Virus record (IMG/VR): IMGVR_UViG_2934077722_000001
Coordinates: 3,484-67,483 of that record
Strand: one strand, 5' to 3'
DNA length: 64,000 nt
From: a virus
Lineage: Duplodnaviria; Caudoviricetes
The position numbers were made by a program, and so were the translations under genes. Under the pieces are notes generated by a model. The model saw nothing but the letters and a program-made list of their open reading frames with translations. It was not told the DNA's origin and ran no database searches. Positions within the stretch are counted from its first letter, which is position 1; every line of letters starts with the position of its first letter. Positions 1 to 64,000 of the stretch are shown here, in pieces.

Positions 1-3
1 GAT

Positions 4-1548
4 GTGCCGCTCACGGACGTGGGCGTGGTCAACATCAACGGTGAACGTCACCTGTTCCTGAGCCCGCAGTCCTTCGGCTCCGCCGTACGCCAGGTCAGCT
101 CAGCCATGCCGGACCTGCCGCTGGAACAGGTCGAGCGCCTGGTGCGCGAGCACTGCACGGAGTTCAAGGACTTCGATGAGCTGCTCGGGCCCATCGAGCC
201 TGCCCCGCCGGTCGACCTGCCGCCACCTCCGGCGGAGCCCCCTGCCTCTGCCCGCCCCCGCGGCCGCGCGAAGAGGTGGGCCGTTGCGGCGGCGCTGCTT
301 CCCGCGCTCGCCGGAAGCTGGGCGCTGGGCCACTTCACCGGGCACGACGTGGCAGAGACGACGGCGAGCGCACCGGACGTGAGCCCGAACTCCACCGAGG
401 CGTCCGACAGGATGCAGTCGGCGGCGCAGCCGTTCAACGATCCGAAGTTCATGGACTTCTCGGACGCCGGGCAGATTGACTGCCAGACGCTCGGCACGCT
501 AGAGGCCGAGTGCACCGACTCGGACGGCATGGTGATGTCGTCGAAAGCCGCACTTGGCCCGGACAGTACGATCTTCACGTTCTCCTACGGGTCGGAACAG
601 ATCGGGTTGCGCATCTTTAGCGATCCCGACTACGCGAAGACATGGACGCAGCAGGACGGGACGACGAAGCTGTACCCCAACCTCGTCCGTTCCGGCCGGT
701 ACGTGCTGTGGGGCACGGATAAAGAGCGCCTGCACGAATACCTGAAGCTGCTGCACACCTCGTCGAAGAAGTTGCCCGCCGGCGCGCACGCCATGGGCAA
801 CGCCACGCCGCTCCCGCCTCGCCTGGCCGCGCTCACGCTGGGCACACTGGGGCTCAACGAGCGCGATGTGCACACCATCCTGTTCTCGCCGCAGAACGCC
901 ACAGCTGACACGCCCGTCTTCCTGGCCGCGCGGGCGGTACTCGGTGTCCGGGAAGATGTGCCGTCGCGTGCGAAGGATGGGGACGACGACATTGTGGCCC
1001 TCGCGGCCGGGATCGAGCCGCTGCCCGTCGCGACCACCCCGGATCAGAAGCCGAGTACGAAGCCTCCGGTAGTCCAGGCCACCGCCGCTGGCCGTGGTTC
1101 GACATCGACGGGCAGCTCCGGGGCATCGCAGGCGACTTCGGCGGCCCCCTCGGCCGACCCTGCGCCGGAGCCGAAGTCGACCGCGGATGAGCAGAAGCCG
1201 ACGGAGCAAGAGCAGACGCAGGTTGAGGAAAAGCCCGGCGAATCGGAGCAACCCGCGACGGACCCGACGCCCGGCACGGACACGCAGTCGGAACCCGCCC
1301 AACCAGAGCAGCGGGAGCAGTCGACCGAGCCTCAGGCCGGGACGGTCGTCCCGACTCCTCCGGCTGAGGCGAGGCCGGCACCACTGCAGAAGCCGGACCC
1401 GGCCGATCCGCAGGTGCCCGCCAAGGACGCTGGCGGCACCGTCGAGCTGGGCATCCCTGGGCCTAGCGACGCCGCTCCCGTAGAGGACGGCGACGAAGGC
1501 GGGGAGCTGCTGACGTTGCCGCAAGCCTGGATAGCCCCGGCTGCCTAG
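4..1548 (+). CDS. Hypothetical single-pass membrane protein with a Pro/Ser/Glu-rich C-terminal tail
   Basis: 514-aa ORF; hydrophobic segment WAVAAALLPALAGSWALG after a basic patch; GC-typical codon usage; low-complexity tail. Confidence 0.6.
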   Translation: MPLTDVGVVNINGERHLFLSPQSFGSAVRQVSSAMPDLPLEQVERLVREHCTEFKDFDELLGPIEPAPPVDLPPPPAEPPASARPRGRAKRWAVAAALLPALAGSWALGHFTGHDVAETTASAPDVSPNSTEASDRMQSAAQPFNDPKFMDFSDAGQIDCQTLGTLEAECTDSDGMVMSSKAALGPDSTIFTFSYGSEQIGLRIFSDPDYAKTWTQQDGTTKLYPNLVRSGRYVLWGTDKERLHEYLKLLHTSSKKLPAGAHAMGNATPLPPRLAALTLGTLGLNERDVHTILFSPQNATADTPVFLAARAVLGVREDVPSRAKDGDDDIVALAAGIEPLPVATTPDQKPSTKPPVVQATAAGRGSTSTGSSGASQATSAAPSADPAPEPKSTADEQKPTEQEQTQVEEKPGESEQPATDPTPGTDTQSEPAQPEQREQSTEPQAGTVVPTPPAEARPAPLQKPDPADPQVPAKDAGGTVELGIPGPSDAAPVEDGDEGGELLTLPQAWIAPAA

Positions 1549-1603
1549 CAGGACGCACCACGCAGGATGGCCCCTGCGCGGCGCTTTCTCGTTGTGGGGC
1601 GGA

Positions 1604-2041
1604 TCAGAAGGGTGGTTCGGTGGCCCACTGGTCGTCGGCCACAGGACGGCCAGCGGGGGCGGTGGCCGGGCGCTGTCCGCCGGTCTTGGTGACCTTGGCG
1701 GTCGCGTTCTTCAGGCTCACGCCGACGTCCTCGACCTCGAGTTCGTACATGGTGCGCTTGATGCCCTCCCGGTCCTCGTACGAGCGCTGCTTGAGGCGGC
1801 CCTGCACGATGACGCGGGTGCCGCGGGTCAGGGACTCGGCGACGTTCTCCGCGGCCTGTCGCCACACGGCGCAGGTCATGAACAGGCTCTCGCCGTCCTT
1901 CCACTCGTTGGTCTGCCGGTCGAAGGTGCGCGGGGTCGAGGCGACGCGGAACTTGGCCACCGCGGCGCCGGACGGGGTGAAGCGGAGTTCGGGGTCGTCG
2001 ACCAGGTTGCCGATCAGGGTGATGACGGTCTCGCCTGCCAC
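1604..2041 (-). CDS. ssb: Single-stranded DNA-binding protein
   Basis: [37 protein letters not shown]... is the actinobacterial SSB N-terminus; acidic tail ending EPPF; GTG start at 2041. Confidence 0.95.
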
Positions 2042-2103
2042 GGACGGGCCTTTCAGATTCGGCGGTGGGCCCGCCGCAGGGTGGGCCCACCGCAGGGGCA
2101 AGG

Positions 2104-3024
2104 TCAGGAGAACAGCAGGCGCCAGGTGAGCGGGCCGGGGATGCCGTCAGGGTCGCCGCGCAGCTCCTTACGGGAGCGCTGGAAGTCGGCGATGTTCTGG
2201 CGGTCTGCGTCTGACCACTTAGGGCCGGGCCCGGAGGTGTAGTGCCGGCCGAAGCCCTTCTTCACGAGCTGCTTGCCGAGCAGCGTGATGTGCGAGTTGT
2301 TCTTGCCAGGCCCGAAGTACGAGGCACCGGGAAAGGGCGGCATGGGCTTCGGCTTGCTGGTCCCGCCGGAACTGGACCCGTCGGAGGAGCCGCCGGGCAC
2401 CTTGGCCTTCGCCTTTGCCAGCGAGATCAGCTTGGCGAAGTCGATGTCACCGGGATCTCCGTGGGCGTTCTCTGGGACATGGGAGTGCCCGCACCAGCCG
2501 TTGAAGTTGTTCCACTCCGAGTACGACATCCGGGCCTTCGTCTTGCCGTACGACGACGGGTAGGCGAGCCACGTGTTCGGGCCGGAAAGCGGGATGCCGT
2601 TGTTCTTGTACTGCCACGCCAGGAACGCGGCGAGGCTGTCCAGTGCCCACTCCGGCGCGTCCGGCCAGTAGATGTAGTCCGTGCCGGCCTTGGCGCCGTT
2701 CCAGGACTTCGCGTGCGTGGGGTCGCACGTGCCCACCAGCTCGATCTGGATGCAGTTGAGGGTATTGGTCTCGACGCCGCCGGCGAGGTTGACCAGGGCG
2801 CGGGCGGAGCGGTTGAAGGCGTAGTGCTGGTAGAAGTCCAGCCGCTTCTTTGCGAAGTTGGGGTTTGCGGTGATGTTCGGGGCCTCGGCACCGCTGCCGT
2901 ACGACGGCAGGGACGTGCCCTCGGTGGTGTGGAGCACGCCGCAGTTCGGCTTGACCACGTCGCCCTCGTAGCGGGACGAGTAGTCGTAGGCGCGGCTGGC
3001 GCCGGGGTAGTAGTTGACGGTCAC
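2104..3024 (-). CDS. Endolysin: amidase-2-like domain plus C-terminal peptidoglycan-binding domain
   Basis: [27 protein letters not shown] amidase motifs; Gly/Ser linker; PG-binding tail ending [12 protein letters not shown]. Confidence 0.88.
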
Positions 3025-3062
3025 GATGTGCTTCCTCCGGTGCTGGTGAGCAAGGAGGGAGC

Positions 3063-3099
3063 ACCGTGACCGCCGGTGCGCATTAGTGTCGCGCGCTGC
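3063..3099 (-). promoter_or_regulatory. Late-promoter motif (endolysin)
   Basis: GCAGCGCGCGAC-ACTAA...19 nt...CACGGT. Confidence 0.7.
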
Positions 3100-3135
3100 C
3101 TGGTGCGGGTCGACATGGGCACGACCGTGCGGCGC

Positions 3136-3777
3136 TCAGCCGTCGACCACCTCCGCGTCCACGACGCTGCCGTCCTCCAGCTCCGGCGGGTCGGGGTACT
3201 GCACGGCGAACAGCGTCTGGTTCAGACGCTCGGCGAGTGCGCCCAGATCGATTCGTTCCTCTTGGGTCGGCTCGCTGCTGTCCAGGCCGGTGATCTCGAT
3301 AGCGAGCGCTGCGTCCTTGCCGTAGTGGTTGCGGTGCTGCCGCTCCAGATACCAGGCGTCGGCGCGCCAGTCCGGCGCTGTGCGGTCCTCGGTGACCTCC
3401 TCGACGATCTGGCCGGTCTCCGGGTCGCGGAACTTCCTCGTCGTGACCTTGGTGACGATCCCGCCGTCCGCGACGCGCCTGATGTTGGCCATGGCGCGGG
3501 CCGCTGCCATAGCGCGGGCAGTGCGCACCTTCTCGAACAGTTCGACGTAGGGGTCTTTGTCCCGGTCCGGCTTTTGGCCGTCCTCGCGCGCGGCGACTTC
3601 GGCGCGGCCGCGGGCCATCCAGCGGTGGTAGGTGGCGCTCGAGATGCCGGCCGCCTCGGCGGCGAGTTCTACAGCGATGCCGGTGCGGGAGGCGGCGATG
3701 ATGCGCCCTTCGACCTCTTCGGATAGCAGGGTGGGGCGTCCGGCGCCGGAGCGGCGGGGCTTTCGGCGGTTGGTCAT
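3136..3777 (-). CDS. Terminase small subunit-like HTH protein
   Basis: GRPTLL...AAEAAGISSATYHRW HTH and DWRADAWYLER motif typical of actinophage TerS-like proteins; ATG at 3777. Confidence 0.6.
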   Translation of the reverse strand: MTNRRKPRRSGAGRPTLLSEEVEGRIIAASRTGIAVELAAEAAGISSATYHRWMARGRAEVAAREDGQKPDRDKDPYVELFEKVRTARAMAAARAMANIRRVADGGIVTKVTTRKFRDPETGQIVEEVTEDRTAPDWRADAWYLERQHRNHYGKDAALAIEITGLDSSEPTQEERIDLGALAERLNQTLFAVQYPDPPELEDGSVVDAEVVDG

Positions 3778-3788
3778 GGGGCTATTCC

Positions 3789-4430
3789 TCAGCGTCCGGG
3801 CGTGAACGCGTGGCCGCAGGCCGGGCAGGTGGCAAGGCGGGCGCGTCCCTCGTCGTCTGGGCTGAGGCCATCGCCGTCCAGGCCGTGACGACTGTCGTCC
3901 GGCAGGTGCAGCACGGGTGCCTGGCCGTCGTTGATGGCGCCCGGCAGGGTCTCTGGGTCGACCTGGCGTAGCAGAGTTTCCAGTTCGTCCTCGGGGATGG
4001 CGAGGGAGTCGAACAGCTCGGCGTCGGCGGTCACGATGTCTTCGAGGTAGGCGGCGAGGGAGCGCGGCTGCCATCCACCGTCAGCGCCGATCTTGTTGAG
4101 CTTGATGTTCAGGGCCTTGGCCTCGGCATCGGAGCGGGAGGCCCAGCCTCGCTGGACGGGGACGAGCCACCCGCCGTCGTTGTCCAGGAGTAGCCCGCCG
4201 GGGAGCCGTTCGCCCCGCGCCTGCATTTCGATCAGGGCCTCGCGGCGGCCGTGGCCGCCCAGGATGGTGCCCGTTCGCTCGTCGGCGATGGGTTGGTCGA
4301 CGAAGCCGTGTGTGCGGATGCTCTCGATGATGCGCTCGACCTCGTGCTTCTTCGGGTTTCCGGGCGCGGGGGCAAGGTCTTTCAGCGGCACGTAGGTGGT
4401 GTAGCGGGGCGCGGGCACGGTCTCGGTCAC
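3789..4430 (-). CDS. ParB/Srx N-terminal domain protein with C-terminal CxxC
   Basis: NPKKH...IESIRTHGF..PI...ILGGHGRREA; ends CPACGHAF. Confidence 0.8.
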   Translation of the reverse strand: MTETVPAPRYTTYVPLKDLAPAPGNPKKHEVERIIESIRTHGFVDQPIADERTGTILGGHGRREALIEMQARGERLPGGLLLDNDGGWLVPVQRGWASRSDAEAKALNIKLNKIGADGGWQPRSLAAYLEDIVTADAELFDSLAIPEDELETLLRQVDPETLPGAINDGQAPVLHLPDDSRHGLDGDGLSPDDEGRARLATCPACGHAFTPGR

Positions 4431-4474
4431 GGATGTCCTTCCGGCGGTTCGTGGTGCCGGCGGCGGGCGTGGTC

Positions 4475-4549
4475 TGCGAGCCCGCGGACTTCAACCGCGG
4501 CGCCCCGCCTCGCAAGCGGGACATGCCGTCATGGCCGGGCCGCGCCCGC
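4475..4549 (-). ncRNA. tRNA-like element (degenerate, GCG anticodon loop)
   Basis: 75 nt; acceptor GCGGGCG/GGCTCGC-A, anticodon arm CCCGC-TTGCGAG-GCGGG, T-like arm CGCGG-TTGAAGT-CCGCG; D arm non-canonical. Confidence 0.4.
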
Positions 4550-4639
4550 CGCCGGGCCGGTGCCGTCCTCGTTCCGGATGGGGCGGCGCCGGAGCCCGCC
4601 AGCCTCTGGCGACGTCACCAGGGCGGGAGAGCCGGGCGG

Positions 4640-4676
4640 AAGATAGGGCGCGCGGACCGTTTGTGTCGCGGCCGCG
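4640..4676 (-). promoter_or_regulatory. Late-promoter motif (ParB-TerS)
   Basis: GCCGCGAC-ACAAA...19 nt...TATCTT. Confidence 0.55.
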
Positions 4677-4788
4677 GCCGCACTCTTCTCGGGAGCCAAC
4701 GGAAGGCGTGGTGGAGCCGGTTCGGCCTTCGCCGGGCCGGTCGGCGTCGTACAGATTCGATGGGGGCGGCGCCCGCTACACACCAAGC

Positions 4789-4807
4789 GACGCGTGCTGT
4801 ACTATTT
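4789..4807 (-). promoter_or_regulatory. Putative operator AAATAGTACAGCACGCGTC
   Basis: 18/19 identical to 9188-9206 on the opposite strand. Confidence 0.55.
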
Positions 4808-4953
4808 CTCTGGCTGGGAGAGCGACCCAGCTACCTGGGCCTAGGTGTAACAGATTTCGCCGGTTGTCGTACTTGCTGGCGAAGCCCTCTACGCCCCGCC
4901 CAGGACAGACCCGAAAAGCCCTGGGCCAAGCCGAGGGTGAGAAAGGACCCACC

Positions 4954-5535
4954 ATGTCGTACGACGACGCCGTCCAGGCGCCGGAGCCCGCCCTGTCCCT
5001 GGGCGACGCCGCCCTGCTCTCGGTCTTCGCCAAGCTGTTCAAGGACCACGTCGTGCCCGCGATCGACGAGAAAATCGCCGCCGTAAAGGGTCCGCTCCTT
5101 GACGCGTACGAGAACCCCGAGAGCAGCACCAAGTCTGTCGATGCCAAGGTCAACGGGGTCGCCGTCGCCACGCACACGGTGGCCATCTCCAAGGACAAGT
5201 ACGTCGTTGGCGATGAGGATGCGTTCAACGAGTTCGCCGAGGAGAAGGGCGAGGCGGAGGTCATCATCCAGGCACGCCCCGCCTTCCGGGACGCGATGAT
5301 CAAGCGCGCCATCTACGACAAGGCGACGGGTGTCATCGTCGACAAGCTCACCGGCGAAGAGATCCCCGGCCTGACCCGCATTCCCGGTGGCAAGCCGACC
5401 GGTTCCGTAGCCCTCCGCTGGAAGGAGGGCGGCCAGGAAGCCGTGATGGAGGCTTTCCGCGAGGGGCAGCTCGACGGGCTGCTGCGCGGCGTGCCGATGC
5501 TCCCCGCCGCGCCCGACCGCGGCTCGCGACAGTAG
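4954..5535 (+). CDS. Hypothetical phage protein
   Basis: GAAAGGA RBS then ATG at 4954 (MSYDDAVQAPE...); strong GC3 codon bias. Confidence 0.7.
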   Translation: MSYDDAVQAPEPALSLGDAALLSVFAKLFKDHVVPAIDEKIAAVKGPLLDAYENPESSTKSVDAKVNGVAVATHTVAISKDKYVVGDEDAFNEFAEEKGEAEVIIQARPAFRDAMIKRAIYDKATGVIVDKLTGEEIPGLTRIPGGKPTGSVALRWKEGGQEAVMEAFREGQLDGLLRGVPMLPAAPDRGSRQ

Positions 5536-5605
5536 CCCGCGCGCACAGTCGAACGACGCCCGGCCGCACCCTCCGTGGGACCGGGCCCTTCCCGAAGGAT
5601 CACCC

Positions 5606-5893
5606 TTGTCCACCCACACCGACATCGGTCCGGCGCGCGCCGGGGGCATATCCGACCGTGCGTTCCGCCTGTACTGCTACCTCGCCCTGGAGAGCGACGG
5701 CGGATGGGTCGGCGTCCAAGACGCCGCCGACGCATGCAACCTGACCAACCACCAGGCGCGCGAACCCCTCTCCGAACTCCGCAAAGAGGGCATGGTCGAG
5801 TCGCAGCGCGTGTACGAAATGGGCGCCCACGGCCGCAAGACGTGGCACACCTACTTCCGGCTGCCGCTGGAGACGAGCGAGGCAGCAGCGTGA
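5606..5893 (+). CDS. Small winged-HTH protein
   Basis: ISDRAFRLYCYL...AADACNLTNHQAREPLSELRKEGMV; overlaps next gene (GTGA). Confidence 0.7.
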   Translation: MSTHTDIGPARAGGISDRAFRLYCYLALESDGGWVGVQDAADACNLTNHQAREPLSELRKEGMVESQRVYEMGAHGRKTWHTYFRLPLETSEAAA

Positions 5894-6885
5894 CCAACCG
5901 CAGCGCGGTGCGAAGGAACCGGCGCACCTACTTCGTCCAAGTCGAGTCCCAGACCGCCCGTGACGACCGCATCAGCTTCCGCGCCCTCGGCCTGCTGACG
6001 TACTGCCTCGACCAGCACGAGAGTTGGAACGTCCGCTCCGAGCAACTCGCCCGGGGCGAGGGACGCGAGGGGCGTGACGCCGTCCGCAAGGCACTGCACG
6101 AGCTGGCCGCGCACGGCTACTACCGACTGGAGCGGCGGCGCTTCCTCGACGGCAAGACGGCCATGGGGGCGGCGGTCAGCGAGTACCCCGTGGAGCAGTG
6201 GGCCCAGGACTACGTCACCTTCGGCGGAAAGCTGGACGTCCCCGTCGTCGAGCAGGAAGACGGTTCGTTCCGCGTCCGCTACCCCGATAGCACCCTCGGC
6301 CCGGACGGCTTCGCGCTCGACCCCGAGTCGACCGTGCCGGACGAAGCCCCCGCCGACGCCGACGCCGCCCCGGACCCGGGACCGGAGGCGAAGCCGAAAA
6401 AGAAGCCGCGTACCGCCCCGCCGGCCGCCGCTCGCTGCGCCGCGCAGAAGAAGGCCCAGCAGCCGGAGAAACAGGAGGAGCCGACGACCAGGGAGGCCAA
6501 AGGGAAGACGCCCGCCCAAGAAGTTGCCACCTGGTACTACGAGCACGCCACGCAGTACCTGGGCCCCTACGCGGGCAAGCAGAAATCCGGCTGGTACTTC
6601 GGGCTCGTCAAGCTCAGCCAGCAGGCCCTGGAGGCCAAGTACACGCAGAAGCAGGTAGCCAAGGCGTTCCAGCGCACCGGGGTTCACTTCCCTACAGCGC
6701 ACCAGTTCCAGCGTGCACTGAGCGATGAGCGGAACAACAAGCCGATGCCTGCCCAGTACGGGGGCAGACCCGCCCCCTACAGCGATGCCGCGACCTGGGG
6801 AACGTACGGCACCGGCGAGCCGCCTGCCCCGGGTGCCCCCAACGACCTCGACGGCGGCGCCACGTTCGGCATCGTCCCCGCCTGA
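5890..6885 (+). CDS. Putative replication initiator (HTH, lambda O/DnaD-like position)
   Basis: RISFRALGLLTY...EGRDAVRKALHELAAHGY HTH; immediately upstream of a DnaC-like ATPase. Confidence 0.7.
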   Translation: MTNRSAVRRNRRTYFVQVESQTARDDRISFRALGLLTYCLDQHESWNVRSEQLARGEGREGRDAVRKALHELAAHGYYRLERRRFLDGKTAMGAAVSEYPVEQWAQDYVTFGGKLDVPVVEQEDGSFRVRYPDSTLGPDGFALDPESTVPDEAPADADAAPDPGPEAKPKKKPRTAPPAAARCAAQKKAQQPEKQEEPTTREAKGKTPAQEVATWYYEHATQYLGPYAGKQKSGWYFGLVKLSQQALEAKYTQKQVAKAFQRTGVHFPTAHQFQRALSDERNNKPMPAQYGGRPAPYSDAATWGTYGTGEPPAPGAPNDLDGGATFGIVPA

Positions 6886-6904
6886 TGCGAAAGGAGAAAG
6901 AGTA

Positions 6905-7702
6905 GTGAGCACCCTGGCAGCCGAACGCGTCGTCCCCGAGCGTGAGCCGAAGCGACTGTTCGAGATCACGGACCGCATGGTCGCGGCCCTTCGGCGCGGC
7001 GGGGCCGACCTCTCGCAGCTCGGCGTGCCCGCGCCGACCGAGGCGGATGACCTTGAGCTGTGGGAGGACGTCTCGGTCCCGCAGGCCCGCGCCCGCGCTC
7101 TCGCCTGGTTCAACAGCATGAAGGCGGCCGACCATGACGACTACCTGAAGTGGCGGTTCTGCGACCTGGACGACAACCAGCGGCCCCAGGCGCTGAGCGG
7201 CTGGCTCGACTCGGTCGTCGAGGCCAAGCGGAAGAAGGCGCGTCCCAATGTCATGCACTTCATCCTGTCCGGGAACATCGGCTCGGGGAAAACCACCGCG
7301 GTGGCCGCGCTCGGCAACGAGGCCAGCGACCGCGGGCTCCTCGTGCGGTTCGTACAGCACTCCACGTACCTCACGTGGCTCCGTCCCGACGGGGGGCCCG
7401 ACGACATGAGCCGGTACCAGGTCCGCAAGCGCCACGTCGAAGACCCGGACGTACTGATCCTCGACGAGCTGTGCGGCGAAATGGAGGGCGTGCAGACGGA
7501 GTTCGTCCGTCGAGTAACCACCGATCTGGTCGGCTCCCGACTGGCGTCGGGTAGACCGACGTTGTTCTCCACGAACCTGCGACGCGACGGCATCAAGGCC
7601 GTCCTCGGCGAGCGACTGCTCTCCCGCATCGAGGACCGGGCGTACCTGGCCAAGGTTCTCGGGCCTGACCGGCGCACGCCCCGCAAGCCCTTGGAGTGGT
7701 GA
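6905..7702 (+). CDS. DnaC/IstB-like AAA+ ATPase (helicase loader)
   Basis: Walker A GNIGSGKT, Walker B LILDEL, PTLFSTNL, LGERLLSRI; GGAGA RBS. Confidence 0.88.
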   Translation: MSTLAAERVVPEREPKRLFEITDRMVAALRRGGADLSQLGVPAPTEADDLELWEDVSVPQARARALAWFNSMKAADHDDYLKWRFCDLDDNQRPQALSGWLDSVVEAKRKKARPNVMHFILSGNIGSGKTTAVAALGNEASDRGLLVRFVQHSTYLTWLRPDGGPDDMSRYQVRKRHVEDPDVLILDELCGEMEGVQTEFVRRVTTDLVGSRLASGRPTLFSTNLRRDGIKAVLGERLLSRIEDRAYLAKVLGPDRRTPRKPLEW

Positions 7703-7770
7703 ACGTCCGCCCACGTACTGGCCGGTGATGGAACGTAGGGAAGCACGCCGGGCGCAGGACGCTATATCGT

Positions 7771-8820
7771 TTGGGCAACTTGAGGGCCGACGAGCATAGG
7801 TCCTCGGGAAGACCCGAACGAAAGGGACGTGTCTTGCCCAAGCTGCCCACCATACGTGCCATCACCCAGGGTGAGCGGGAGCTGCGGGATTGGCACCGCA
7901 ACCTGCGCATCGGAGCCGCGACGGCGGGCTTCGGGATGATGCTTGCCTCGCTCTACCAACTCCACTGGGCCGGGACACTCATCGGATTCCCCACGTTCGC
8001 GGCCGGGGCGATGGCCGGTTCGCTGGAACTACTCCTCGCCTTCAATGCCGGGGCGGTCACCTCTATTCGGCGCCGCGGGCAAGACGGACGCGAGGGCGGC
8101 TACTACTGGTCGCTGTGGGGCATCTTCGCGTTCCTGCTGTGCATCTCGATTGCTGCGAACGTCGGTCACGCCATGGTCGCGCTGTCCGAGTGGTTCAGTG
8201 CCGGCGACGCCCCGACCGTAATGGCGGAGAACCGCGTGTACGTGTACGTGGTCGGCAGCGCCGTCGCCGCGATGGTGCCCCTCGGCGGCTCGTTTGGGCT
8301 CCACATCTCCGGGTTCGTTCGCGCGCGCGGTGCGGGATCGGACTGGGTCGACGAGGACGGTACCGGCGCGCTGCTCGACACCGCGGTGCCCGTCTCCGCG
8401 GCGCCGCGGAAGGGGCCGACGTCCGGTCCCGTGGCGAAGGCTCCCGCGCAGAAGCGTGCACCTGAGCAGAAGCAGACCGAGGAACCGGCGCCCGACCCGA
8501 AGGGTGAGACGTCGCAGCGGTCCGAGGAAGAGCCGGAGGACACCCCGAAGATCGAGCCGGTGCAGGTGCTGCCCGAGGAGGAGTTGTACGCCATCTACAA
8601 GGCCGCCAGGGACGCTGACGAGGAGTACCGCTTCGGTCCGCGAGGGGACTTGAACCCGACGCAGCTCGGCCGCCGTCTTGGGCAAAGCCCGCAGAACGGC
8701 CGGAAGAACGTCGGTCCGCGCTTCGTCTCCCGGTACGAGGCGGAGAAGCAGCAGGAGCGCGGCGACGGTGTGAACATGGACGACCTTGCGGCCGATACCG
8801 AAGCTACTCAGGCACCCTGA
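7771..8820 (+). CDS. Multi-pass membrane protein, Spd/DUF2637-like, with C-terminal HTH-like end
   Basis: Four hydrophobic segments including SIAANVGHA, then an acidic linker and PTQLGRRLG; start may be at ~7834. Confidence 0.55.
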   Translation: MGNLRADEHRSSGRPERKGRVLPKLPTIRAITQGERELRDWHRNLRIGAATAGFGMMLASLYQLHWAGTLIGFPTFAAGAMAGSLELLLAFNAGAVTSIRRRGQDGREGGYYWSLWGIFAFLLCISIAANVGHAMVALSEWFSAGDAPTVMAENRVYVYVVGSAVAAMVPLGGSFGLHISGFVRARGAGSDWVDEDGTGALLDTAVPVSAAPRKGPTSGPVAKAPAQKRAPEQKQTEEPAPDPKGETSQRSEEEPEDTPKIEPVQVLPEEELYAIYKAARDADEEYRFGPRGDLNPTQLGRRLGQSPQNGRKNVGPRFVSRYEAEKQQERGDGVNMDDLAADTEATQAP

Positions 8821-9163
8821 CGTCCCGCCACCCGCACGACTTCGCGGCGGGCGCACCCGATCCGGGGCGCCCGCCGCTGGCACGATCGGACCGTTCATGA
8901 CCCCCGAGATCCTTGCTCCCCTCGCGGCCTCCCGTGCGTACCGTGACTTGTCCGGCTTGGCCCGTCAGGGGGTAGGCAGCATCAGCTCCAGCAGGGGGAG
9001 CAGCGAGCGGATTCAGGAGGCGCGCCGGCTGCGGGCGATGGTCACGAACTCGTCGACCTGGTCGTGCTCGGCGAGGCCCTGGGATGACTGGATGCCTGGT
9101 ACCGGGGGCACGCGAGGACACTGATCCGGCCGCGGAGAATCCGGCCTCTGAGCTGCTGCAAGG

Positions 9164-9206
9164 TTGATTTTCAGGCCAGACACGCTAAAATAGTACAGCG
9201 CGCGTC
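9164..9206 (+). promoter_or_regulatory. Housekeeping-type promoter (TTGATT-16-TAAAAT) overlapped by operator AAATAGTACAGCGCGCGTC
   Basis: AT-rich hexamers upstream of the AAA gene; operator repeats at 4789-4807. Confidence 0.5.
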
Positions 9207-9284
9207 AGGGCGAGAGGTTAAGGCTCTGAACGCCGCAGCATCCGGGAGAGCAACCCGGAAGACCCGAAGCGAAAGGCCCGTTCC

Positions 9285-10892
9285 GTGGCTGGAATCATCG
9301 CGCCCCAGCGCACCCGCAAGAGCCGGAAGCCCACCGGCAAGCCAAACCCGCCGATCATCCTGCTCACCGGCCCCGAGAAGTCCGGCAAGAGCTATGAGGC
9401 CGCCCGCGGCTCCAGCTCCGAGCTGATCGGCATGACGTACTGGATCGAGATCGGTGGTACTGAGGGGACCGCCGACTACTACGGCCGCGTGCCCGGCGCC
9501 GCCTATGAGATCGTTCCGCACGACGGCTCGTACCAGGACATCCTCGACGCGATCCGATGGGTGAACCACCAGCCCCGCGTCGACGGCAAGCCGAACATGC
9601 TGGTCATCGACTCCATGACCTCCCTGTGGGACATGCTCAGCGACGAGATCGCCATGTACGCCCGCAACCGCGCCATAGCGAAGGCTCAGCGCAACCGCTC
9701 CCGCATTCCCACCCTCGACGACCCGGTCGTTATCGACTCCGACCTGTGGAACCGCGCCAAGGACCGCTGGGGCGAGGTCTTGTGGCTGCTCCGCCGTCAC
9801 CAAGGACCGTGCCTGCTGCTCGCCCGCACGGAGATCGTCACTGCCTTCGAGAACGACAAGCCCACCAGGAACACGACTCGGAAGGTGAAGGCGGAGAAGA
9901 ACTTGCCTGCCGCCGTCGACGCGATCGTGGATCTCCACGCCATCGGCGAAGCCTGGCTGACCGGCGTGCGCACCCTGCACATGGACATCAAGCCCGGCGA
10001 GAGTCAGCGCTTCCACGACTTCACCGTGGACACCCTGCTGCGTCGCCTTGGTCTGCAGGACGCCGCCGAGTCCCGCTCGACCTCCGAGCTGCGTCCCGAC
10101 GCCAGCTTGCAAGAACCGGGCCAGCAGCCACAGCAGCAGGCCGCGCGCCCGGCCCCGGCGCTGACCGGCGAGCAGGCCGCCAAGCTCATCCGCGACGCTC
10201 TCATGCACCCCACCGACCCGGAGAACGCCCTGCGCGAGCTGCGCGAGGAGCACGGCCGCCGCACCCTCGGGGCCGTGAAGACGGACACCGGGTGGGGCGT
10301 GATGAGCGCCGACGACCTGATCACCAAGTCCCTTGACCACCTCAAGACCAAGGCCGAGCAGGCGAAGAACGGCCAGGACGAGGGCACCCCCTCCTCCGTC
10401 GAGACGTCGCCCCACCTGTCCGGCGAGGAGGAGAAGAGCGGCCCGACCGACGGGGACGAGCCGGAGCCAGCAGGGGAGGGCACGCCGCCGCCCCCGGACC
10501 CCGCCACCGAGCCGCCCGCCCCCGAGCAGCCCGAGGACGTCAGCGAAGCCGAGGAGCCCCAGGACCTGCCCCGGCCGCGACCTGCCCAGGCGAACCGAGT
10601 CAACAAGGTCATGGCCGTGCTGCTCACCGAGGCGGAGATCCAGGCCCGCATCCTGGGCATGACAATGAGCGAGCACCTGGAGGCGATCTCCGACCCGAAC
10701 AACGAGGGGACGCCGCCGCCGATGGTGAAGCTGCGTTCGCACGTCATCGAAAACCGCCCCATGGTGATCGGCCTGCTGGAGGAGCGCGGCGAGCGCGACA
10801 TCGCCAACGCCTACCGACTCGCGGGCAAGCCGGAACTCAAGATCGCGTCCATGTTCGCGACGCTCTACTCCGACCTCGCCACCACCGGGTGA
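9285..10892 (+). CDS. AAA_24/Sak4-like ATPase (recombination) with long C-terminal extension
   Basis: Walker A GPEKSGKS, Walker B LVIDSMT. Confidence 0.75.
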   Translation: MAGIIAPQRTRKSRKPTGKPNPPIILLTGPEKSGKSYEAARGSSSELIGMTYWIEIGGTEGTADYYGRVPGAAYEIVPHDGSYQDILDAIRWVNHQPRVDGKPNMLVIDSMTSLWDMLSDEIAMYARNRAIAKAQRNRSRIPTLDDPVVIDSDLWNRAKDRWGEVLWLLRRHQGPCLLLARTEIVTAFENDKPTRNTTRKVKAEKNLPAAVDAIVDLHAIGEAWLTGVRTLHMDIKPGESQRFHDFTVDTLLRRLGLQDAAESRSTSELRPDASLQEPGQQPQQQAARPAPALTGEQAAKLIRDALMHPTDPENALRELREEHGRRTLGAVKTDTGWGVMSADDLITKSLDHLKTKAEQAKNGQDEGTPSSVETSPHLSGEEEKSGPTDGDEPEPAGEGTPPPPDPATEPPAPEQPEDVSEAEEPQDLPRPRPAQANRVNKVMAVLLTEAEIQARILGMTMSEHLEAISDPNNEGTPPPMVKLRSHVIENRPMVIGLLEERGERDIANAYRLAGKPELKIASMFATLYSDLATTG

Positions 10893-10980
10893 GGTGACGT
10901 GAGGTGACGGCACACGAGGCGCGCCCGATCCGGTCCGGGGCCGGGGCAGGGCGCGCCTTCCGCATCACGTCACGTCACCT
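10892..10980. terminator. Long imperfect hairpin after the AAA gene
   Basis: AGGTGACGTGAGGTGA...TCACGTCACGTCACCT arms with inner GGCGCGCCC/GGGCGCGCC arms. Confidence 0.55.
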
Positions 10981-11430
10981 ACAGAAGGCGCGCCTGCACG
11001 ACTCCAGCCACCGCGCAGGCGCGCCTTAGCCTTGCCACGGGTCCGCGCTACCCGGCTTCGCCGGCGCGCCCTCGCCGCAACGACAGCGCGCCGGAGGTGC
11101 CCGGAACCGGCGCGCCCCGAAGAGCGCGCCTCTGAGCCGCGCGCCATCCAGTGGCGCGCGGCACCCTGCTCAGCGCGCCCGCCGTGGCGCGCCGGCACTA
11201 CTGTGGCGCGCCATCCAACAGGCGCGCCACGCGCCAGAGGCGCGCGCTACCGAGGTGGCGCGCCACGGCCTCACTTGGGGATTCGCTCAGCGCGTCATGC
11301 TCAGGCGCGCCCCGTTCTCGTGCTGCCACGACCCGGCGGCGCGGGTGCTGTCCGGCGGGACGGTGGCGCGCTGCCGCGGCGCGGGCGCGCTCAGGTATGA
11401 AAAAGGGCGCGCCCGATTCGTGCGCGCCCA
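10918..11430. repeat. Intergenic array of about 20 GCGCGC(C) motifs
   Basis: GGCGCGCC/AGCGCGCC recur every ~10-45 bp between two convergent genes. Confidence 0.8.
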
Positions 11431-11447
11431 GGGTGGGGATGGCGTCG

Positions 11448-12281
11448 TCAGTTCCCCTGGCGCGCCTGCGCGCGGCGCGCTATCCGCCGCTGCTGGCGCA
11501 CCTCCTCGCGCGCCTTCTGCGCGTCGTTGCGCACCGCGTTGCGCAACTGGGAGAACTCCTCGGGGTACTTCTCGGCGAGGAGCCGCATCGCCTGGAGACG
11601 GTAGTTCGGCGCGGTCGGCATCCGGCCCCACCGCGCCACCGAGTAGTTCAGCGTGTACTGCAGGAACCGGAGCTCAGCCTCCAACCTTGACCGGAGCTGT
11701 GAGACGCGCGCTACGTGCGCCTTGCGCGACTCGCCCTCCACAGCGGGAAGGAACTTCTCCGGGGTGCGCATCATCTGCACGGCCAGGGCCTGGGTGCGTG
11801 GGGCCACCTCTGGCGATCGGAAGGCCAGCCCCTGGACATAGTCGCGGCCTGACCGGGCTCTGCCGGCGACGCTCTGGACGAATGCCGACCACTCCGCGGC
11901 GAACGCCTCGTCGTCGAGCTGCGCCAGGTACTCGACCTCGTCCGCGGCAAGGTCTTCGACCGCGGCCACGATGGGCTGCCGTGCGGCCTGAAGCTGCTGG
12001 CGGAAGACGCTGATGCGGGCCTGGTACTCGCGCTTCGACTCGCCGTCCTGGCGCGCCACGACCGTCTTGAACTCGCGGGCAGCGCGATCGGCCGCGGTGA
12101 GCGTACGACTGGCCAGATCCTGGGACCGGAAAGCGGCCCCCTGCACCTCGCGCGGTGCCCGCCGGTCGGTGCCGCCCTGTACGTACGTGGTCCACGCCTC
12201 GAAGAACGCCTGGTGCGACATCTCCTTCAGGCGCTCGACCTCTGCCGTGATCTCCACGGCAGGTGGCTGCGCGTCGGACAT
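11448..12281 (-). CDS. Hypothetical Arg-rich helical protein with a tandemly duplicated domain
   Basis: GGAGG RBS; VQGAAFRS..GESKR and VQGLAFRS..GESRK repeat units. Confidence 0.75.
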   Translation of the reverse strand: MSDAQPPAVEITAEVERLKEMSHQAFFEAWTTYVQGGTDRRAPREVQGAAFRSQDLASRTLTAADRAAREFKTVVARQDGESKREYQARISVFRQQLQAARQPIVAAVEDLAADEVEYLAQLDDEAFAAEWSAFVQSVAGRARSGRDYVQGLAFRSPEVAPRTQALAVQMMRTPEKFLPAVEGESRKAHVARVSQLRSRLEAELRFLQYTLNYSVARWGRMPTAPNYRLQAMRLLAEKYPEEFSQLRNAVRNDAQKAREEVRQQRRIARRAQARQGN

Positions 12282-12364
12282 CCCCGCGGTTCCTCCTGGT
12301 CGTAGCGACTTGCTGCTCTCAAGCCGCAGCGTGCCGCTTGTGGCGGCTGGTGCGTAGTAGGCGA

Positions 12365-12560
12365 TGGCCGCCTCGCAACCGAACCCACTCCGTGTGCCGG
12401 GTCATCGCAGGAGCAACCACTCTCCGGCCCTGAGCGCTCTGCACGCGCGCAGTGGTCTCGGGCTGGTGTCTGCTGGCCAGACCCGGGAGGAAAGGGGAAC
12501 CCAAACTCCCAGAAACCAGCAGCAACCCTCGACGCAGTGGGTTCGGCGGCGAAGCGGCCA
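12365..12560 (-). ncRNA. Putative structured RNA or leader closed by a 25-bp stem
   Basis: 12365-12389 and 12536-12560 are 22/25 complementary; two of the mismatches are G-U pairs on the minus strand; internal hairpins. Confidence 0.5.
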
Positions 12561-12612
12561 CCTTCGTGCGGATGATACCCGCCGGCGTCAGTGCGGACCG
12601 ACGCCCGCGGTG

Positions 12613-12933
12613 CTACCCGGCCTGTTCCGGGCGCTTCGGGCTGGTAACCGACTCGATCACAGGGGCGACCTTGCTCGGCTTCCAGATCAGGTCGTACGTG
12701 GACTGCGAGGCTGCGAGGACGGTGGCGAGCGTGGCGAAGGTGAGGGCGCCGTGCTGGAACTGCTCCCAGCCACCGGACGCGGCGACGGTGAAGACGCCCG
12801 CGGCCAGGGCGAGGACGACGGCTACCACCTTCTTCACCTCAGTCGACCAGGCCGGGCGCTGGACGATCGCGGTGAGCAGCGGGAGGAGAGCGCCGACCTG
12901 GGCGCCGGTGGTGATGGAATCGAGGGTCGACAT
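12613..12933 (-). CDS. Holin-like membrane protein
   Basis: 106 aa, three hydrophobic segments; LLPLLTAIVQRPAWS pattern; downstream of tail genes. Confidence 0.75.
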   Translation of the reverse strand: MSTLDSITTGAQVGALLPLLTAIVQRPAWSTEVKKVVAVVLALAAGVFTVAASGGWEQFQHGALTFATLATVLAASQSTYDLIWKPSKVAPVIESVTSPKRPEQAG

Positions 12934-12971
12934 AGGGGTTCTGCCCTTCTACTGGGTGATGTGGCGGGCAG

Positions 12972-13007
12972 AGCGTGCAGGTGCCGGCGGGCTTGTGTCG
13001 TGCGCTG
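12972..13007 (-). promoter_or_regulatory. Late-promoter motif (holin)
   Basis: CAGCGCACGAC-ACAAG...19 nt...CACGCT. Confidence 0.65.
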
Positions 13008-13009
13008 AT

Positions 13010-13420
13010 CTACGCGGGATCGCGCTGCTCAAGGTCGGAGGCGATCTCGTCGGGTGGCTCCGGAGCCGGGCGGTGGAGCACGTCGCGGACCAGGTCGCGC
13101 AGGTCGTGGATGTACTCGATCGCGGCGGCCTTCCAGCGGCGCCACTGCCGCTGCTCCTCCTGCAGGTGCTCGACGCGGCGCTCGAGGTCGCTGTACTTCG
13201 CCTCCAGGGACGCCATCCGCTCCTGGGTCTGGGTCGCGGCCGCGCGCTGCTGCTCCAGGAGGCTGGTGAATCCATCGGTGACGGTCTTGATCGCGGCCAC
13301 CTGGGCATCGCTGTCGTTCTTGCGTCTGGTCTGCCGGTACACCAGCCACGCGCCGCCCAAGGCTCCGACCATCCCGAAGAGGGGAGTCAGTACGGGTGCC
13401 AGCGAGACGAGTCCATCCAC
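13010..13420 (-). CDS. Single-TM coiled-coil protein (lysis-associated)
   Basis: GTG at 13420 after GAGGGAG; N-terminal TM then coiled coil; typical of actinophage lysis cassettes. Confidence 0.7.
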   Translation of the reverse strand: MDGLVSLAPVLTPLFGMVGALGGAWLVYRQTRRKNDSDAQVAAIKTVTDGFTSLLEQQRAAATQTQERMASLEAKYSDLERRVEHLQEEQRQWRRWKAAAIEYIHDLRDLVRDVLHRPAPEPPDEIASDLEQRDPA

Positions 13421-13496
13421 TGGCGCTCCCTCGGTCGATCGGTCATGGGTGCGCGGGAGCAGGGACAGTGGAGGTCCGCGGCTCCCCGCAGAGCGC

Positions 13497-13530
13497 ACCG
13501 TGCAGGACCAGAAGGCTTGTGTCGCTTCGT
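13497..13530 (-). promoter_or_regulatory. Late-promoter motif (variant, 18-nt spacer)
   Basis: AAGCGAC-ACAAG...18 nt...CACGGT. Confidence 0.5.
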
Positions 13531-13547
13531 GGCCTGCTCCGGGCGGC

Positions 13548-13748
13548 CTATGAGGGCGAGGGGACCTCGGTGAGGTCCGTAATGATCTCGCCGCACTGGC
13601 CGCAGACAGCGATGTACTTCGGCTCACCGACGTTCTCGTACAGCACGGCTTCGCACGGCTCGGCTGCCGCGGCTGGGCAGCCCTCGGTGTGGCACTGAGC
13701 CATCCGTCGAATCGACGGGGGGCGCGTTTCCACGTCTTCAGTTCCCAT
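13548..13748 (-). CDS. Small Cys-rich protein after the tail fibre
   Basis: CHTEGC...CGQCG; abuts the upstream tail gene. Confidence 0.6.
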   Translation of the reverse strand: MGTEDVETRPPSIRRMAQCHTEGCPAAAAEPCEAVLYENVGEPKYIAVCGQCGEIITDLTEVPSPS

Positions 13749-13749
13749 C

Positions 13750-15249
13750 TCAGCTCCCGATGATCATCCAGTCCACTGTCGTGCGGACCTTGGTGTCGCT
13801 TCGTGTCAGCCAGATCGTCATGCCCTGACTCGTGACATCTGTGGAGGTACAGGCGACGAGGCCCGTACCAGGGACCGAGCTGTGCGGACCGACGAAGCCT
13901 CGGTGCGTACTGCCGGCGACGTTGAGACCAGTAATGCTGACCGCCTGAGGGACGTTGGCGACCGCCGGCGTGATGTAGACGGTGCCGGTGATGATGTTCC
14001 TTGAGGTCACCATGCCGCTGACCAAGAGGTCGCACCGGCTGTCCATGGCGTTGGAGGCCATTTCGATGCGCGGCAGAGAGGATCCGTCCGGTGGCGCGCC
14101 GATGAGCCACATGGCTGCCATGACGCCGCTGGTGGTGCCCACGGACCCTGAGAACAGCCGGACGTTGCTGATGTTTCCCCCGGCGACCAGGTGGTCGATG
14201 CCGGGCAGCCCTGCGTACGGGATCCCCTCTTTGCCGAAGCGGACGTAGCCGCGGCTGAGCAGCGAGTAATAGCGGCCCAAGCCCGAGGTGTTGTAGGCGG
14301 CGAAGCCGACGTCCGTGGTGGAGTCGGCGAGTTTCGCTTCGGCTGCCAGCTGCCCGTTGGCGTCGTAGAGGCGCATGGCTTTGTCGAGCACGATGCGTGC
14401 TCCGGCCGTTCCGGTCTGGACCGTGGAACCGGTGATGACCTTGCCGTTCAGCGCGTCGGCCGCGATGAGTTCGGCGACGATGCTGCCGGCCTTGATGTGC
14501 GTGGCGTCCAGAGTGCCGGCCTTGATGTGGAGCCCTTCGAGGGACTGGGCTTTGACCTCCCGGCCGGTTATCGAATCTGCGGCGATCTTCCCGGCGACGA
14601 CCGAATTGGCGGCCAGGAGGTCGGCGCCAATCGTCTCGCGCACGAGCTTGGAGCCCGGCACGCTTTCGTCCTTGAGCCACATCGCCAGGTCGATGAGTTG
14701 TGAGAGGTCCGGACTGTCGACCTGGCGGGGCGTGCCCTGGACTGCGGTCGATGGGGGCCCGACGACTTGGGCGGCGTTCACGGCGACCAGGCGCACCCAC
14801 ACGCTCGCGTACTCGGCGGTGGCGACGGTGATGGTTCCGCCGGCGACGTTGGTGATCGTCGCGGCGAGCGTGGACAGGTCGGGGGTGAACTCGGCGCTCG
14901 GGCCGACGTGGACCTGGACGAGGGAGAAGTCGCTGGGGGTGGCGTACGAGTCGTCCCACAGGCCGTCCCAGCCGACCAGTAGCCCGGCGAGGACCGGCTC
15001 GATGGTGGGCGGTGTGGGCGTGGGCGGTGGGTCGGTGTTGACCGGAACTAGGGCCACGCCGCCGTCGGGCTGGACCCCGACGGACCCCTTGAGTGTGCCG
15101 TCGGTGTCGTAGATGTCCATCGAGCCGCCCTCGATGCTGGTGTGAGCGGCCTGTGTGGTGCGCTCCAGCGCCTGGAGGCGACGGTCGTATTCGGCCAGCA
15201 GTGCGGCGAGGCGCTGGGCGTCTGACTGCGTGTCCAAGAAGTTGACCAT
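13750..15249 (-). CDS. Minor tail / receptor-binding protein
   Basis: Coiled-coil N-terminus, fibronectin-like middle, repeats of the type A.(S/T)I.A..I.A, H-lectin-like end (VDWMIIG); probable leaderless ATG at 15249. Confidence 0.75.
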   Translation of the reverse strand: MVNFLDTQSDAQRLAALLAEYDRRLQALERTTQAAHTSIEGGSMDIYDTDGTLKGSVGVQPDGGVALVPVNTDPPPTPTPPTIEPVLAGLLVGWDGLWDDSYATPSDFSLVQVHVGPSAEFTPDLSTLAATITNVAGGTITVATAEYASVWVRLVAVNAAQVVGPPSTAVQGTPRQVDSPDLSQLIDLAMWLKDESVPGSKLVRETIGADLLAANSVVAGKIAADSITGREVKAQSLEGLHIKAGTLDATHIKAGSIVAELIAADALNGKVITGSTVQTGTAGARIVLDKAMRLYDANGQLAAEAKLADSTTDVGFAAYNTSGLGRYYSLLSRGYVRFGKEGIPYAGLPGIDHLVAGGNISNVRLFSGSVGTTSGVMAAMWLIGAPPDGSSLPRIEMASNAMDSRCDLLVSGMVTSRNIITGTVYITPAVANVPQAVSITGLNVAGSTHRGFVGPHSSVPGTGLVACTSTDVTSQGMTIWLTRSDTKVRTTVDWMIIGS

Positions 15250-15257
15250 GGCGCGGG

Positions 15258-15294
15258 ATGGTGCGCCCCGGTGGCGCTTTACGTCGCGTGCTGC
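15258..15294 (-). promoter_or_regulatory. Late-promoter motif (leaderless)
   Basis: GCAGCACGCGAC-GTAAA...19 nt...CACCAT, 8 nt, ATG. Confidence 0.7.
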
Positions 15295-15317
15295 TGTTCT
15301 CGGGGGAGCAGGGAAGG

Positions 15318-16520
15318 TCAGTATTGGAAGCTGTCCGAGCGCTTGAGGGTGAGGACGACCATGCCGTCGGCGCTGATCTCGTCGCTGACGATGCGGTGCC
15401 ACACGTCCACGTCGCCGACCCAGGGGACATGGACTTGGATGCGGATGTCGTCGCCGAGAGCCCAAGAGCCGAACCGGGCATTGGGGTGGTCGACGATCTG
15501 GATGGCGGGGATCTGGAGGGCCTGCGTTCGGCCGGCCAGTTCCCTCTCGCCGCGGGTGCGCAGTGCCTTGTCTGATGCGAGGGTCTTGTCGGTGACGGTG
15601 GCGACTCGGCGCAGCCGGCCGTCGTAGCGGTGGACCTGCGCCCTCTTCATCTTGCGGCCCTCGCCTTTGCCGAGGACGACGGCCTCATTCGCGTAGTCGT
15701 CGCCCATGCCTTCGGGCTTGGCGATGGCCATGATGTTCTCGCCTTGCGCGAAGCGGAGGTCGTTGCGCTTCCTGCCCAGCCGCGGCTTGCCGAGCATGAG
15801 GCGGTGGTCGATGGCGTTGCCGTCGGCCGCAGCCCAGGCGTGCGTCTCGACCCAGTCGAACGGGGTCGTGCGAGTTAGCGTGTCGAGGGCCTGGCCACAG
15901 TCCGGGTTGTCCCACCAAGCGAGTTCCCACGGGTCGGAGCCGTCGGCAGCGCCCAGATTCTCGCCCAGGTCGTGGGTGTCGATCTTCAGGCCGATGTTGC
16001 CGTACGGGCGGCTCTGGACGTGGTTCCAGATGTTGCGGAATGCGTCGTAGGTGTCGATGCGTGGCCCGCCGTAGGGCTTGGGCGGTGGGGGCACGCGCTG
16101 CTTGCCCTTTTTGCCGTCCACCCACCCGTCGTGATTTTTGTCCCGACCGGCATAGGGATCTTTGGGAGTGATCAGGGCGCCTGAGATCATGTAGGACTCG
16201 TAGGGAATGCCTTGCGGGTAGCAGGAGAACCCCTCGGCCTGGATGCTTGCCTTGGGCCCGTCGTAGGCGGTTTTCGTGACGATGCCGCCCCATCGGATGT
16301 ACCCCTCGATCTCCAGGTAGAGCTTGGTGCCCCACTCCTGCAGGATCGGTTTGCCGTCCGGCCCGATCATGCGCGCGTACTCCGGTTCGATGGTTCCGGC
16401 CATCGAGCCGGGCCCGGAGAGGTCCCGCTTGGGGTTGGAGGACAGAGTGAAGGGCACTTCCCAGTCCAAGATGGTCTCGGGGAGGGCGCGTTGGGCGATG
16501 AACCGCCAGCCGGTCGCCAT
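15318..16520 (-). CDS. Minor tail protein (Tal/gp37-like hub)
   Basis: Position after Dit; WGGIV, GEG..M..A and GDDIRI motifs of actinophage minor tail proteins. Confidence 0.75.
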   Translation of the reverse strand: MATGWRFIAQRALPETILDWEVPFTLSSNPKRDLSGPGSMAGTIEPEYARMIGPDGKPILQEWGTKLYLEIEGYIRWGGIVTKTAYDGPKASIQAEGFSCYPQGIPYESYMISGALITPKDPYAGRDKNHDGWVDGKKGKQRVPPPPKPYGGPRIDTYDAFRNIWNHVQSRPYGNIGLKIDTHDLGENLGAADGSDPWELAWWDNPDCGQALDTLTRTTPFDWVETHAWAAADGNAIDHRLMLGKPRLGRKRNDLRFAQGENIMAIAKPEGMGDDYANEAVVLGKGEGRKMKRAQVHRYDGRLRRVATVTDKTLASDKALRTRGERELAGRTQALQIPAIQIVDHPNARFGSWALGDDIRIQVHVPWVGDVDVWHRIVSDEISADGMVVLTLKRSDSFQY

Positions 16521-17497
16521 CAGCCCTCTTCCGGGTCGGGTGCCTCGGAGAATTCCACGTCCGCGATGATCGACGTAGAGCCGTCCACGGACACGTCACC
16601 GGTCTCGCTCCTGGACATGTACGTCTGGAGCGACAAGGTCTGTGTCGTGCCGCGCATGGATGACGGGATGTTGAGGCTGTCGGCGATGACGATGGTACTG
16701 CGCCGCGTGGCGTTGCCCTGGTCGTCATCGATGGCGGTGTTCTGGCCCAGGATGCCGCCGAATACGTTCTGCATGGACGCGAAGACGTCGGCCTTGGTCA
16801 TGCGGAAGCCGGCCAACGTCGTCATGATCTTGATCTTGTTGGCCCACTGCGGCACATCGATGTTCCACCTGGCCGGTTCCCCGGGCCAGTTGTGCCATTT
16901 GTTGTCGGAGTAGGTCAGGGTGCTCAGACCGCTCGGGAAGCCCGTGTAGAGCCGTCGTTCGCGGCGAGGTCTGACCATCTCGCGCAGGTCTTTGATCATG
17001 GCCGCGGTGATGGACGATGTGTTGGCGGGAATGTCGATCCGGGCCAGGGTGATCGCCGAGTCGAGAGGCCGGACCTGCCGGACGTTCGTCGTGGTCTTGG
17101 GCACTCCGGAGATCACCCGCGTGTAGACGTACGGGCCGACCTTGGGGTCCGAGGGCTGCGGCCACGTCTCCCCGTACGAGTAGGGGTTCTCGATGCGCGC
17201 GATGATCAGGTCACTGCGCGCCGACACCCCGGTCGCCGCGATCGGCACTTGGTCGCCGGTGGGCAGCCGTGCGGCGTACGCCTGATACGGAGAACCCAGA
17301 GAGCGGTTGAGGATCGCGCACGCCCCGATGGTGATCCCCACGGCGGCCGTCGGGGTGGCCAGCGCCCTCACCGCCAGGTCCCCGATCCCGACCACACCTT
17401 CGGCGCCGCCGAACGCGGCGTACGCCAGAAGCCGAGCGACCTCGGACGAGTGCTCGGCGCCCCCTTCGGTGAACCAGGGCACGCTGTCCCACGGCAT
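16520..17497 (-). CDS. Minor tail protein
   Basis: RSDLIIARIENP...AITLARIDIPANT..IT...IKDLR pattern; GGAGG RBS. Confidence 0.75.
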   Translation of the reverse strand: MPWDSVPWFTEGGAEHSSEVARLLAYAAFGGAEGVVGIGDLAVRALATPTAAVGITIGACAILNRSLGSPYQAYAARLPTGDQVPIAATGVSARSDLIIARIENPYSYGETWPQPSDPKVGPYVYTRVISGVPKTTTNVRQVRPLDSAITLARIDIPANTSSITAAMIKDLREMVRPRRERRLYTGFPSGLSTLTYSDNKWHNWPGEPARWNIDVPQWANKIKIMTTLAGFRMTKADVFASMQNVFGGILGQNTAIDDDQGNATRRSTIVIADSLNIPSSMRGTTQTLSLQTYMSRSETGDVSVDGSTSIIADVEFSEAPDPEEG

Positions 17498-17530
17498 GCT
17501 TACCTCCGCTGCTCAGTGATGTGGCAGCGG

Positions 17531-17566
17531 ACTGTGTCCTCGGCCGGGGCCTTACGTCGCGTGCTG
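17531..17566 (-). promoter_or_regulatory. Late-promoter motif
   Basis: CAGCACGCGAC-GTAAG...19 nt...CACAGT. Confidence 0.7.
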
Positions 17567-17568
17567 GC

Positions 17569-18513
17569 CTACAGGTAGGCGTAGGCGTCGCGCCAGGCGA
17601 CGGTCATGTACGCGGTGGCGGTAGCGTCGGTGCCCCGCAGAATGAAGTCTTGGCGGCCCACGGGCAGGCGCATGTCCTCCAGCCGCGGGGAGCTTCGGTA
17701 GAGGAGGCCGGCCACCGAGGCGCCGTTGCGCAGGACGGTGCGGGCCCAGGGGCGGGGATCGATGACGATCACCTCCCCCGCCTTGAGGCTGAGGTCGAGC
17801 GTCGTCTTCCACCGGCCGACGACTTCGATTGCGGGGGAGGTGATGGGGCCGTAGATGGTGACGACTGGCCAGGTGGCCTTGTTGCCGCCCACGATCACTT
17901 CCCCGGGGACCTTCCCCGAGCCGGCGCCCGTCATCGTCAGGGGCGTGGTCAATGGACCGACGAGTCCACGGTGCGGCGGCGGCTGGATGCGGACAGGGAC
18001 GCTCTGCTCGACGTCGTCGTAAGCGGTGTCGTCCTGGCACGCGAAGGTTGCCACCACAGGGGTGTAGCCCTGCCGGGTGAGTTTCGATGCGGCGGGCGCC
18101 CACTTCCTCGGCCTGCCGTAGAAGCGGCGGGCCCGGCCGCCCTGTACGGTCGACAGCACCGCCGGGGTGGCGAAGCGCAGGCGCAGCGCCTCGGCGTCCC
18201 ATGCTTGTCCCATGGCTGACAACCGGTCGAGGTTCGCGCCGTGGCGGCCCTGCTGGGTGAGCGCGTCGTCGACGGTGTCCACGCCGATCTCAAAGGTGAT
18301 AGTCGCTGCGGCCTTGAAGTCCTGCCCGAACCGGATACCGTCCGCGCGGGGCAGCGGAGTGTCCCCGGTGTCGGTGTCGCCGTACGCGATCTCGTGCGGC
18401 TCCAGCAGGTAGTAGCCGGACCGGATGGTGCCGAACGTGAACGCGGCGCCGGGGTGCACGCCGTTGGCGCTGTACGACAGCTTCCACTCACCCTCAGCCA
18501 GCGACATGGGCAC
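17569..18513 (-). CDS. Distal tail protein (Dit-like)
   Basis: Directly follows the tape measure; TWPVVTIYGPITSP motif; ends WRDAY. Confidence 0.75.
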   Translation of the reverse strand: MPMSLAEGEWKLSYSANGVHPGAAFTFGTIRSGYYLLEPHEIAYGDTDTGDTPLPRADGIRFGQDFKAAATITFEIGVDTVDDALTQQGRHGANLDRLSAMGQAWDAEALRLRFATPAVLSTVQGGRARRFYGRPRKWAPAASKLTRQGYTPVVATFACQDDTAYDDVEQSVPVRIQPPPHRGLVGPLTTPLTMTGAGSGKVPGEVIVGGNKATWPVVTIYGPITSPAIEVVGRWKTTLDLSLKAGEVIVIDPRPWARTVLRNGASVAGLLYRSSPRLEDMRLPVGRQDFILRGTDATATAYMTVAWRDAYAYL

Positions 18514-21500
18514 CTCCCCGGCGTATCCGCCGCAACTCGAACATCGCGTCGTTCAATGCCTCTCCCGGAGTCATGGGGCGGGCGGTCATCGTGAGGTTGA
18601 GGTCACCGCCGACGATGGCGGCACTGACGGCCTGCGGGACGGAGGCGCGCGGTGCCGCCGGGCGAATGGTGCGGTTGAGGGCTACCGCGCCGTTGGCGAA
18701 CGGCGTGGCTCCGCGGACGTCGTCGGGGTAGTCAACCGTGCCGCCGAAGTAGTGGGCGACCTTGTCGAGGATCGCCGCGGACCGTGCTCGCTTCGACGGG
18801 GCGAGAGGGATGTACGCCTCGCCGGGGTAGGTCTCCGGCTCAGCCCACAGCCGCATCTCCCCGGCCTTCGCGATCTGCGCGACGTGCCGTTCGCTGCCGT
18901 TCGCGAACGACTTGATCTTGCTGCCCATCGCGCGGATGCCGCCCTGGGCGTAGCGGACGATGCCGCCATCAGCGTGCTCGGAGACGTACGGCTTGCCCTT
19001 GGTCGAGTATTCGACGGTGACATGGACTGTCTTGCCCGTGAGGCTGTTGATCTTCCGCTGGATCGCTTGAACTTGGGAGGAAGCCGACCCGGTGGGCGCC
19101 GTGATCTCGACCTTCTTGCCCTTGAGGGCCTTGACCTTGAACCCCAGGTCCTTGATCATCTGCTGCGCCGTCGCGGTGGGCGCTTCCATCTTCAGCTTCT
19201 TGCCGGGCGGCAGGCCCGCGACCCTGTCGCGGATCGCCTGGAGATCGCCGGCGGCCTTCCTGATGATGGCGTTGACCGTGACGTTCTTGCGGTTCGGAGC
19301 GTTCGCGATGTCCCGGGCAAGGGCAGCGATACTGACCCGGGCTCCTCCGGTCGGGGCAGTGATCTTCACGTTCTTGCCGCCAGGCAGGGACTGCACCTTG
19401 AAGCCGAGTGCTTCGAGCTGCTTCCTCGCTTCGGCCGTGGGCGCCTTGACGGTGATCGACCTTCCGCTGCCGAGACTGTCCAACTTGGCACGCAGCCCGA
19501 GGATCTGGGCTGTGGACTCCGGGATGCCCTTGGTCGTCATCAATGTGGTGACGGTGTCCGGGATGAAGCCCATCTGGTCGGCGAGGGCCTTCGCCTGTGT
19601 CTTCGGTATACCCATGTCCACAGCGAGCTGGATGGCCTTCGCACGGGCCCGCTCCATTGCGCTCTGTCCCTTGTCCATCGCTTCGGACATGGGCATCAGA
19701 CCCTGTTCCGCGGCCTCCTGCGATTTGGTAGCGACGGCGAGCATCGAGTCGCGCAGCTCGGTGAGTTGACCGTTCAGGGTCTGACCGTTGCGGCTGGCCG
19801 TGTTCACCAGCCCGTCGCTGTCAACCAGCGCCTTGCCCCAGCCCTGCGCGCGGTCGATATTGCCCTTCATCGTGTCGTCGATCTGGAGCAGGACGCTATT
19901 GAGCTGGGCGGTCGCGTCGTGGAACGACCCGGAGTTGCCGTTGAGGGCGTCGAGGGCACGCCGCAGGTTGTCGACCCGCTCGTCCGCGCTCTTGGTCTTG
20001 TCGCTGAACCCCTGGACCGCGGACTGGAGTCGATCGTATGCAGACGTGCCCGTGCTGGCTGTGCCGTTGACCGCCTCGTTGAAGTCCTTCGCTTTCGACT
20101 TCGACTTGTCGAGCTCGCCGTTCATCCCCCTCAGGGCGTCCGCGGCGGCCTTGTACTTCTCGCCCTGGGGCGTCATCTTCTTCACGTCGGCCTTGGGGCC
20201 GAGCGACACGTAGTGCTCGGTCTCCTTCGCGAGACCGCGCAGCTTCTTCTCCAGCCCGTCGATCGAGCCGCCCTGATCGAGGTACGCGTCCGTGACCTGC
20301 TTAAGGCTGACGTCGGCGCTGCGGAGGGTGTCGACGAGCTTGCCCTTGCCGTCGGAGAGCTTGACGTCCTGCAAATATTGGGCAGCCTGAGCCCTGACGT
20401 TCGCGTCGATCTGTCCGTTCGAGTCCGCGAGGGCTTGCGCCAAGGAGCTGATGCGCTCCTCGTGCGCGGCAGCCGCTCGGGCCGCGGCTTCCTGCTTCGC
20501 GGCGAGGAGCCCGAGCCCGATCGTCACACCGGCCATCGCGATACCGAGCGGACCGCCGAGCGCGGACACCATGCCACCCATGGCGCGCCGGGCCACCGTG
20601 TTCGCGGCCCCGATCCCACGCAACGTGCCGGTCAGGCGACCTCCTTCGGTGGCGGCACCTCGGTAGGCAAGGCCCATGCGCTGCCACACAGTGGCCTGCG
20701 GCCCGATCACTCCAGGCGAGAGGGTTCCCCGCATCACGGTGCCCAGCGACGTTGCCGAGCGCGCGGTCGCGGCCATCGACGTACCGAAGCCGCGCAACAT
20801 GGTCGACACCGCGGTGACGACCTTGAGTGCGAGCATCGTGCCGAGGAACACGGCCAGCACAGTGTTCGCGCCGGGGATTACGCCCATCAGAGAGTTGAAG
20901 ACGTGCAACAGCCCATTGAAGGCGGCCAGGAGGACGCCGAGTCCACTTCCGGCAGCCGACAAGTTCCCGATCGCGGTGGCCAGGTTGGAGACCAGGCTGA
21001 TCAGGGCAGGGCCGATCGAATGGCCGATGGTGTCGAAGAAAGACCCAAGCGCCGGCATCAGTTCCGTGCGGATCTGCCGGATCAGATTGGTGACGCCGTT
21101 GTCCTTCGCGGCCCGGCCCAGGCCACGGAAGAAGTCCCCGACCAGCCGGTTCAACTCATGGAAAGTCGGAGCCGCGTCGCTGAAAAACTGCCGCGTCGAC
21201 GCCTGGCCCTTAGCCGAGCTCGCCCACCGCTTGAAGCGGGCCATGGAGCCCTCGAACCCGTCGAGGAGGGCGTCCCCCGAGTCCTGAGCGGCCTTGCCGA
21301 CACCCCCGAGTCCCTTGACCAGGTCCCAGGTAGAGCGGCCGAGTTGTGCCGCCTTGTCCCCAGCGTGATCAAGGAAGCGTGTCAGGGATCCGGTCTCGCG
21401 CCCTGCCTGGACGGAGGCCCGCGCCCACTGAGTGAACCTTTCAGCACCGCGGCTGACCCGCTCGACGAAAGGGCCAGAGGCCACCACGAAGTCGAGGCTC

Positions 21501-22546
21501 GCATGCCCGAGATTGGCTAGCCCGTCGGTCATGTGCCCGATGGCCGTGCTGTTGGTGGACGCGATCTTCTTGAAGTCCCGGCGGAACGGGCCGGTCTGCA
21601 TGAACTGCGCGCCCCGCTTGGCCAGGTTGCCCATCTGGCCTGCGGTGTCGCCGAGAGAGTCCTCCAGGAGTGGCAGCACCGAGCCCGACAGGGGCTTTAT
21701 CTCGTCCGCGACCCGGGAGAAGAAACGTTCCTGCGCCGATTGGCGCATCTTGCGCCACGCGCCGCTCAGGGAGGCGACCGTCGTCACGCTTTTGCGGGCG
21801 GACGTGGACAGCCCTTCGAGGGACTGCGCCAGGGCTTGCTGCTGGGCCTTGGTCTGCTTGGCGCCGGAGGCGGTCTGCTGCTGGGCCTTGAGGGTCTGCT
21901 TCAGAGCCTCGCCGAACCCGCCAAAGGCCACCTTCGTGCCGATCGCCGCGGTGCCGGCCGCGGCGATCAGACCGGGTACCGCTCCGAGGACGCCGACGGC
22001 TGGCGCGGCGGCAGAGACGAGCGCGGTCAGGCCGGCGCCGTACTGGGTGAGCGCGGCGACGGCAGGCTGTGCGAGGGAGAGCAGAGAGCCGATGCCGAGC
22101 ATTCGCATCGACCCGCGGCCGCGCGGGAGCCGCATCTGCACCGGCACGTTGACCGGGGTGTGGTCGGCTTCGCCCTGCGCGCCGCGGATCAGGTCGCGGA
22201 CACCGGAGAGCAGGCCCCCGCTGCGGTTGTGGCTGTCGGAGTCGCCGTCAGGCCGGACGGGCACACGGACGTCCGTACCGGCGATGCGCCGCGCGACGTT
22301 GTCCAGCTCCGTGCGGAGCCGCTGGTCATCGACCTTGATCTTGACCTTCGCGGTGACGCCCTTCGACGCCTCTCTGACGGCGGTCTCGAGCTTCTTGCGC
22401 AGACCCTTCGAATCGACCTTGATCTTGACCTTGACAGCCAGGCCCTCGGCGGCCGTCTCGACCTTAGTGCGCAGTTCACGCGCGAACCCGGCGAGGTCGG
22501 CGACGACCGGCACGTCCAGGCGGCCAGCCTGCAGGCCCTCAGCCAC
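18494..22546 (-). CDS. Tape measure protein (~1350 aa)
   Basis: Long Ala/Gly-rich helical ORF after the chaperone genes; C-terminal HADGG, E.GEAYIPL and FANG motifs; GTG at 22546. Confidence 0.9.
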   Translation of the reverse strand: MAEGLQAGRLDVPVVADLAGFARELRTKVETAAEGLAVKVKIKVDSKGLRKKLETAVREASKGVTAKVKIKVDDQRLRTELDNVARRIAGTDVRVPVRPDGDSDSHNRSGGLLSGVRDLIRGAQGEADHTPVNVPVQMRLPRGRGSMRMLGIGSLLSLAQPAVAALTQYGAGLTALVSAAAPAVGVLGAVPGLIAAAGTAAIGTKVAFGGFGEALKQTLKAQQQTASGAKQTKAQQQALAQSLEGLSTSARKSVTTVASLSGAWRKMRQSAQERFFSRVADEIKPLSGSVLPLLEDSLGDTAGQMGNLAKRGAQFMQTGPFRRDFKKIASTNSTAIGHMTDGLANLGHASLDFVVASGPFVERVSRGAERFTQWARASVQAGRETGSLTRFLDHAGDKAAQLGRSTWDLVKGLGGVGKAAQDSGDALLDGFEGSMARFKRWASSAKGQASTRQFFSDAAPTFHELNRLVGDFFRGLGRAAKDNGVTNLIRQIRTELMPALGSFFDTIGHSIGPALISLVSNLATAIGNLSAAGSGLGVLLAAFNGLLHVFNSLMGVIPGANTVLAVFLGTMLALKVVTAVSTMLRGFGTSMAATARSATSLGTVMRGTLSPGVIGPQATVWQRMGLAYRGAATEGGRLTGTLRGIGAANTVARRAMGGMVSALGGPLGIAMAGVTIGLGLLAAKQEAAARAAAAHEERISSLAQALADSNGQIDANVRAQAAQYLQDVKLSDGKGKLVDTLRSADVSLKQVTDAYLDQGGSIDGLEKKLRGLAKETEHYVSLGPKADVKKMTPQGEKYKAAADALRGMNGELDKSKSKAKDFNEAVNGTASTGTSAYDRLQSAVQGFSDKTKSADERVDNLRRALDALNGNSGSFHDATAQLNSVLLQIDDTMKGNIDRAQGWGKALVDSDGLVNTASRNGQTLNGQLTELRDSMLAVATKSQEAAEQGLMPMSEAMDKGQSAMERARAKAIQLAVDMGIPKTQAKALADQMGFIPDTVTTLMTTKGIPESTAQILGLRAKLDSLGSGRSITVKAPTAEARKQLEALGFKVQSLPGGKNVKITAPTGGARVSIAALARDIANAPNRKNVTVNAIIRKAAGDLQAIRDRVAGLPPGKKLKMEAPTATAQQMIKDLGFKVKALKGKKVEITAPTGSASSQVQAIQRKINSLTGKTVHVTVEYSTKGKPYVSEHADGGIVRYAQGGIRAMGSKIKSFANGSERHVAQIAKAGEMRLWAEPETYPGEAYIPLAPSKRARSAAILDKVAHYFGGTVDYPDDVRGATPFANGAVALNRTIRPAAPRASVPQAVSAAIVGGDLNLTMTARPMTPGEALNDAMFELRRIRRGGAHVAG

Positions 22547-22970
22547 TGCGGACCATTCCTCTCTGCATCGCGGCCGCGAGCATCTGCCGGTGCCCCGTGA
22601 GCTTGGGGGCGGGCGGCGGCTGCGAATGCGCGCCGGGCCGCTGGGGAGCGGCGTCGGCGGGGTTGTACGGGCGAGGGATGGACGTCGGTGCTTCACGTCG
22701 CCGGTCGGCGGCCAGGATGCTGACCTCTTCGATCAGCTGAGCCAGGAGTTCCGTCTCCTTGGTCCACCCGTTGATCTGGGCGGACTGGACGCGCGAGTCC
22801 TCGGGGAGGCCGTCGATCAGGACGATCAGACGCCTCAGTCCGATGAAGCCGGGCTCTCCTGGCTGTCGCCAGATTCCTCGGGCGTCGAGCCCGTGGTGGA
22901 ATCGGCTGAGGTCGGACTCGACGTCTCCCCATCGCTCTCGGAGGAGTCGGCCAGTCCGAAGGACTTTCCC
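22539..22970 (-). CDS. Tail assembly chaperone gpT extension (-1 frameshift product)
   Basis: Open -1 frame from slippery GGGAAAG (22964-22970): GKVLRTGRLLRERWGDVESDLSRFHHGLD...LRRLIVLIDGLPEDSR...RSG*; no N-terminal start codon. Confidence 0.85.
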   Translation of the reverse strand, partial: GKVLRTGRLLRERWGDVESDLSRFHHGLDARGIWRQPGEPGFIGLRRLIVLIDGLPEDSRVQSAQINGWTKETELLAQLIEEVSILAADRRREAPTSIPRPYNPADAAPQRPGAHSQPPPAPKLTGHRQMLAAAMQRGMVRSG

Positions 22971-23356
22971 AGGTCAACCCCATAGACCTTGATCAGGCCC
23001 ACGGTGAGGCGGACGTACGCGGGGAGAGAGGGGCCCATGCTCTCGAACCGCTTGTACTCCTCCTCGCCGAGAAGGATGCGGTGCACCTCGTAGATCGCGT
23101 CAACGAACCGGCGTGGCAGCTTGGGGCGCTTGAAGATGAGGTCGATGACGATGGCAGCCGTCGGGTTCTCGCTGGCCTCGATGACGTCGCGGAGGAGGCC
23201 GACGAGGTCCAGTTCGTCGGACAGCAGCGGATCGAGCGCCTTGGCCGGCAGTTCGGCCGGGTAGATGAACTGTTCCTCGCGGTACTTGATCGGTATGCCG
23301 TTGGGGTACTGGACTTCCCGGCGTTCGGCGGCGTCGAGGTCGATGACGAAGGACAT
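22835..23356 (-). CDS. Tail assembly chaperone gpG
   Basis: Between major tail and tape measure; contains LGK encoded by CTG GGA AAG. Confidence 0.85.
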   Translation of the reverse strand: MSFVIDLDAAERREVQYPNGIPIKYREEQFIYPAELPAKALDPLLSDELDLVGLLRDVIEASENPTAAIVIDLIFKRPKLPRRFVDAIYEVHRILLGEEEYKRFESMGPSLPAYVRLTVGLIKVYGVDLGKSFGLADSSESDGETSSPTSADSTTGSTPEESGDSQESPASSD

Positions 23357-23410
23357 GAAGGCTGGCCTCTCGTGGGTGCGGGCTGAGTCGCGGGGTGCGG
23401 CAGCGCGCGG

Positions 23411-23447
23411 ACACTGGCAAGCCGGTAGGGCTTGTGTCGCGCGCTGC
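23411..23447 (-). promoter_or_regulatory. Late-promoter motif (chaperone)
   Basis: GCAGCGCGCGAC-ACAAG...19 nt...CAGTGT. Confidence 0.7.
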
Positions 23448-23456
23448 CGCGAGAGG

Positions 23457-24062
23457 TCAGCCGCCAGCCGGGGGCGCTACGACCGCCGGGGCGAACGACG
23501 GGTCGTCGGTGATGACGTACCAGGCGTCGGCGTCGTCGCCGCCCTGCACCGCCAGGCGCAGAGGCAGGACGGCTTCCTTCGTCTTGGCGAGTTCGGTGTT
23601 CACGCCCTCCATCTGCATGGAGCGCGGGACCATGTAGCGGTAGTGCTTGCCGCCGTCGATCACCTCGATGCACGCGGCGATCTCGGTGCGGCCGCCGATC
23701 CTGGGCGGGGTGAACTTGTAGTGCTTCTTGGAGTCCTGGGCGGTGACCTCGGCGATCTCGCCACCGCCGTACACGGCCTTGAAGTTCGCTCCGGACCACT
23801 GCTGAAGGTCGACCTCGATCGTCGACGCATCCTGCGTCTGGAAGGTGCGGGTCGGGTATGAGGACTGGGCGCTGCGGACCTGCTCGAAGTTCGGTTCGTT
23901 GTTGAACTTCAGTGAATCCTCGGTCGTGAGGCCGACGGCGCGCCAGCCCGTGGGCATCGCGACGGTGGCGTCGGCTGGCGCGGCGGTGCCGACTTGGGCG
24001 AGCCACACGCGGGTGAGCGAGGGTATGACGATTTCGTTGTTGTTGGCGGTCTCGCCTGCCAT
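23457..24062 (-). CDS. Major tail (tube) protein
   Basis: GWRAVGLTTEDS...VRSAQ pattern of actinophage tail tubes; synteny. Confidence 0.85.
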   Translation of the reverse strand: MAGETANNNEIVIPSLTRVWLAQVGTAAPADATVAMPTGWRAVGLTTEDSLKFNNEPNFEQVRSAQSSYPTRTFQTQDASTIEVDLQQWSGANFKAVYGGGEIAEVTAQDSKKHYKFTPPRIGGRTEIAACIEVIDGGKHYRYMVPRSMQMEGVNTELAKTKEAVLPLRLAVQGGDDADAWYVITDDPSFAPAVVAPPAGG

Positions 24063-24102
24063 GACGGGCTTCTCCCTGGGGGTCCGGTGATCGGGCCCCG
24101 GA

Positions 24103-24139
24103 ACCTTGGGGAGAGCAGGTGGCTAGCGTCGCGTGCTAC
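24103..24139 (-). promoter_or_regulatory. Late-promoter motif (major tail)
   Basis: GTAGCACGCGAC-GCTAG...19 nt...CAAGGT. Confidence 0.65.
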
Positions 24140-24143
24140 CGCC

Positions 24144-24866
24144 TCAACGGTCGACTCGCTTCCATAAAGGGGCCGACCCGCGACGTGGCAGACGCCGTGG
24201 TGCGTTGTGAAAGTCCAGCGTCAGGCCAGCTGCCAGGGTGCCGGTCAGGCTCTGCGCCCTCGCTGCGCGGGTAGGCGCGAATACCGCCGTTCCTGGCACG
24301 GGTTCACCTGCCAGGTGCCTATCTTGATCGCCGCAAGAGCCATCCGGACGGAGAGGGCTCACGCACTCGAACGCGACCAGAGCACTCTCGGCCATGCTCC
24401 CCATCCCTGGGCTATGCCGCTCGTATTCCTCCATGGCGCCCGCTACGGCTATGGGGTCTGATGGGTCGTCGAGCAGGACGAGAGTGCTGACCCCAGGGGA
24501 CCAAGCGGACGGAACGCCTAGATAGCCGATATAGCGATCGCATCGGTAGTCCTCTGGCGCGCAGTACGGGAGCCTGACCCCGAAGATCGTTGTGGGTGGC
24601 CTACGGCGGTAAGCAGCGAATGGCTCGTCCGCGGGCCCCTTCACGCCCTCAAGCGTGTTGCAGTTAGAGCAGAGCAGCCCTCGTACGAGTCCAGTGGTGT
24701 GATCGTGATCCACCACGCACGTGGCGGTTGCTACCCCGCATAACGCGCATCGGGTGCGCTGCCAGGCGATCAGCTTGCCCAGCGACGGCAGCTTCGGGTC
24801 GACACTTGTCGGCAACTTCCATTGGTGACAGGCGGGTTGGGCGGCAACAGGTGCAGCATCAGGCAT
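24144..24866 (-). CDS. Endonuclease VII domain protein (moron)
   Basis: CALCG...VDHDHTTGLVRGLLCSNCN motif; lower GC; two in-frame TTA codons. Confidence 0.8.
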   Translation of the reverse strand: MPDAAPVAAQPACHQWKLPTSVDPKLPSLGKLIAWQRTRCALCGVATATCVVDHDHTTGLVRGLLCSNCNTLEGVKGPADEPFAAYRRRPPTTIFGVRLPYCAPEDYRCDRYIGYLGVPSAWSPGVSTLVLLDDPSDPIAVAGAMEEYERHSPGMGSMAESALVAFECVSPLRPDGSCGDQDRHLAGEPVPGTAVFAPTRAARAQSLTGTLAAGLTLDFHNAPRRLPRRGSAPLWKRVDR

Positions 24867-24994
24867 AGGTCACCTTTACCAGCCAACACTGAGAGGGCGT
24901 TAAGTCCGTCAGTAACACGATCGAGCGATCACGAACCGAGAAGGATCAGACTTATCGCCCACTGATGGTGGGGCTGGCCGGGGGTGGCCGGCTC

Positions 24995-25117
24995 TCAGTC
25001 GTGGTGGTCGCTCAGGCGCGCGGTGCGGGTGATGCGGCTGCCGTCGAACAGCTCGATGACTTCGCGCGCCGACCTCTCCAGCAGGAACGGCACGTCATCA
25101 CTATCGTGGATCTTCAC
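24995..25117 (-). CDS. Small hypothetical peptide (40 aa) MKIHDSDDVPFLLERSAREVIELFDGSRITRTARLSDHHD
   Basis: Purine-rich RBS-like AAGGGA upstream, GTG start, GC3-rich codons. Confidence 0.4.
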   Translation of the reverse strand: MKIHDSDDVPFLLERSAREVIELFDGSRITRTARLSDHHD

Positions 25118-25340
25118 GACGGGTCCCCTTCCTTATCCGTCTTCTTCCGTCGCCGCGACCGGGGCTCTGCCAGGGTCAGCTCCGGCGGGTTCCACTCCTG
25201 TGTCCCCTTCTTGTTGGTGACGGCGCTTGTCCGGGCCCAGGGGACGGGGCGGTCGCACGCCGCCTGGATCGAGCGGCGGGCCGCGCGCACCGGTCCACTC
25301 CGGCGCGCGGCCCGCACCACCTTCGTGCTCGGTGGGCGAG

Positions 25341-26933
25341 TTACTCGATTCGGAACGCCTTCGGCGGCGTCTGGTTGCCGGCGTTGTCGTAGCCGACGGC
25401 GCAGTACGTCCACGGGCCTTCGGACGCGCTGAGGGTGACCGGGACACGCCGGTAGGGGTGGTAGCCCGAGAGGTCAGCGCAGTCGGTGGTGGCGGCCGGG
25501 CCGTACTTGATCTCGAAGTAGGTCAGCTCCCAGAGGTCGAAGACCGGGCGGACCCGGTAATCGGCACCACTGCCTTCACCGAATTTCTGGATGTCGAGGG
25601 AGGGCTCCACGGTCGGAGGGGTGTTGTCGATGCGCGCGTACGCGTAGCTGGGGTGGGTCAGGGAGGCGGTCCAGTCCGCGCCCTGGAAGGTGGCATCCGG
25701 GCCGCCCGCCGCGCACAGCACGTACAGGTTGTCCTGGGTCGGCAGGAGCCGGGCATAGTCGGCGCCGCCCTTGCCGAGCCGCTGCGGACGGCCGTAGCCC
25801 TGCGGGTTCGTGCAGTCGGTCGCGCCGAACGGGCCTGTCTTGAAAGCGACGTAGGACTGGTGGCCGCCCCCGCCTGCGGTGATATGGGCGTCCCAGCGGG
25901 CCGGTCCCTCGGGCGTGTGGCTCTGCGTCTCCGTGCCGCTGAACTGGACGTTGACCTGGATGCCGGGGTCCAAGCGGCAGCCGTTGCGGTGGAGGCGCAG
26001 GCCCATCCTGTCCAGGCAGGAGGCGACCGCGTCGACGGGCGTGACGTAGACGGAGTCGTCGGCCGGGACGACGAGTCCGTGTGCGCTGCCCTCGCAGGGG
26101 CGGCCCAGGCCGCAGCCCAGATAGCCGGGCGTGGCAACAGTGTTGATCAGGCCGACCAGCCGGTTGTCCGTGGCCGTGGTCACCGGGCCTCCGGACGAGC
26201 CGCCGCTGACGCCCCGGCAGTCGGTGCGGGCGAAGCCCTTCCACAGCCAGGTGTACTCGTGCACGGACACGTCCGAGCCGGTGACCTGGCAGCTGGACAG
26301 GCGCAGGAACCGCTCGTCATCCGGGACGCCGATGATGGGAGCGTGCGCCGCCTCCAGGCGCGTGCCCCGCGCGGGAGTGCCGGTGGGCGACAGGGTGCGC
26401 GGGGTGACATCCAGCTGCGCGAGGTCGCCGTAGGTGACTGACAGCCGCAGCACCGCGACGTCGGTGTCCTTCATCGTCGCGTACTCGACGCGCTCGACCC
26501 CGAACGTCTTGTGCTCGGCGGTGTTGTCGTGGAAGAACGCGGGGGTGAACGACCATCCCTCGGGCGCGGGCTGGTCGGCGACCACCTCGTTCGTGCCCAG
26601 GGTGTCCCTCACGCAGTGGCCGTTGGTCAGGACCAGCGCCTTCTGTGCCGGAGCAGGCTCGGCGGAGGCCGCGATGACCGTCGCGGTGCACGCCGTCCCG
26701 CCGCCTGGGCCCGCGAGGAGCCGGCCCGAGGAACGGAACTTGTGCCCCGCACCGGAACCGGCATCGATCAGCGGTGCCGCATGCCGCCCGGCCGGCCCTG
26801 CCGCGTACACCGGTGCCGCCCACAGCAGCCCGGCGGCAACCGCCCCGCCAACACAGGCAGCCAGCCCGGCACGCAGGCGCGCACCGGGCATTTTGGCGCG
26901 CGTGGCGCCAGCCCTACAAGTGGTGCCCTTCAC
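25341..26933 (-). CDS. Secreted trypsin-like (S1) serine protease
   Basis: Signal-like N-terminus; catalytic motifs TNGHC, DVAVL, GGSSGGP. Confidence 0.85.
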   Translation of the reverse strand: MKGTTCRAGATRAKMPGARLRAGLAACVGGAVAAGLLWAAPVYAAGPAGRHAAPLIDAGSGAGHKFRSSGRLLAGPGGGTACTATVIAASAEPAPAQKALVLTNGHCVRDTLGTNEVVADQPAPEGWSFTPAFFHDNTAEHKTFGVERVEYATMKDTDVAVLRLSVTYGDLAQLDVTPRTLSPTGTPARGTRLEAAHAPIIGVPDDERFLRLSSCQVTGSDVSVHEYTWLWKGFARTDCRGVSGGSSGGPVTTATDNRLVGLINTVATPGYLGCGLGRPCEGSAHGLVVPADDSVYVTPVDAVASCLDRMGLRLHRNGCRLDPGIQVNVQFSGTETQSHTPEGPARWDAHITAGGGGHQSYVAFKTGPFGATDCTNPQGYGRPQRLGKGGADYARLLPTQDNLYVLCAAGGPDATFQGADWTASLTHPSYAYARIDNTPPTVEPSLDIQKFGEGSGADYRVRPVFDLWELTYFEIKYGPAATTDCADLSGYHPYRRVPVTLSASEGPWTYCAVGYDNAGNQTPPKAFRIE

Positions 26934-27037
26934 GGCACTCCCTCTTCACGATCGGCGAATGATGCGCGCCGACTGTGGCAGAACGCCCCGCACGCCGCCA
27001 TGGCGACTGTGTGTTTTCGGTCAGTCACATAGAGTGA

Positions 27038-27424
27038 TTGGCGGAGGTGGGCGCTGCCGCCGGCGGGGGTGACCCTGTCGCGGCCGACGGTTTCGGCGGC
27101 GCGGCTCGACCAGGAGTCGATGACGATCGCGACAGCCTGCGGGGATCGGTCCATGCCCTTGTGGATGCGGCGCCGCGGCTGGTCGCGGAGCAGGTTGAAC
27201 GCCCCGCACCCGGCCCGCCCGAGACAGGCACCGCCTACCAGGCCATCGTGGACGCCTTCAACCAGTACCCCGGCCAGGTGTTCAGGGCTCGTGAGCTGCA
27301 CGAACTCCTCGGCATGCCCACCGACAAGACATTCGTCAACATCACCCGCAGCCGCCTCGGACGCCTCACCCGCCAAGGCTTCCTCACCCAGCCCGGACGA
27401 GGCCGCTACCAGAAGCGGACTTAA
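27038..27424 (+). pseudogene. Truncated wHTH ORF at the IS end
   Basis: FRARELHELLGMP...RSRLGRLTRQGFL..PGRGRY; stop codon lies inside the right IR; 5' part lacks a convincing start. Confidence 0.5.
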
Positions 27425-27493
27425 CGTCCTCTGACAGCGAGGTCTGAGCGGTCGGCTCGCCTGCTTCGTACGCGGGGGCGCGTGACCACTCCG

Positions 27494-27922
27494 CTATGGG
27501 TGCAGGGTGACCAACAGGCCGAGGAGCCAGCGCGGTTGGCCGTCGACGAGAGGTGACCAGAGGAGCGTGCCGGAGGGCCGGACGCCGCTGATGACGGGCT
27601 GCCCCGGCGTGTGGGGGGCGTCGGGTAGCTCGGTGGCGGCGGCCGCGCAGACGAGGATGATCCGCCGCAGCTCGGCTTGCCCCGGCCAGCCGCCGGGGTC
27701 GCCGTACACCTCCATGGTGACTTCGGGCTCCGTCGCCCAAGCCAGCGTGCGCATGTCCCCGCCGGGGCCATGGGTGATGCGCAGGTGCGGCCACGGCGCC
27801 TCGGCCATCCCGGACACGCGGCCGGGGCTGCCCAGAGCCTCGGCCGCGCGCGGGTGCTTCTGGAGCCAGGCGAGGAGCGCCGTGACCGGATCGGCGTCGG
27901 CGAGTGCGTATGTCGCAGCCAT
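27494..27922 (-). CDS. Tail terminator-like protein
   Basis: 142 aa, ATG at 27922; position before the major tail gene once insertions are removed. Confidence 0.65.
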   Translation of the reverse strand: MAATYALADADPVTALLAWLQKHPRAAEALGSPGRVSGMAEAPWPHLRITHGPGGDMRTLAWATEPEVTMEVYGDPGGWPGQAELRRIILVCAAAATELPDAPHTPGQPVISGVRPSGTLLWSPLVDGQPRWLLGLLVTLHP

Positions 27923-28128
27923 CAGGTGCGGGCGACGTAGCCCTGCCGGCGCAGGCGACGGGCGTAGTCGGTGGTCACACGGACCTTCGCGCCCGGCAAG
28001 TAGTCGGTGCCCTCGATACGGAGGTGGTTGGACAGCGTGATCGTCTCCATCGGTGTGCGAACGGCGTGGGCGGCCTCGGTGGCCGTGGCCTCCGGCTCCG
28101 TGGCCTTGGGGAGGTTCTTCGTAGTCAT
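27922..28128 (-). CDS. Small virion-associated hypothetical protein
   Basis: Leaderless ATG after the late motif; YLPGAKVRV...ARRLRRQGY. Confidence 0.65.
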   Translation of the reverse strand: MTTKNLPKATEPEATATEAAHAVRTPMETITLSNHLRIEGTDYLPGAKVRVTTDYARRLRRQGYVART

Positions 28129-28135
28129 GCCGCGC

Positions 28136-28171
28136 ACTCTGAGCAGTGAGCAAGCCTTACGTCGCGTGCTC
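28136..28171 (-). promoter_or_regulatory. Late-promoter motif (leaderless)
   Basis: GAGCACGCGAC-GTAAG...19 nt...CAGAGT, 7 nt, ATG. Confidence 0.7.
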
Positions 28172-28315
28172 GGGAGAGGGGCGTCTAGAAGTCGCCCCAG
28201 GTGGGGTGCTTTCTCGGCAAGACCCGCCTGACCTGCAATTTTTGTATGGGACGGCTGCGGGTCACCGCTTCCAGCGCTGCATGCTAGAAGTCAGCCGCCA
28301 GATGGCGCCTGATCT

Positions 28316-28741
28316 CTAAATAAAGTGCACAAATCGCACCGTAAAGTCACACCGGAATTCAGTGTCACTGGACCCAAATCTAACTCGATGCTTACGAGGA
28401 TTTTCGTTGATTACGTGAATACTGGGGAGGACCTCAAAACGCTGCTGCGGAAAAAGCCCCTCGATCTGCAACTCACCTCCAAATTTTATAAATTGCGGAT
28501 AGTTCTCACCGGCCTCCCCAGTGGTCATCTCGAACCGGGCGTCCGTACCTATTTGTACCGCTTTGTTGGGGGTAAACCTTACGGGACCGTCAGGGAACGT
28601 GAAAATGTCCACGCGATTCACGGGAACAGATTCAACGTCGTATGTGACGCCCCACAGGCCGCCGGACACTTTCAATGGACCGTCGCCACCAAAGTCCTCG
28701 CGGCGAATTCCCGTCAGCACAACTTCCACCACTTTACCCAT
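28316..28741 (-). CDS. Low-GC beta-rich hypothetical protein (moron)
   Basis: AGGAGG RBS, ATG at 28741; markedly AT-richer than flanks. Confidence 0.65.
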   Translation of the reverse strand: MGKVVEVVLTGIRREDFGGDGPLKVSGGLWGVTYDVESVPVNRVDIFTFPDGPVRFTPNKAVQIGTDARFEMTTGEAGENYPQFIKFGGELQIEGLFPQQRFEVLPSIHVINENPRKHRVRFGSSDTEFRCDFTVRFVHFI

Positions 28742-29097
28742 ATCGATCCCTCCTCCTTCTGTGTGCACTGCTTGCACTGGTGGGGTCGTTGCCAACTTGC
28801 GCCACGCCTGGCGTGACTGCGAAATGCAAGTGCTCGGGTTCGAATCGAACCTCAGCCTCTTACCACAGTGCACGCACCTCGAAGCTGCCGCATCTCAGAA
28901 CCTGAAGATCCGCAGCAATGCAAAGGCACGCAAAGACCTGGTTCACGCAGCCTCCACAGCACCCCGCCAACGCCGTGCTCGTTCAGCGCACGGCTCGGTC
29001 TCTCGGGTTATAAATTCAGATCGGACACCAGCGTGGTCTGGACGAGCCTCCTCGCCGATCACATGCGGTCCGCTGTCCGGCGCCGGATCCTGGCTGT

Positions 29098-29304
29098 ATG
29101 GACGTCCAGCGGCCGCCCGTCGTGGTGCACCCACTCTCGGAGGGGATGCGCCGGGTGACGGTGCGCAGTGAGATGGTCGGCCGGGCCCGCGGTCTGGCTG
29201 ATGTCCGCGAGTTCCTGCGGAGAGCTGGCCTGGAAGACCCCGACCTTGAAGATCCGGCCCTGATCGAGTGGCGAGGTGGCGACAGCGGGGTGTGGGCGCC
29301 GTGA
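29098..29304 (+). CDS. Small hypothetical protein
   Basis: 68 aa PVVVHP...RRVTV...DVREFLRRAGL...IEWRGG; overlaps the ku start. Confidence 0.7.
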   Translation: MDVQRPPVVVHPLSEGMRRVTVRSEMVGRARGLADVREFLRRAGLEDPDLEDPALIEWRGGDSGVWAP

Positions 29305-30101
29305 CGGTGGTCTGGTCCGGCACAGTGAGCATCAGCATGATCTCGCTGCCCATCCGGCTCTCGCCAGCCACGCGGGAAGAGAGCGTCGGCCGGGTACACG
29401 AGCTGCACGCAACGGACGGTGGCCGCGTGCGGCACCGGCGATTCTGCTCCGTCGAGGGGCGTGAGATCCCGTACGAGGAAGTAGCCCGGGGTGTGGAGAG
29501 CCCGGCGGGGACGGTCGTGCTGACTGATGAGGACCTGGCACGCCTGCCGCTCCCGGCACGCCGCACGTTGTCGGTGTTGGCGTTCGTCCCCGTGGACGCC
29601 GTCGATCCGGTCGCCTTCCGCAGCGCGTACCACGTGGAGCCGGGGCCTGGCGGTGACCGGGTATATGCCCTGCTGGCCGCGGCTATGGCCCGCACTCGGC
29701 GTCTTGCCGTGGGGAAGCTGGCGTTGCGTGACCGTGAGAGGCCGGCGGTCCTGCGGTCATCGGGCGGCCGCCTCGTGTTGCACACCTGCTATTGGCCCCA
29801 CGAATTGCGCGCCCCCGAGCATCAGGCGCCGTCTTCCGCCTTCGCTGAGCGGGAGCTGGCCATCGCGGAGCTGCTCGTGGATGCCCTGTCCAGTGACACC
29901 CCACCCGAGCTCGACGACGAGTATGCGGCCGCCCTGGACGAGCTGGTGGAGGCCAAGGCATCCGGCGGTGTGCTGGTGCCGCCGTCCGAGCCCCCGCTGG
30001 CGGCGCCCGTCGACCTCATGGCCATGTTGGAGGCAGCGGTGCGCGAAGCGCGCCAGGCGCGTGGTGATCGAGGCGGGAGTTCGGGGCCAGCTGGTGTCTG
30101 A
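29301..30101 (+). CDS. ku: Ku (NHEJ DNA end-binding protein)
   Basis: WSGTVSISMISLPIRL, DGGRVRHRRFC, EVARG, RER..VLR, DLMAMLE. Confidence 0.9.
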   Translation: MTVVWSGTVSISMISLPIRLSPATREESVGRVHELHATDGGRVRHRRFCSVEGREIPYEEVARGVESPAGTVVLTDEDLARLPLPARRTLSVLAFVPVDAVDPVAFRSAYHVEPGPGGDRVYALLAAAMARTRRLAVGKLALRDRERPAVLRSSGGRLVLHTCYWPHELRAPEHQAPSSAFAERELAIAELLVDALSSDTPPELDDEYAAALDELVEAKASGGVLVPPSEPPLAAPVDLMAMLEAAVREARQARGDRGGSSGPAGV

Positions 30102-30130
30102 GCTGACTGGGGCATCTACAGGTCCCAGCG

Positions 30131-30661
30131 TCAGCGACGGGCGGCGACGATCGCGGCGGCGCGGGACATGAAGTGCGTTCCGTCGGCGATCAGGTTGCCG
30201 GGGTAGACGGTGCCCACTTCGGCCTCGACAACCATCGGGCCGCGCGCGGTGACGGTCACGGTGACCTTCTTGCCGGTGATGATCGGCTGGCCGGTGCTGA
30301 TGTTCCGGGCGATGCCCTCGGGGTCGATCGCCGTGGTGCAGCGGCAGTTCTTCAGGTTCGCGACGGCGCGGGACGACTGGTCGCGGGGCTGGAGCATGTA
30401 CGTGTTGGGGCCGACGCCGCGGTGTTTGCGGTCCCAGTCCATGCTGTTGATCGTGAAGCGCAGGTTGCCCGGCACGACCTGGCCCTGAGCCTGGATGTGG
30501 GTGGGGCGGACTTTGTCGTCGGCCATCGTCACCCACCGCTTGGTGGGCGGGGCGAGTCGCCTGGCTTCGACCTCGACCTGGTGGGCGATGCGCTGGATGT
30601 GCGGGGCGATCATCCGCGCGAGCATCGCTTCCAGGGCGGGGTTCGGAGTGAACTTCGCCAT
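30131..30661 (-). CDS. HK97 gp10-like tail-completion protein with an inserted MuF-like motif
   Basis: EARRLAP...VEAEVGT...HFMSRA frame enclosing WVTMADDKVRPTH...NCRC. Confidence 0.6.
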   Translation of the reverse strand: MAKFTPNPALEAMLARMIAPHIQRIAHQVEVEARRLAPPTKRWVTMADDKVRPTHIQAQGQVVPGNLRFTINSMDWDRKHRGVGPNTYMLQPRDQSSRAVANLKNCRCTTAIDPEGIARNISTGQPIITGKKVTVTVTARGPMVVEAEVGTVYPGNLIADGTHFMSRAAAIVAARR

Positions 30662-30993
30662 CACGGCACCTCCGGCGGGTTCCGGGTGGCGGTGGCCTGC
30701 AGGTAGTCGACGGCAGAGCAGCCCGGCACGCGGTGGTCGCGGGCGGTGGTGACGGTCCACGTCATGCCGTGCTCGTCGCCAACGACGTCGCCGGGCTCCA
30801 CGGGCCAGGCGGCCGGGTCCAGTCGCAGGGACCATGTGCCGTCCGGCTGCTCCAGCGCCGAGCCGGGCCAGGTGCCCCGCGGGGCGGGCCGCTGGTTCGG
30901 GTCCGGCGGCACCGGGACGCCGTTCGCGTCTCGACTCCACGGGTGCTCAAGCGCGTACAGCGTCAGCCGCCGGTTCGGGAGGACCACCGCCAT
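30661..30993 (-). CDS. Head-closure (stopper)-like protein
   Basis: 110 aa, RDANG near the N-terminus, PGDVV..GMTWTV; synteny. Confidence 0.6.
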   Translation of the reverse strand: MAVVLPNRRLTLYALEHPWSRDANGVPVPPDPNQRPAPRGTWPGSALEQPDGTWSLRLDPAAWPVEPGDVVGDEHGMTWTVTTARDHRVPGCSAVDYLQATATRNPPEVP

Positions 30994-30998
30994 GGCGC

Positions 30999-31862
30999 TC
31001 AGCCCCAGCGCCGCAGGCGGCTGGACGAGTAGGGCCAGGGGGCTCGTGTGGGCCGGGACAGTGGCTGGAATGCGAGTCGGCGCAGCCTGTTGAGGCTGGT
31101 GATGGCGGGCAGAGCGCCCGCCTGCCCAGTGGTGGGCGCGGAGTCGTACGAGATGGACTGCCCCTCGGCGCTCACCGAGGAGACTCGCCGTCCCGGCCCC
31201 GCGCTCTGGTCGGGCCGCTGCCGAACGGACTCGGCCGCGTGCACGACGACGTACCGCACGACCGTCTCCTCCTGAGCGCCGTTCAGGCCGACTAGGAGAT
31301 CCACGTCGTATGTGCCGTCCGGGCTGGTCCGGTAGGACACCACTTCGGCGATGTCGTCGAGGTGAACCGGCCAGGCGTCGATGTCGTCGAGCGCATCCGT
31401 CCAGCGGGGTGTGACGCCGCGCAGGGTGGTCGCGGTCGGCACCAGAGACCGGTTGAGGTACGCGGCGACGTCGGCCTGCGCGTTGCGGATCTCCTCCTCG
31501 TACGCGGCGCGCTGGGAGGAGGTGAGGGGAAGCGGCACACCGAGGGCGTCCGCGACCGCTTCGGGCGACCCGACCAGGCCCTGGCCCGTGGGGAGGTCGA
31601 GGCGCACGGACGTGTCTGTGACGGGCTGCGCCGCCGAGTTGGGGGTGAAGGTGACCGCGCCCCAGTAGCGGCCTGGCGGGACGGTGGGCACATCGAACCG
31701 GTACACCCCGGCACGAAGGCGGACGGCAGGTGCAGCCGATGCGACCACCGGCCCGTCGCGCTCGGGCGTGGCGTACAGGTCGAGGCGCGTCACCTCGCCG
31801 CCGGCCGGGGCCGGGTCGTAGTGCGCCCCGGCCCACATGGGTTTGTGGTCGTAGACCGACAC
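30999..31862 (-). CDS. Head-tail adaptor-like protein with N-terminal Ig-like extension
   Basis: AQADVAAYLNR...VSSVSAEGQSISY adaptor pattern. Confidence 0.65.
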   Translation of the reverse strand: MSVYDHKPMWAGAHYDPAPAGGEVTRLDLYATPERDGPVVASAAPAVRLRAGVYRFDVPTVPPGRYWGAVTFTPNSAAQPVTDTSVRLDLPTGQGLVGSPEAVADALGVPLPLTSSQRAAYEEEIRNAQADVAAYLNRSLVPTATTLRGVTPRWTDALDDIDAWPVHLDDIAEVVSYRTSPDGTYDVDLLVGLNGAQEETVVRYVVVHAAESVRQRPDQSAGPGRRVSSVSAEGQSISYDSAPTTGQAGALPAITSLNRLRRLAFQPLSRPTRAPWPYSSSRLRRWG

Positions 31863-31873
31863 CCGTCGTCTCC

Positions 31874-32350
31874 CTACTGGTTGGTGCCGGTGCGCGCGGC
31901 CTGCGCGTCGAGGCGTTCGCGGATGCGGACGGCGATGCCCTCGGACACCACGGCGCCCTTGGGCTGGAGGAGCCGGGTGACGGGGTTGCGGTGCGGTCCG
32001 AGGAAGGTTCGCTCCACCAGGCGGACGGTGCACTGGAGGGTCGAGCCGAACGGGGTGAGCGGCACGAACACCGTGTCGACGTCCGCGGGCGGCTGGCCGG
32101 TTGCGTCATCGAGGATGACGTCGGACAGGTTCTCCTCGTCGGGGATGACCTCGGTCGGCGTGACGTACGGACTCGGCGCCGGGGGCTCCGGAGCCTCGTC
32201 GACGTGCGGCGGCTCCAACGGGGCGGCGTCCGGCGCAGCAGGGCTCGAGTCGGCCTCGGCGGCATCGACTTCGGGTGTGGCCGCCTCTGCTGGGTTCTCC
32301 TCGGCGGCCGTCTTGGCAGCGGTCTTGCGGGTGCGGGCGGCGGTGGCCAT
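31874..32350 (-). CDS. Hypothetical virion-associated protein
   Basis: GAGGAG RBS; late motif upstream. Confidence 0.65.
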   Translation of the reverse strand: MATAARTRKTAAKTAAEENPAEAATPEVDAAEADSSPAAPDAAPLEPPHVDEAPEPPAPSPYVTPTEVIPDEENLSDVILDDATGQPPADVDTVFVPLTPFGSTLQCTVRLVERTFLGPHRNPVTRLLQPKGAVVSEGIAVRIRERLDAQAARTGTNQ

Positions 32351-32388
32351 GAGTGGCTCCTCAAGCGGGTGTTGGTCCGATCGCGCGA

Positions 32389-32424
32389 ACCCTGCACAAG
32401 GGGTTCGGCTTGTGTCGCGCGGTG
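32389..32424 (-). promoter_or_regulatory. Late-promoter motif
   Basis: ACCGCGCGAC-ACAAG...19 nt...CAGGGT. Confidence 0.65.
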
Positions 32425-32485
32425 AGCGGCGGGAATGCCCCGACTCTGCAGGGGCCCAGCTTCATGCGGGCCCCTGCCGGTCAGG

Positions 32486-32962
32486 TCAGCCTGCGGCCGG
32501 GGCCTCGTACGTGAAGCCGTTGACCTTGGAGACAGCGCCGCTGTCGTCGGCGAGTTCGACGGCCACGGCTCCGGCCCCACCGGACGGCGTCTTCACCGTC
32601 AGCTCCGTGGCCGAGCGGATGTGCAGGTCGGTGCCGGCGGCGCCGCCGAAGGTGATGGCGGAGACGCCGTCGAGGTGGGCGCCCTTGATGGTGACGGCGG
32701 TGCCGCCCACTGCCGGGCCCTTAGTGGGGCTGATGCTGGCGACGGTCGTGGCGGTGAACAGGCGGTCGACGGCGGAGCGCAGGACGATCGTCCCGGCCGG
32801 GTAGAGCATGAACCTCTTGGAGCCCTCGGGCTGCCCATCGCCGCGCCCGTACGGCTCGGAAACATAGACGTCTTCGGTGACCCGAACAGGCGGATCGTCG
32901 AGCGCGGCCGCGGGGAACGCTGCCTTCGTGATGCGGGTGCCATCCTGGCGATACAGACCCAT
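32486..32962 (-). CDS. IPT/TIG (Ig-like) domain protein, probable capsid decoration
   Basis: ISPTKGPAVGGTAVTIKG...ITFGG...GFTY IPT signature. Confidence 0.8.
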   Translation of the reverse strand: MGLYRQDGTRITKAAFPAAALDDPPVRVTEDVYVSEPYGRGDGQPEGSKRFMLYPAGTIVLRSAVDRLFTATTVASISPTKGPAVGGTAVTIKGAHLDGVSAITFGGAAGTDLHIRSATELTVKTPSGGAGAVAVELADDSGAVSKVNGFTYEAPAAG

Positions 32963-32994
32963 GGTGTCCTTCCTCCGAATCCGGTGATCGGGGG

Positions 32995-33029
32995 AGGATG
33001 CACGCCGGTAAGCCCTTGGGTCGCGTTCC
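32995..33029 (-). promoter_or_regulatory. Late-promoter motif
   Basis: GAACGCGAC-CCAAG...19 nt...CATCCT. Confidence 0.55.
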
Positions 33030-33224
33030 GCCGAGAGGGCTTGCCCATTTGAGCAAGAACGATTTAAGACATGTCCGATAGGTCATGTCTTCTGTGGGTC
33101 GTCCAGGCCGGAGCGGGTGCGGAGTGGTGGGATGCCAACCCCACCACTCCGTCACACAGCGAGCTGCCCCTGCCCCGTCCGCAGCTGGTACGGCGGGGCG
33201 GGGGCATCGGACCGACCTGGCGAG

Positions 33225-33467
33225 TCAGCCGTTGAAGTCGTCGTTGGCAAAGGTTGGGTTAAGGGCTCCGATCACGGTGACGGTGTTTCCGATGGCGTTG
33301 ACCGGCACATGGACTGGCGCCTGAACAAGGTTCCCGGAGGCGACGCCGGGAGAATGCACGGCCTTGCCATGGGCATCGGCGCCATCGTGGGCAGCAGCAA
33401 CTCCAGCGCCGACGAGCAGGGCCGCGGCGGTCAAGCCCATGGAAGCAATGACGGTATGTGCGCGCAA
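33225..33467 (-). CDS. Short chaplin (DUF320), Cys-less
   Basis: Signal peptide plus SPGVASGNLVQAPVHVPVNAIGNTVTVIGALNPTF. Confidence 0.92.
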   Translation of the reverse strand: MRAHTVIASMGLTAAALLVGAGVAAAHDGADAHGKAVHSPGVASGNLVQAPVHVPVNAIGNTVTVIGALNPTFANDDFNG

Positions 33468-33642
33468 GGTTCCTCCTATTGCGTAGGGATCACCAGCGTC
33501 AACGCCATCCGATGGTCCGAGAAACGCCTGTCATACGAACGGGTAAGCAAACTCATTCCATCGGTTAGGGAGGGGTCGCCACCCACCGGAACGCCCACCC
33601 CGTCAATCGGTCACGCGACCCGCCGGACAGGCGCTAGGTCGG

Positions 33643-34890
33643 CTAGAGCAGCCGGAGGTGGTCCCAGCCGTCCGGGCCGACGCTGAAGACGAGCAGGCCG
33701 GCAGAGGAGACCTCGCCGGAGCGGGCCGTGTACCAGTCCGACCCGTTGTCGAGGGTCGGCGCCTGGATGTGGAGGCGGCCGTTTCCGAGCTGCTGGGCGT
33801 GGAAGTGGTGGTAATGGCCGCTGATCAGAATGGCGGCGTCCGCGATGGCCTGACGGCCGAAGCTCTGCGCCCTCCACCAGTCCCCGGCCTTCTCCGGTCT
33901 GGGGTACTGGTGGCCGTGCGCGAGGCCCACCGTGGTTCCGGCGACGTCCAGGCTCACGGTCTCCCGCCACTTCTCCGGCAGCACGAAGCTGACGTGGCCG
34001 TAGGCGTCGGTGTTGTGGGCGTACGCGTCGGCAATCTGCGACATGACCTCGATACCCCAGTCGTCGTTGGGCGGGCCAACGGCTTCGCGCCCGCGACGAA
34101 CCCGGCCGTGGTTGGAGCCGCACGCCGCCGCGACGACGCGACTGAACCGTCCGGCGAGGCGGTCCAGGCCCTCGAACGTAATCCTGCGGTGAACGCGGAT
34201 CATCTCCGTCAGGGTCAAGTCGTTGCTATGTGCCTGCTGCGCGGTGTTCTCGTAGTTCTCGACACAGTCCCCGGCATCCATCCAATACGCGGCGGTGGGG
34301 CCCTGGCCGATGGCTTTCAAGTCCCGTATGTGATCGTCGAGACGGTCGAACCGCTCGGCGACTCTCGCGATCAGCTCCGGGGTGCCGCCGTCCCTCCCGA
34401 CCTTGCCGGCCTGAGCGTCGGCGTACACGACGACGAGGGCGCGCTCCGCCGTATCGGTGGTCGTGCGGGGCTTGCGGCGGCGGCGCATCGCGTCGCGGAC
34501 CAGGGCGTCGACATCGCCCGCGGACAGCCAGGCGGGGGCAGCAGGTTCGATGACGTAGCGGCAGCGCCAGACCGGCCGGGTGACCGCGTCCTCACCCTGG
34601 GCGTCGCGGTGCCAGGCGGCTGGATCGTGGCGGGCCTCGACGAGGCGGACTCTCCAGCCGTCGGGGATGGCGAGTCCGAGTTCTTCGACGCGGGCGCGCC
34701 AGTCGGCTTCGCTGTTCGGGGGCTGCTCGGCAGCCGGGGCGGTGACAACCATCGTGCCGCCCGGCTCGTAGCGGACCCCGGCCTCCCAGCCGCGGGGCGC
34801 TGGGGCCGGGGCGTGCAGGAACTCGCTCGGCTGCGACTGTGCGGTGGGGGTGGGCTGGAGAAGCGCTTGCAGGTCATTCGTCAGGGTCAT
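33643..34890 (-). CDS. Calcineurin-like metallophosphoesterase (Mre11/SbcD-like)
   Basis: ADAQ, GDCVE, SNHG, HGH, GHYH motifs. Confidence 0.8.
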   Translation of the reverse strand: MTLTNDLQALLQPTPTAQSQPSEFLHAPAPAPRGWEAGVRYEPGGTMVVTAPAAEQPPNSEADWRARVEELGLAIPDGWRVRLVEARHDPAAWHRDAQGEDAVTRPVWRCRYVIEPAAPAWLSAGDVDALVRDAMRRRRKPRTTTDTAERALVVVYADAQAGKVGRDGGTPELIARVAERFDRLDDHIRDLKAIGQGPTAAYWMDAGDCVENYENTAQQAHSNDLTLTEMIRVHRRITFEGLDRLAGRFSRVVAAACGSNHGRVRRGREAVGPPNDDWGIEVMSQIADAYAHNTDAYGHVSFVLPEKWRETVSLDVAGTTVGLAHGHQYPRPEKAGDWWRAQSFGRQAIADAAILISGHYHHFHAQQLGNGRLHIQAPTLDNGSDWYTARSGEVSSAGLLVFSVGPDGWDHLRLL

Positions 34891-35162
34891 CGCGCGCACC
34901 GGCACCCGTTGGGCTCGCCGCGGCGACGGTGTCGCGCCACGGTGTACGAAGTGACCTCCCGGCCATGCTGGTTCAGCACTTCGGCGATGGCGGTGGAGGA
35001 GACCGTGCGGGTGTCGAGGATGCGGTGCAGCGTTGCCACAGTCTCCTCGTCGACCGACGCCAGTACGGTCCCGACGCTGCACGGCGGGCCTTTGCGCGCG
35101 GCCGGCGCATCGGTCAGCGCGTCCAGGTCGGCGGCGAGTCCGACGAGTTCCTTGTTCGTCAC
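34887..35162 (-). CDS. Small HTH-like protein
   Basis: GGAGG RBS, GTG; VSSTAIAEVL...VARHRR...CRC; overlaps the next gene. Confidence 0.65.
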   Translation of the reverse strand: MTNKELVGLAADLDALTDAPAARKGPPCSVGTVLASVDEETVATLHRILDTRTVSSTAIAEVLNQHGREVTSYTVARHRRRGEPNGCRCAR

Positions 35163-35248
35163 CAGCGTTCCTCCGTGTCGGGTCGTGCAGAAGAGGGCGG
35201 AAGGGAGGTACCACCCAGGACAGCGGGCGGTGCCTCCCCTCATTGGGA

Positions 35249-36550
35249 TCAGCCGGCGGGCTGGGTCCACGCACCGATCACGAACGACTCCGGCCTGGGC
35301 ACTTCCAGCGCTACACGCTCGTCCGCTCGGAAGGTGATCAGGCCCTTCTCGAAGTTGTCTGCGTTCTCACTGCTGACGGTCACGGAGACCGACTCCCTGT
35401 CGTGGAGCTGGGCGCCGAGGCCGAACGCACCGACGAGGAAGTTGTCATCCGCCATCGCGGTCGTCTCGACGACGTCCAGGCGCCAGACGCGCTTGGTCGC
35501 GCCAACAGCGATCTGAAGGGCGACGCGGAACGCGCCGGTCTTGTCCTCTTCGACCTCGACGTGCTCCCACATGGTCGGGCTGAGCACGATGCCGGTGGGG
35601 TCGTATTCGGCGAGCAGGGCCTTGGTGATGCTGCGCCGGATCTGGACGCTGTACTGGTCGGTGTTGAGACCCGTGTACTGCTGCACGCCGGGGGTGTTGA
35701 AGATGCCGGTGAGGCTCTGGCCGTCGCCGACGCTGTGCAGGAGGTCCCAGTCTTCCTGGTACTTCACGCCCTCGATCATGCGCGAGTTAATGAAGGTCTT
35801 GAGCCGGGGCTCGTCCGACAGGATGTTCTTGTGCGCGTCCAACAGGTGCGCGATCTCACTGACCGGGTACATCACCGGGACGAGGGAGAGCTTCGAGCGG
35901 GGCGCACGGCCCCAGGTGTCGGTGTCTGCTCCGGTCGCCGGGCTGGTGCCATCGGCAGCGTAACGTTCCTTCACCTGCTTCGCGTTGTTGGTCCATCCGG
36001 TCTCGCGCGCGCCGTAGAGCACGGCCTGTTTGGTGCTGCTCTTGGGGAACAGGTCGCGGATGTGGAACTTGCGGTACTCGCGCTCAGCGATCCCCAGGTT
36101 CTGCGCGGAGCCGAGGGTTTGGTGCGTGACGGTGCCGGCCGACAGGCTGAAGATGCTCTTGCCCTCCATCTCCGCTCTGACATACGGCCTGTCACGGAAA
36201 CCGGCCTGGGCCGCGTGCTTGTAGGCGTCGCTCTCGACAAACAGGTCACCGAGGCTCTTGCCTTCCATGGCGCCCTGCGGCTTCTGGCCGTAGTGCTGGC
36301 CCGCGACGGGCACGGAGTCGGGCGCGGCGAGGTACTGCTTGACCTCGCTCATGCCCTCGGCGTCGGCGATGAGCTGCTTGAGTTCCATCGCGTCGGCGGA
36401 GACCTTCTTGAAGGCGTTGGCCTGCTCGGTGCTGACGACGAAGCCGCCGTTGTCCTCCACCTTGAAGGTCTGCGAGATCCGCTCGGCTTCGGCGGACTTT
36501 TCGGCGAGCTGGGTCTTGAGGCTGTTGATCAGGCTCTTGTTCTCAGCCAT
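35249..36550 (-). CDS. HK97-fold major capsid protein
   Basis: Coiled-coil delta domain, IRDLFP, L.SVGDG.SLTGIFN, NFEKGLITFRADERVALEV.RPESFV. Confidence 0.93.
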   Translation of the reverse strand: MAENKSLINSLKTQLAEKSAEAERISQTFKVEDNGGFVVSTEQANAFKKVSADAMELKQLIADAEGMSEVKQYLAAPDSVPVAGQHYGQKPQGAMEGKSLGDLFVESDAYKHAAQAGFRDRPYVRAEMEGKSIFSLSAGTVTHQTLGSAQNLGIAEREYRKFHIRDLFPKSSTKQAVLYGARETGWTNNAKQVKERYAADGTSPATGADTDTWGRAPRSKLSLVPVMYPVSEIAHLLDAHKNILSDEPRLKTFINSRMIEGVKYQEDWDLLHSVGDGQSLTGIFNTPGVQQYTGLNTDQYSVQIRRSITKALLAEYDPTGIVLSPTMWEHVEVEEDKTGAFRVALQIAVGATKRVWRLDVVETTAMADDNFLVGAFGLGAQLHDRESVSVTVSSENADNFEKGLITFRADERVALEVPRPESFVIGAWTQPAG

Positions 36551-36639
36551 TGCGGGGTGCTCTCTCCCTGGTGCTGGGTGCGGTTGACGTGCTGCGTCGC
36601 TCGCCCGGCCAGCACCGGGACGACCCGACAACGCGGGGC

Positions 36640-36676
36640 ATTTGAGAGAGCGGGGGTGGTTAACGTCGCGTGCTGC
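36640..36676 (-). promoter_or_regulatory. Late-promoter motif (capsid)
   Basis: GCAGCACGCGAC-GTTAA...19 nt...TCAAAT. Confidence 0.65.
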
Positions 36677-36803
36677 CGTTCCTCACGCGGCGGAGGAAGG
36701 CAGCACACGGCTCTGACCTGCTGTTTTGTTGTGCTCGATGGAATGGCGGCCGCTGGGCCGGCCGGTTGGGGTGTCAGCTTGGTGTGAGGCTGAGTCGCGG
36801 GTG

Positions 36804-38768
36804 CTACCCCTGGATCGCGGCGAGTTGGGCCTTCACCTCGGCAGGGTCGAGGCGGACGGTGTCCTCGCCGTCCTCGTCGCTCGCGTCCTCATCGGGGCTG
36901 GGCGCGGAGTCGTGGGGTTCGTCGTACGGGTCGTCGTCCCACAGGTCGATGCCGCTGCCTGCCATCGGGGACAGTGCGGCCGCGGGCTGCTCCTGGTCGT
37001 CCTCGTCGTCCGGGCCGATGTCTAGGCCCTTGGAGGAGAGAGCGGCGAGGAGTTCGCCGACCGTGGCGCGCATGGGCTCAAGCTGTTCGGCGTCGTCGAC
37101 GGCCTGGATGCGGGCGGTGGCATCCGTGAGGGCGCGCACGGTCGGCCGGACGACGCGGCTGTCTGTCGTCTCGCTGCTGTCAGCGGCGCGTGCCGGCCCC
37201 TGGTCGGGGATGACCACGGTGGTCAGCTCGACGCGCTGCGGAGTGCCGAGAGATATCTCGGGACCGGTGCTCTCGTAGGGCACGGTGTAGTTGGCGGTGT
37301 CGGCGCCGTCCTGGTGGACGGAGACGATGACACGGTCGGGGTAGGTGGCCTCAATGCACGTCCAGGTGGCTTCCTCAGCCGCAAGCAGGCGGCGGACAGC
37401 TGCGCCGACGCGGTCTCGGATCTCCTCGTATGACGCGGGCAACGGCTGGATCGGCGACACTATGGCTCCAGGGATGATGCGGGACTTGGCTTCGAAGACG
37501 GCGGCGCGAGCGCTTTTGCGCTCGGCGGCGTGGGTGGCGGGGTAGATGCCGGTGGCGTCGCGATTCTTGTCGATGTTGCCTGCCGCCTTGGCTTCGAGGA
37601 CGGCGGCGCGGGCGGTCTTCACATCGAGACTGGCTTGCATCCCGAGATCGTTCTTGCCCAATCGTGCAAGTCCGGTTTCCGGCGCGGGTTCGTCGGCGAC
37701 GCCGGTTGGGCCGGTGAGACGGATGGGGGTGGCGTCCAGTCCGCGCACGACGTGCACGGTGTCGAAGGCGACAGGAATCGCCGGGACGGCCGGGACGTCC
37801 GTGGGCAGGCCGTAGCCGAGGGTGATGTGCGGGGTGAACCCGTGGTCGGTGCGTAGCGCTTCGGCAAGTGGCGACGAAGCGAGCGCACTGACTACGCGTT
37901 GGCGGAGTTCGCTCAGGCCGGGTACGTCGACGGGGACGAACACCGGCTCGCCGTCCCCGGTGTCGGGGAACCGGCCGATGCCTCCGATCTGCCCGGTGAG
38001 CGGGTCGGAGCTGTCGAGTGCTGTGGCGACGATTCTGGCGAGGTCGTCGGGGTGGCCGGGTAGCTGGTCGGCGTCGCCGAGGTAGGCCAGGGTGATGTGC
38101 AGGTCGCGCGGGTCGGTGCCGTCGCGTTGGGCGATCTTGGTGGCGATGCCGGCGGGGACATAGAGCGCAACCATGGTGCCGCGGCCCACCTGTTGCTCGG
38201 CCGCCTTGATATCAATGTGGCCGCTAGACGCGGTGGTCTTGTGCTCCAACTCGACAGAGCCGGGGTCGGCCTTGACCTCCAACGAGCGGGTCATGGGGTG
38301 CGCGCCGTGCAGGACCGGGGAGACCTCGTACAGGTCGAGCTTGTGGATCACGCGGACGCCGTCGGAGCGCTTCGTCGCATGGCCCGGCGCGACGCGGTAG
38401 CCGATGGAGAACTGGGCTTCGTCGTGCAAGTGCCACTGGCGCACCTGCTCGTACACGTCGCGGCCCTTTGTCGTGCGCAGGTTGAACTGGATGGTCGCGA
38501 CGAGCGCCCCGGCCTCCGCGGGCCAGTTCGGGATGTCGGCGAACCGGGGATCACCGGGCTGCCACTCGGCGATCTCCAGCACGACGCCGATGGGCTCTTT
38601 CCACTCGTGGTGCCAGACCGACTTGACGGGTCTGGTCGCCAGAGTGTGAGCGAAGGCGCCGGGGACGATCAGGTCTGCGACTTCATCAACGAGGCCGGTG
38701 ACGGCGAAGATCGCCCTGCAGATGCCCTTGCGGGGCGCAGGGGCTCGGGGCGTGAGGGCGGTCGGCAC
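36804..38768 (-). CDS. HK97 prohead protease fused to a 2H-phosphoesterase (Acb1/LigT-like) and a scaffold-like tail
   Basis: DLIVPGAF, WHH, FSIGY, LYEVSPV protease motifs; two HITL motifs at 38088-38099 and 37818-37829. Confidence 0.88.
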   Translation of the reverse strand: MPTALTPRAPAPRKGICRAIFAVTGLVDEVADLIVPGAFAHTLATRPVKSVWHHEWKEPIGVVLEIAEWQPGDPRFADIPNWPAEAGALVATIQFNLRTTKGRDVYEQVRQWHLHDEAQFSIGYRVAPGHATKRSDGVRVIHKLDLYEVSPVLHGAHPMTRSLEVKADPGSVELEHKTTASSGHIDIKAAEQQVGRGTMVALYVPAGIATKIAQRDGTDPRDLHITLAYLGDADQLPGHPDDLARIVATALDSSDPLTGQIGGIGRFPDTGDGEPVFVPVDVPGLSELRQRVVSALASSPLAEALRTDHGFTPHITLGYGLPTDVPAVPAIPVAFDTVHVVRGLDATPIRLTGPTGVADEPAPETGLARLGKNDLGMQASLDVKTARAAVLEAKAAGNIDKNRDATGIYPATHAAERKSARAAVFEAKSRIIPGAIVSPIQPLPASYEEIRDRVGAAVRRLLAAEEATWTCIEATYPDRVIVSVHQDGADTANYTVPYESTGPEISLGTPQRVELTTVVIPDQGPARAADSSETTDSRVVRPTVRALTDATARIQAVDDAEQLEPMRATVGELLAALSSKGLDIGPDDEDDQEQPAAALSPMAGSGIDLWDDDPYDEPHDSAPSPDEDASDEDGEDTVRLDPAEVKAQLAAIQG

Positions 38769-38828
38769 GGCGAGGAACCTCCGGCGGGTGGACTGTTGGC
38801 CGCCGGGGACCGTGCCGTGCTCGCCCGT

Positions 38829-39041
38829 TTACTGTCCTGCGCTGACCTCGGCCTGGGGGTTCTTCGACTCGGCGGCCGTGCGCGCCGCGATCCATCCCTT
38901 GGTCCAGTAGCGGGCGCCGAACTGCTGCGCCTGGTCGGGGCTGTACTGGTCGTAGGGGCAGGCATCGGAGGGGTCCCCCGCCGCGAACGCGGCCTTGCCC
39001 TCGTCGAGGAGCGCCAGATACCTCTGGCGATTCAGCTCCAC
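38829..39041 (-). CDS. Rmf/CrpP-fold small protein
   Basis: EGKAAFAAG...CPY...WTKGW. Confidence 0.65.
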   Translation of the reverse strand: MELNRQRYLALLDEGKAAFAAGDPSDACPYDQYSPDQAQQFGARYWTKGWIAARTAAESKNPQAEVSAGQ

Positions 39042-39664
39042 CGGTTCTGCTCCTTGCTCTGCTTGGGCGGGAACAGAGGGTCCTGCCCGCCGTGTTCGGC
39101 CGCTGCGTCGCCGCTGCTGCCGTTGGCTTGGCTGTGGGTGCGGCTCATCTGGGCATCGTCGACGTCGATCGCCCAGACGTCCGGGTCCGTATACCGCCAC
39201 ACCTGGCCGGTGGCGTCGCGGACCCATCCCGTCAGTGTGCCGTCTGGGGCCTGGTCGAGCCACGCCTCTTCGCCGTCTGTGCCCTTGTAGGCTGCGAACG
39301 CGTCAACTGGGTCGGTCTCGTCGCCCTCGTCGTACATGTCACCGGACCACGGCCGTGCGTCGTCCTCCGGGGCGGGTGCCGGGTCGGTGCCGGCCTCGTC
39401 CTCCGGCGTCGCGGCACCCTCGGCGGGGGTGGCTCCCTCGTCCAGGGCCGCTTCGTCGGGCATCTCCTCGGCTGCCATCTCCGGGTCCGGGGTCTCTTCG
39501 CTGGGGACGGCGGCGGGTTCCGTGCTCGGGCGGGCGTCGTCCGTCGGCGCGCCGACGTCGGCGCCTTCAGCAGTCGCGGTGTCCTTGTCCTGGTCTTCGT
39601 CGTCGTCCCCGAACGGCTTGCCGCCCTTCGGGAGTGCCTTGATGGCGATTCCGTATCTGGTCAC
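39032..39664 (-). CDS. Acidic hypothetical head-region protein
   Basis: Leaderless GTG after the late motif; acidic linker and Trp-rich beta domain. Confidence 0.7.
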   Translation of the reverse strand: MTRYGIAIKALPKGGKPFGDDDEDQDKDTATAEGADVGAPTDDARPSTEPAAVPSEETPDPEMAAEEMPDEAALDEGATPAEGAATPEDEAGTDPAPAPEDDARPWSGDMYDEGDETDPVDAFAAYKGTDGEEAWLDQAPDGTLTGWVRDATGQVWRYTDPDVWAIDVDDAQMSRTHSQANGSSGDAAAEHGGQDPLFPPKQSKEQNRWS

Positions 39665-39671
39665 GGCGCGC

Positions 39672-39708
39672 AGGGTGGGGAGGCCGACCGGTTAATGTCC
39701 CGTGCTGC
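39672..39708 (-). promoter_or_regulatory. Late-promoter motif (leaderless)
   Basis: GCAGCACGGGAC-ATTAA...19 nt...CACCCT, 7 nt, GTG. Confidence 0.65.
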
Positions 39709-39882
39709 CCGTCCCGCGATGGACTATGACCATAGGCGGAGATGCACACCGCACAGCACCGGTGCGGCCGAATAGTCGGGAACGGCCTCTCGAGTGAGGA
39801 TCGCAACGACGCATCCACCGAGATGACGTTGTTCATCGAACGGGTAATGGCCCCGGACTCCATCCAGGTCCGGGGCCATCAC

Positions 39883-40149
39883 TCATTTCCGTGTCGCACG
39901 GCTGCTTTCGATGATGTCGGTGTACCGGCGGAGGACGGCGAGAACGGCGTCCTCGTCGTCCCCGGCCACCGCACGCAGCGGACCCGTCGGTGTCAGCGGG
40001 ATCGACTCGCCCGCGTGCAGCTCGACGAGCGCCGCCGCGCGGGCGGAGCCAACCACCGGCCGGTCCATGTCCCCGGTGACTTGCACCTGATAGGCGGAGC
40101 CGTCATCGAACCGGCCGGTGACGGTGTGCGGCATCGTCTTCTCCTTCAT
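39883..40149 (-). CDS. Small protein coupled to the giant gene
   Basis: ATGA overlap with the giant ORF stop; alternative ATG at 40134 after AAGGAG; contains TPTGP. Confidence 0.7.
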   Translation of the reverse strand: MKEKTMPHTVTGRFDDGSAYQVQVTGDMDRPVVGSARAAALVELHAGESIPLTPTGPLRAVAGDDEDAVLAVLRRYTDIIESSRATRK

Positions 40150-43100
40150 CGCGTGGCGAGCAGGCCGAGGAGGAACGCCCTCAGGTCATCGTCCTCGTAC
40201 CAATCGCCGGTGAACATGGCCTGCAACGACCGGGCGAGACTGTCACCGGTGTCCGTCTGCGTCTGCTGCTGGGCCAGAAGCCTTCCCAGGGCGGCCCGGT
40301 CGAGCGTGCGGGCGCCAGGGCGCCCGGTGCGGGTCCGCGTGAACCAGAACGCGCGCTGTGCAGCGTCCAGGTCCGGCAAGTGCCCGGCGAGGTGCTGCGC
40401 CAGGACGTGCGCGGCCGTACCAACTCCCCGGTCGCCGAGGTCAGCGACGGTAGCCCGGCGCGCGTCGGGCTCGTAGCGGCCTGAGTCGCCTTCGACGGCG
40501 GTGAGCCTGCGCCCGTCCGGGGCGGCGAGCCAGTCCCCGGGGATGAGGAACTGCACGTCGCGTACGGCCCGTTCGGCGTCCGGGGTGCTGTCCGGGCCGA
40601 ACACGATGCCCGCGTTGCCCTGGGGGCCGAGATCCCGGACGTCGGCCAGGGCTGCCGCAACAGCATCGGGCACCGCAGCGGCGTACCGAGTCCGCAACTC
40701 CTCCCATTCGCGGCGGGCAGCCGCAACCTCCATGCGGGCGGCCGCGATCTCCACGTCGACGTCCGGGTCCTGGATGGTGCTGCTGCCGCGTGCGGCCTGG
40801 AGGTTGAGCAGGCGCCGCTCCGTGGCGGCCACGTAGTCGTCCGCATGCCGCAACGTGCCGTGCGGGTCACCGCCGAAGTCGTCGCCGAGCGCATCGGCCA
40901 AACGACGCGTCACGTCCTGGTCCACGTCCGTGCCGGCGGCCCGCAGCGCGGCCATGTGGCGCAGCGCGTTGAGGCCCGGCCCACCGTCAGCGGCGCGGTC
41001 CGGCACCCACCGGGTCTCGCTGGAGCGGCCGGGGAGCCTGCCCGCGGCGAGCTGTGCCCACGTCGTCGGCCTCCACCAAGAGACGCGACGGGACGCCTGC
41101 CCGAAGCGACCCGGCTCGGGCAGCAGGCCCGCCCACTGGGAGACCCGCGCGGCCAGCGACTCGCCCTCGACGTCCGGGAGGTCGAGGGCAGCCTGCAAGC
41201 GTGCAAGGCGTCGGGACTCCGGCCAGTCGCGCACCCGGCGCACCAGGCGCCGCAGGAACGCCCGCAGGCGGGAGAGCCTGTCACGGCCGTTGCGCCACAG
41301 CTCGGCGATCTTCTCGGCGGCGGCCTTCACCAACTCGATGAGGCGACGGCCCATGCGCCCCAGCAGAGCGATCACACGGGCGAAGAGACCGGGCTGCTGG
41401 CCAGGGTCCGGAGTCGTGCCGGTGGCGCGGCGGACGATACGCCGGGCGGTGGCCTGGCGGGTGCCGTCGAGCTGCGCCGTCAGGAGCCGGGTCAGTGCGT
41501 CGATGTCGGCCGGGTCGCCCCCGGCCTCTTCGAGCTGCCGAAGGAGCGCGGCAACCGCGTCGTTGACGTGCGCGGTGGCGTCGGCGGACCCGTCGCCGTC
41601 CGGGACGCTGCGGCGACGCGACGAGGACGGGGCGTCGACCTGGTCTGGGATGAGCCGCAGCAGGCCAGCAGCGCGCTGGGCCAGGTCCTCGTGGGGCTCG
41701 CCGGGGAGCGGTTCGAGGTCGTTGATGGTGCGCAGTGCGGCCCGGATGGTCCGCTCGTGAGCCTTCTCACGGGCCCGGCGCAGGGCTTGCTGTACGGCGG
41801 CGCGGTCGCGTCCGGTGATGCCCGCGGCGTTCAGGGCAGCGTTCGCGTCCTGGCGGGCGGCGTTGCGGGCGTCCTGCAGGGCCTCGGGTGTAAGGCGCTG
41901 CGCGATCTGCTCGCGTAGCGCGTGGATGTCGCCGGGCGGCTCGGTGCCGGCAACGGCCTCGTCGATTACGCGTACGGCGACCGTGCGGCTGTGGTCGGCG
42001 ACGATCTGGCGCCGTACTGAGGCGATCGGCAGGTTGGGGTCGCGCGGAGCCGGAGCGGGCGCCGGGGCCGGGTTGTCGTTACGGCCGTTTGTGTCCGGGG
42101 CGGGCTCGGGGAGCTGCCAAACGGGCATTGCGGCGTGGACGATGCGGCGCCTCCACTGCCGGTTCTCGTCCTCCAGGAGCAGACGGCGCACCCCGCCGGG
42201 GCCCTCCTCCACGTCGATGACGCGGTAGATGTGGACCTCGTCGCCGCGGCGCTCGTCGGGCATGGCGATGACGTCGCCTTCGCCGATCTGCGCGGCGTTG
42301 GACGGACGGGGGCGATCGAGTTCCTCCGGTGCGGGTCGGCTGGCGGCGCGGTCGAGGTGGGCGGCGGCGCGCAGCGCGGCCCGCCCCTCGGTGGTGGCCG
42401 GGTCCGCGTTCGTCCGGAGTTGAGCCGCGAGAGCGGCGGCCTGGTCCGGCGTGACGGGGAGGTCGGCGCCGAGTCGGGCGGCGGCCTGCTGGGCGTCGGG
42501 GTCGTCCTCGGGACTGCTGCCGTTGTCGGCGATGGCGTCGCGGTCTGCCGGGGTGAGGTCCGGGTCGACCGTAGGTCCGGTGACCGGGTCGAGGGCTGGC
42601 AGCGGCTCGTGCACCGTGAGGTCGTCGTCGGCGGCCGGAGCGTCGTCCGGGCCGAGGTCGGGGGCGGCTCCGTTCGGTCCTTCGGCCTTGTGGACGACGG
42701 CCGTGGCGTCCATGTCGATGGCGCCGAACTCGCCCGTCGTGGTGTCGACGTAGTCGAGGGTGACGCGGTCGCCGTCGCGGTTGGTGTCCAGGACCTCTAC
42801 GGTGGTCGGGGTGCCGTCGAGGTCAAGCACGACGATGTCGCCCTTGTTGATCTCGTCGGCGGTCTGCTCGCTGATGCCCGTGATGGGGGCGGTCTCGGGG
42901 GTGTCGTCGCGGACTTCACCGACGACGCGGAGGTCCGCGGCATCGCGGGTGACGGTGCCCTCGGCTGTGGTGACCGTGATGCGGTCACCGTTGGTTTCAT
43001 CGACCGGGCCGAGGAGCGCCCCGTTCTCGTCGGAGACGACGTCGCCGGGGCGGACCCGTTGGCCTGTGGCGGTCCAGCCCTGGGGCCGGTGGTCCGCGGA

Positions 43101-46100
43101 GTCGTCCACGGTGAGGGATGTGGGCGCGACTCCGGTGTCGGTGTCGCTGTCGGCCCACCGTACGGAGACGGTGGTGTCGGTGACGCCGGTGACCGTGCCT
43201 TCGCGGTCGCCGTAGCCGGTGACGCGGCTGCCGGGGAACAGACCGCGGCCGCGGGTGTCGGTGGCGATGGTGTCGGGCAGGTCGCCGCTAATGACGTCGC
43301 CCTGGGCACCGCTCACCGGGGCGCCGGGGGCGTCGGTCTCCGGGGCCTCGGCGCGCGCAGCGGTGGTGTTGAGCGGGGTGTAGACGGTGCCGCGACTGCC
43401 GGTGCGGCCGTCGGGGCTCTCGCCGATCGTCGTACGCCACATGTCGTCGGTGCGGCCTCGGCGGGTCACCGTGACGCGCTCCGGGGCTTCGAGGACGTAC
43501 CCGGCGCGGGTTACGGCGCGGCCGCGGCGGGTGGTGCCGTCGATGCGCGCCATGTCGCCGGGCTGGAGCTGGTCGACGCTGGCCCAGTGCGCGGGCTGTC
43601 CACCGATGGGCTCCGGCTCAGCAAGCTGCCGCGGCTGGGACGCTTGGTCGCTGTGTGGCTCGGGGTCCGGATCCGGACGAACCTGAGCGGGGGAGTCGAG
43701 GCGGTCGGGTTCGTCAGGCGCGCCGGCGTCCGGCCGGGCTCCGGGACGGGTGTGCTGGTCGTCGACAGACGCGGTGTCCTCGCCGGGGCGCGGCTTGCGC
43801 CGAACCACACCCAGGTCCAAGAGCGCATCGTGCGGGCGCGTGGTCTGCTCGTCCGGGCCGGTCCAGGTGATGTCGGCCGGGTAGCGATGGAAGTCCCGGG
43901 AGCCGAGGGCTTGTATGCCCGCCTGAGGGTTCCAGAGTTGAGGCCGACCGGTGATGGTGCCGCGCGCGGTGCCCATCGGGTGCGGTCCTCCGCGCAGGGA
44001 GCGGCCGGGGTCGGCAGCCAGCGGGTAGCTGACTTCGTCGCCGGGCTGAAGGTCTGCCGGGCCGGCGAGCACGGTGTACCCGTCCGCCTCCTGCTGCCGG
44101 TGCCAGTCGTCGGCGGTCTGCCGCCAGGCCAGGCGTTCGTCGGCGCGGTCGCGGTCGTACTTCCACTGCCCCTCGCGGCTCGGGTTGTTCGCCAGTGCGC
44201 GGGCCATGGTCTCAGCGAGCGTTTCATCGTCCGGGCCGCCGAAGGCGCGGGCGCGCTGCACCGCGTCGGGAGCGTCCCACGGGAATGGCTGCCCGTCGGC
44301 ATCCCGTACTTCCTCTTCGAGGGTGTTCGCCGCGTGGAGGGCGTCCTTGAGCGTCCCGAAGCCGTCGCTGTGGTCGCGGAGGACTGGGGTCATGCTGCCG
44401 GGGGCGGCCACGATGAAGCGGCGGTTGTACTCGTCGCCGTCTCGTACCGCGTCGTTGCCGTAGACCAAGAGCCGACCGCCACGGGACAGACGGGTGTTCT
44501 TGTCGTTCGCGATCTCACGCAACTCCTCCGGACTCGGAGGGCTGGTGTGCATGCCGGCGCCGGGCGCGGGGGGATCGAGCTGGCCGTTGCGAAGGTGGTC
44601 GCGTACCGCATTGAGGTTGGCGAACCGCGGCTTCGCCGGGTCGTACGGTGATGCGGCCTCCGCCTGGGGGGCTTCGTCGTTGGTGCCTCCCGGTGTGGGG
44701 GTGTCCGCCTGAGGCTCCGAGGCCGGGGCGTCGGGGGTGTTCGTGGCGGCCGCGGACTGTTGCTCGGCTGCGTGCTGGTCGCGCTCGATCCGCTCGTCAG
44801 CGCGGCGCTTCTGCTTGAACTGGTTGTACGTCAGACGGCCGCCGTTGTTGTCGAACCAATCGATGAGTTCTTCGCTGGCGTAGTCCCGCCACCGGCTGAA
44901 CCGGGACAGGTTGCCGCCGGAGAACAGGTCACGCTCGTTTACGGGCGGGAGCCGCCTGCTTGTGTTGCTGAAGAAGTAGCCGTTGGTGGCGTCGACGGCG
45001 GCGGAGTACCGGGCCTCGTCGAGGTCCTGGAATTCGCGCTGAAGGCGCTCCTCGCGGGTCTGCGGGCGCCGGGTGACGTCCGTGGTACCGAAGCCGAGCG
45101 CGGCGTCCATCGCCTCGCCGCGACGTCGGACCTCGTCAGCGTCGGCTGCCGGCGTGGTCGGGATCGCATCGCGGACGCGCTTGTCGGCCTCGTCGCGCCG
45201 GTCCATCTCCGCCGCGACGCGCATCTGGTCGTCTTCGGAGAGCCCCTGTCCCCATGCAGCCGCGAGGTCGTCGTCGGTCAGGTTGGTCACGTCCTCGGGG
45301 AGCGTGACGACCGGCGGTGCCGTCTCCGGGGAGTCGTTGGTGCTGTCGTGGTCGGTCTGGAACAGGTCGCGCATCGCGCGCAGGGCTTCGGGCAGCGTGC
45401 GGCCCTCGCGGTCGCGCCACTGGGCGATGGTGTCCGGGGTGAGGGGCTGGTGCCAGTCGATGGGCTGGCCGTCCGCGTCGGTGGTTATCTCGAACAGGTC
45501 GGCGAGATCACGGGCTTCATCAGCGTCGCGTGCGGTGAGCGTGATCTTTCCGAAGCGACCGCCGTTGCGGGCCTGCGCGAACTGCCACCGTCGTGCCCCG
45601 CCGGGGGTGTCGGAGGGGTCGTCGGCCCAGGTGACCAGTCCGCCCCCGGAGGACAGGGTGAGCGTCGGGTTGTCGGTGAGCTGGGTGAGGAACGCGCGCC
45701 GCTCCGGGGTGTTCTCCTCGGCGGTCAGTCGGTCGCCGCGCCGCCACGCTTCGCGCAGGTCGGCCACAGTGCGGGGCCAGTCGCGGTCGGGCGCCCCGCC
45801 ACCGTGTCCCACGCCGTCTCCATCGCCAGTACCGGTGCTGGCAGGGACGTTCGGGAGGTGCGGCAGGTCGAGACGGGGCAGGCCGGGCCCGCCGGGGCCC
45901 TGGCCGCCGGTTCCTCGGTTTCCACGGCGCCGACGGCGACGACGGCGCCGGTCGCGGTCGTTCTCTTCGTCCTCGGCGTCGGGCTCGTTGGCATCCGCGC
46001 TGTCCTCGTTGCGCCCGGAGTCGGGGCCGGTCGGCATCTGCGGTTCGCCGTCGGCGCCCTCCGGGCCCTCGTCCGGGGATGCGGCATTAGCGTCGGTGTC

Positions 46101-49100
46101 CCGGCCGCGGCGGTTGCGCTCGTCGTCGCGCTGCTCGTTGTCCGGGGTGTCCTCCGGCTGCTCCTTGTCGTTCTGCTGGTCAGGCTCCGGGGTCTCGTCG
46201 CGGTTGTCCGCTACGTCGGCGTCCGGGAAGTTGGTGGCCGACTGCTCGTCACGGTCGTCGGTAATCTCCTCGTCCGGGTACCGCAGGCGGAGTTCGGCGT
46301 CACGGTTGTAGAACCGCTCCTCGCCGTCGTCAGTGACGATCCGAACGCGCCCTCGGCCGGTGAGCCGCGGCGGCTCAGCGACCTTGTGCGTACGGCCGTC
46401 GGCGTCGGTGTACCGGTCGCCTTCCTCCAGGTCGGCGGGGTTGCGCACCTGGACGGGGCGGAGGCGGCTGGTGTCGCGCCCCTCGTGGTCCGCGAACATG
46501 TCCGGTGTCCCGAACGCATCGTCGGGCTGGTCGAGCGGGTTCTTCGGGTCAGCGACCGCAGGGGCCTGAGTCTCCGGCGCTTCGACGTCGAAGAGGCCGC
46601 CTTCCGGCTCTGCGGGCTCCGGTTTCTTCGGCTCGGGCTTCGGCGTGCGTCCGGCACGGCGGTCCTTCTCCGCCTCCAGCACGGCCATGCGGGTGCGGTC
46701 GGCGCCGGCCAATTCGCCGTCGGCCATCTCCCGTTCCATCAGGGCCACGATTTCGTTGGCGATCTCCTGGTCGGTCATGGCCGATGGCGCCTTGGTGCCT
46801 TCGGGGCGGATGGCGTCGAGCTGTTGGGCGACCTCGTTGCGGTCGAGGGTGACCGTGTCCTCTGAGTCCGTCGGGGTGTCTGCCTGGGGCTCGTCCGGGG
46901 TGTCGTCGGTGTCGCCCTGCTCCGGTGCCGGCCGCTCGGTGTTGTCTTCTTCGGGGGACTCGCTATCGCCGGAGGCAGCGGGCACTGGCGGCACGTCGCG
47001 GCCGCCGTCGTCACCGTCGCCTGCCGCGGTCTCCGGCTTGTCGGCACTGTCGTTGCGGGGGGCGTCCCCGTCCGTGCGGAGGTTGTCGAGGGTCTGGGTG
47101 ACCTCCTCAGCAGAGAGCCGCACACGGTCCTTCTCCGGCTCCTGCTCCTCCGGTATCTCCGGCTTCTCGGAGCGCTCCGGCTCGGGGAACTTGCTGTCGA
47201 ACTCTTCGAGAGTGAGCACCGCAGCGCCGACGGCGGCCTGGAGCGGGATGCGGGCCTCACGCCGCTCCTCGACGATCTGCGTGCGCTGCGTCTTGGTCAG
47301 CTTCTTGTCGAGTTCGGTCTCGTCGATCTCGGGCAGCTTGTCGAGGTCAGCGATCCTGCCGACCACGTCGTCCAGCAGGTTCGCACGGGCCCGCGCGTGC
47401 TCGATCTGCGGTGTGAAGTCCGCGGCTGCCTGCGCCGACTGCAAGAGAGCTATCTGCTCGTTGAGTTCGGGCATCCGCGCGCGATCCGCCTGCTGGAGGG
47501 CGGGGGCCTTCTCCAGGGCGTTGGCGAGCCGGGTGATCAGGCCCGACCCGGCGCCCTTCTTCTTCAGGTCCTCCGGGCCGCGCTCGAAGTCGGAGCGCGC
47601 GAGGTCGGGGAAGCCGACGTGTGCGACGAGCTTGCCGTCCGCGCGCCGCTCGGTGCGCACACCGACGTCGAGTCCGCCGAACTGGCCCAGGACCTTCCAC
47701 GGGCCGATGCCGTCGCGGTCGTGCTCCAGGAGCTGGGTGGTGACCTGCTGGTGCAGGGCCGCCGCGGCGTCGGAACGCTCGGTGTACGACAGGCCGCCGA
47801 GGTTCATGGCGAAGGAGTCGCGGACGTTGCGGATGCGGGGTAGGGCCTTCTCGCGGCGGGCGATGCCGTCGCGGGTCTTCGCGAGTTCCTGCTGAAGGTC
47901 TGCCAGAGCTTCTTGCCTGCGGACTCGCTCGGCGGCCTCGTTGTGCTGGTCGATCTCCAGGTCACGCAGGGTACGGCGGGCCTTCATGAGCTGGCTCATG
48001 TACGGATTGCCGCCGATCTCGGCTTCCATCGTTTCGTAGTCGGGGTAGTCGACGTCGAGTTCGGTGACGGTGTCGCGGGTGTCGCTGTCGGCCATCTCCG
48101 GCCGCTGGATGTCGACCAGGCCCTCGGCCTTGGAGGCGACGAAGCCCGCCTTCCAGCCGTCGAGGCTGCCCTTGGTCGCGAAAATGTCGATCTCAACTTC
48201 CGCGTTCTGGTTGCCGTATCGCAGGATGCGGCCGTTGCGCTGCTCCATCTGCGCGGCGCCCCAGTCGAGGTCGACGTGCGTCAGGCTGACCATGCGGTTC
48301 TGCGCGTTCATGCCCGTGCCGGCGACGCTGCTGGAGCCGATGAGGACGGCTATCTCGCCGTCGCGGGAGCGGCGGAACAGCTCGGCCAGTTCCTCGGGCT
48401 TGCCCGACTTCTTGTGGTCCTGGACGAAGGCGATCTTCTCTGCGGGGATGCCGCCCTCGACCATGAGCCGCTTGAGTTCGGCGTAGGCGTCGAAGCCGCC
48501 GCGGTTGTTGCCGCCCGGCACACCCTCGTTCAGGAAGATCATCTGAAGGGCGCCGGGGGTCGGGTGATCCTCGGTGCTGCCGTAGTACGTCGTGTAGACG
48601 CGGTCTTTGTGCTGGTGGTAGCGCTCGATGTGCTTCGCGGCGACCGCGCGGAGCTTGTTGCCCGCCGGGGCCTTTGCGTCGACGAGCCGCGGGTCCAGCG
48701 CGACGGACGTGCCCTCGCCTGCGACAGCGAGCATGTTGTCCTGCGACCGGTCGACGTCGCCCTGGTGGATCGCGCGACCGCGAGCGACGAGCTTCTTCAG
48801 CCGGGCCGTCTGGTCCTTGGTCGGGTCGACCATGACCAGGTTGGGGCCGCCGTCCTTGACCTTCGGGCGGGGAATGCCCACGTCGTCGGCGCGCTTGGTG
48901 TCGGCGACTAGGCCCCACATCGTCTTCATGGCCCGCCGGTTGTGGAACTCAGCGAACCGCTCCACGATCCGCAGACCACTGCCGTCGGGGGCGTTCTCGA
49001 CGCGCAAGGTCTTGCGGCCGAAGGTGGCGGCCCACAGGTCCGGTGCCCCGGCCTTGTAGGCGTCGAGGACCCACGGGGCGGCCAGTGCGAGCATGGTGAA

Positions 49101-52100
49101 CTGCTCGGTGATCGAGTTGGACAGCGGCGTGCCGGTGGCCAGGGTGACCGTGGCGCGGCCGGCGCGTCGGCGATGCAGGTCGGTGAGCTTCTGGTGCAGG
49201 TCGATGCCGCGGATGGACGCGGGGTCGCCGCCGCCCTCGCGGGAGCGGAAGCCGACGCCCTTGTACCGATGGGCCTCGTCAACGACGGCGTAGTCGAACC
49301 CGAGGTCGTCCCAGTACGTCTGGCCCGGCGTGCGCATCGGCGCGGCGTTCTTGCTGATCTTGTTCTGGACCGTCGCGATGCGCTGCTCGATCTTGGCGAC
49401 GATGAACGGGTGATCCGGGTTTTCCGCGTCCTCGTACTGCCGGTCGAGCTGTTCCCGCAGAGCCTCCAGCTCCCGGAACTCGTACTCCTCCTGCGCCTCG
49501 GGGCTCATCTTGATCGAGCCGAACGCGGGCTCGGTGAAGATGACGAGGTCCGGCTTGTTGGCTCGCAGCCACTCCAGCGTGCTGTCGCGCCGCCCGTCCG
49601 CGAGGTCACCGCTGGTGATCAGGTGGATCTCGGCGTTGGGGTACAGGAACCGGGCCTCGTCGTACCACTGCTGTGCGAGGTGGTCGGGGACGACGGCGTA
49701 CGGCTTCTCGATCTGGCCGGACGCCTTGAGCGCCTGGGTGCCCATGACGAGCGTGGACGTCTTGCCCAGGCCCACTTCGTGGGCGAGGATCACCGACCGC
49801 TCGAACTGCATGCGCGCGGCGCCGGAGAGCTGCCAGGCGTGCGGGGTGCGGTCCGGGGTGAAGCCGTCCAGGGACGGGCTCATGCCGTCGTACGAACGGA
49901 CGACGTGCCCGTTCATGATCTTGTTGTAGGAGTCGGTCAGCCGCGTGAGCCGGTCGGCGTTGGCCGTCGCGTACTTCGCGAACTCCGACCGCATCTGGTC
50001 GGCCTTCTGCCGGACCAGGCGAGACGTTTCTTCATCGACGTCGCGCCGCTTGTCGTCGCGGTAGATCGTGAGCGAGCCGTGGCCGAGGATCGCGCGGGCG
50101 ATCTCGACCGCGTTCTTGCCCCGGGTGCCCTTCTCCTCGTCGGCCGCGACGCCGTGAAGGACGTTGTTGGCCTTGGGGACCTGGCCGGTGTAGAGCATCC
50201 AGCCGTAGCGGTCGTCGTGTGCGACGCGCAGCGTCTTGTCGCCCAGGTACTCGCGCAGGAACCCTTGCAGCAGCTCGGGCGGCGTCCAGTGCGCGCCCAT
50301 CTCCGGGGTGAACTCGCCGATGGTGCGGTCGGCGGGCTGCACCGCTTCGAGCGCGGAGACGTTGACGGCGAACGCCGGGTCCTTTTCGGCAGCCCGGCGA
50401 GCGGCGGCCAGCTTGTCGCGGACGGGGCCGGACAAGTAGGCGCCGGCCAGCTCCAGGCGGCCGGTGGAAGGGTCGGTGAAGACCTCGTTGCCCAGTGCCC
50501 GGAGCGCATCCTGCGGGGCCATGTTCAGCAGGCGGGCGATTTCGCCGAGGTCCACCTGGCCGGTCGCGGCGACGACCGCGGACAGGGCCGTCTTCGGGTC
50601 ATCGGTCCGGTCGAGCGGCTGGCGTCGGGCGGCGGCGCGTTCGGTGAAGACGCGGCTCAGGATGGGTTCCTGCTTGTCGGCGTCCCACCGCTCCAGGGCG
50701 AGGACCGATCCGGCGTCCGGGTCGGAGCGGAAGTAGCCCCACGCGGTCGGCGTGCGCTCCTCCGACCCGTCCGGGCGGGTGCCGGTCTTCATGCTGCGGA
50801 ACTGGCCCGGCTTGGACAGCGGGCCGTACTGCAGGACGTACGCGGTGTGCAGGTCACGGAGCTGGGCGCGCAGCTTCTCGGCGCGCTCGGCCTCGTCGTT
50901 CTTGCGGTCCAGCGCCCGCAGTTCGGCCGCGACGTCGCGCAGCTGCATCAGGGCGCGGAGCTGGTCACCGCGGCCGTCGGACGGCTCGACGGCGACGGGG
51001 TTGCCGCCGTTGACGTGCTGGTAGAGCCTGCCGTCGTCGCCCTCGTAGAGGCGGCCGGTCCAGTCGTTGGCGTGCTTCTCCCGCGCGGTCTGAAGGAACA
51101 CCGGGGGCCGGTTGTCGCCGTCGGGGTGCGGCTCGTAGCCCTTGCCGTCGGCCTTCGCCTTGTCGGCGATGTCCTTCAACGCGTTCCGGAGCTGGTCGGC
51201 GGCCTTGGCCGGGTTGCCTTTCACGGTCAGGCGCGGTCCGTACGGGGACGACTCGGTGGTCAGGTCTCCGAGGACGTGCTCGGGGTGTTGAGTGAAGTAC
51301 GCGTTGACGTGCTCGCGGACGTTCCCGACCTTCCGCTCGGGCGCGTTGAGCCACGATGCGTCGCCCGGCTCGTCGCCATCGGCGCGGCGCCGCAGCACCA
51401 GGACGTCGGTGACGACGCCGGTGCCGGCGTCGTTGAACACGCCGGACGGCAGGCGGACGGCGCCGATGAGGTCGCCGTACTTGGCGATCTGCTTGCGGGC
51501 CTTGTCGCCCTTGGAGTCGAGGGTGTGCCGGGAGGTGATGAGCAGTGTGACGCCGCCCGGCCTTGTCAGCGCGAGTTCCTTGGTGATGAACCCGTTGTGC
51601 AGGGACTCGGCCGGATACCGCTTGTCGCCGAACGGCACCGAGGCGAACGGAACGTTTCCGATGCCCGCGTCAAACGTGCCGGGGCGAGCGTCGGTCTCCG
51701 CGAAGTTTTCGTTCAGGACGTTGGCGTCCGGGTAGATCGCCTTCGCGATCCGCGCGGTTGTCGGGTCCAGCTCGATGCCGGTGAGGCGGGCGCCCTCCGG
51801 TGAGACGCCGAAGAAGGTGCCGCTGCCGGACCCGGCCTCGAGGACGTCTCCGCGCTCGAATCCGAGCGCCTTCAGGCCCTCCCACATCGCCTCGGCGATG
51901 GGCTGCGGCGTGTAGTGCATCGACAGCGTGCCGCGCCGGGCCTGCTGCCACTCCAGCGGCGTCAGCTCGTCGGACAGCATGGTGCGCAGCTCGCGGTACT
52001 CCGCCCAACGGGCGTGGTCCTGCGCGAACTTGCCGTACCGGGCGCCACCCTGCTGGTAGCGCGGCTCCTTCTCGTTCGGCTCCGACGCGAACATGATCGG

Positions 52101-55100
52101 AACCGAGCCCCACCCGGTCCAGCGGGCGAGGGTGACCTTCTCCTTGTCCGTGGCCGGGCGGTTCTCCCGCTCCAACCGCTCCAGGGCTCGGATGGCCTCG
52201 ACGTTCGCGGCGGCACGCTGGATCGGGCCCTTGGTGGCGGCGTCGGCCGGGTTCGGCCGGAAGCGCGGTGCTACATGTCGTACACCGCGTCCTTCAGCGC
52301 CTGCAGATCCCGCATCTCCGGACTGAGCGTCTGCGGCTCCTCGGTCTCCGGCTCCGGCTCCGGCAGCAGGTCGCGCAGCACCATCGCGGTCGCGTCCGCC
52401 CTGATCTGCTTGATCTGACCCGCCCGCTCCTCGTAGCCCGTCGCGGCCGGCACGGTCTCCTCCAATGCCTCCTCGGCCGCCAGAATCGCCGTCTCTATCT
52501 CCCTGCCCTTGTTCAGGAAGAACGTCTCCGGGTCGGTCATCTCCGCCAGCTCCCGCGGCCGGTACTTCATCCAGTGGTCCCTGGCCGTCTGGCTGTAGAT
52601 GCTCACCATCAGCCCCTTCGTCCGTTCCGAGAGCCGCACGCAGGGCTGCCTGCTGCGCCTCGATTTCCTCGCGGGAGATGACCTTGCGGTCGTCGTCCCC
52701 GCCATCCTTGCCTACTGCGGTGCGCTGCGCGTCGATGCCGTGCAGCGCAGCGTTGATGGAGGCCAGCCGGGAGCGGGCCTTCGACCGGTCCGACGAGTCC
52801 AGTTCGCGATCGGAGGCCCGCAGCATCATCTCGCGGGACAGTTCCTCGGTGACGCGGTGGAACTCGGCGAGCAGGCCCTCTGGCACGTCCAGGTTCGCGC
52901 CCTTGCCGATCTTTCCGGTGATCGGGTTGGTGTTGTCCGACCAGCCGTAGCCGTGACCCTTAAACAGGCCGTAGAGGGTCTGGCGCTCCTTGCTCGCCGA
53001 CGAGAAGGAGTCGGCGCGGCGGGAGGATTGGTACAGCTCGAAGAACATCTTCGGCACCCACACGCGGCGCACCGACCCGTACAGGCGCACCGGCTCGGTC
53101 TCCGGGTCGCTGTCGTAGCTGTCGACGATCGCGGCCAGGGCCTCGGTCATGCTCGGGAACGCGCCCAGGTAGCCGCCGTGCCTCTGGCGCTGCGCGTTCC
53201 ACCCGGCCTTGTGGCCACTTCCGTACGGCGAGTCGTGCTCGTGGTACGAGACCTGGCCGTAGTTGTTTCCATCGACCTGGACGGAGATGCCGTAGGAGCT
53301 GGTGAGCGGGTTCTCGCGGGTGTCCGCTCGGCTGACCTTCTGCTCGCGGCCCTCGGCGCCGCGGCGGTTCTGCTCGTCGAAGAGGGCCTTCAGCCGCTCC
53401 TCCAGAGCTTCCCTTTCCCGCCCGCTGGTGAGGTTCCGGTTCTTGTGGAGGTCGCGGAATGCCTTGTTCAGGTCGTCGTCGCTGAGCCCGGCGGGGTCGG
53501 GGCCGTTGCGGTAGACGTCTGCCTTGCGGTTTTGACGCTCCTCGTAGACGGCTTGTCGGCGGGCGGCAAGGATCTCGTTCTGCTCCGGGCCCAGGCGCCG
53601 CAGCCGGACGGGCAGGCGCAGGAACTCCTTCTCCAGGGTGTCGTCGTCGAGGTCCTGGACCGGCGGGCGCTCCTGGATGGCGCGGAGACGGCGAGCCTGC
53701 TGCTCGGTCTCGGCGTCTGCCAGGCGCTCGGTTACCTGGTTCCACAGGTCCCGCTCCGGGGCAAGGTCCTCCTCGCCGTGGATCGTCCCCGAGGGCTTGT
53801 GGGTTCGCTCCCGGGACTCCAGCTCCTTGATGTGCGCGGCCAGGTCTTCATTGCTCAGGTCCTGCGGATTCGCCGCCTGGTTGACGCGTTCGGTGGTACG
53901 GCGGCGACGGTCGGCGTACAGAGCCTGCTCGTCCTCGGTGAGGCGGTCGCCGCGGCGGGAGCCGTACGTGCCGCGGTCGCGCTCGGAGCGGCTGATGGCC
54001 TCGGCAAGGTCGTCGTCGCTCATCGCGGCCGCGCGGTCCTGCGCGCTCGGCTTCGGGGCCTCGGGCTCGTCGTGGTTGGCCTCGTCGTTCTGGGCGATGC
54101 GGCGCCGGTCGAGTTCGGCTTCGACCTTCTGTAGGGCGGCGCGGGCCCGCTGCTTGCGGGCGGGGGTCGTCGCGACCTGGGCGTGGATCTTGAGGTTGTC
54201 GCGGTGCTGGCGCAGGTCCGGCTCGGGCATCGCCCGGAGCTTCTTGGTGTCCTCGTCGAGCTGCGTCGTCTGCGGGGCGGCCGCGTTGTTTCGATCCTCG
54301 TCGGTGACGCGGACGTTGCGGCCCTGCCGGACGAACGCGGCGAGGATGTCGGCGGCCTTGCGGTCGCGGGTCTCCGCTTTCCACTGGGTGCCCGTGATCC
54401 GGGCCTTCTGCACTGGGGACCAGGCCAGCTTCCCGGCAGCGCCGACCGCGCGGTCATCGCGGGCGTCGTTCTTGATGGTGCCGCGTACGGCCAGGACCCG
54501 CCTGCCCTTGTGGGTGGTCCACGCCAGGTGCACGTGATCGGCCTGGTCTGGCTGGGTGGTGGCCAGGTGGTGGCGGGCGATGATCTGGTCAGCGATGTTC
54601 GCGTTGCCGCCGATGGGCACATAGACGCCGTCGACCGTGGCGTGCCGATCGCTGTAGCCACTGACGACGGAGGCGATGCGCGAGCCGTCCGGGCCGTACA
54701 CGGTGACCGGCCCCGGATTCCAGGAGGTCGCCCAGTAGCCGGGCACGCCGTCGACCGGTTCGGCGTCCTCCGGCACGCCTGCCGGCCGACCGTCGGTCTC
54801 GGCCTCCGGCGACTCCTCCGGCTGGGGCGCGGCCTCGGGCTCGGGGGAGGTCTCCGGCTGGTCGTCCGATCCGCTCTGGTCCTGCTCGCCCTCCTTGTGG
54901 TCCGCCCGCGCGGATTCCGGGATGTTGGGTTCGGAGGTCGGCTCCGTAGGGGTGTCCGCCTTCGGGGCCTGGCCCTCTTCGTCGCCGAGGGGGCGGCGGC
55001 GCAGGGTCTCGGCGAGCCGGTCGGTGGCGATGCTGTGCTTGGGCGGGTGCTCCTGGTCCCACAGGGCGCGGGCGGCCGTCCACTCCTGTATGTAGTCGCG

Positions 55101-56477
55101 GCCTTTGGCGGAGCGCCACGTCCGGCGGGTCTCGGCGAACTCGGGCGCGGAGAAGTCGAGAGCGTTGCCGTCCTGGTCTTTGAGGGTGCCGACGATGTGC
55201 TCGGCGAAGCCCTTGGCGTCCGACTGCCGGTCGAACCACCACGGCATTCGCTGTCCGGTGGCCGTGGCGTACAGGTACCAGTCGCCTTCCTCACGGCGGG
55301 CGACGAACTGGCCGTCGCCGACGAGCTTGAGGCGCTGCTCCTTGACGAGGCTGTCCAGGTCGCGGGCACTGCTTCGGTCCTGCTCACTGCCAGAAGCGCG
55401 CAGGGCCCCGGCTCGCTGGGTCCAGTTGTCACGGACCTGCTGAAGCGTGGTGAACCGTCCACGGCTCTGGTCGCGCTGCCGCTTGGGCGCTGGGGCCTGC
55501 GCATCGTCATCGTTCGTACGGGAGGCGTGGAAGTCCCGGACGGCGCGGCGGATCGCCTGCTCGGCGTCCTCGCCCTTGGTGGAGCGCCAGGTCAGGAACC
55601 AGTCGCCGATCTTGGGGTCGGAGAAGTCGATCGCCGTGTTGAACTGGCCCGGCATGATGTGCCCGTTGCGGACGTGCTCGTCGACGTACTCGGCCGCAGC
55701 TTCCGCTTCCTGGCGGGTGGCGAAGTCTCCGACATCGAGGTAGCCACCCGTGCCGGTAGAGGTGAGGTACCAGCGGCCGTTGGCGTCATCGCGACTTGTG
55801 ACGAGTCCGCCGGACGGTGTGATCTGCAAGTCCTCGTCACCCGCGAGACGGCGCAGGGCCGGAGCGTTGGCGCCGGGCTGCTGGGCCAGGTCGAGGAAGT
55901 GCCGGCGCACCGCGGCGGTGTCCTCGTAGCGGGCTCCGGCGCGGGCCTTGCGGTTCGGCAGGGCGTCAGTGTCCACGTCGTGTTGCCCGTCCTCGGGCTC
56001 GTCCTGGTCGTCGCCCTCGGGGCCGTCGCCTTCGTCGTCACCGATGGCGTTGCCCTCGTCATCAGCGTCGTGCGGCTCGTCGGAAGTGTCAGGGTCGCCG
56101 TGATCGTCACGGGACAGACCCAGGCCGCGCCGCTCGTCCTGCTCGCGGCGGGCGTCCTCGGCCTCGACCTTCTTCTGGTTGGAGGTGGGGGCGCTGCCGT
56201 CAGGCCGGGCCACCATGGTGATCCAGCGGGCGCTGGTGCTGTGTCGCCTCCCGGTGTAGGTACCGTCTGCAGCACGGTCCTGCACGAGGACGCGGTCGCG
56301 CGGCAGGGCGCGAACGACGCGCGCGAGCTTCCCAGACCACAGCCTCGCGACACCGCCGGTCTCGATGAACCTGCCCTTCGAGTCCCGAGGGTGCAGGGCA
56401 GGGTTCCACGGCCGTCGTACGGACTTGGCCTCAAGGGCGCGACTCAGGCCGACCGAGGAAGCGGTGCGATTCAGCAT
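40146..56477 (-). CDS. Giant DarB-like polyvalent protein (N6-adenine methyltransferase + SNF2/SF2 helicase + repeats + degenerate zincin)
   Basis: VLEAGSGSG and GNVPF MTase motifs; HEVGLGKT, DEAH, ATGTP, GTGMN, QRNGRILR helicase motifs; likely leaderless ATG at 56477. Confidence 0.9.
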   Translation of the reverse strand: MLNRTASSVGLSRALEAKSVRRPWNPALHPRDSKGRFIETGGVARLWSGKLARVVRALPRDRVLVQDRAADGTYTGRRHSTSARWITMVARPDGSAPTSNQKKVEAEDARREQDERRGLGLSRDDHGDPDTSDEPHDADDEGNAIGDDEGDGPEGDDQDEPEDGQHDVDTDALPNRKARAGARYEDTAAVRRHFLDLAQQPGANAPALRRLAGDEDLQITPSGGLVTSRDDANGRWYLTSTGTGGYLDVGDFATRQEAEAAAEYVDEHVRNGHIMPGQFNTAIDFSDPKIGDWFLTWRSTKGEDAEQAIRRAVRDFHASRTNDDDAQAPAPKRQRDQSRGRFTTLQQVRDNWTQRAGALRASGSEQDRSSARDLDSLVKEQRLKLVGDGQFVARREEGDWYLYATATGQRMPWWFDRQSDAKGFAEHIVGTLKDQDGNALDFSAPEFAETRRTWRSAKGRDYIQEWTAARALWDQEHPPKHSIATDRLAETLRRRPLGDEEGQAPKADTPTEPTSEPNIPESARADHKEGEQDQSGSDDQPETSPEPEAAPQPEESPEAETDGRPAGVPEDAEPVDGVPGYWATSWNPGPVTVYGPDGSRIASVVSGYSDRHATVDGVYVPIGGNANIADQIIARHHLATTQPDQADHVHLAWTTHKGRRVLAVRGTIKNDARDDRAVGAAGKLAWSPVQKARITGTQWKAETRDRKAADILAAFVRQGRNVRVTDEDRNNAAAPQTTQLDEDTKKLRAMPEPDLRQHRDNLKIHAQVATTPARKQRARAALQKVEAELDRRRIAQNDEANHDEPEAPKPSAQDRAAAMSDDDLAEAISRSERDRGTYGSRRGDRLTEDEQALYADRRRRTTERVNQAANPQDLSNEDLAAHIKELESRERTHKPSGTIHGEEDLAPERDLWNQVTERLADAETEQQARRLRAIQERPPVQDLDDDTLEKEFLRLPVRLRRLGPEQNEILAARRQAVYEERQNRKADVYRNGPDPAGLSDDDLNKAFRDLHKNRNLTSGREREALEERLKALFDEQNRRGAEGREQKVSRADTRENPLTSSYGISVQVDGNNYGQVSYHEHDSPYGSGHKAGWNAQRQRHGGYLGAFPSMTEALAAIVDSYDSDPETEPVRLYGSVRRVWVPKMFFELYQSSRRADSFSSASKERQTLYGLFKGHGYGWSDNTNPITGKIGKGANLDVPEGLLAEFHRVTEELSREMMLRASDRELDSSDRSKARSRLASINAALHGIDAQRTAVGKDGGDDDRKVISREEIEAQQAALRAALGTDEGADGEHLQPDGQGPLDEVPAAGAGGDDRPGDVLPEQGQGDRDGDSGGRGGIGGDRAGRDGLRGAGGSDQADQGGRDRDGAARPAAGAGAGDRGAADAQSGDAGSAGAEGRGVRHVAPRFRPNPADAATKGPIQRAAANVEAIRALERLERENRPATDKEKVTLARWTGWGSVPIMFASEPNEKEPRYQQGGARYGKFAQDHARWAEYRELRTMLSDELTPLEWQQARRGTLSMHYTPQPIAEAMWEGLKALGFERGDVLEAGSGSGTFFGVSPEGARLTGIELDPTTARIAKAIYPDANVLNENFAETDARPGTFDAGIGNVPFASVPFGDKRYPAESLHNGFITKELALTRPGGVTLLITSRHTLDSKGDKARKQIAKYGDLIGAVRLPSGVFNDAGTGVVTDVLVLRRRADGDEPGDASWLNAPERKVGNVREHVNAYFTQHPEHVLGDLTTESSPYGPRLTVKGNPAKAADQLRNALKDIADKAKADGKGYEPHPDGDNRPPVFLQTAREKHANDWTGRLYEGDDGRLYQHVNGGNPVAVEPSDGRGDQLRALMQLRDVAAELRALDRKNDEAERAEKLRAQLRDLHTAYVLQYGPLSKPGQFRSMKTGTRPDGSEERTPTAWGYFRSDPDAGSVLALERWDADKQEPILSRVFTERAAARRQPLDRTDDPKTALSAVVAATGQVDLGEIARLLNMAPQDALRALGNEVFTDPSTGRLELAGAYLSGPVRDKLAAARRAAEKDPAFAVNVSALEAVQPADRTIGEFTPEMGAHWTPPELLQGFLREYLGDKTLRVAHDDRYGWMLYTGQVPKANNVLHGVAADEEKGTRGKNAVEIARAILGHGSLTIYRDDKRRDVDEETSRLVRQKADQMRSEFAKYATANADRLTRLTDSYNKIMNGHVVRSYDGMSPSLDGFTPDRTPHAWQLSGAARMQFERSVILAHEVGLGKTSTLVMGTQALKASGQIEKPYAVVPDHLAQQWYDEARFLYPNAEIHLITSGDLADGRRDSTLEWLRANKPDLVIFTEPAFGSIKMSPEAQEEYEFRELEALREQLDRQYEDAENPDHPFIVAKIEQRIATVQNKISKNAAPMRTPGQTYWDDLGFDYAVVDEAHRYKGVGFRSREGGGDPASIRGIDLHQKLTDLHRRRAGRATVTLATGTPLSNSITEQFTMLALAAPWVLDAYKAGAPDLWAATFGRKTLRVENAPDGSGLRIVERFAEFHNRRAMKTMWGLVADTKRADDVGIPRPKVKDGGPNLVMVDPTKDQTARLKKLVARGRAIHQGDVDRSQDNMLAVAGEGTSVALDPRLVDAKAPAGNKLRAVAAKHIERYHQHKDRVYTTYYGSTEDHPTPGALQMIFLNEGVPGGNNRGGFDAYAELKRLMVEGGIPAEKIAFVQDHKKSGKPEELAELFRRSRDGEIAVLIGSSSVAGTGMNAQNRMVSLTHVDLDWGAAQMEQRNGRILRYGNQNAEVEIDIFATKGSLDGWKAGFVASKAEGLVDIQRPEMADSDTRDTVTELDVDYPDYETMEAEIGGNPYMSQLMKARRTLRDLEIDQHNEAAERVRRQEALADLQQELAKTRDGIARREKALPRIRNVRDSFAMNLGGLSYTERSDAAAALHQQVTTQLLEHDRDGIGPWKVLGQFGGLDVGVRTERRADGKLVAHVGFPDLARSDFERGPEDLKKKGAGSGLITRLANALEKAPALQQADRARMPELNEQIALLQSAQAAADFTPQIEHARARANLLDDVVGRIADLDKLPEIDETELDKKLTKTQRTQIVEERREARIPLQAAVGAAVLTLEEFDSKFPEPERSEKPEIPEEQEPEKDRVRLSAEEVTQTLDNLRTDGDAPRNDSADKPETAAGDGDDGGRDVPPVPAASGDSESPEEDNTERPAPEQGDTDDTPDEPQADTPTDSEDTVTLDRNEVAQQLDAIRPEGTKAPSAMTDQEIANEIVALMEREMADGELAGADRTRMAVLEAEKDRRAGRTPKPEPKKPEPAEPEGGLFDVEAPETQAPAVADPKNPLDQPDDAFGTPDMFADHEGRDTSRLRPVQVRNPADLEEGDRYTDADGRTHKVAEPPRLTGRGRVRIVTDDGEERFYNRDAELRLRYPDEEITDDRDEQSATNFPDADVADNRDETPEPDQQNDKEQPEDTPDNEQRDDERNRRGRDTDANAASPDEGPEGADGEPQMPTGPDSGRNEDSADANEPDAEDEENDRDRRRRRRRRRGNRGTGGQGPGGPGLPRLDLPHLPNVPASTGTGDGDGVGHGGGAPDRDWPRTVADLREAWRRGDRLTAEENTPERRAFLTQLTDNPTLTLSSGGGLVTWADDPSDTPGGARRWQFAQARNGGRFGKITLTARDADEARDLADLFEITTDADGQPIDWHQPLTPDTIAQWRDREGRTLPEALRAMRDLFQTDHDSTNDSPETAPPVVTLPEDVTNLTDDDLAAAWGQGLSEDDQMRVAAEMDRRDEADKRVRDAIPTTPAADADEVRRRGEAMDAALGFGTTDVTRRPQTREERLQREFQDLDEARYSAAVDATNGYFFSNTSRRLPPVNERDLFSGGNLSRFSRWRDYASEELIDWFDNNGGRLTYNQFKQKRRADERIERDQHAAEQQSAAATNTPDAPASEPQADTPTPGGTNDEAPQAEAASPYDPAKPRFANLNAVRDHLRNGQLDPPAPGAGMHTSPPSPEELREIANDKNTRLSRGGRLLVYGNDAVRDGDEYNRRFIVAAPGSMTPVLRDHSDGFGTLKDALHAANTLEEEVRDADGQPFPWDAPDAVQRARAFGGPDDETLAETMARALANNPSREGQWKYDRDRADERLAWRQTADDWHRQQEADGYTVLAGPADLQPGDEVSYPLAADPGRSLRGGPHPMGTARGTITGRPQLWNPQAGIQALGSRDFHRYPADITWTGPDEQTTRPHDALLDLGVVRRKPRPGEDTASVDDQHTRPGARPDAGAPDEPDRLDSPAQVRPDPDPEPHSDQASQPRQLAEPEPIGGQPAHWASVDQLQPGDMARIDGTTRRGRAVTRAGYVLEAPERVTVTRRGRTDDMWRTTIGESPDGRTGSRGTVYTPLNTTAARAEAPETDAPGAPVSGAQGDVISGDLPDTIATDTRGRGLFPGSRVTGYGDREGTVTGVTDTTVSVRWADSDTDTGVAPTSLTVDDSADHRPQGWTATGQRVRPGDVVSDENGALLGPVDETNGDRITVTTAEGTVTRDAADLRVVGEVRDDTPETAPITGISEQTADEINKGDIVVLDLDGTPTTVEVLDTNRDGDRVTLDYVDTTTGEFGAIDMDATAVVHKAEGPNGAAPDLGPDDAPAADDDLTVHEPLPALDPVTGPTVDPDLTPADRDAIADNGSSPEDDPDAQQAAARLGADLPVTPDQAAALAAQLRTNADPATTEGRAALRAAAHLDRAASRPAPEELDRPRPSNAAQIGEGDVIAMPDERRGDEVHIYRVIDVEEGPGGVRRLLLEDENRQWRRRIVHAAMPVWQLPEPAPDTNGRNDNPAPAPAPAPRDPNLPIASVRRQIVADHSRTVAVRVIDEAVAGTEPPGDIHALREQIAQRLTPEALQDARNAARQDANAALNAAGITGRDRAAVQQALRRAREKAHERTIRAALRTINDLEPLPGEPHEDLAQRAAGLLRLIPDQVDAPSSSRRRSVPDGDGSADATAHVNDAVAALLRQLEEAGGDPADIDALTRLLTAQLDGTRQATARRIVRRATGTTPDPGQQPGLFARVIALLGRMGRRLIELVKAAAEKIAELWRNGRDRLSRLRAFLRRLVRRVRDWPESRRLARLQAALDLPDVEGESLAARVSQWAGLLPEPGRFGQASRRVSWWRPTTWAQLAAGRLPGRSSETRWVPDRAADGGPGLNALRHMAALRAAGTDVDQDVTRRLADALGDDFGGDPHGTLRHADDYVAATERRLLNLQAARGSSTIQDPDVDVEIAAARMEVAAARREWEELRTRYAAAVPDAVAAALADVRDLGPQGNAGIVFGPDSTPDAERAVRDVQFLIPGDWLAAPDGRRLTAVEGDSGRYEPDARRATVADLGDRGVGTAAHVLAQHLAGHLPDLDAAQRAFWFTRTRTGRPGARTLDRAALGRLLAQQQTQTDTGDSLARSLQAMFTGDWYEDDDLRAFLLGLLATR
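52271..52609 (-). CDS. Nested 112-aa gene in an alternate frame of the giant ORF (TnpV-like helical protein, tentative)
   Basis: GAAGGGG RBS-like sequence, ATG, GC3-biased codons; the giant frame reads as Gly/Asp/Arg shadow sequence over exactly this span. Confidence 0.75.
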   Translation of the reverse strand: MVSIYSQTARDHWMKYRPRELAEMTDPETFFLNKGREIETAILAAEEALEETVPAATGYEERAGQIKQIRADATAMVLRDLLPEPEPETEEPQTLSPEMRDLQALKDAVYDM

Positions 56478-56483
56478 GCGCGG

Positions 56484-56520
56484 ACGATGCACACCGCGGG
56501 TGGTTAGCGTCGCACGCTGC
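56484..56520 (-). promoter_or_regulatory. Late-promoter motif (giant gene, leaderless)
   Basis: GCAGCGTGCGAC-GCTAA...19 nt...CATCGT, 6 nt, ATG. Confidence 0.7.
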
Positions 56521-56546
56521 CGACCCGCCTTGCCTGGGCTGCCCGG

Positions 56547-56759
56547 CTACATCGTCTCGGTGAGGATGTGGATGGCGAACCAGGCGGAGAACCCGCACCA
56601 TCCCACGGCGAAGACCGCACGCCCGACCTTGGAGGTACGGGTACGGAACAGGCGCCTGAAGTTCTCGCTCAGGGTGTCGCCCTCGCGTTTGTTGACGAGC
56701 GCGATCGTCTCGAACACGGCGAACAGGCAGGACCAGACGAACCAGATGGCGGGCCACAT
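56547..56759 (-). CDS. Small two-TM membrane protein
   Basis: GAGGAG RBS; MWPAIWFVW...GDTLSE...AWFAIH. Confidence 0.7.
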   Translation of the reverse strand: MWPAIWFVWSCLFAVFETIALVNKREGDTLSENFRRLFRTRTSKVGRAVFAVGWCGFSAWFAIHILTETM

Positions 56760-59224
56760 TAGGACTTCTCCTCGGTGGTGGGGCCGACGCGGTAGCGCAG
56801 TCGGCACCGGCAGTTGATGGTCAGGGCGGCGGGGGCGAACGGGTCGCCCGGGTAGCGCAGGGTGGAACCGTCGACTGCGTATGGGACGCCGACGGGCAGG
56901 GTCGTGCCGTGCAGTTCTCGATGGGCGGGTCGTACGTGGGTGTCGCTGCGCGTGATCCAGGTCCGAAGAACGGAGGGGCCGGCGCTCTCGGCTGCGGCGT
57001 CGGCCGCGCCGTTGACGGTGGCGACAGCGCAGGACTCGGCGAGCAGGGCGATGAACTTCGCGGAGCGGGTCCGGTAGAACCCGCTGACTGTGTCGGTGAG
57101 TTCGTTGAGCGTGGCTTCCCCGACCTGCGCCACATCTATGGCGACGGCGAGGTCTGCGAGCAGCCCGGCGACGGCACGTCCGGCCATGGCCGAGGCGGCG
57201 AGTGCTGCGGCGGCTGCGCCCGAGGGCACGGTCGCCACGCCGGTCAGGCTCTCGCTGAGAGCGGCTGCGGTCTTGGCTGCGGCCTGCTGGAGGATCGAGG
57301 TCAGGGTGTTGGTGATCTCCTCCTCCCATCGCTCTGCACCAACGACGCGCTCCCCGTCGATCGGGGCGTCACCGCGGCGAAGGTCGGTGTCGCCGTCCGG
57401 CTCCCAGTAGCGCGTGCCTTTGCGGGTCTTGGGTGCGTGAAGGCGGGCGTTGATCACCCCTTCCTGCCTCGCGAGGAGTGCGGTCAGCGCGGCCGTGATG
57501 GCGGCTGTGGCCGTGTCGAAGTCCTTCTCGGTGACCGCGAACCCGGTGTGGTGGGGTAGCTCCTTGCGCTCCATATCGGAGCGAGCGGCGTCGACATCGG
57601 CCGCAGCATCTCCGGCGCCTGGCTGTACGACTGAGGCGCGTGCGGACGCGACGTCGTTGGCGGCGTTACCGGGCAAGGTGAGGGGTACGTTGTCGCGTGC
57701 CTGCTCGACGGCGGTCGCGGCGGACTCTCCGGCCGCGCGAGCACCTGATGCGACGCGAGCGGCATCGACGTCATCAGCAGCGGTCCCCAGCTCGTGGGCT
57801 CGGGCTTCGGCTACTGCGTCCGCTGCGGACTCGCCTTCGGAACCGGATGGCGCGATGGCGGGCGGCGGGTCACCTGTTCCCGGCAGCCCCAGCGCGCCTC
57901 CGGCCGCCGGGTCCTGAGCGACACCAAGCGCGGCCGCGTCCTCCTCGCTTGCTGGGACGGGCGCCCTCTGTGGGCTAATCCACAGAGCGCGGGTGTGAGG
58001 GACGTTGAACGGACGGCGTCCCGCGATTTCCCGGTACTCGTCGACCGTGATGAGCCCGGCGTTCCATTCGGCTCGGGCCTCTTCCCTGCGTTGGCGGCGG
58101 GGGAACTCGAGCGCTTCGACTGTGCTCGTGTTGAAGCGGAGCGACCAGCCGTCGTCCAAGTCGAGGTCGAACGCGGAGGCGAGCAGCGCCAGGTGCGGCA
58201 GTTCGGTGTGCTGCCAGAAATTCCACTCTTCCCGGTCGGCGTTCGCGTACGTCCGCTCACTCGCGTTGCCGACGATGCTTTCCGGGACGCCGAACGCGCT
58301 CAGGATCTCGTCCTTGGCGGTCTGCGACAGAGTCTCGTAGTTCATGTCGCGCGGCCGGGTGCTGGTGTCTACGTAGTTGAGGCCGCCAGGCCCGCTGCCG
58401 ACGACGACGGTTTCGCCGGCATGCTGCGCGCCGGGGGCGAGCCGCTGCTGAATCCGGTCGATCTCGCGCTGGTCGAGCCCGTCGACGTCGATGCCGACGA
58501 TCCCCGACGGGCGTGCGTCGTTGTCGATGAAGGCGATGTTGTACGTCCGCGCCTTCACGTCCAGGTCGATGGAGAGGCCCGCGGCTTCCAACGGCGTGAC
58601 GCCGCAGAAGGGATCGGTCGGATGCGGATCTCTCAGCCAGACAACGCGGCTGGGCTCCAGCTCTCGGACCCGGCCGTCGTACGTCGTGAACTCGAAGTGG
58701 CTGACGTAGTCGCCGTGCGGGTCCGGGATCGGTTCGACGCGGTTCGGCGGAAGCAGGTCAAGACGGGTGATCGTGCCCGCGCGGGAGCGGGTGATCTCGA
58801 CGAACGCGCCCTTCTTCGACAGCAGCAGTTGCGCGCTGAGCCTCTTCTTGAAGACGGTGGCCCGCTCCAGCGGGTTCGCCTGCACGTTCAGTACGTGCAA
58901 CAGCGGGTGATCGGTGAGGGTTTCCGCGAACTGCCGCTCGTCCCCGCCGCGACCGATCTCGACTGTGAGGGCGCTGGGGTGCTTGGAGATCGCCTCGATT
59001 GACTTGAACGTCCAGATGCTCCGCTCGTAGCCCTCGGTGATGACCCGGTCGAGGTCCCAGCCTGCGGCACGCCCTTCGGTGCCCCACATGGTCGTGGTGC
59101 CCGCGTAGGTCATGGAGACGTACGTGTTGCCGAGCGACCCGGCGGACTTCCCCTCCAAAGGCGTCGGCGCCACCGTGCGCGGGATGAGGAGGCGGCGGAG
59201 GCCGGGCAGGAACTGGCGCGGCAT
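56759..59224 (-). CDS. Portal protein fused to a MuF (minor head) domain
   Basis: HK97-type portal motifs (HPLL, NDARPSG, ILSAFGVP, TYANA, ITVDEYR); C-terminal WITRSD..VRPAH...YPGDP...INCRC. Confidence 0.9.
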   Translation of the reverse strand: MPRQFLPGLRRLLIPRTVAPTPLEGKSAGSLGNTYVSMTYAGTTTMWGTEGRAAGWDLDRVITEGYERSIWTFKSIEAISKHPSALTVEIGRGGDERQFAETLTDHPLLHVLNVQANPLERATVFKKRLSAQLLLSKKGAFVEITRSRAGTITRLDLLPPNRVEPIPDPHGDYVSHFEFTTYDGRVRELEPSRVVWLRDPHPTDPFCGVTPLEAAGLSIDLDVKARTYNIAFIDNDARPSGIVGIDVDGLDQREIDRIQQRLAPGAQHAGETVVVGSGPGGLNYVDTSTRPRDMNYETLSQTAKDEILSAFGVPESIVGNASERTYANADREEWNFWQHTELPHLALLASAFDLDLDDGWSLRFNTSTVEALEFPRRQRREEARAEWNAGLITVDEYREIAGRRPFNVPHTRALWISPQRAPVPASEEDAAALGVAQDPAAGGALGLPGTGDPPPAIAPSGSEGESAADAVAEARAHELGTAADDVDAARVASGARAAGESAATAVEQARDNVPLTLPGNAANDVASARASVVQPGAGDAAADVDAARSDMERKELPHHTGFAVTEKDFDTATAAITAALTALLARQEGVINARLHAPKTRKGTRYWEPDGDTDLRRGDAPIDGERVVGAERWEEEITNTLTSILQQAAAKTAAALSESLTGVATVPSGAAAAALAASAMAGRAVAGLLADLAVAIDVAQVGEATLNELTDTVSGFYRTRSAKFIALLAESCAVATVNGAADAAAESAGPSVLRTWITRSDTHVRPAHRELHGTTLPVGVPYAVDGSTLRYPGDPFAPAALTINCRCRLRYRVGPTTEEKS

Positions 59225-59562
59225 CAGGCCCCCTCACTGGCCAGCCACACACCTGCGGCGATGACGGCCGCGCCGACTTCGAGCCACCCCAGGGGCGGGA
59301 AGTACGTGAAGGCGCAGCCGACGGCGGCAGCAGCCACGATGACGCTGAGGGCGCAGACGACGACGCGCGAGACCGGGCTCCTCGGCGGCACCTGGTACCG
59401 GAAGGCGATAGCGGTGCCCGCCGCGGCCGCCCCGGTGCTCAGCAGTAGGTGGACGGCACCCAGCGCGACAAGCACGACGAGGGTGCCGGCGGCGACGAGG
59501 AGAAGTCCGGCGACTTCGCGGGCGATGCTTTGTGGCGAGGGTGTCTGAGGCGGTGTACTCAC
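59224..59562 (-). CDS. Small multi-TM membrane protein upstream of the portal
   Basis: Leaderless GTG at 59562; four hydrophobic segments. Confidence 0.7.
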   Translation of the reverse strand: MSTPPQTPSPQSIAREVAGLLLVAAGTLVVLVALGAVHLLLSTGAAAAGTAIAFRYQVPPRSPVSRVVVCALSVIVAAAAVGCAFTYFPPLGWLEVGAAVIAAGVWLASEGA

Positions 59563-59569
59563 GGCGCGC

Positions 59570-59605
59570 ACGATGGGTGCGGCCCCGGGTTAGTGTCGCG
59601 TGCTC
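59570..59605 (-). promoter_or_regulatory. Late-promoter motif (portal operon, leaderless)
   Basis: GAGCACGCGAC-ACTAA...19 nt...CATCGT, 7 nt, GTG. Confidence 0.7.
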
Positions 59606-59616
59606 GCTAGCGGAGG

Positions 59617-60117
59617 TCAGCGGGGGCGGCTTACCCCGGCCATGTAGGCGCCGATGCCGCGCCGCTGTACCTTCTCGCCGGGGATGATCTTGGCTCCCTT
59701 CGGGGGCGGCGGAGCCTTGCGCTTCTTCCGAGTCGACTGGTCACCTCCGATCAGGTGCCGGTTGTCTACCTTCTCCGCGCAGTCCTGTCCCTTCACCTCG
59801 TCGTACGGGCGCCGGCAGCCCTTGCAGTAGACCTCCAGTGCGTCAACGCGCTGACCAGCGGTTGTTTTGAAGCTGCCCCGGAAGTCGGCGATGCTCGCTA
59901 CGCGCGGCTCTACCTGGATCTCGGCGGCCACGACCCAGGTGTGCGAGAGGTCCTGGGACGGCTCGGCCCGCTCAGCCGGAGGCGCGGGGAGCGCCGCCTT
60001 CGTCTCTGCCTTCCTCACCGGGGCCTGTGATGCCGGTGCGAGCCGTGACGGGAACAAGGGTTCCTGCCAGAAGGCCCGGCCCGCTGCCGGTGTGAGGGGA
60101 GCAGTAGCTGTCGTCAC
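59617..60117 (-). CDS. Hypothetical protein with a possible Zn site
   Basis: GGAGG RBS; HTW...CKGC...C...HLIGG; basic C-terminus. Confidence 0.65.
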   Translation of the reverse strand: MTTATAPLTPAAGRAFWQEPLFPSRLAPASQAPVRKAETKAALPAPPAERAEPSQDLSHTWVVAAEIQVEPRVASIADFRGSFKTTAGQRVDALEVYCKGCRRPYDEVKGQDCAEKVDNRHLIGGDQSTRKKRKAPPPPKGAKIIPGEKVQRRGIGAYMAGVSRPR

Positions 60118-60209
60118 CTATTTCCTCCGCGCCGTGTTTTTGGTCGGGGGTTGACACAAGTGGTCCCCGTTTCACAGCGCGGAACGTCGACGAGGCGGGA
60201 TGTGTTACA

Positions 60210-60563
60210 TCACCCCTCCTCCAAGACCATCTGCTGAGCACTGTCGTCTGCGCTCAGGTCGCGTGCGGCGATCCGCTTCATGTGCTGTGCGAACACCTCT
60301 GGGGCCTTGGGGTTCATGCGGGTCAGCGCAACCATGCCGGTGACGATGACGTCGCAGACCTCGGACTCGACGTTTTCCCAGGTATGGGAGTGGCCTTTGC
60401 GGGGGTTCTGCCCCATGGCTCCGATCACCGCTTCGGCGACCTCACCGGCTTCCTCCTGGATCTTCAGTAGTTGCAGGAGGATGCGCTGTTCGCGAGGAAG
60501 CGTGGAGTGGTCCTCCAAGCGGCGGGCAAGGTGACGAACTGCCTGCCAGGTGTCCGCATTCAT
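60210..60563 (-). CDS. MazG-like nucleotide pyrophosphohydrolase
   Basis: LKIQEEAGEVAEAVIG..GQNPRKG...EVCDVI; start may extend to 60701. Confidence 0.85.
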   Translation of the reverse strand: MNADTWQAVRHLARRLEDHSTLPREQRILLQLLKIQEEAGEVAEAVIGAMGQNPRKGHSHTWENVESEVCDVIVTGMVALTRMNPKAPEVFAQHMKRIAARDLSADDSAQQMVLEEG

Positions 60564-60697
60564 GTGCGTCTCGATTCGGTTCGTGGGAGGGGAGCGGGGG
60601 CACCACAGGGTGGGTTCAGGTTCTGGTTCGGCTGTGCGGGGCAGGCCGGGCGGTACGGCGGAGGCGATGAGCCGGTCCAGGTAGTGAAGTCCACGGG

Positions 60698-62587
60698 TCA
60701 CCGGTCCTTGGCGAGGGCGACGAGTTCCGCGAACAGGCCACCGGCATGGAGCAGATCGTCGTACGTTCCATGTTCGATCACGCGGCCGTGCTCCATGACG
60801 ATGATCCGGTCAGCCAGGCGGGTGTTCTCCAACTGGTGGGTGACGACGATGGTCATGCGCTCGGCGGCGATGCGCTTGATCTCCAGGAAGATTCCGTGTT
60901 CGCCGCGGGGGTCCATCTGCGAGGTGGGTTCGTCGAGGATGAGCAGCGGGGGGCGCCGGTACAGCGCGCGCCCGCACCCCAGGCGCTGCCACTGGCCCCC
61001 GGACAGCTCGGCGCCGCCGAAGAGTTCACGGGCCAGGAGGGTGTCGAGTTGCTGGGGTAGCTTCTCGACCGCCTCGCGCATGCCCACGGCGTCGATGGCG
61101 TCCCACACGGGGCCGTCGTCGAAGGTCCTCGGTTGCCCCAGGGTGATGTTCTCCCGGGTTCGCAGGGGCCAGCACGCGAAGTTCTGTGGGACCAGGGCGG
61201 TGCGTTTCCACACGGCTTCCGGGTCGGCCTCGGCTAGGTCGATGCCGTCCCACAGGACGCGGCCCTTGTCGGCGAGCAGGATGCCGGTGATCAGTTTGGC
61301 CAGGGTGGATTTGCCGGAGCCGTTCTCGCCGACAATGGCCAGGATCTCGCCGCGCCGCATGGTGAGGGAGATGCCGTTGACGGCCGGCTCCGACTTCCCG
61401 GGGTACTGGTAGACGACTTCGTTGAGCTGGATCTCGTCTACGCGCTCGGGGATGGTCAGCTCACCGCGTTTGGGGGCCCGGTCGGTGGCCATGTCGAGGA
61501 AGGTGCGCATGTCGGCCAGGTAGAGAGAGGTGTGGAACAGTGCGGCGCCGTTGATGACGACCTGGGAGAGGGCGGCCAGGGTGGTCTGGACGGCGACGAC
61601 CGCAGTGGCGGCGACTGGGAGGGCAACGCGGCCGGTGGTGGCCAGCCAGGCGAGGACGGCCCAGGTGCCCAGGAGGAAGATCCCGCCCAGGGCGCCCGTG
61701 ATCAGGGAAATGCGCAGGGTCCGGGGGGCGGCGGCCAGGGTGCGCTGGTCGATGCGGTCCGACAGAGCGCGGTACCAGTAGACCAGGTAGTTGGTCATGC
61801 CGTTGGCGCGGACCTCGTCGCCGTAGCGGTGGTAGGTAGCCCACCAGCGCATGGTCCCGCGTACGTTGCGGTCGCCGACGTTCAGGTAGTGCGTCTCGTA
61901 GTCGACGCGCGCTGATAATACGGCTCCGGCGCCCGCGGGCAGGACCGCGAACAGCAGCAGCGGAAGCATCAGGGGGTGCAACGCTGTGATGACGCCGCCG
62001 GCGGCCACCATGCGCAGGACGGCGGCGGTGAAGCGCTGGGCGTCCTGCACCATCAGGCGGGTTCGGGTGACGCCGACTTCCGCTGCTTCCTGCCGGTCGG
62101 CGAAACCGCCCTGGCCGTAGGCGGAGGCTTCGACCCGGCACACTGCGGCGACGAGCGCTACGTCCGCCTCGGTCATCAGCAGTGGTGTGATGCGGCCGTC
62201 GGCGTAGGAGGCCAGGGCGCTGCTGATTCGGCCGATGCCCGCGGCGGTGGTGACGATGATGAGGGCAGGCAATGCGGCGTGCAGGCGTTCGGGCACGGTG
62301 CCGGCTCCGAGGATGTGGCGCATGGCCCGTGCCGTGGCAGTGAGGACTACGGCGGCCGCGGTGCCGGTGAGGAGCTGGGAGGTGATGAGCACCATCACCC
62401 CCAGCCTGTCGACGGCCCAGGCCATCCGTGCGGTCTGGCCCAGCACTGAGGGAAGGCGCCTGCACATGGTCGCGAAACTGGCTTCTGCCAGCGGGTTCTT
62501 CGCGTGCTTCCCCTCGAAGGTGAGGTCAGCGGGAGGCGGAGGGGGAGGTGTTTCCTCGTTGGTGGTCAAGGCGTCAGTAGTAGTCAC
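60698..62587 (-). CDS. ABC exporter (fused permease/ATPase)
   Basis: TM domain; GENGSGKS, LSGGQWQR, LILDEPT; in-frame TTA at 61916-61918. Confidence 0.92.
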   Translation of the reverse strand: MTTTDALTTNEETPPPPPPADLTFEGKHAKNPLAEASFATMCRRLPSVLGQTARMAWAVDRLGVMVLITSQLLTGTAAAVVLTATARAMRHILGAGTVPERLHAALPALIIVTTAAGIGRISSALASYADGRITPLLMTEADVALVAAVCRVEASAYGQGGFADRQEAAEVGVTRTRLMVQDAQRFTAAVLRMVAAGGVITALHPLMLPLLLFAVLPAGAGAVLSARVDYETHYLNVGDRNVRGTMRWWATYHRYGDEVRANGMTNYLVYWYRALSDRIDQRTLAAAPRTLRISLITGALGGIFLLGTWAVLAWLATTGRVALPVAATAVVAVQTTLAALSQVVINGAALFHTSLYLADMRTFLDMATDRAPKRGELTIPERVDEIQLNEVVYQYPGKSEPAVNGISLTMRRGEILAIVGENGSGKSTLAKLITGILLADKGRVLWDGIDLAEADPEAVWKRTALVPQNFACWPLRTRENITLGQPRTFDDGPVWDAIDAVGMREAVEKLPQQLDTLLARELFGGAELSGGQWQRLGCGRALYRRPPLLILDEPTSQMDPRGEHGIFLEIKRIAAERMTIVVTHQLENTRLADRIIVMEHGRVIEHGTYDDLLHAGGLFAELVALAKDR

Positions 62588-62851
62588 CTGCGTCCCTCCT
62601 GGGGTCAGTGCCGCGCCTGGATGGCTCGGCAGTGCACGGCATAACGACGCGGTGTCGGAATCGAACGCGCTCGATTCAGGACGTGCTGTGGTTCTTGAAT
62701 CGCCAGGGGCCGAATGCGTGGACTCGGTGCTGGGGCCGTTCTCAAGTGGCAAGGGTTGGCCGAATCGCCGACGTCCGAAACGTCTGTGACGAATGAGGTT
62801 CTCGGTGGTTGATCGGCTTGTGACGATGTCGGGTCAGCCGCCCGTGGGCAT

Positions 62852-64000
62852 TCAACTTGCGACGTCGCCGTCTTGGTTGGTGAGGCAGTGAACGAGGCTT
62901 GCTTCCGCTGTGGTGACGGCCTGCATCATCGTGGTCAGCACCGGCTCGGGCAGAGTCCCCTGATCAACGGCGCCGTCGCGGACGATCGCTTCGAGCTCAC
63001 GGTGTGACCGCTTGTTGGACGATAGGGCGGGGTGACGAAGGATCTCGCGTGCCGCGTACGCGTCGCCTGCCTGCGTGGTGTCGCTGATGATCGCGTTGTG
63101 CAGGGGTTGCGCCTGGGCTTCGCAGCCTTCTGATGCCAGGTCGATCGCCGCCAGGACGAGCCTCACCCGGAACATGCGTAGGTGCGGCCGGGTCGGCTCC
63201 AGTACATTCCGCACGGCGTGCGCCACAGCGGTGAACTCTTCTGCCGTGGCACGGCCCGCTAGGTGGTCGGAATAGTGGCGGAGGATCTGTGCGACGGCTT
63301 TCTCCCACGGTTCGGTGATCGTGGCCTTTTCGATCAGAGAGTTGGCTGTGTCCGGGCCGGCCGTGTGCAGGCTTGCCATGACGTGCGCTTGCCTGCTGTC
63401 GTGCAGCCGCTCGGGGGCCTTGTCGTAGGCGGACGCGTGTTCTGCGGCTTGAGGCCATTGGCCGGTGGCGCCAAGGAGCCTGGTGCCGTCTTCGAGCAGG
63501 AGGGCGTGTAGCCAGGGCTGGATGTGGTCCAAGGTCGCGCGGGTGGTGAAGCCCGTGAAGTCGATGGGATAACCGTGGACGGTTACGGTGCCGCCGTCGT
63601 GTACGGCGCGGTGCACGCTCATCAGCTGCTGATAGGCGGCATGCGGGTCTCCCGCTCGGGCTGTCAGGCGTACGAGGTTGACGATCGGCTGGAGGCAGGC
63701 GATGGCGGTGTCCCCGGTGACGGGCCATGCCGCCTGGAAGAGGCGGAGCTGGCGCAGGCACAGGTCTGTCGCCAGGTCTGTCAAGCCGCAGTCGGAGGCG
63801 ATCAGTGCAGACAGGTTCCAGGTGGCGCACGCCAGGTTGATCCGGTCGAGGAGTAGCCCGTCCTGCGTCGACTTCTCCGCACAGGTGCGTACCTCTTCGA
63901 CTCGGGCGGTGAAGCTGGGGTAGACGAGGTGAGACCGGCTGACCAGCGGGAACCGCCTGACGAGCCGGTGAAGCTTTGCCTGCGAGTGCGGCGCGGTCAC
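62852..64000 (-). CDS. Conserved Streptomyces helical hypothetical protein (start at the window edge)
   Basis: RFPLV...NLSALIASDCG...PIVNLVRL...DGTRLL; TPR-like helices. Confidence 0.6.
   Translation of the reverse strand: MTAPHSQAKLHRLVRRFPLVSRSHLVYPSFTARVEEVRTCAEKSTQDGLLLDRINLACATWNLSALIASDCGLTDLATDLCLRQLRLFQAAWPVTGDTAIACLQPIVNLVRLTARAGDPHAAYQQLMSVHRAVHDGGTVTVHGYPIDFTGFTTRATLDHIQPWLHALLLEDGTRLLGATGQWPQAAEHASAYDKAPERLHDSRQAHVMASLHTAGPDTANSLIEKATITEPWEKAVAQILRHYSDHLAGRATAEEFTAVAHAVRNVLEPTRPHLRMFRVRLVLAAIDLASEGCEAQAQPLHNAIISDTTQAGDAYAAREILRHPALSSNKRSHRELEAIVRDGAVDQGTLPEPVLTTMMQAVTTAEASLVHCLTNQDGDVAS

What the first reader, a model, noticed from the sequence alone, without database searches (positions are those of the whole stretch)
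52271..52609. Complete gene overprinted inside the 16-kb giant ORF, just before the methyltransferase domain
An alternate same-strand frame encodes MVSIYSQTARDHWMKYRPRELAEMTDPETFFLNKGREIETAI...RDLQALKDAVYDM (112 aa), with an RBS-like GAAGGGG and normal GC3 codon usage. Over the same interval the giant frame stays open but turns into shadow sequence (GADGEHLQPDGQGPLDEVPAAGAGGDDRPG...). Inference: an ancestral small-gene + MTase-helicase cassette was fused to an upstream head-targeting ORF by read-through, so the small gene survives as a nested gene and doubles as a flexible linker. Standard annotation would miss it. It may be a chaperone or inhibitor of the enzyme. The TnpV-like resemblance is from memory and needs a search.
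Basis: partly seen in the sequence, partly recalled or inferred. Interest (0 to 1): 0.8.

Follow-up and report, generated by a model that had tools for sequence, protein, structure and literature searches.

The report
Small gene nested inside giant gene
A complete gene for a small helical TnpV-like protein is written one base out of frame inside the floppy linker of a Streptomyces prophage's 5,448-codon DNA-methylase/helicase gene, and selection keeps both readings intact in dozens of related elements, although what the small protein does is still unknown.

Summary
On the minus strand, 52271-52609 is a 112-codon ORF with a GAAGGGG ribosome-binding site. It lies in the +1 frame of the 5,448-codon ORF 40146-56492. 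This is the only place in that ORF where the GC3 signal changes frame.

The small protein belongs to a large family of small proteins (349 cluster representatives) that is distantly related to Pfam TnpV. It does not reach Pfam's cut-off, so I do not call it a member.

The nesting is conserved in 28 of 33 plasmid and genome loci and in 15 of 15 IMG/VR loci. Both frames show signs of selection:
- no stop-prone T3 codon in 0 of 896 contexts, against 4.1% in the flanks
- synonymous change about half that of the flanks
- four-fold codons ending in G at 82-84%, against 36-38%
- an AlphaFold-disordered giant-frame stretch that matches the overlap exactly

Short DarB-size genes across Actinomycetes already start upstream of the small gene, so the nesting predates the phage N-terminal extension.

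The function is not tested. A partner role is inferred from near-obligate linkage to the methylase module. There is no expression or proteomic evidence.

This scan has already reported the same nested pair on other DNA (at least 29 genomes). Five literature look-ups found no published description.

The parts
52271..52609 (-). Nested TnpV-like gene: 112 codons plus TAG, in the +1 frame of the giant ORF. The likely start is GTG at 52606, which would give 111 aa.
   Evidence: ORF and translation. GC3 0.90-1.00 in this frame. Full-length homologues of 105-115 aa at 55-89% identity. 349 family representatives. AF2 model with pLDDT 86, all helical. Start-codon comparison.
52613..52619 (-). Shine-Dalgarno-like GAAGGGG of the nested gene, lying inside giant-frame codons.
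   Evidence: Read. An SD (AAGGGG or GGGAGG type) lies 3-8 nt before the start in the loci printed.
40146..56492 (-). Giant ORF of 5,448 codons with a GTG start: a DarB-like polyvalent methylase-helicase protein.
   Evidence: Apart from the overlap there is a single uninterrupted GC3 frame.
52271..52609 (-). The same bases read in the giant frame (about residues 1295-1407): a G/D/R/A-rich disordered linker between the N-terminal extension and the methylase module.
   Evidence: Translation. AF2 of the giant-frame segment gives pLDDT 29-34 with no secondary structure at residues 114-235, against 63-90 in the flanks. Stop avoidance and G3 skew.
52610..56492 (-). N-terminal extension of about 1,294 aa with no family match.
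   Evidence: No Pfam hit and no PHROG hit. Residues ~556-1311 are homologous to plasmid forms, and the first ~550 aa only to phage-type relatives.
50832..52271 (-). Methylase module (conserved N-terminal domain plus N6-adenine-type MTase), starting 2-5 codons after the nested gene's stop.
   Evidence: phrog_10089 'DarB-like antirestriction', E 2.5e-95, and phrog_11801 'DNA methyltransferase', E 2.7e-62. Pfam gives only Methyltransf_25, E 0.008, below its cut-off. Junction alignment.
48213..49805 (-). SNF2/SF2 helicase core of the giant protein.
   Evidence: Pfam SNF2-rel_dom, ResIII and Helicase_C above their cut-offs.
56759..59224 (-). Upstream neighbour: portal protein with a MuF-like C-terminal domain (context only).
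   Evidence: Pfam Phage_portal, E 2.4e-46. Phage_Mu_F, E 5.2e-5, is below its cut-off.
36804..38768 (-). Downstream neighbour: prohead serine protease fused to a 2H phosphoesterase (context only).
   Evidence: Pfam Peptidase_S78, E 1.5e-13, and 2_5_RNA_ligase2, E 1.8e-14.

Best explanation
True dual coding. The 339 bases at 52271-52609 (minus strand) encode two polypeptides.

In one frame they encode a free-standing 111-112-aa helical protein of a TnpV-like family. It is made by internal initiation at its own SD plus GTG/ATG and ends at its own TAG.

One base out of register, they encode a roughly 113-residue disordered, Gly/Asp/Ala/Arg-rich tether of the giant DarB-like protein. The tether joins the N-terminal extension to the methylase-SNF2 helicase enzyme.

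The small gene is the older reading. The enzyme's ORF was extended upstream across it, long before this prophage lineage added its long N-terminal extension.

Shown here: the small protein is under purifying selection; the giant frame is kept open; and the synonymous sites of the small gene are shaped by the giant frame.

Inferred: both products are made from the late head-module transcript. The small protein works with the methylase-helicase, for example as a chaperone, a loading adaptor or a brake. The nesting keeps the two co-inherited and co-expressed.
For: 1. Real small gene.
- The GC3 frame switch is unique within the 16.3 kb.
- 10 full-length small homologues and 349 family representatives; the 150 best that were listed are all 75-278 aa.
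- The alignment has conserved ends.
- A confident helical model, pLDDT 86.
- pN/pS in the small frame is 0.50 and 0.43. Over the same bases in the giant frame it is 1.16 and 1.61.

2. Conserved nesting.
- The giant frame is open across the small gene in 32 of 33 loci.
- It forms a long ORF (from at least 2.1 kb upstream to the locus end) in 28 of 33.
- The same holds in 15 of 15 IMG/VR loci, some of which may duplicate genome loci.

3. Selection on the giant frame.
- Synonymous resampling leaves it open only 25-34% of the time.
- T-ending codons before AA/AG/GA codons number 0 of 896 in the small genes, against 436 of 10,526 in the flanks. In harmless contexts T3 is 7.2% against 4.9%.
- pS of the small gene is 0.161, lower than in all 86 flanking windows in clade A. 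In clade B, 3 of 87 windows are as low.
- Four-fold codons end in G in 207 of 247 cases, against 2,934 of 7,761 in the flanks, for five deep lineages.

4. One protein, not three.
- No start codon is marked at or next to the junction of small gene and methylase module, except in L007 and L034.
- Indels between the small stop and the conserved F-R-P motif are all multiples of three.

5. Disordered linker: pLDDT about 30 over exactly the overlap.

6. Linkage, in 401 sampled Actinomycetes genomes.
- 15 carry the small gene and 17 carry the methylase module; 15 carry both.
- A 16th module has a divergent nested small gene, and the 17th is a fragment.
- The module follows the small gene directly in 16 of 16 rows.
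Against: - There is no evidence of transcription, translation or protein. No RNA run was listed.
- The loci share ancestry, so the Fisher tests and counts overstate independence.
- The G3 skew has no clean control. The only intact non-nested case, L007, still shows 0.46 against 0.32. The broken locus L034 shows 0.75 in a part where the enzyme frame is closed. Part of the skew may therefore be a family trait or a relic.
- pN/pS of the small frame (0.43-0.50) is not low, although pS is depressed by the overlap.
- Separate internal initiation of the enzyme part cannot be excluded.
- The proposed partnership rests only on gene linkage.
- Fold searches gave no match.
Confidence: 0.85

Rival explanations
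1. Three separate genes. The giant ORF would be an artefact of high G+C: the N-terminal protein, the small protein and the methylase-helicase are made separately, and the open giant frame across the small gene is chance.
For: A frame whose first position is a gene's GC-rich third position is often open. 134 of 508 comparable 339-nt stretches of the giant gene are open in that frame. One relative, L007, does have separate genes, with an ATG overlapping the small gene's stop.
Against: There is no stop for the upstream part and no start codon for the enzyme part. The frame is open in 32 of 33 loci against 25-34% expected. Stop-prone codons number 0 of 896. Junction indels are always multiples of three. 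In L007 and L034, the loci where the enzyme frame is closed inside the small gene, a start codon does sit at the junction.
Confidence: 0.06
2. Programmed frameshifting or recoding. The small-gene frame would be entered from, or left into, the giant frame, giving fusion products rather than a free small protein.
For: An SD-like sequence inside a coding region can stimulate frameshifting, as recalled from prfB and dnaX and not searched here. The two frames differ by one base.
Against: No X_XXY_YYZ heptamer in the correct frame was found near the small start or stop in four of five deep lineages; L006 has one, CCCGGGA, 49 nt inside the small gene, and it is not shared. That scan covers only the −1 type; the +1 type recalled above (prfB-like) was judged only by reading, where no shift-prone motif is shared between clades. 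The start codon, SD and stop are conserved, while the surrounding sequence differs between clades. The family exists widely as small stand-alone proteins.
Confidence: 0.04
3. Assembly artefact or decaying gene. Two compensating indels would have put an in-frame domain of the giant protein out of frame in this record.
For: Single-base frameshifts do occur right next to this region in relatives L017 and L040.
Against: The same frame relation is found in 28 of 33 plasmid and genome loci and in 15 of 15 viral loci from different assemblies. No in-frame long form was found (which is weak evidence), and the 150 best family hits are all 278 aa or shorter. The small gene has its own conserved start and stop.
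Confidence: 0.02
4. The small protein acts on DNA as an Xis-like or regulatory factor of the mobile element, rather than as a partner of the enzyme. The nesting would be only genome compaction.
For: [quoted passage not shown]
Against: The family is only a remote relative of TnpV. No fold match to Xis or to any DNA-binding protein was found. In the sample the family is linked to the methylase module, not to recombinases.
Confidence: 0.15

Closest known systems
Rz1 embedded in Rz (spanin genes of phage lambda); genes B, K and E of phiX174. Recalled, not searched here.
   Same: A complete gene with its own start and stop lies inside another gene on the same strand in a shifted frame. It is found in a phage, and both products are needed.
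   Different: Here the host gene is a 5,448-codon enzyme and the overlapped part is a disordered tether. The small gene is the older reading. The pair is kept across prophages, plasmids and chromosomal elements of a whole bacterial class. No product has been detected.
comS inside srfAB of Bacillus subtilis. Recalled, not searched here.
   Same: A small gene sits in a shifted frame inside a giant multidomain gene of a bacterium.
   Different: comS has 46 codons and is confined to one lineage. Here the gene has 112 codons, belongs to a large family and is strictly linked to the enzyme module downstream.
TnpV of Tn4451/Tn4453-type transposons (Pfam PF14198)
   Same: A small helical protein of mobile elements with unknown function. 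21 of 48 family members give weak PF14198 hits. The nearest Atlas clusters are labelled 'TnpV protein family'. 1 of 38 profile hits carries PF14198.
   Different: The window's protein gives no PF14198 hit at E<=1. No match exceeded the cut-off in 401 Actinomycetes genomes. This is a sister family, not a member.
DarB of phage P1 and the 'DNA methylase-helicase dyad' of polyvalent proteins (Iyer et al. 2017, PMC5512222; passages read)
   Same: An N-terminal domain plus an adenine MTase plus an SF2/SNF2 helicase in a phage late/head gene block. The PHROG 'DarB-like antirestriction' match has E 2.5e-95.
   Different: That paper contains none of the words TnpV, overlapping, frameshift or 'alternative frame'. 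The protein here is more than twice the size I recall for DarB (about 2,255 aa), with long N- and C-terminal additions.

Membership tests
Pfam TnpV (PF14198) | Match to the family HMM at or above the curated cut-off (27 bits) | tested here: not met
   No hit at E<=1 for the 112-aa or the 144-aa form. No match in the window's own record. 0 of 401 Actinomycetes genomes over the cut-off. 21 of 48 relatives give weak hits, the best at 1.4e-4.
Pfam TnpV (PF14198) | A small (about 100-130 aa) helical protein encoded on mobile elements | tested here: met
   112 aa, five helices, pLDDT 86. Found in a provirus record and in plasmid relatives.
DarB-like polyvalent methylase-helicase (phrog_10089; dyad of PMC5512222) | A conserved N-terminal domain plus an adenine MTase, followed by an SF2/SNF2 helicase in one polypeptide | tested here: met
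   phrog_10089 E 2.5e-95 and phrog_11801 E 2.7e-62. SNF2-rel_dom, ResIII and Helicase_C over their cut-offs. One open frame.
DarB-like polyvalent methylase-helicase (phrog_10089; dyad of PMC5512222) | Packaged in the virion head and protects incoming DNA from restriction | not testable with these tools
   Only the gene order is known: portal-MuF upstream and prohead protease downstream.
Same-strand embedded (dual-coding) gene pair | A complete ORF with its own start signal and stop, inside another gene in a different frame | tested here: met
Same-strand embedded (dual-coding) gene pair | Selection acting on both frames | tested here: met
   Small frame: pN/pS 0.43-0.50 against 1.16-1.61 in the giant frame. 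Giant frame: stop avoidance, 0 of 896; lowered pS; G3 skew. Caveat: the loci are related, and the G3 control is weak.
Same-strand embedded (dual-coding) gene pair | Both products detected | not testable with these tools
   No RNA run was listed, and no proteomic data were available.
Programmed -1 ribosomal frameshift site | A conserved slippery heptamer X_XXY_YYZ at the frame junction | tested here: not met
   None in four of five lineages; one unshared heptamer in L006.

The most novel reading that the evidence does not exclude
The TnpV-like protein would be an obligate partner of DarB-like methylase-helicases. It might be a loading or transfer chaperone, or a brake that keeps the enzyme quiet in the producing cell and is left behind when the giant protein is packaged or transferred.

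Writing it inside the enzyme's own tether would be an ancient device, general among mobile elements, that makes the pair inseparable by recombination and fixes their co-expression. The tether's make-up would be tuned through the small gene's synonymous sites.

If so, many 'giant ORF' annotations across Actinomycetes hide a second protein. According to unchecked earlier notes of this scan, the same holds in Bacillota.
Probability: 0.35. Interest if true: 0.8.

Novelty: new variant of a known kind. Interest (0 to 1): 0.7.

Why it matters
Long, conserved same-strand overlaps are rare in bacteria and are usually doubted. This one is 112 codons long and has a protein family behind it. It shows three independent sequence signatures of selection on the second frame, and it recurs across a bacterial class in prophages, plasmids and chromosomal elements.

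It gives a clean, testable case of dual coding. The small gene's start codons can be removed silently in the giant frame, and the giant frame can be stopped silently in the small frame.

It also points to a missing component of DarB-type antirestriction systems. And it warns that gene callers that keep only the giant ORF can lose a real protein: the four nested plasmid records examined list only the giant CDS at that place.

Tried and rejected
- Pfam, NCBIfam and PHROGs gave nothing for the small protein.
- Foldseek against PDB and against BFVD gave no match at E<=0.001.
- tblastn against the phage collection gave no match.
- The search for longer, in-frame forms found none among 935 candidates, which is weak evidence.
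- A profile of the methylase module against PDB sequences gave only one marginal SAM-MTase hit, E 0.0032.
- For RNA evidence, no RNA holder was listed.
The partner hypothesis is therefore untested.
I used the search for related loci and the genome search instead.
- I first assumed the giant frame would be open 'almost automatically' over a high-GC3 gene. Resampling showed only 25-34%, so I dropped that idea.
- The G3 skew could not be cleanly controlled.
- Literature: searches, and a term search inside PMC5512222, found no description of this nested gene. Only listings and abstracts were seen for those searches. Passages only were read in PMC5512222 and PMC3158075. Supplements are closed and were not seen; the domain tables of PMC5512222 could bear on this.
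- Rz/Rz1, phiX174, comS, prfB/dnaX and the size of P1 DarB are recalled, not searched.
Full report
**What is there**

The window is 64,000 of the 67,483 bases of an IMG/VR provirus record, with 69% G+C. On the minus strand, 40146-56492 is one open frame of 5,448 codons. Inside it, 52271-52609 is a 112-codon ORF in the +1 frame, ending in TAG. GAAGGGG lies at 52613-52619.

An ORF of this length means little in such DNA: 25 ORFs of at least 60 aa overlap 50000-55000. The codon-position signal is clear, though. Giant-frame GC3 is 0.84-1.00 everywhere except about 52700-52290, where it drops to 0.35-0.54 while the +1 frame rises to 0.90-1.00. No other stretch of the 16.3 kb switches frame.

**Context**

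- The gene upstream encodes a portal protein with a weak MuF-like tail. The gene downstream encodes a prohead protease fused to a 2H phosphoesterase.
- The 480 residues that follow the small gene's stop match phrog_10089 'DarB-like antirestriction' (E 2.5e-95) and a PHROG DNA methyltransferase (E 2.7e-62). Pfam sees the methylase only weakly.
- SNF2, ResIII and Helicase_C hits follow further on.
- The 1,294 residues before the small gene match nothing in Pfam or PHROGs.
- This is the 'DNA methylase-helicase dyad' of polyvalent proteins described in PMC5512222 (passages).

**The small gene is real**

- Ten full-length homologues of 105-115 aa at 55-89% identity exist as separately called proteins. 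Their alignment is conserved from the first to the last residues.
- A profile search of 1.84 billion representatives found 349 relatives at E<=0.001. The 150 listed are all 75-278 aa, with the shared domain at or near the N-terminus.
- AlphaFold gives a confident all-helical model, pLDDT 86: helices at 4-16, 18-23, 27-52, 59-81 and 97-111, with an acidic Pro/Glu stretch between the last two.
- Neither PDB nor BFVD holds a similar fold at E<=0.001.

**Relation to TnpV**

- The window's protein gives no Pfam hit at E<=1.
- PF14198 exceeds its cut-off in 0 of 401 Actinomycetes genomes.
- However, 21 of 48 family members give weak PF14198 hits, the best at 1.4e-4.
- The nearest ESM Atlas clusters are labelled 'TnpV protein family'.
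- 1 of 38 profile hits carries PF14198.

I read this as a sister family of TnpV, not a member.

**The nesting is conserved**

I collected 7 plasmid loci, 25 Streptomyces genome loci and 15 IMG/VR loci.

- In 28 of the 33 loci (the window included), the frame one base behind the small gene is open from 2.1-3.9 kb upstream to the end of the locus.
- It is open across the small gene itself in 32 of 33.
- All 15 viral loci show the same, though some may be the same prophages as genome loci.

Exceptions:
- L007 has separate genes, with an ATG overlapping the small gene's TGA.
- L001 and L030 are remnants. They keep the small gene, about 100 nt of the upstream tail and a frameshifted methylase start.
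- L005 is from Ruania, with decayed helicase pieces downstream.
- L017 has a one-base frameshift just after the small stop.

The small gene always has an SD 3-8 nt before a start codon and a TAG stop (TAA once, TGA in L007). In the window's own clade the second codon is GTG or ATG in 23 of 23 loci, and the first is ATG in 15 of 23. GTG at 52606 is therefore the likelier start.

**Both frames are under selection**

- Small frame: pN/pS is 0.50 (14 sequences) and 0.43 (8 sequences). The same bases read in the giant frame give 1.16 and 1.61. Protein conservation therefore follows the small frame.
- Giant frame, stops: recoding the small protein with the giant gene's codon usage leaves that frame open only 25-34% of the time. 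Yet codons ending in T before AA-, AG- or GA-starting codons number 0 of 896 in 28 nested loci. In their flanks they number 436 of 10,526. In harmless contexts T3 is not avoided: 155 of 2,140 against 1,527 of 31,474.
- Giant frame, synonymous change: the small gene's pS of 0.161 is below all 86 flanking 112-codon windows in clade A (minimum 0.212, median 0.368). In clade B it is 0.172, and 3 of 87 windows are as low.
- Giant frame, composition: four-fold codons of the small gene end in G rather than C in 207 of 247 cases in five deep lineages. The flanks show 2,934 of 7,761, and the expected number was 102. G at that site makes the giant codon start with G, giving Gly, Asp, Glu, Ala or Val.

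Caveats: the loci are related. The only intact non-nested relative, L007, still shows 38 of 82 against 319 of 1,006, and the broken locus L034 is uninformative.

AlphaFold on the giant-frame segment gives pLDDT 29-34 and no secondary structure at residues 114-235. That is the overlap (residues 121-233). The flanks score 63-90 and are helical.

**One protein rather than three**

There is no stop before the overlap. No ATG, GTG or TTG is marked at or next to the junction of the small gene and the methylase module, except in L007 and L034, where the enzyme frame is closed inside the small gene. Length differences between the small stop and the conserved F-R-P motif are all multiples of three. No shared slippery heptamer lies at either junction.

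**How old is the nesting?**

In 401 genomes sampled from the class of a Streptomyces relative, 15 carry the small gene. 17 carry the methylase module at E<=1e-20, and 15 carry both. Of the other two, G392 has a divergent nested small gene and G372 holds only a fragment.

- In all 16 rows the module starts directly after the small gene.
- In 13 of 15 distinct loci it is in the frame one base behind the small gene and open across it. The exceptions are L034, which is broken, and L040, which has a one-base deletion.
- These genes are mostly of DarB size, with open frames of 943-2,485 aa.
- In L035-L039 and in the Ruania plasmid locus L005, the open frame starts about 70 nt upstream of the small gene, with its own SD, an ATG and a conserved leader of about 20 aa. 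Between Ruania and the others the leader's Ser codon switches between AGT and TCG, which shows selection at the amino-acid level.

So the enzyme's ORF already ran across the small gene before this prophage lineage gained its long N-terminal extension. Residues ~556-1311 of that extension are shared with plasmid forms that sit beside conjugation or partition genes. Only the first ~550 aa are specific to the phage type.

**Mechanism**

Shown: two conserved readings of one DNA stretch, and a strict link between the small gene and the methylase module.

Inferred: internal initiation yields the free small protein, while ribosomes that started at 56492 read through to make the tethered enzyme. The small protein then acts with the enzyme as a chaperone, loading adaptor or brake.

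I could not test binding or expression. TnpV itself has only a postulated Xis-like role (PMC3158075, passage).

**Novelty**

Embedded same-strand genes are known in phages (Rz1 in Rz, phiX174) and in bacteria (comS in srfAB); these are recalled, not searched. Five literature look-ups found no description of this pair.

Earlier notes of this scan report the same nested pair in at least 29 other genomes, including Bacillota. I did not test the Bacillota claim.

I rate this a new variant of a known kind, well supported by sequence evidence but lacking any experimental evidence.

Noticed in passing
L044 / L049 (G200:C7:149445-150351): Two TnpV-like genes stand in tandem before one methylase module (E 5e-17 and 7e-35 against the family profile).
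   Followed up: no
L001:8775-9672 and L030:9991-10486: These are remnants. The small gene is intact, with only about 100 nt of the giant's upstream tail and a frameshifted, truncated methylase start. L001 lies next to an IS5 transposase. The small gene has outlived the enzyme here.
   Followed up: partly
L017:10336-10430 and L040:1854-1900: A one-base frameshift lies directly after the small gene's stop and splits the giant ORF. This is either a real mutation or an assembly error.
   Followed up: partly
L035-L039 and L005, about 70 nt upstream of the small gene: Short DarB-size genes begin with a conserved leader carrying a Q-L-S-L-x-x-L-W (or Q-x-x-L-F) motif. L047, L048 and L078 carry a second such motif after the small gene. 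Its role is unknown; it may be a transfer or packaging signal.
   Followed up: partly
window 56759-59224 (-) and 36804-38768 (-): The portal protein carries a weak MuF-like C-terminal domain. The prohead protease is fused to a 2H phosphoesterase domain.
   Followed up: no
window 52271-52609 (-): The small gene uses the Arg codon AGG three times. I recall AGG as rare in Streptomyces and did not count it here. This may be forced by the giant frame.
   Followed up: no
L007 (NZ_CP108308.1 204316-234710): The one clean non-nested form. A 162-aa small gene has its TGA overlapping the ATG of a 9,968-aa 'UvrD-helicase domain-containing' giant gene.
   Followed up: partly
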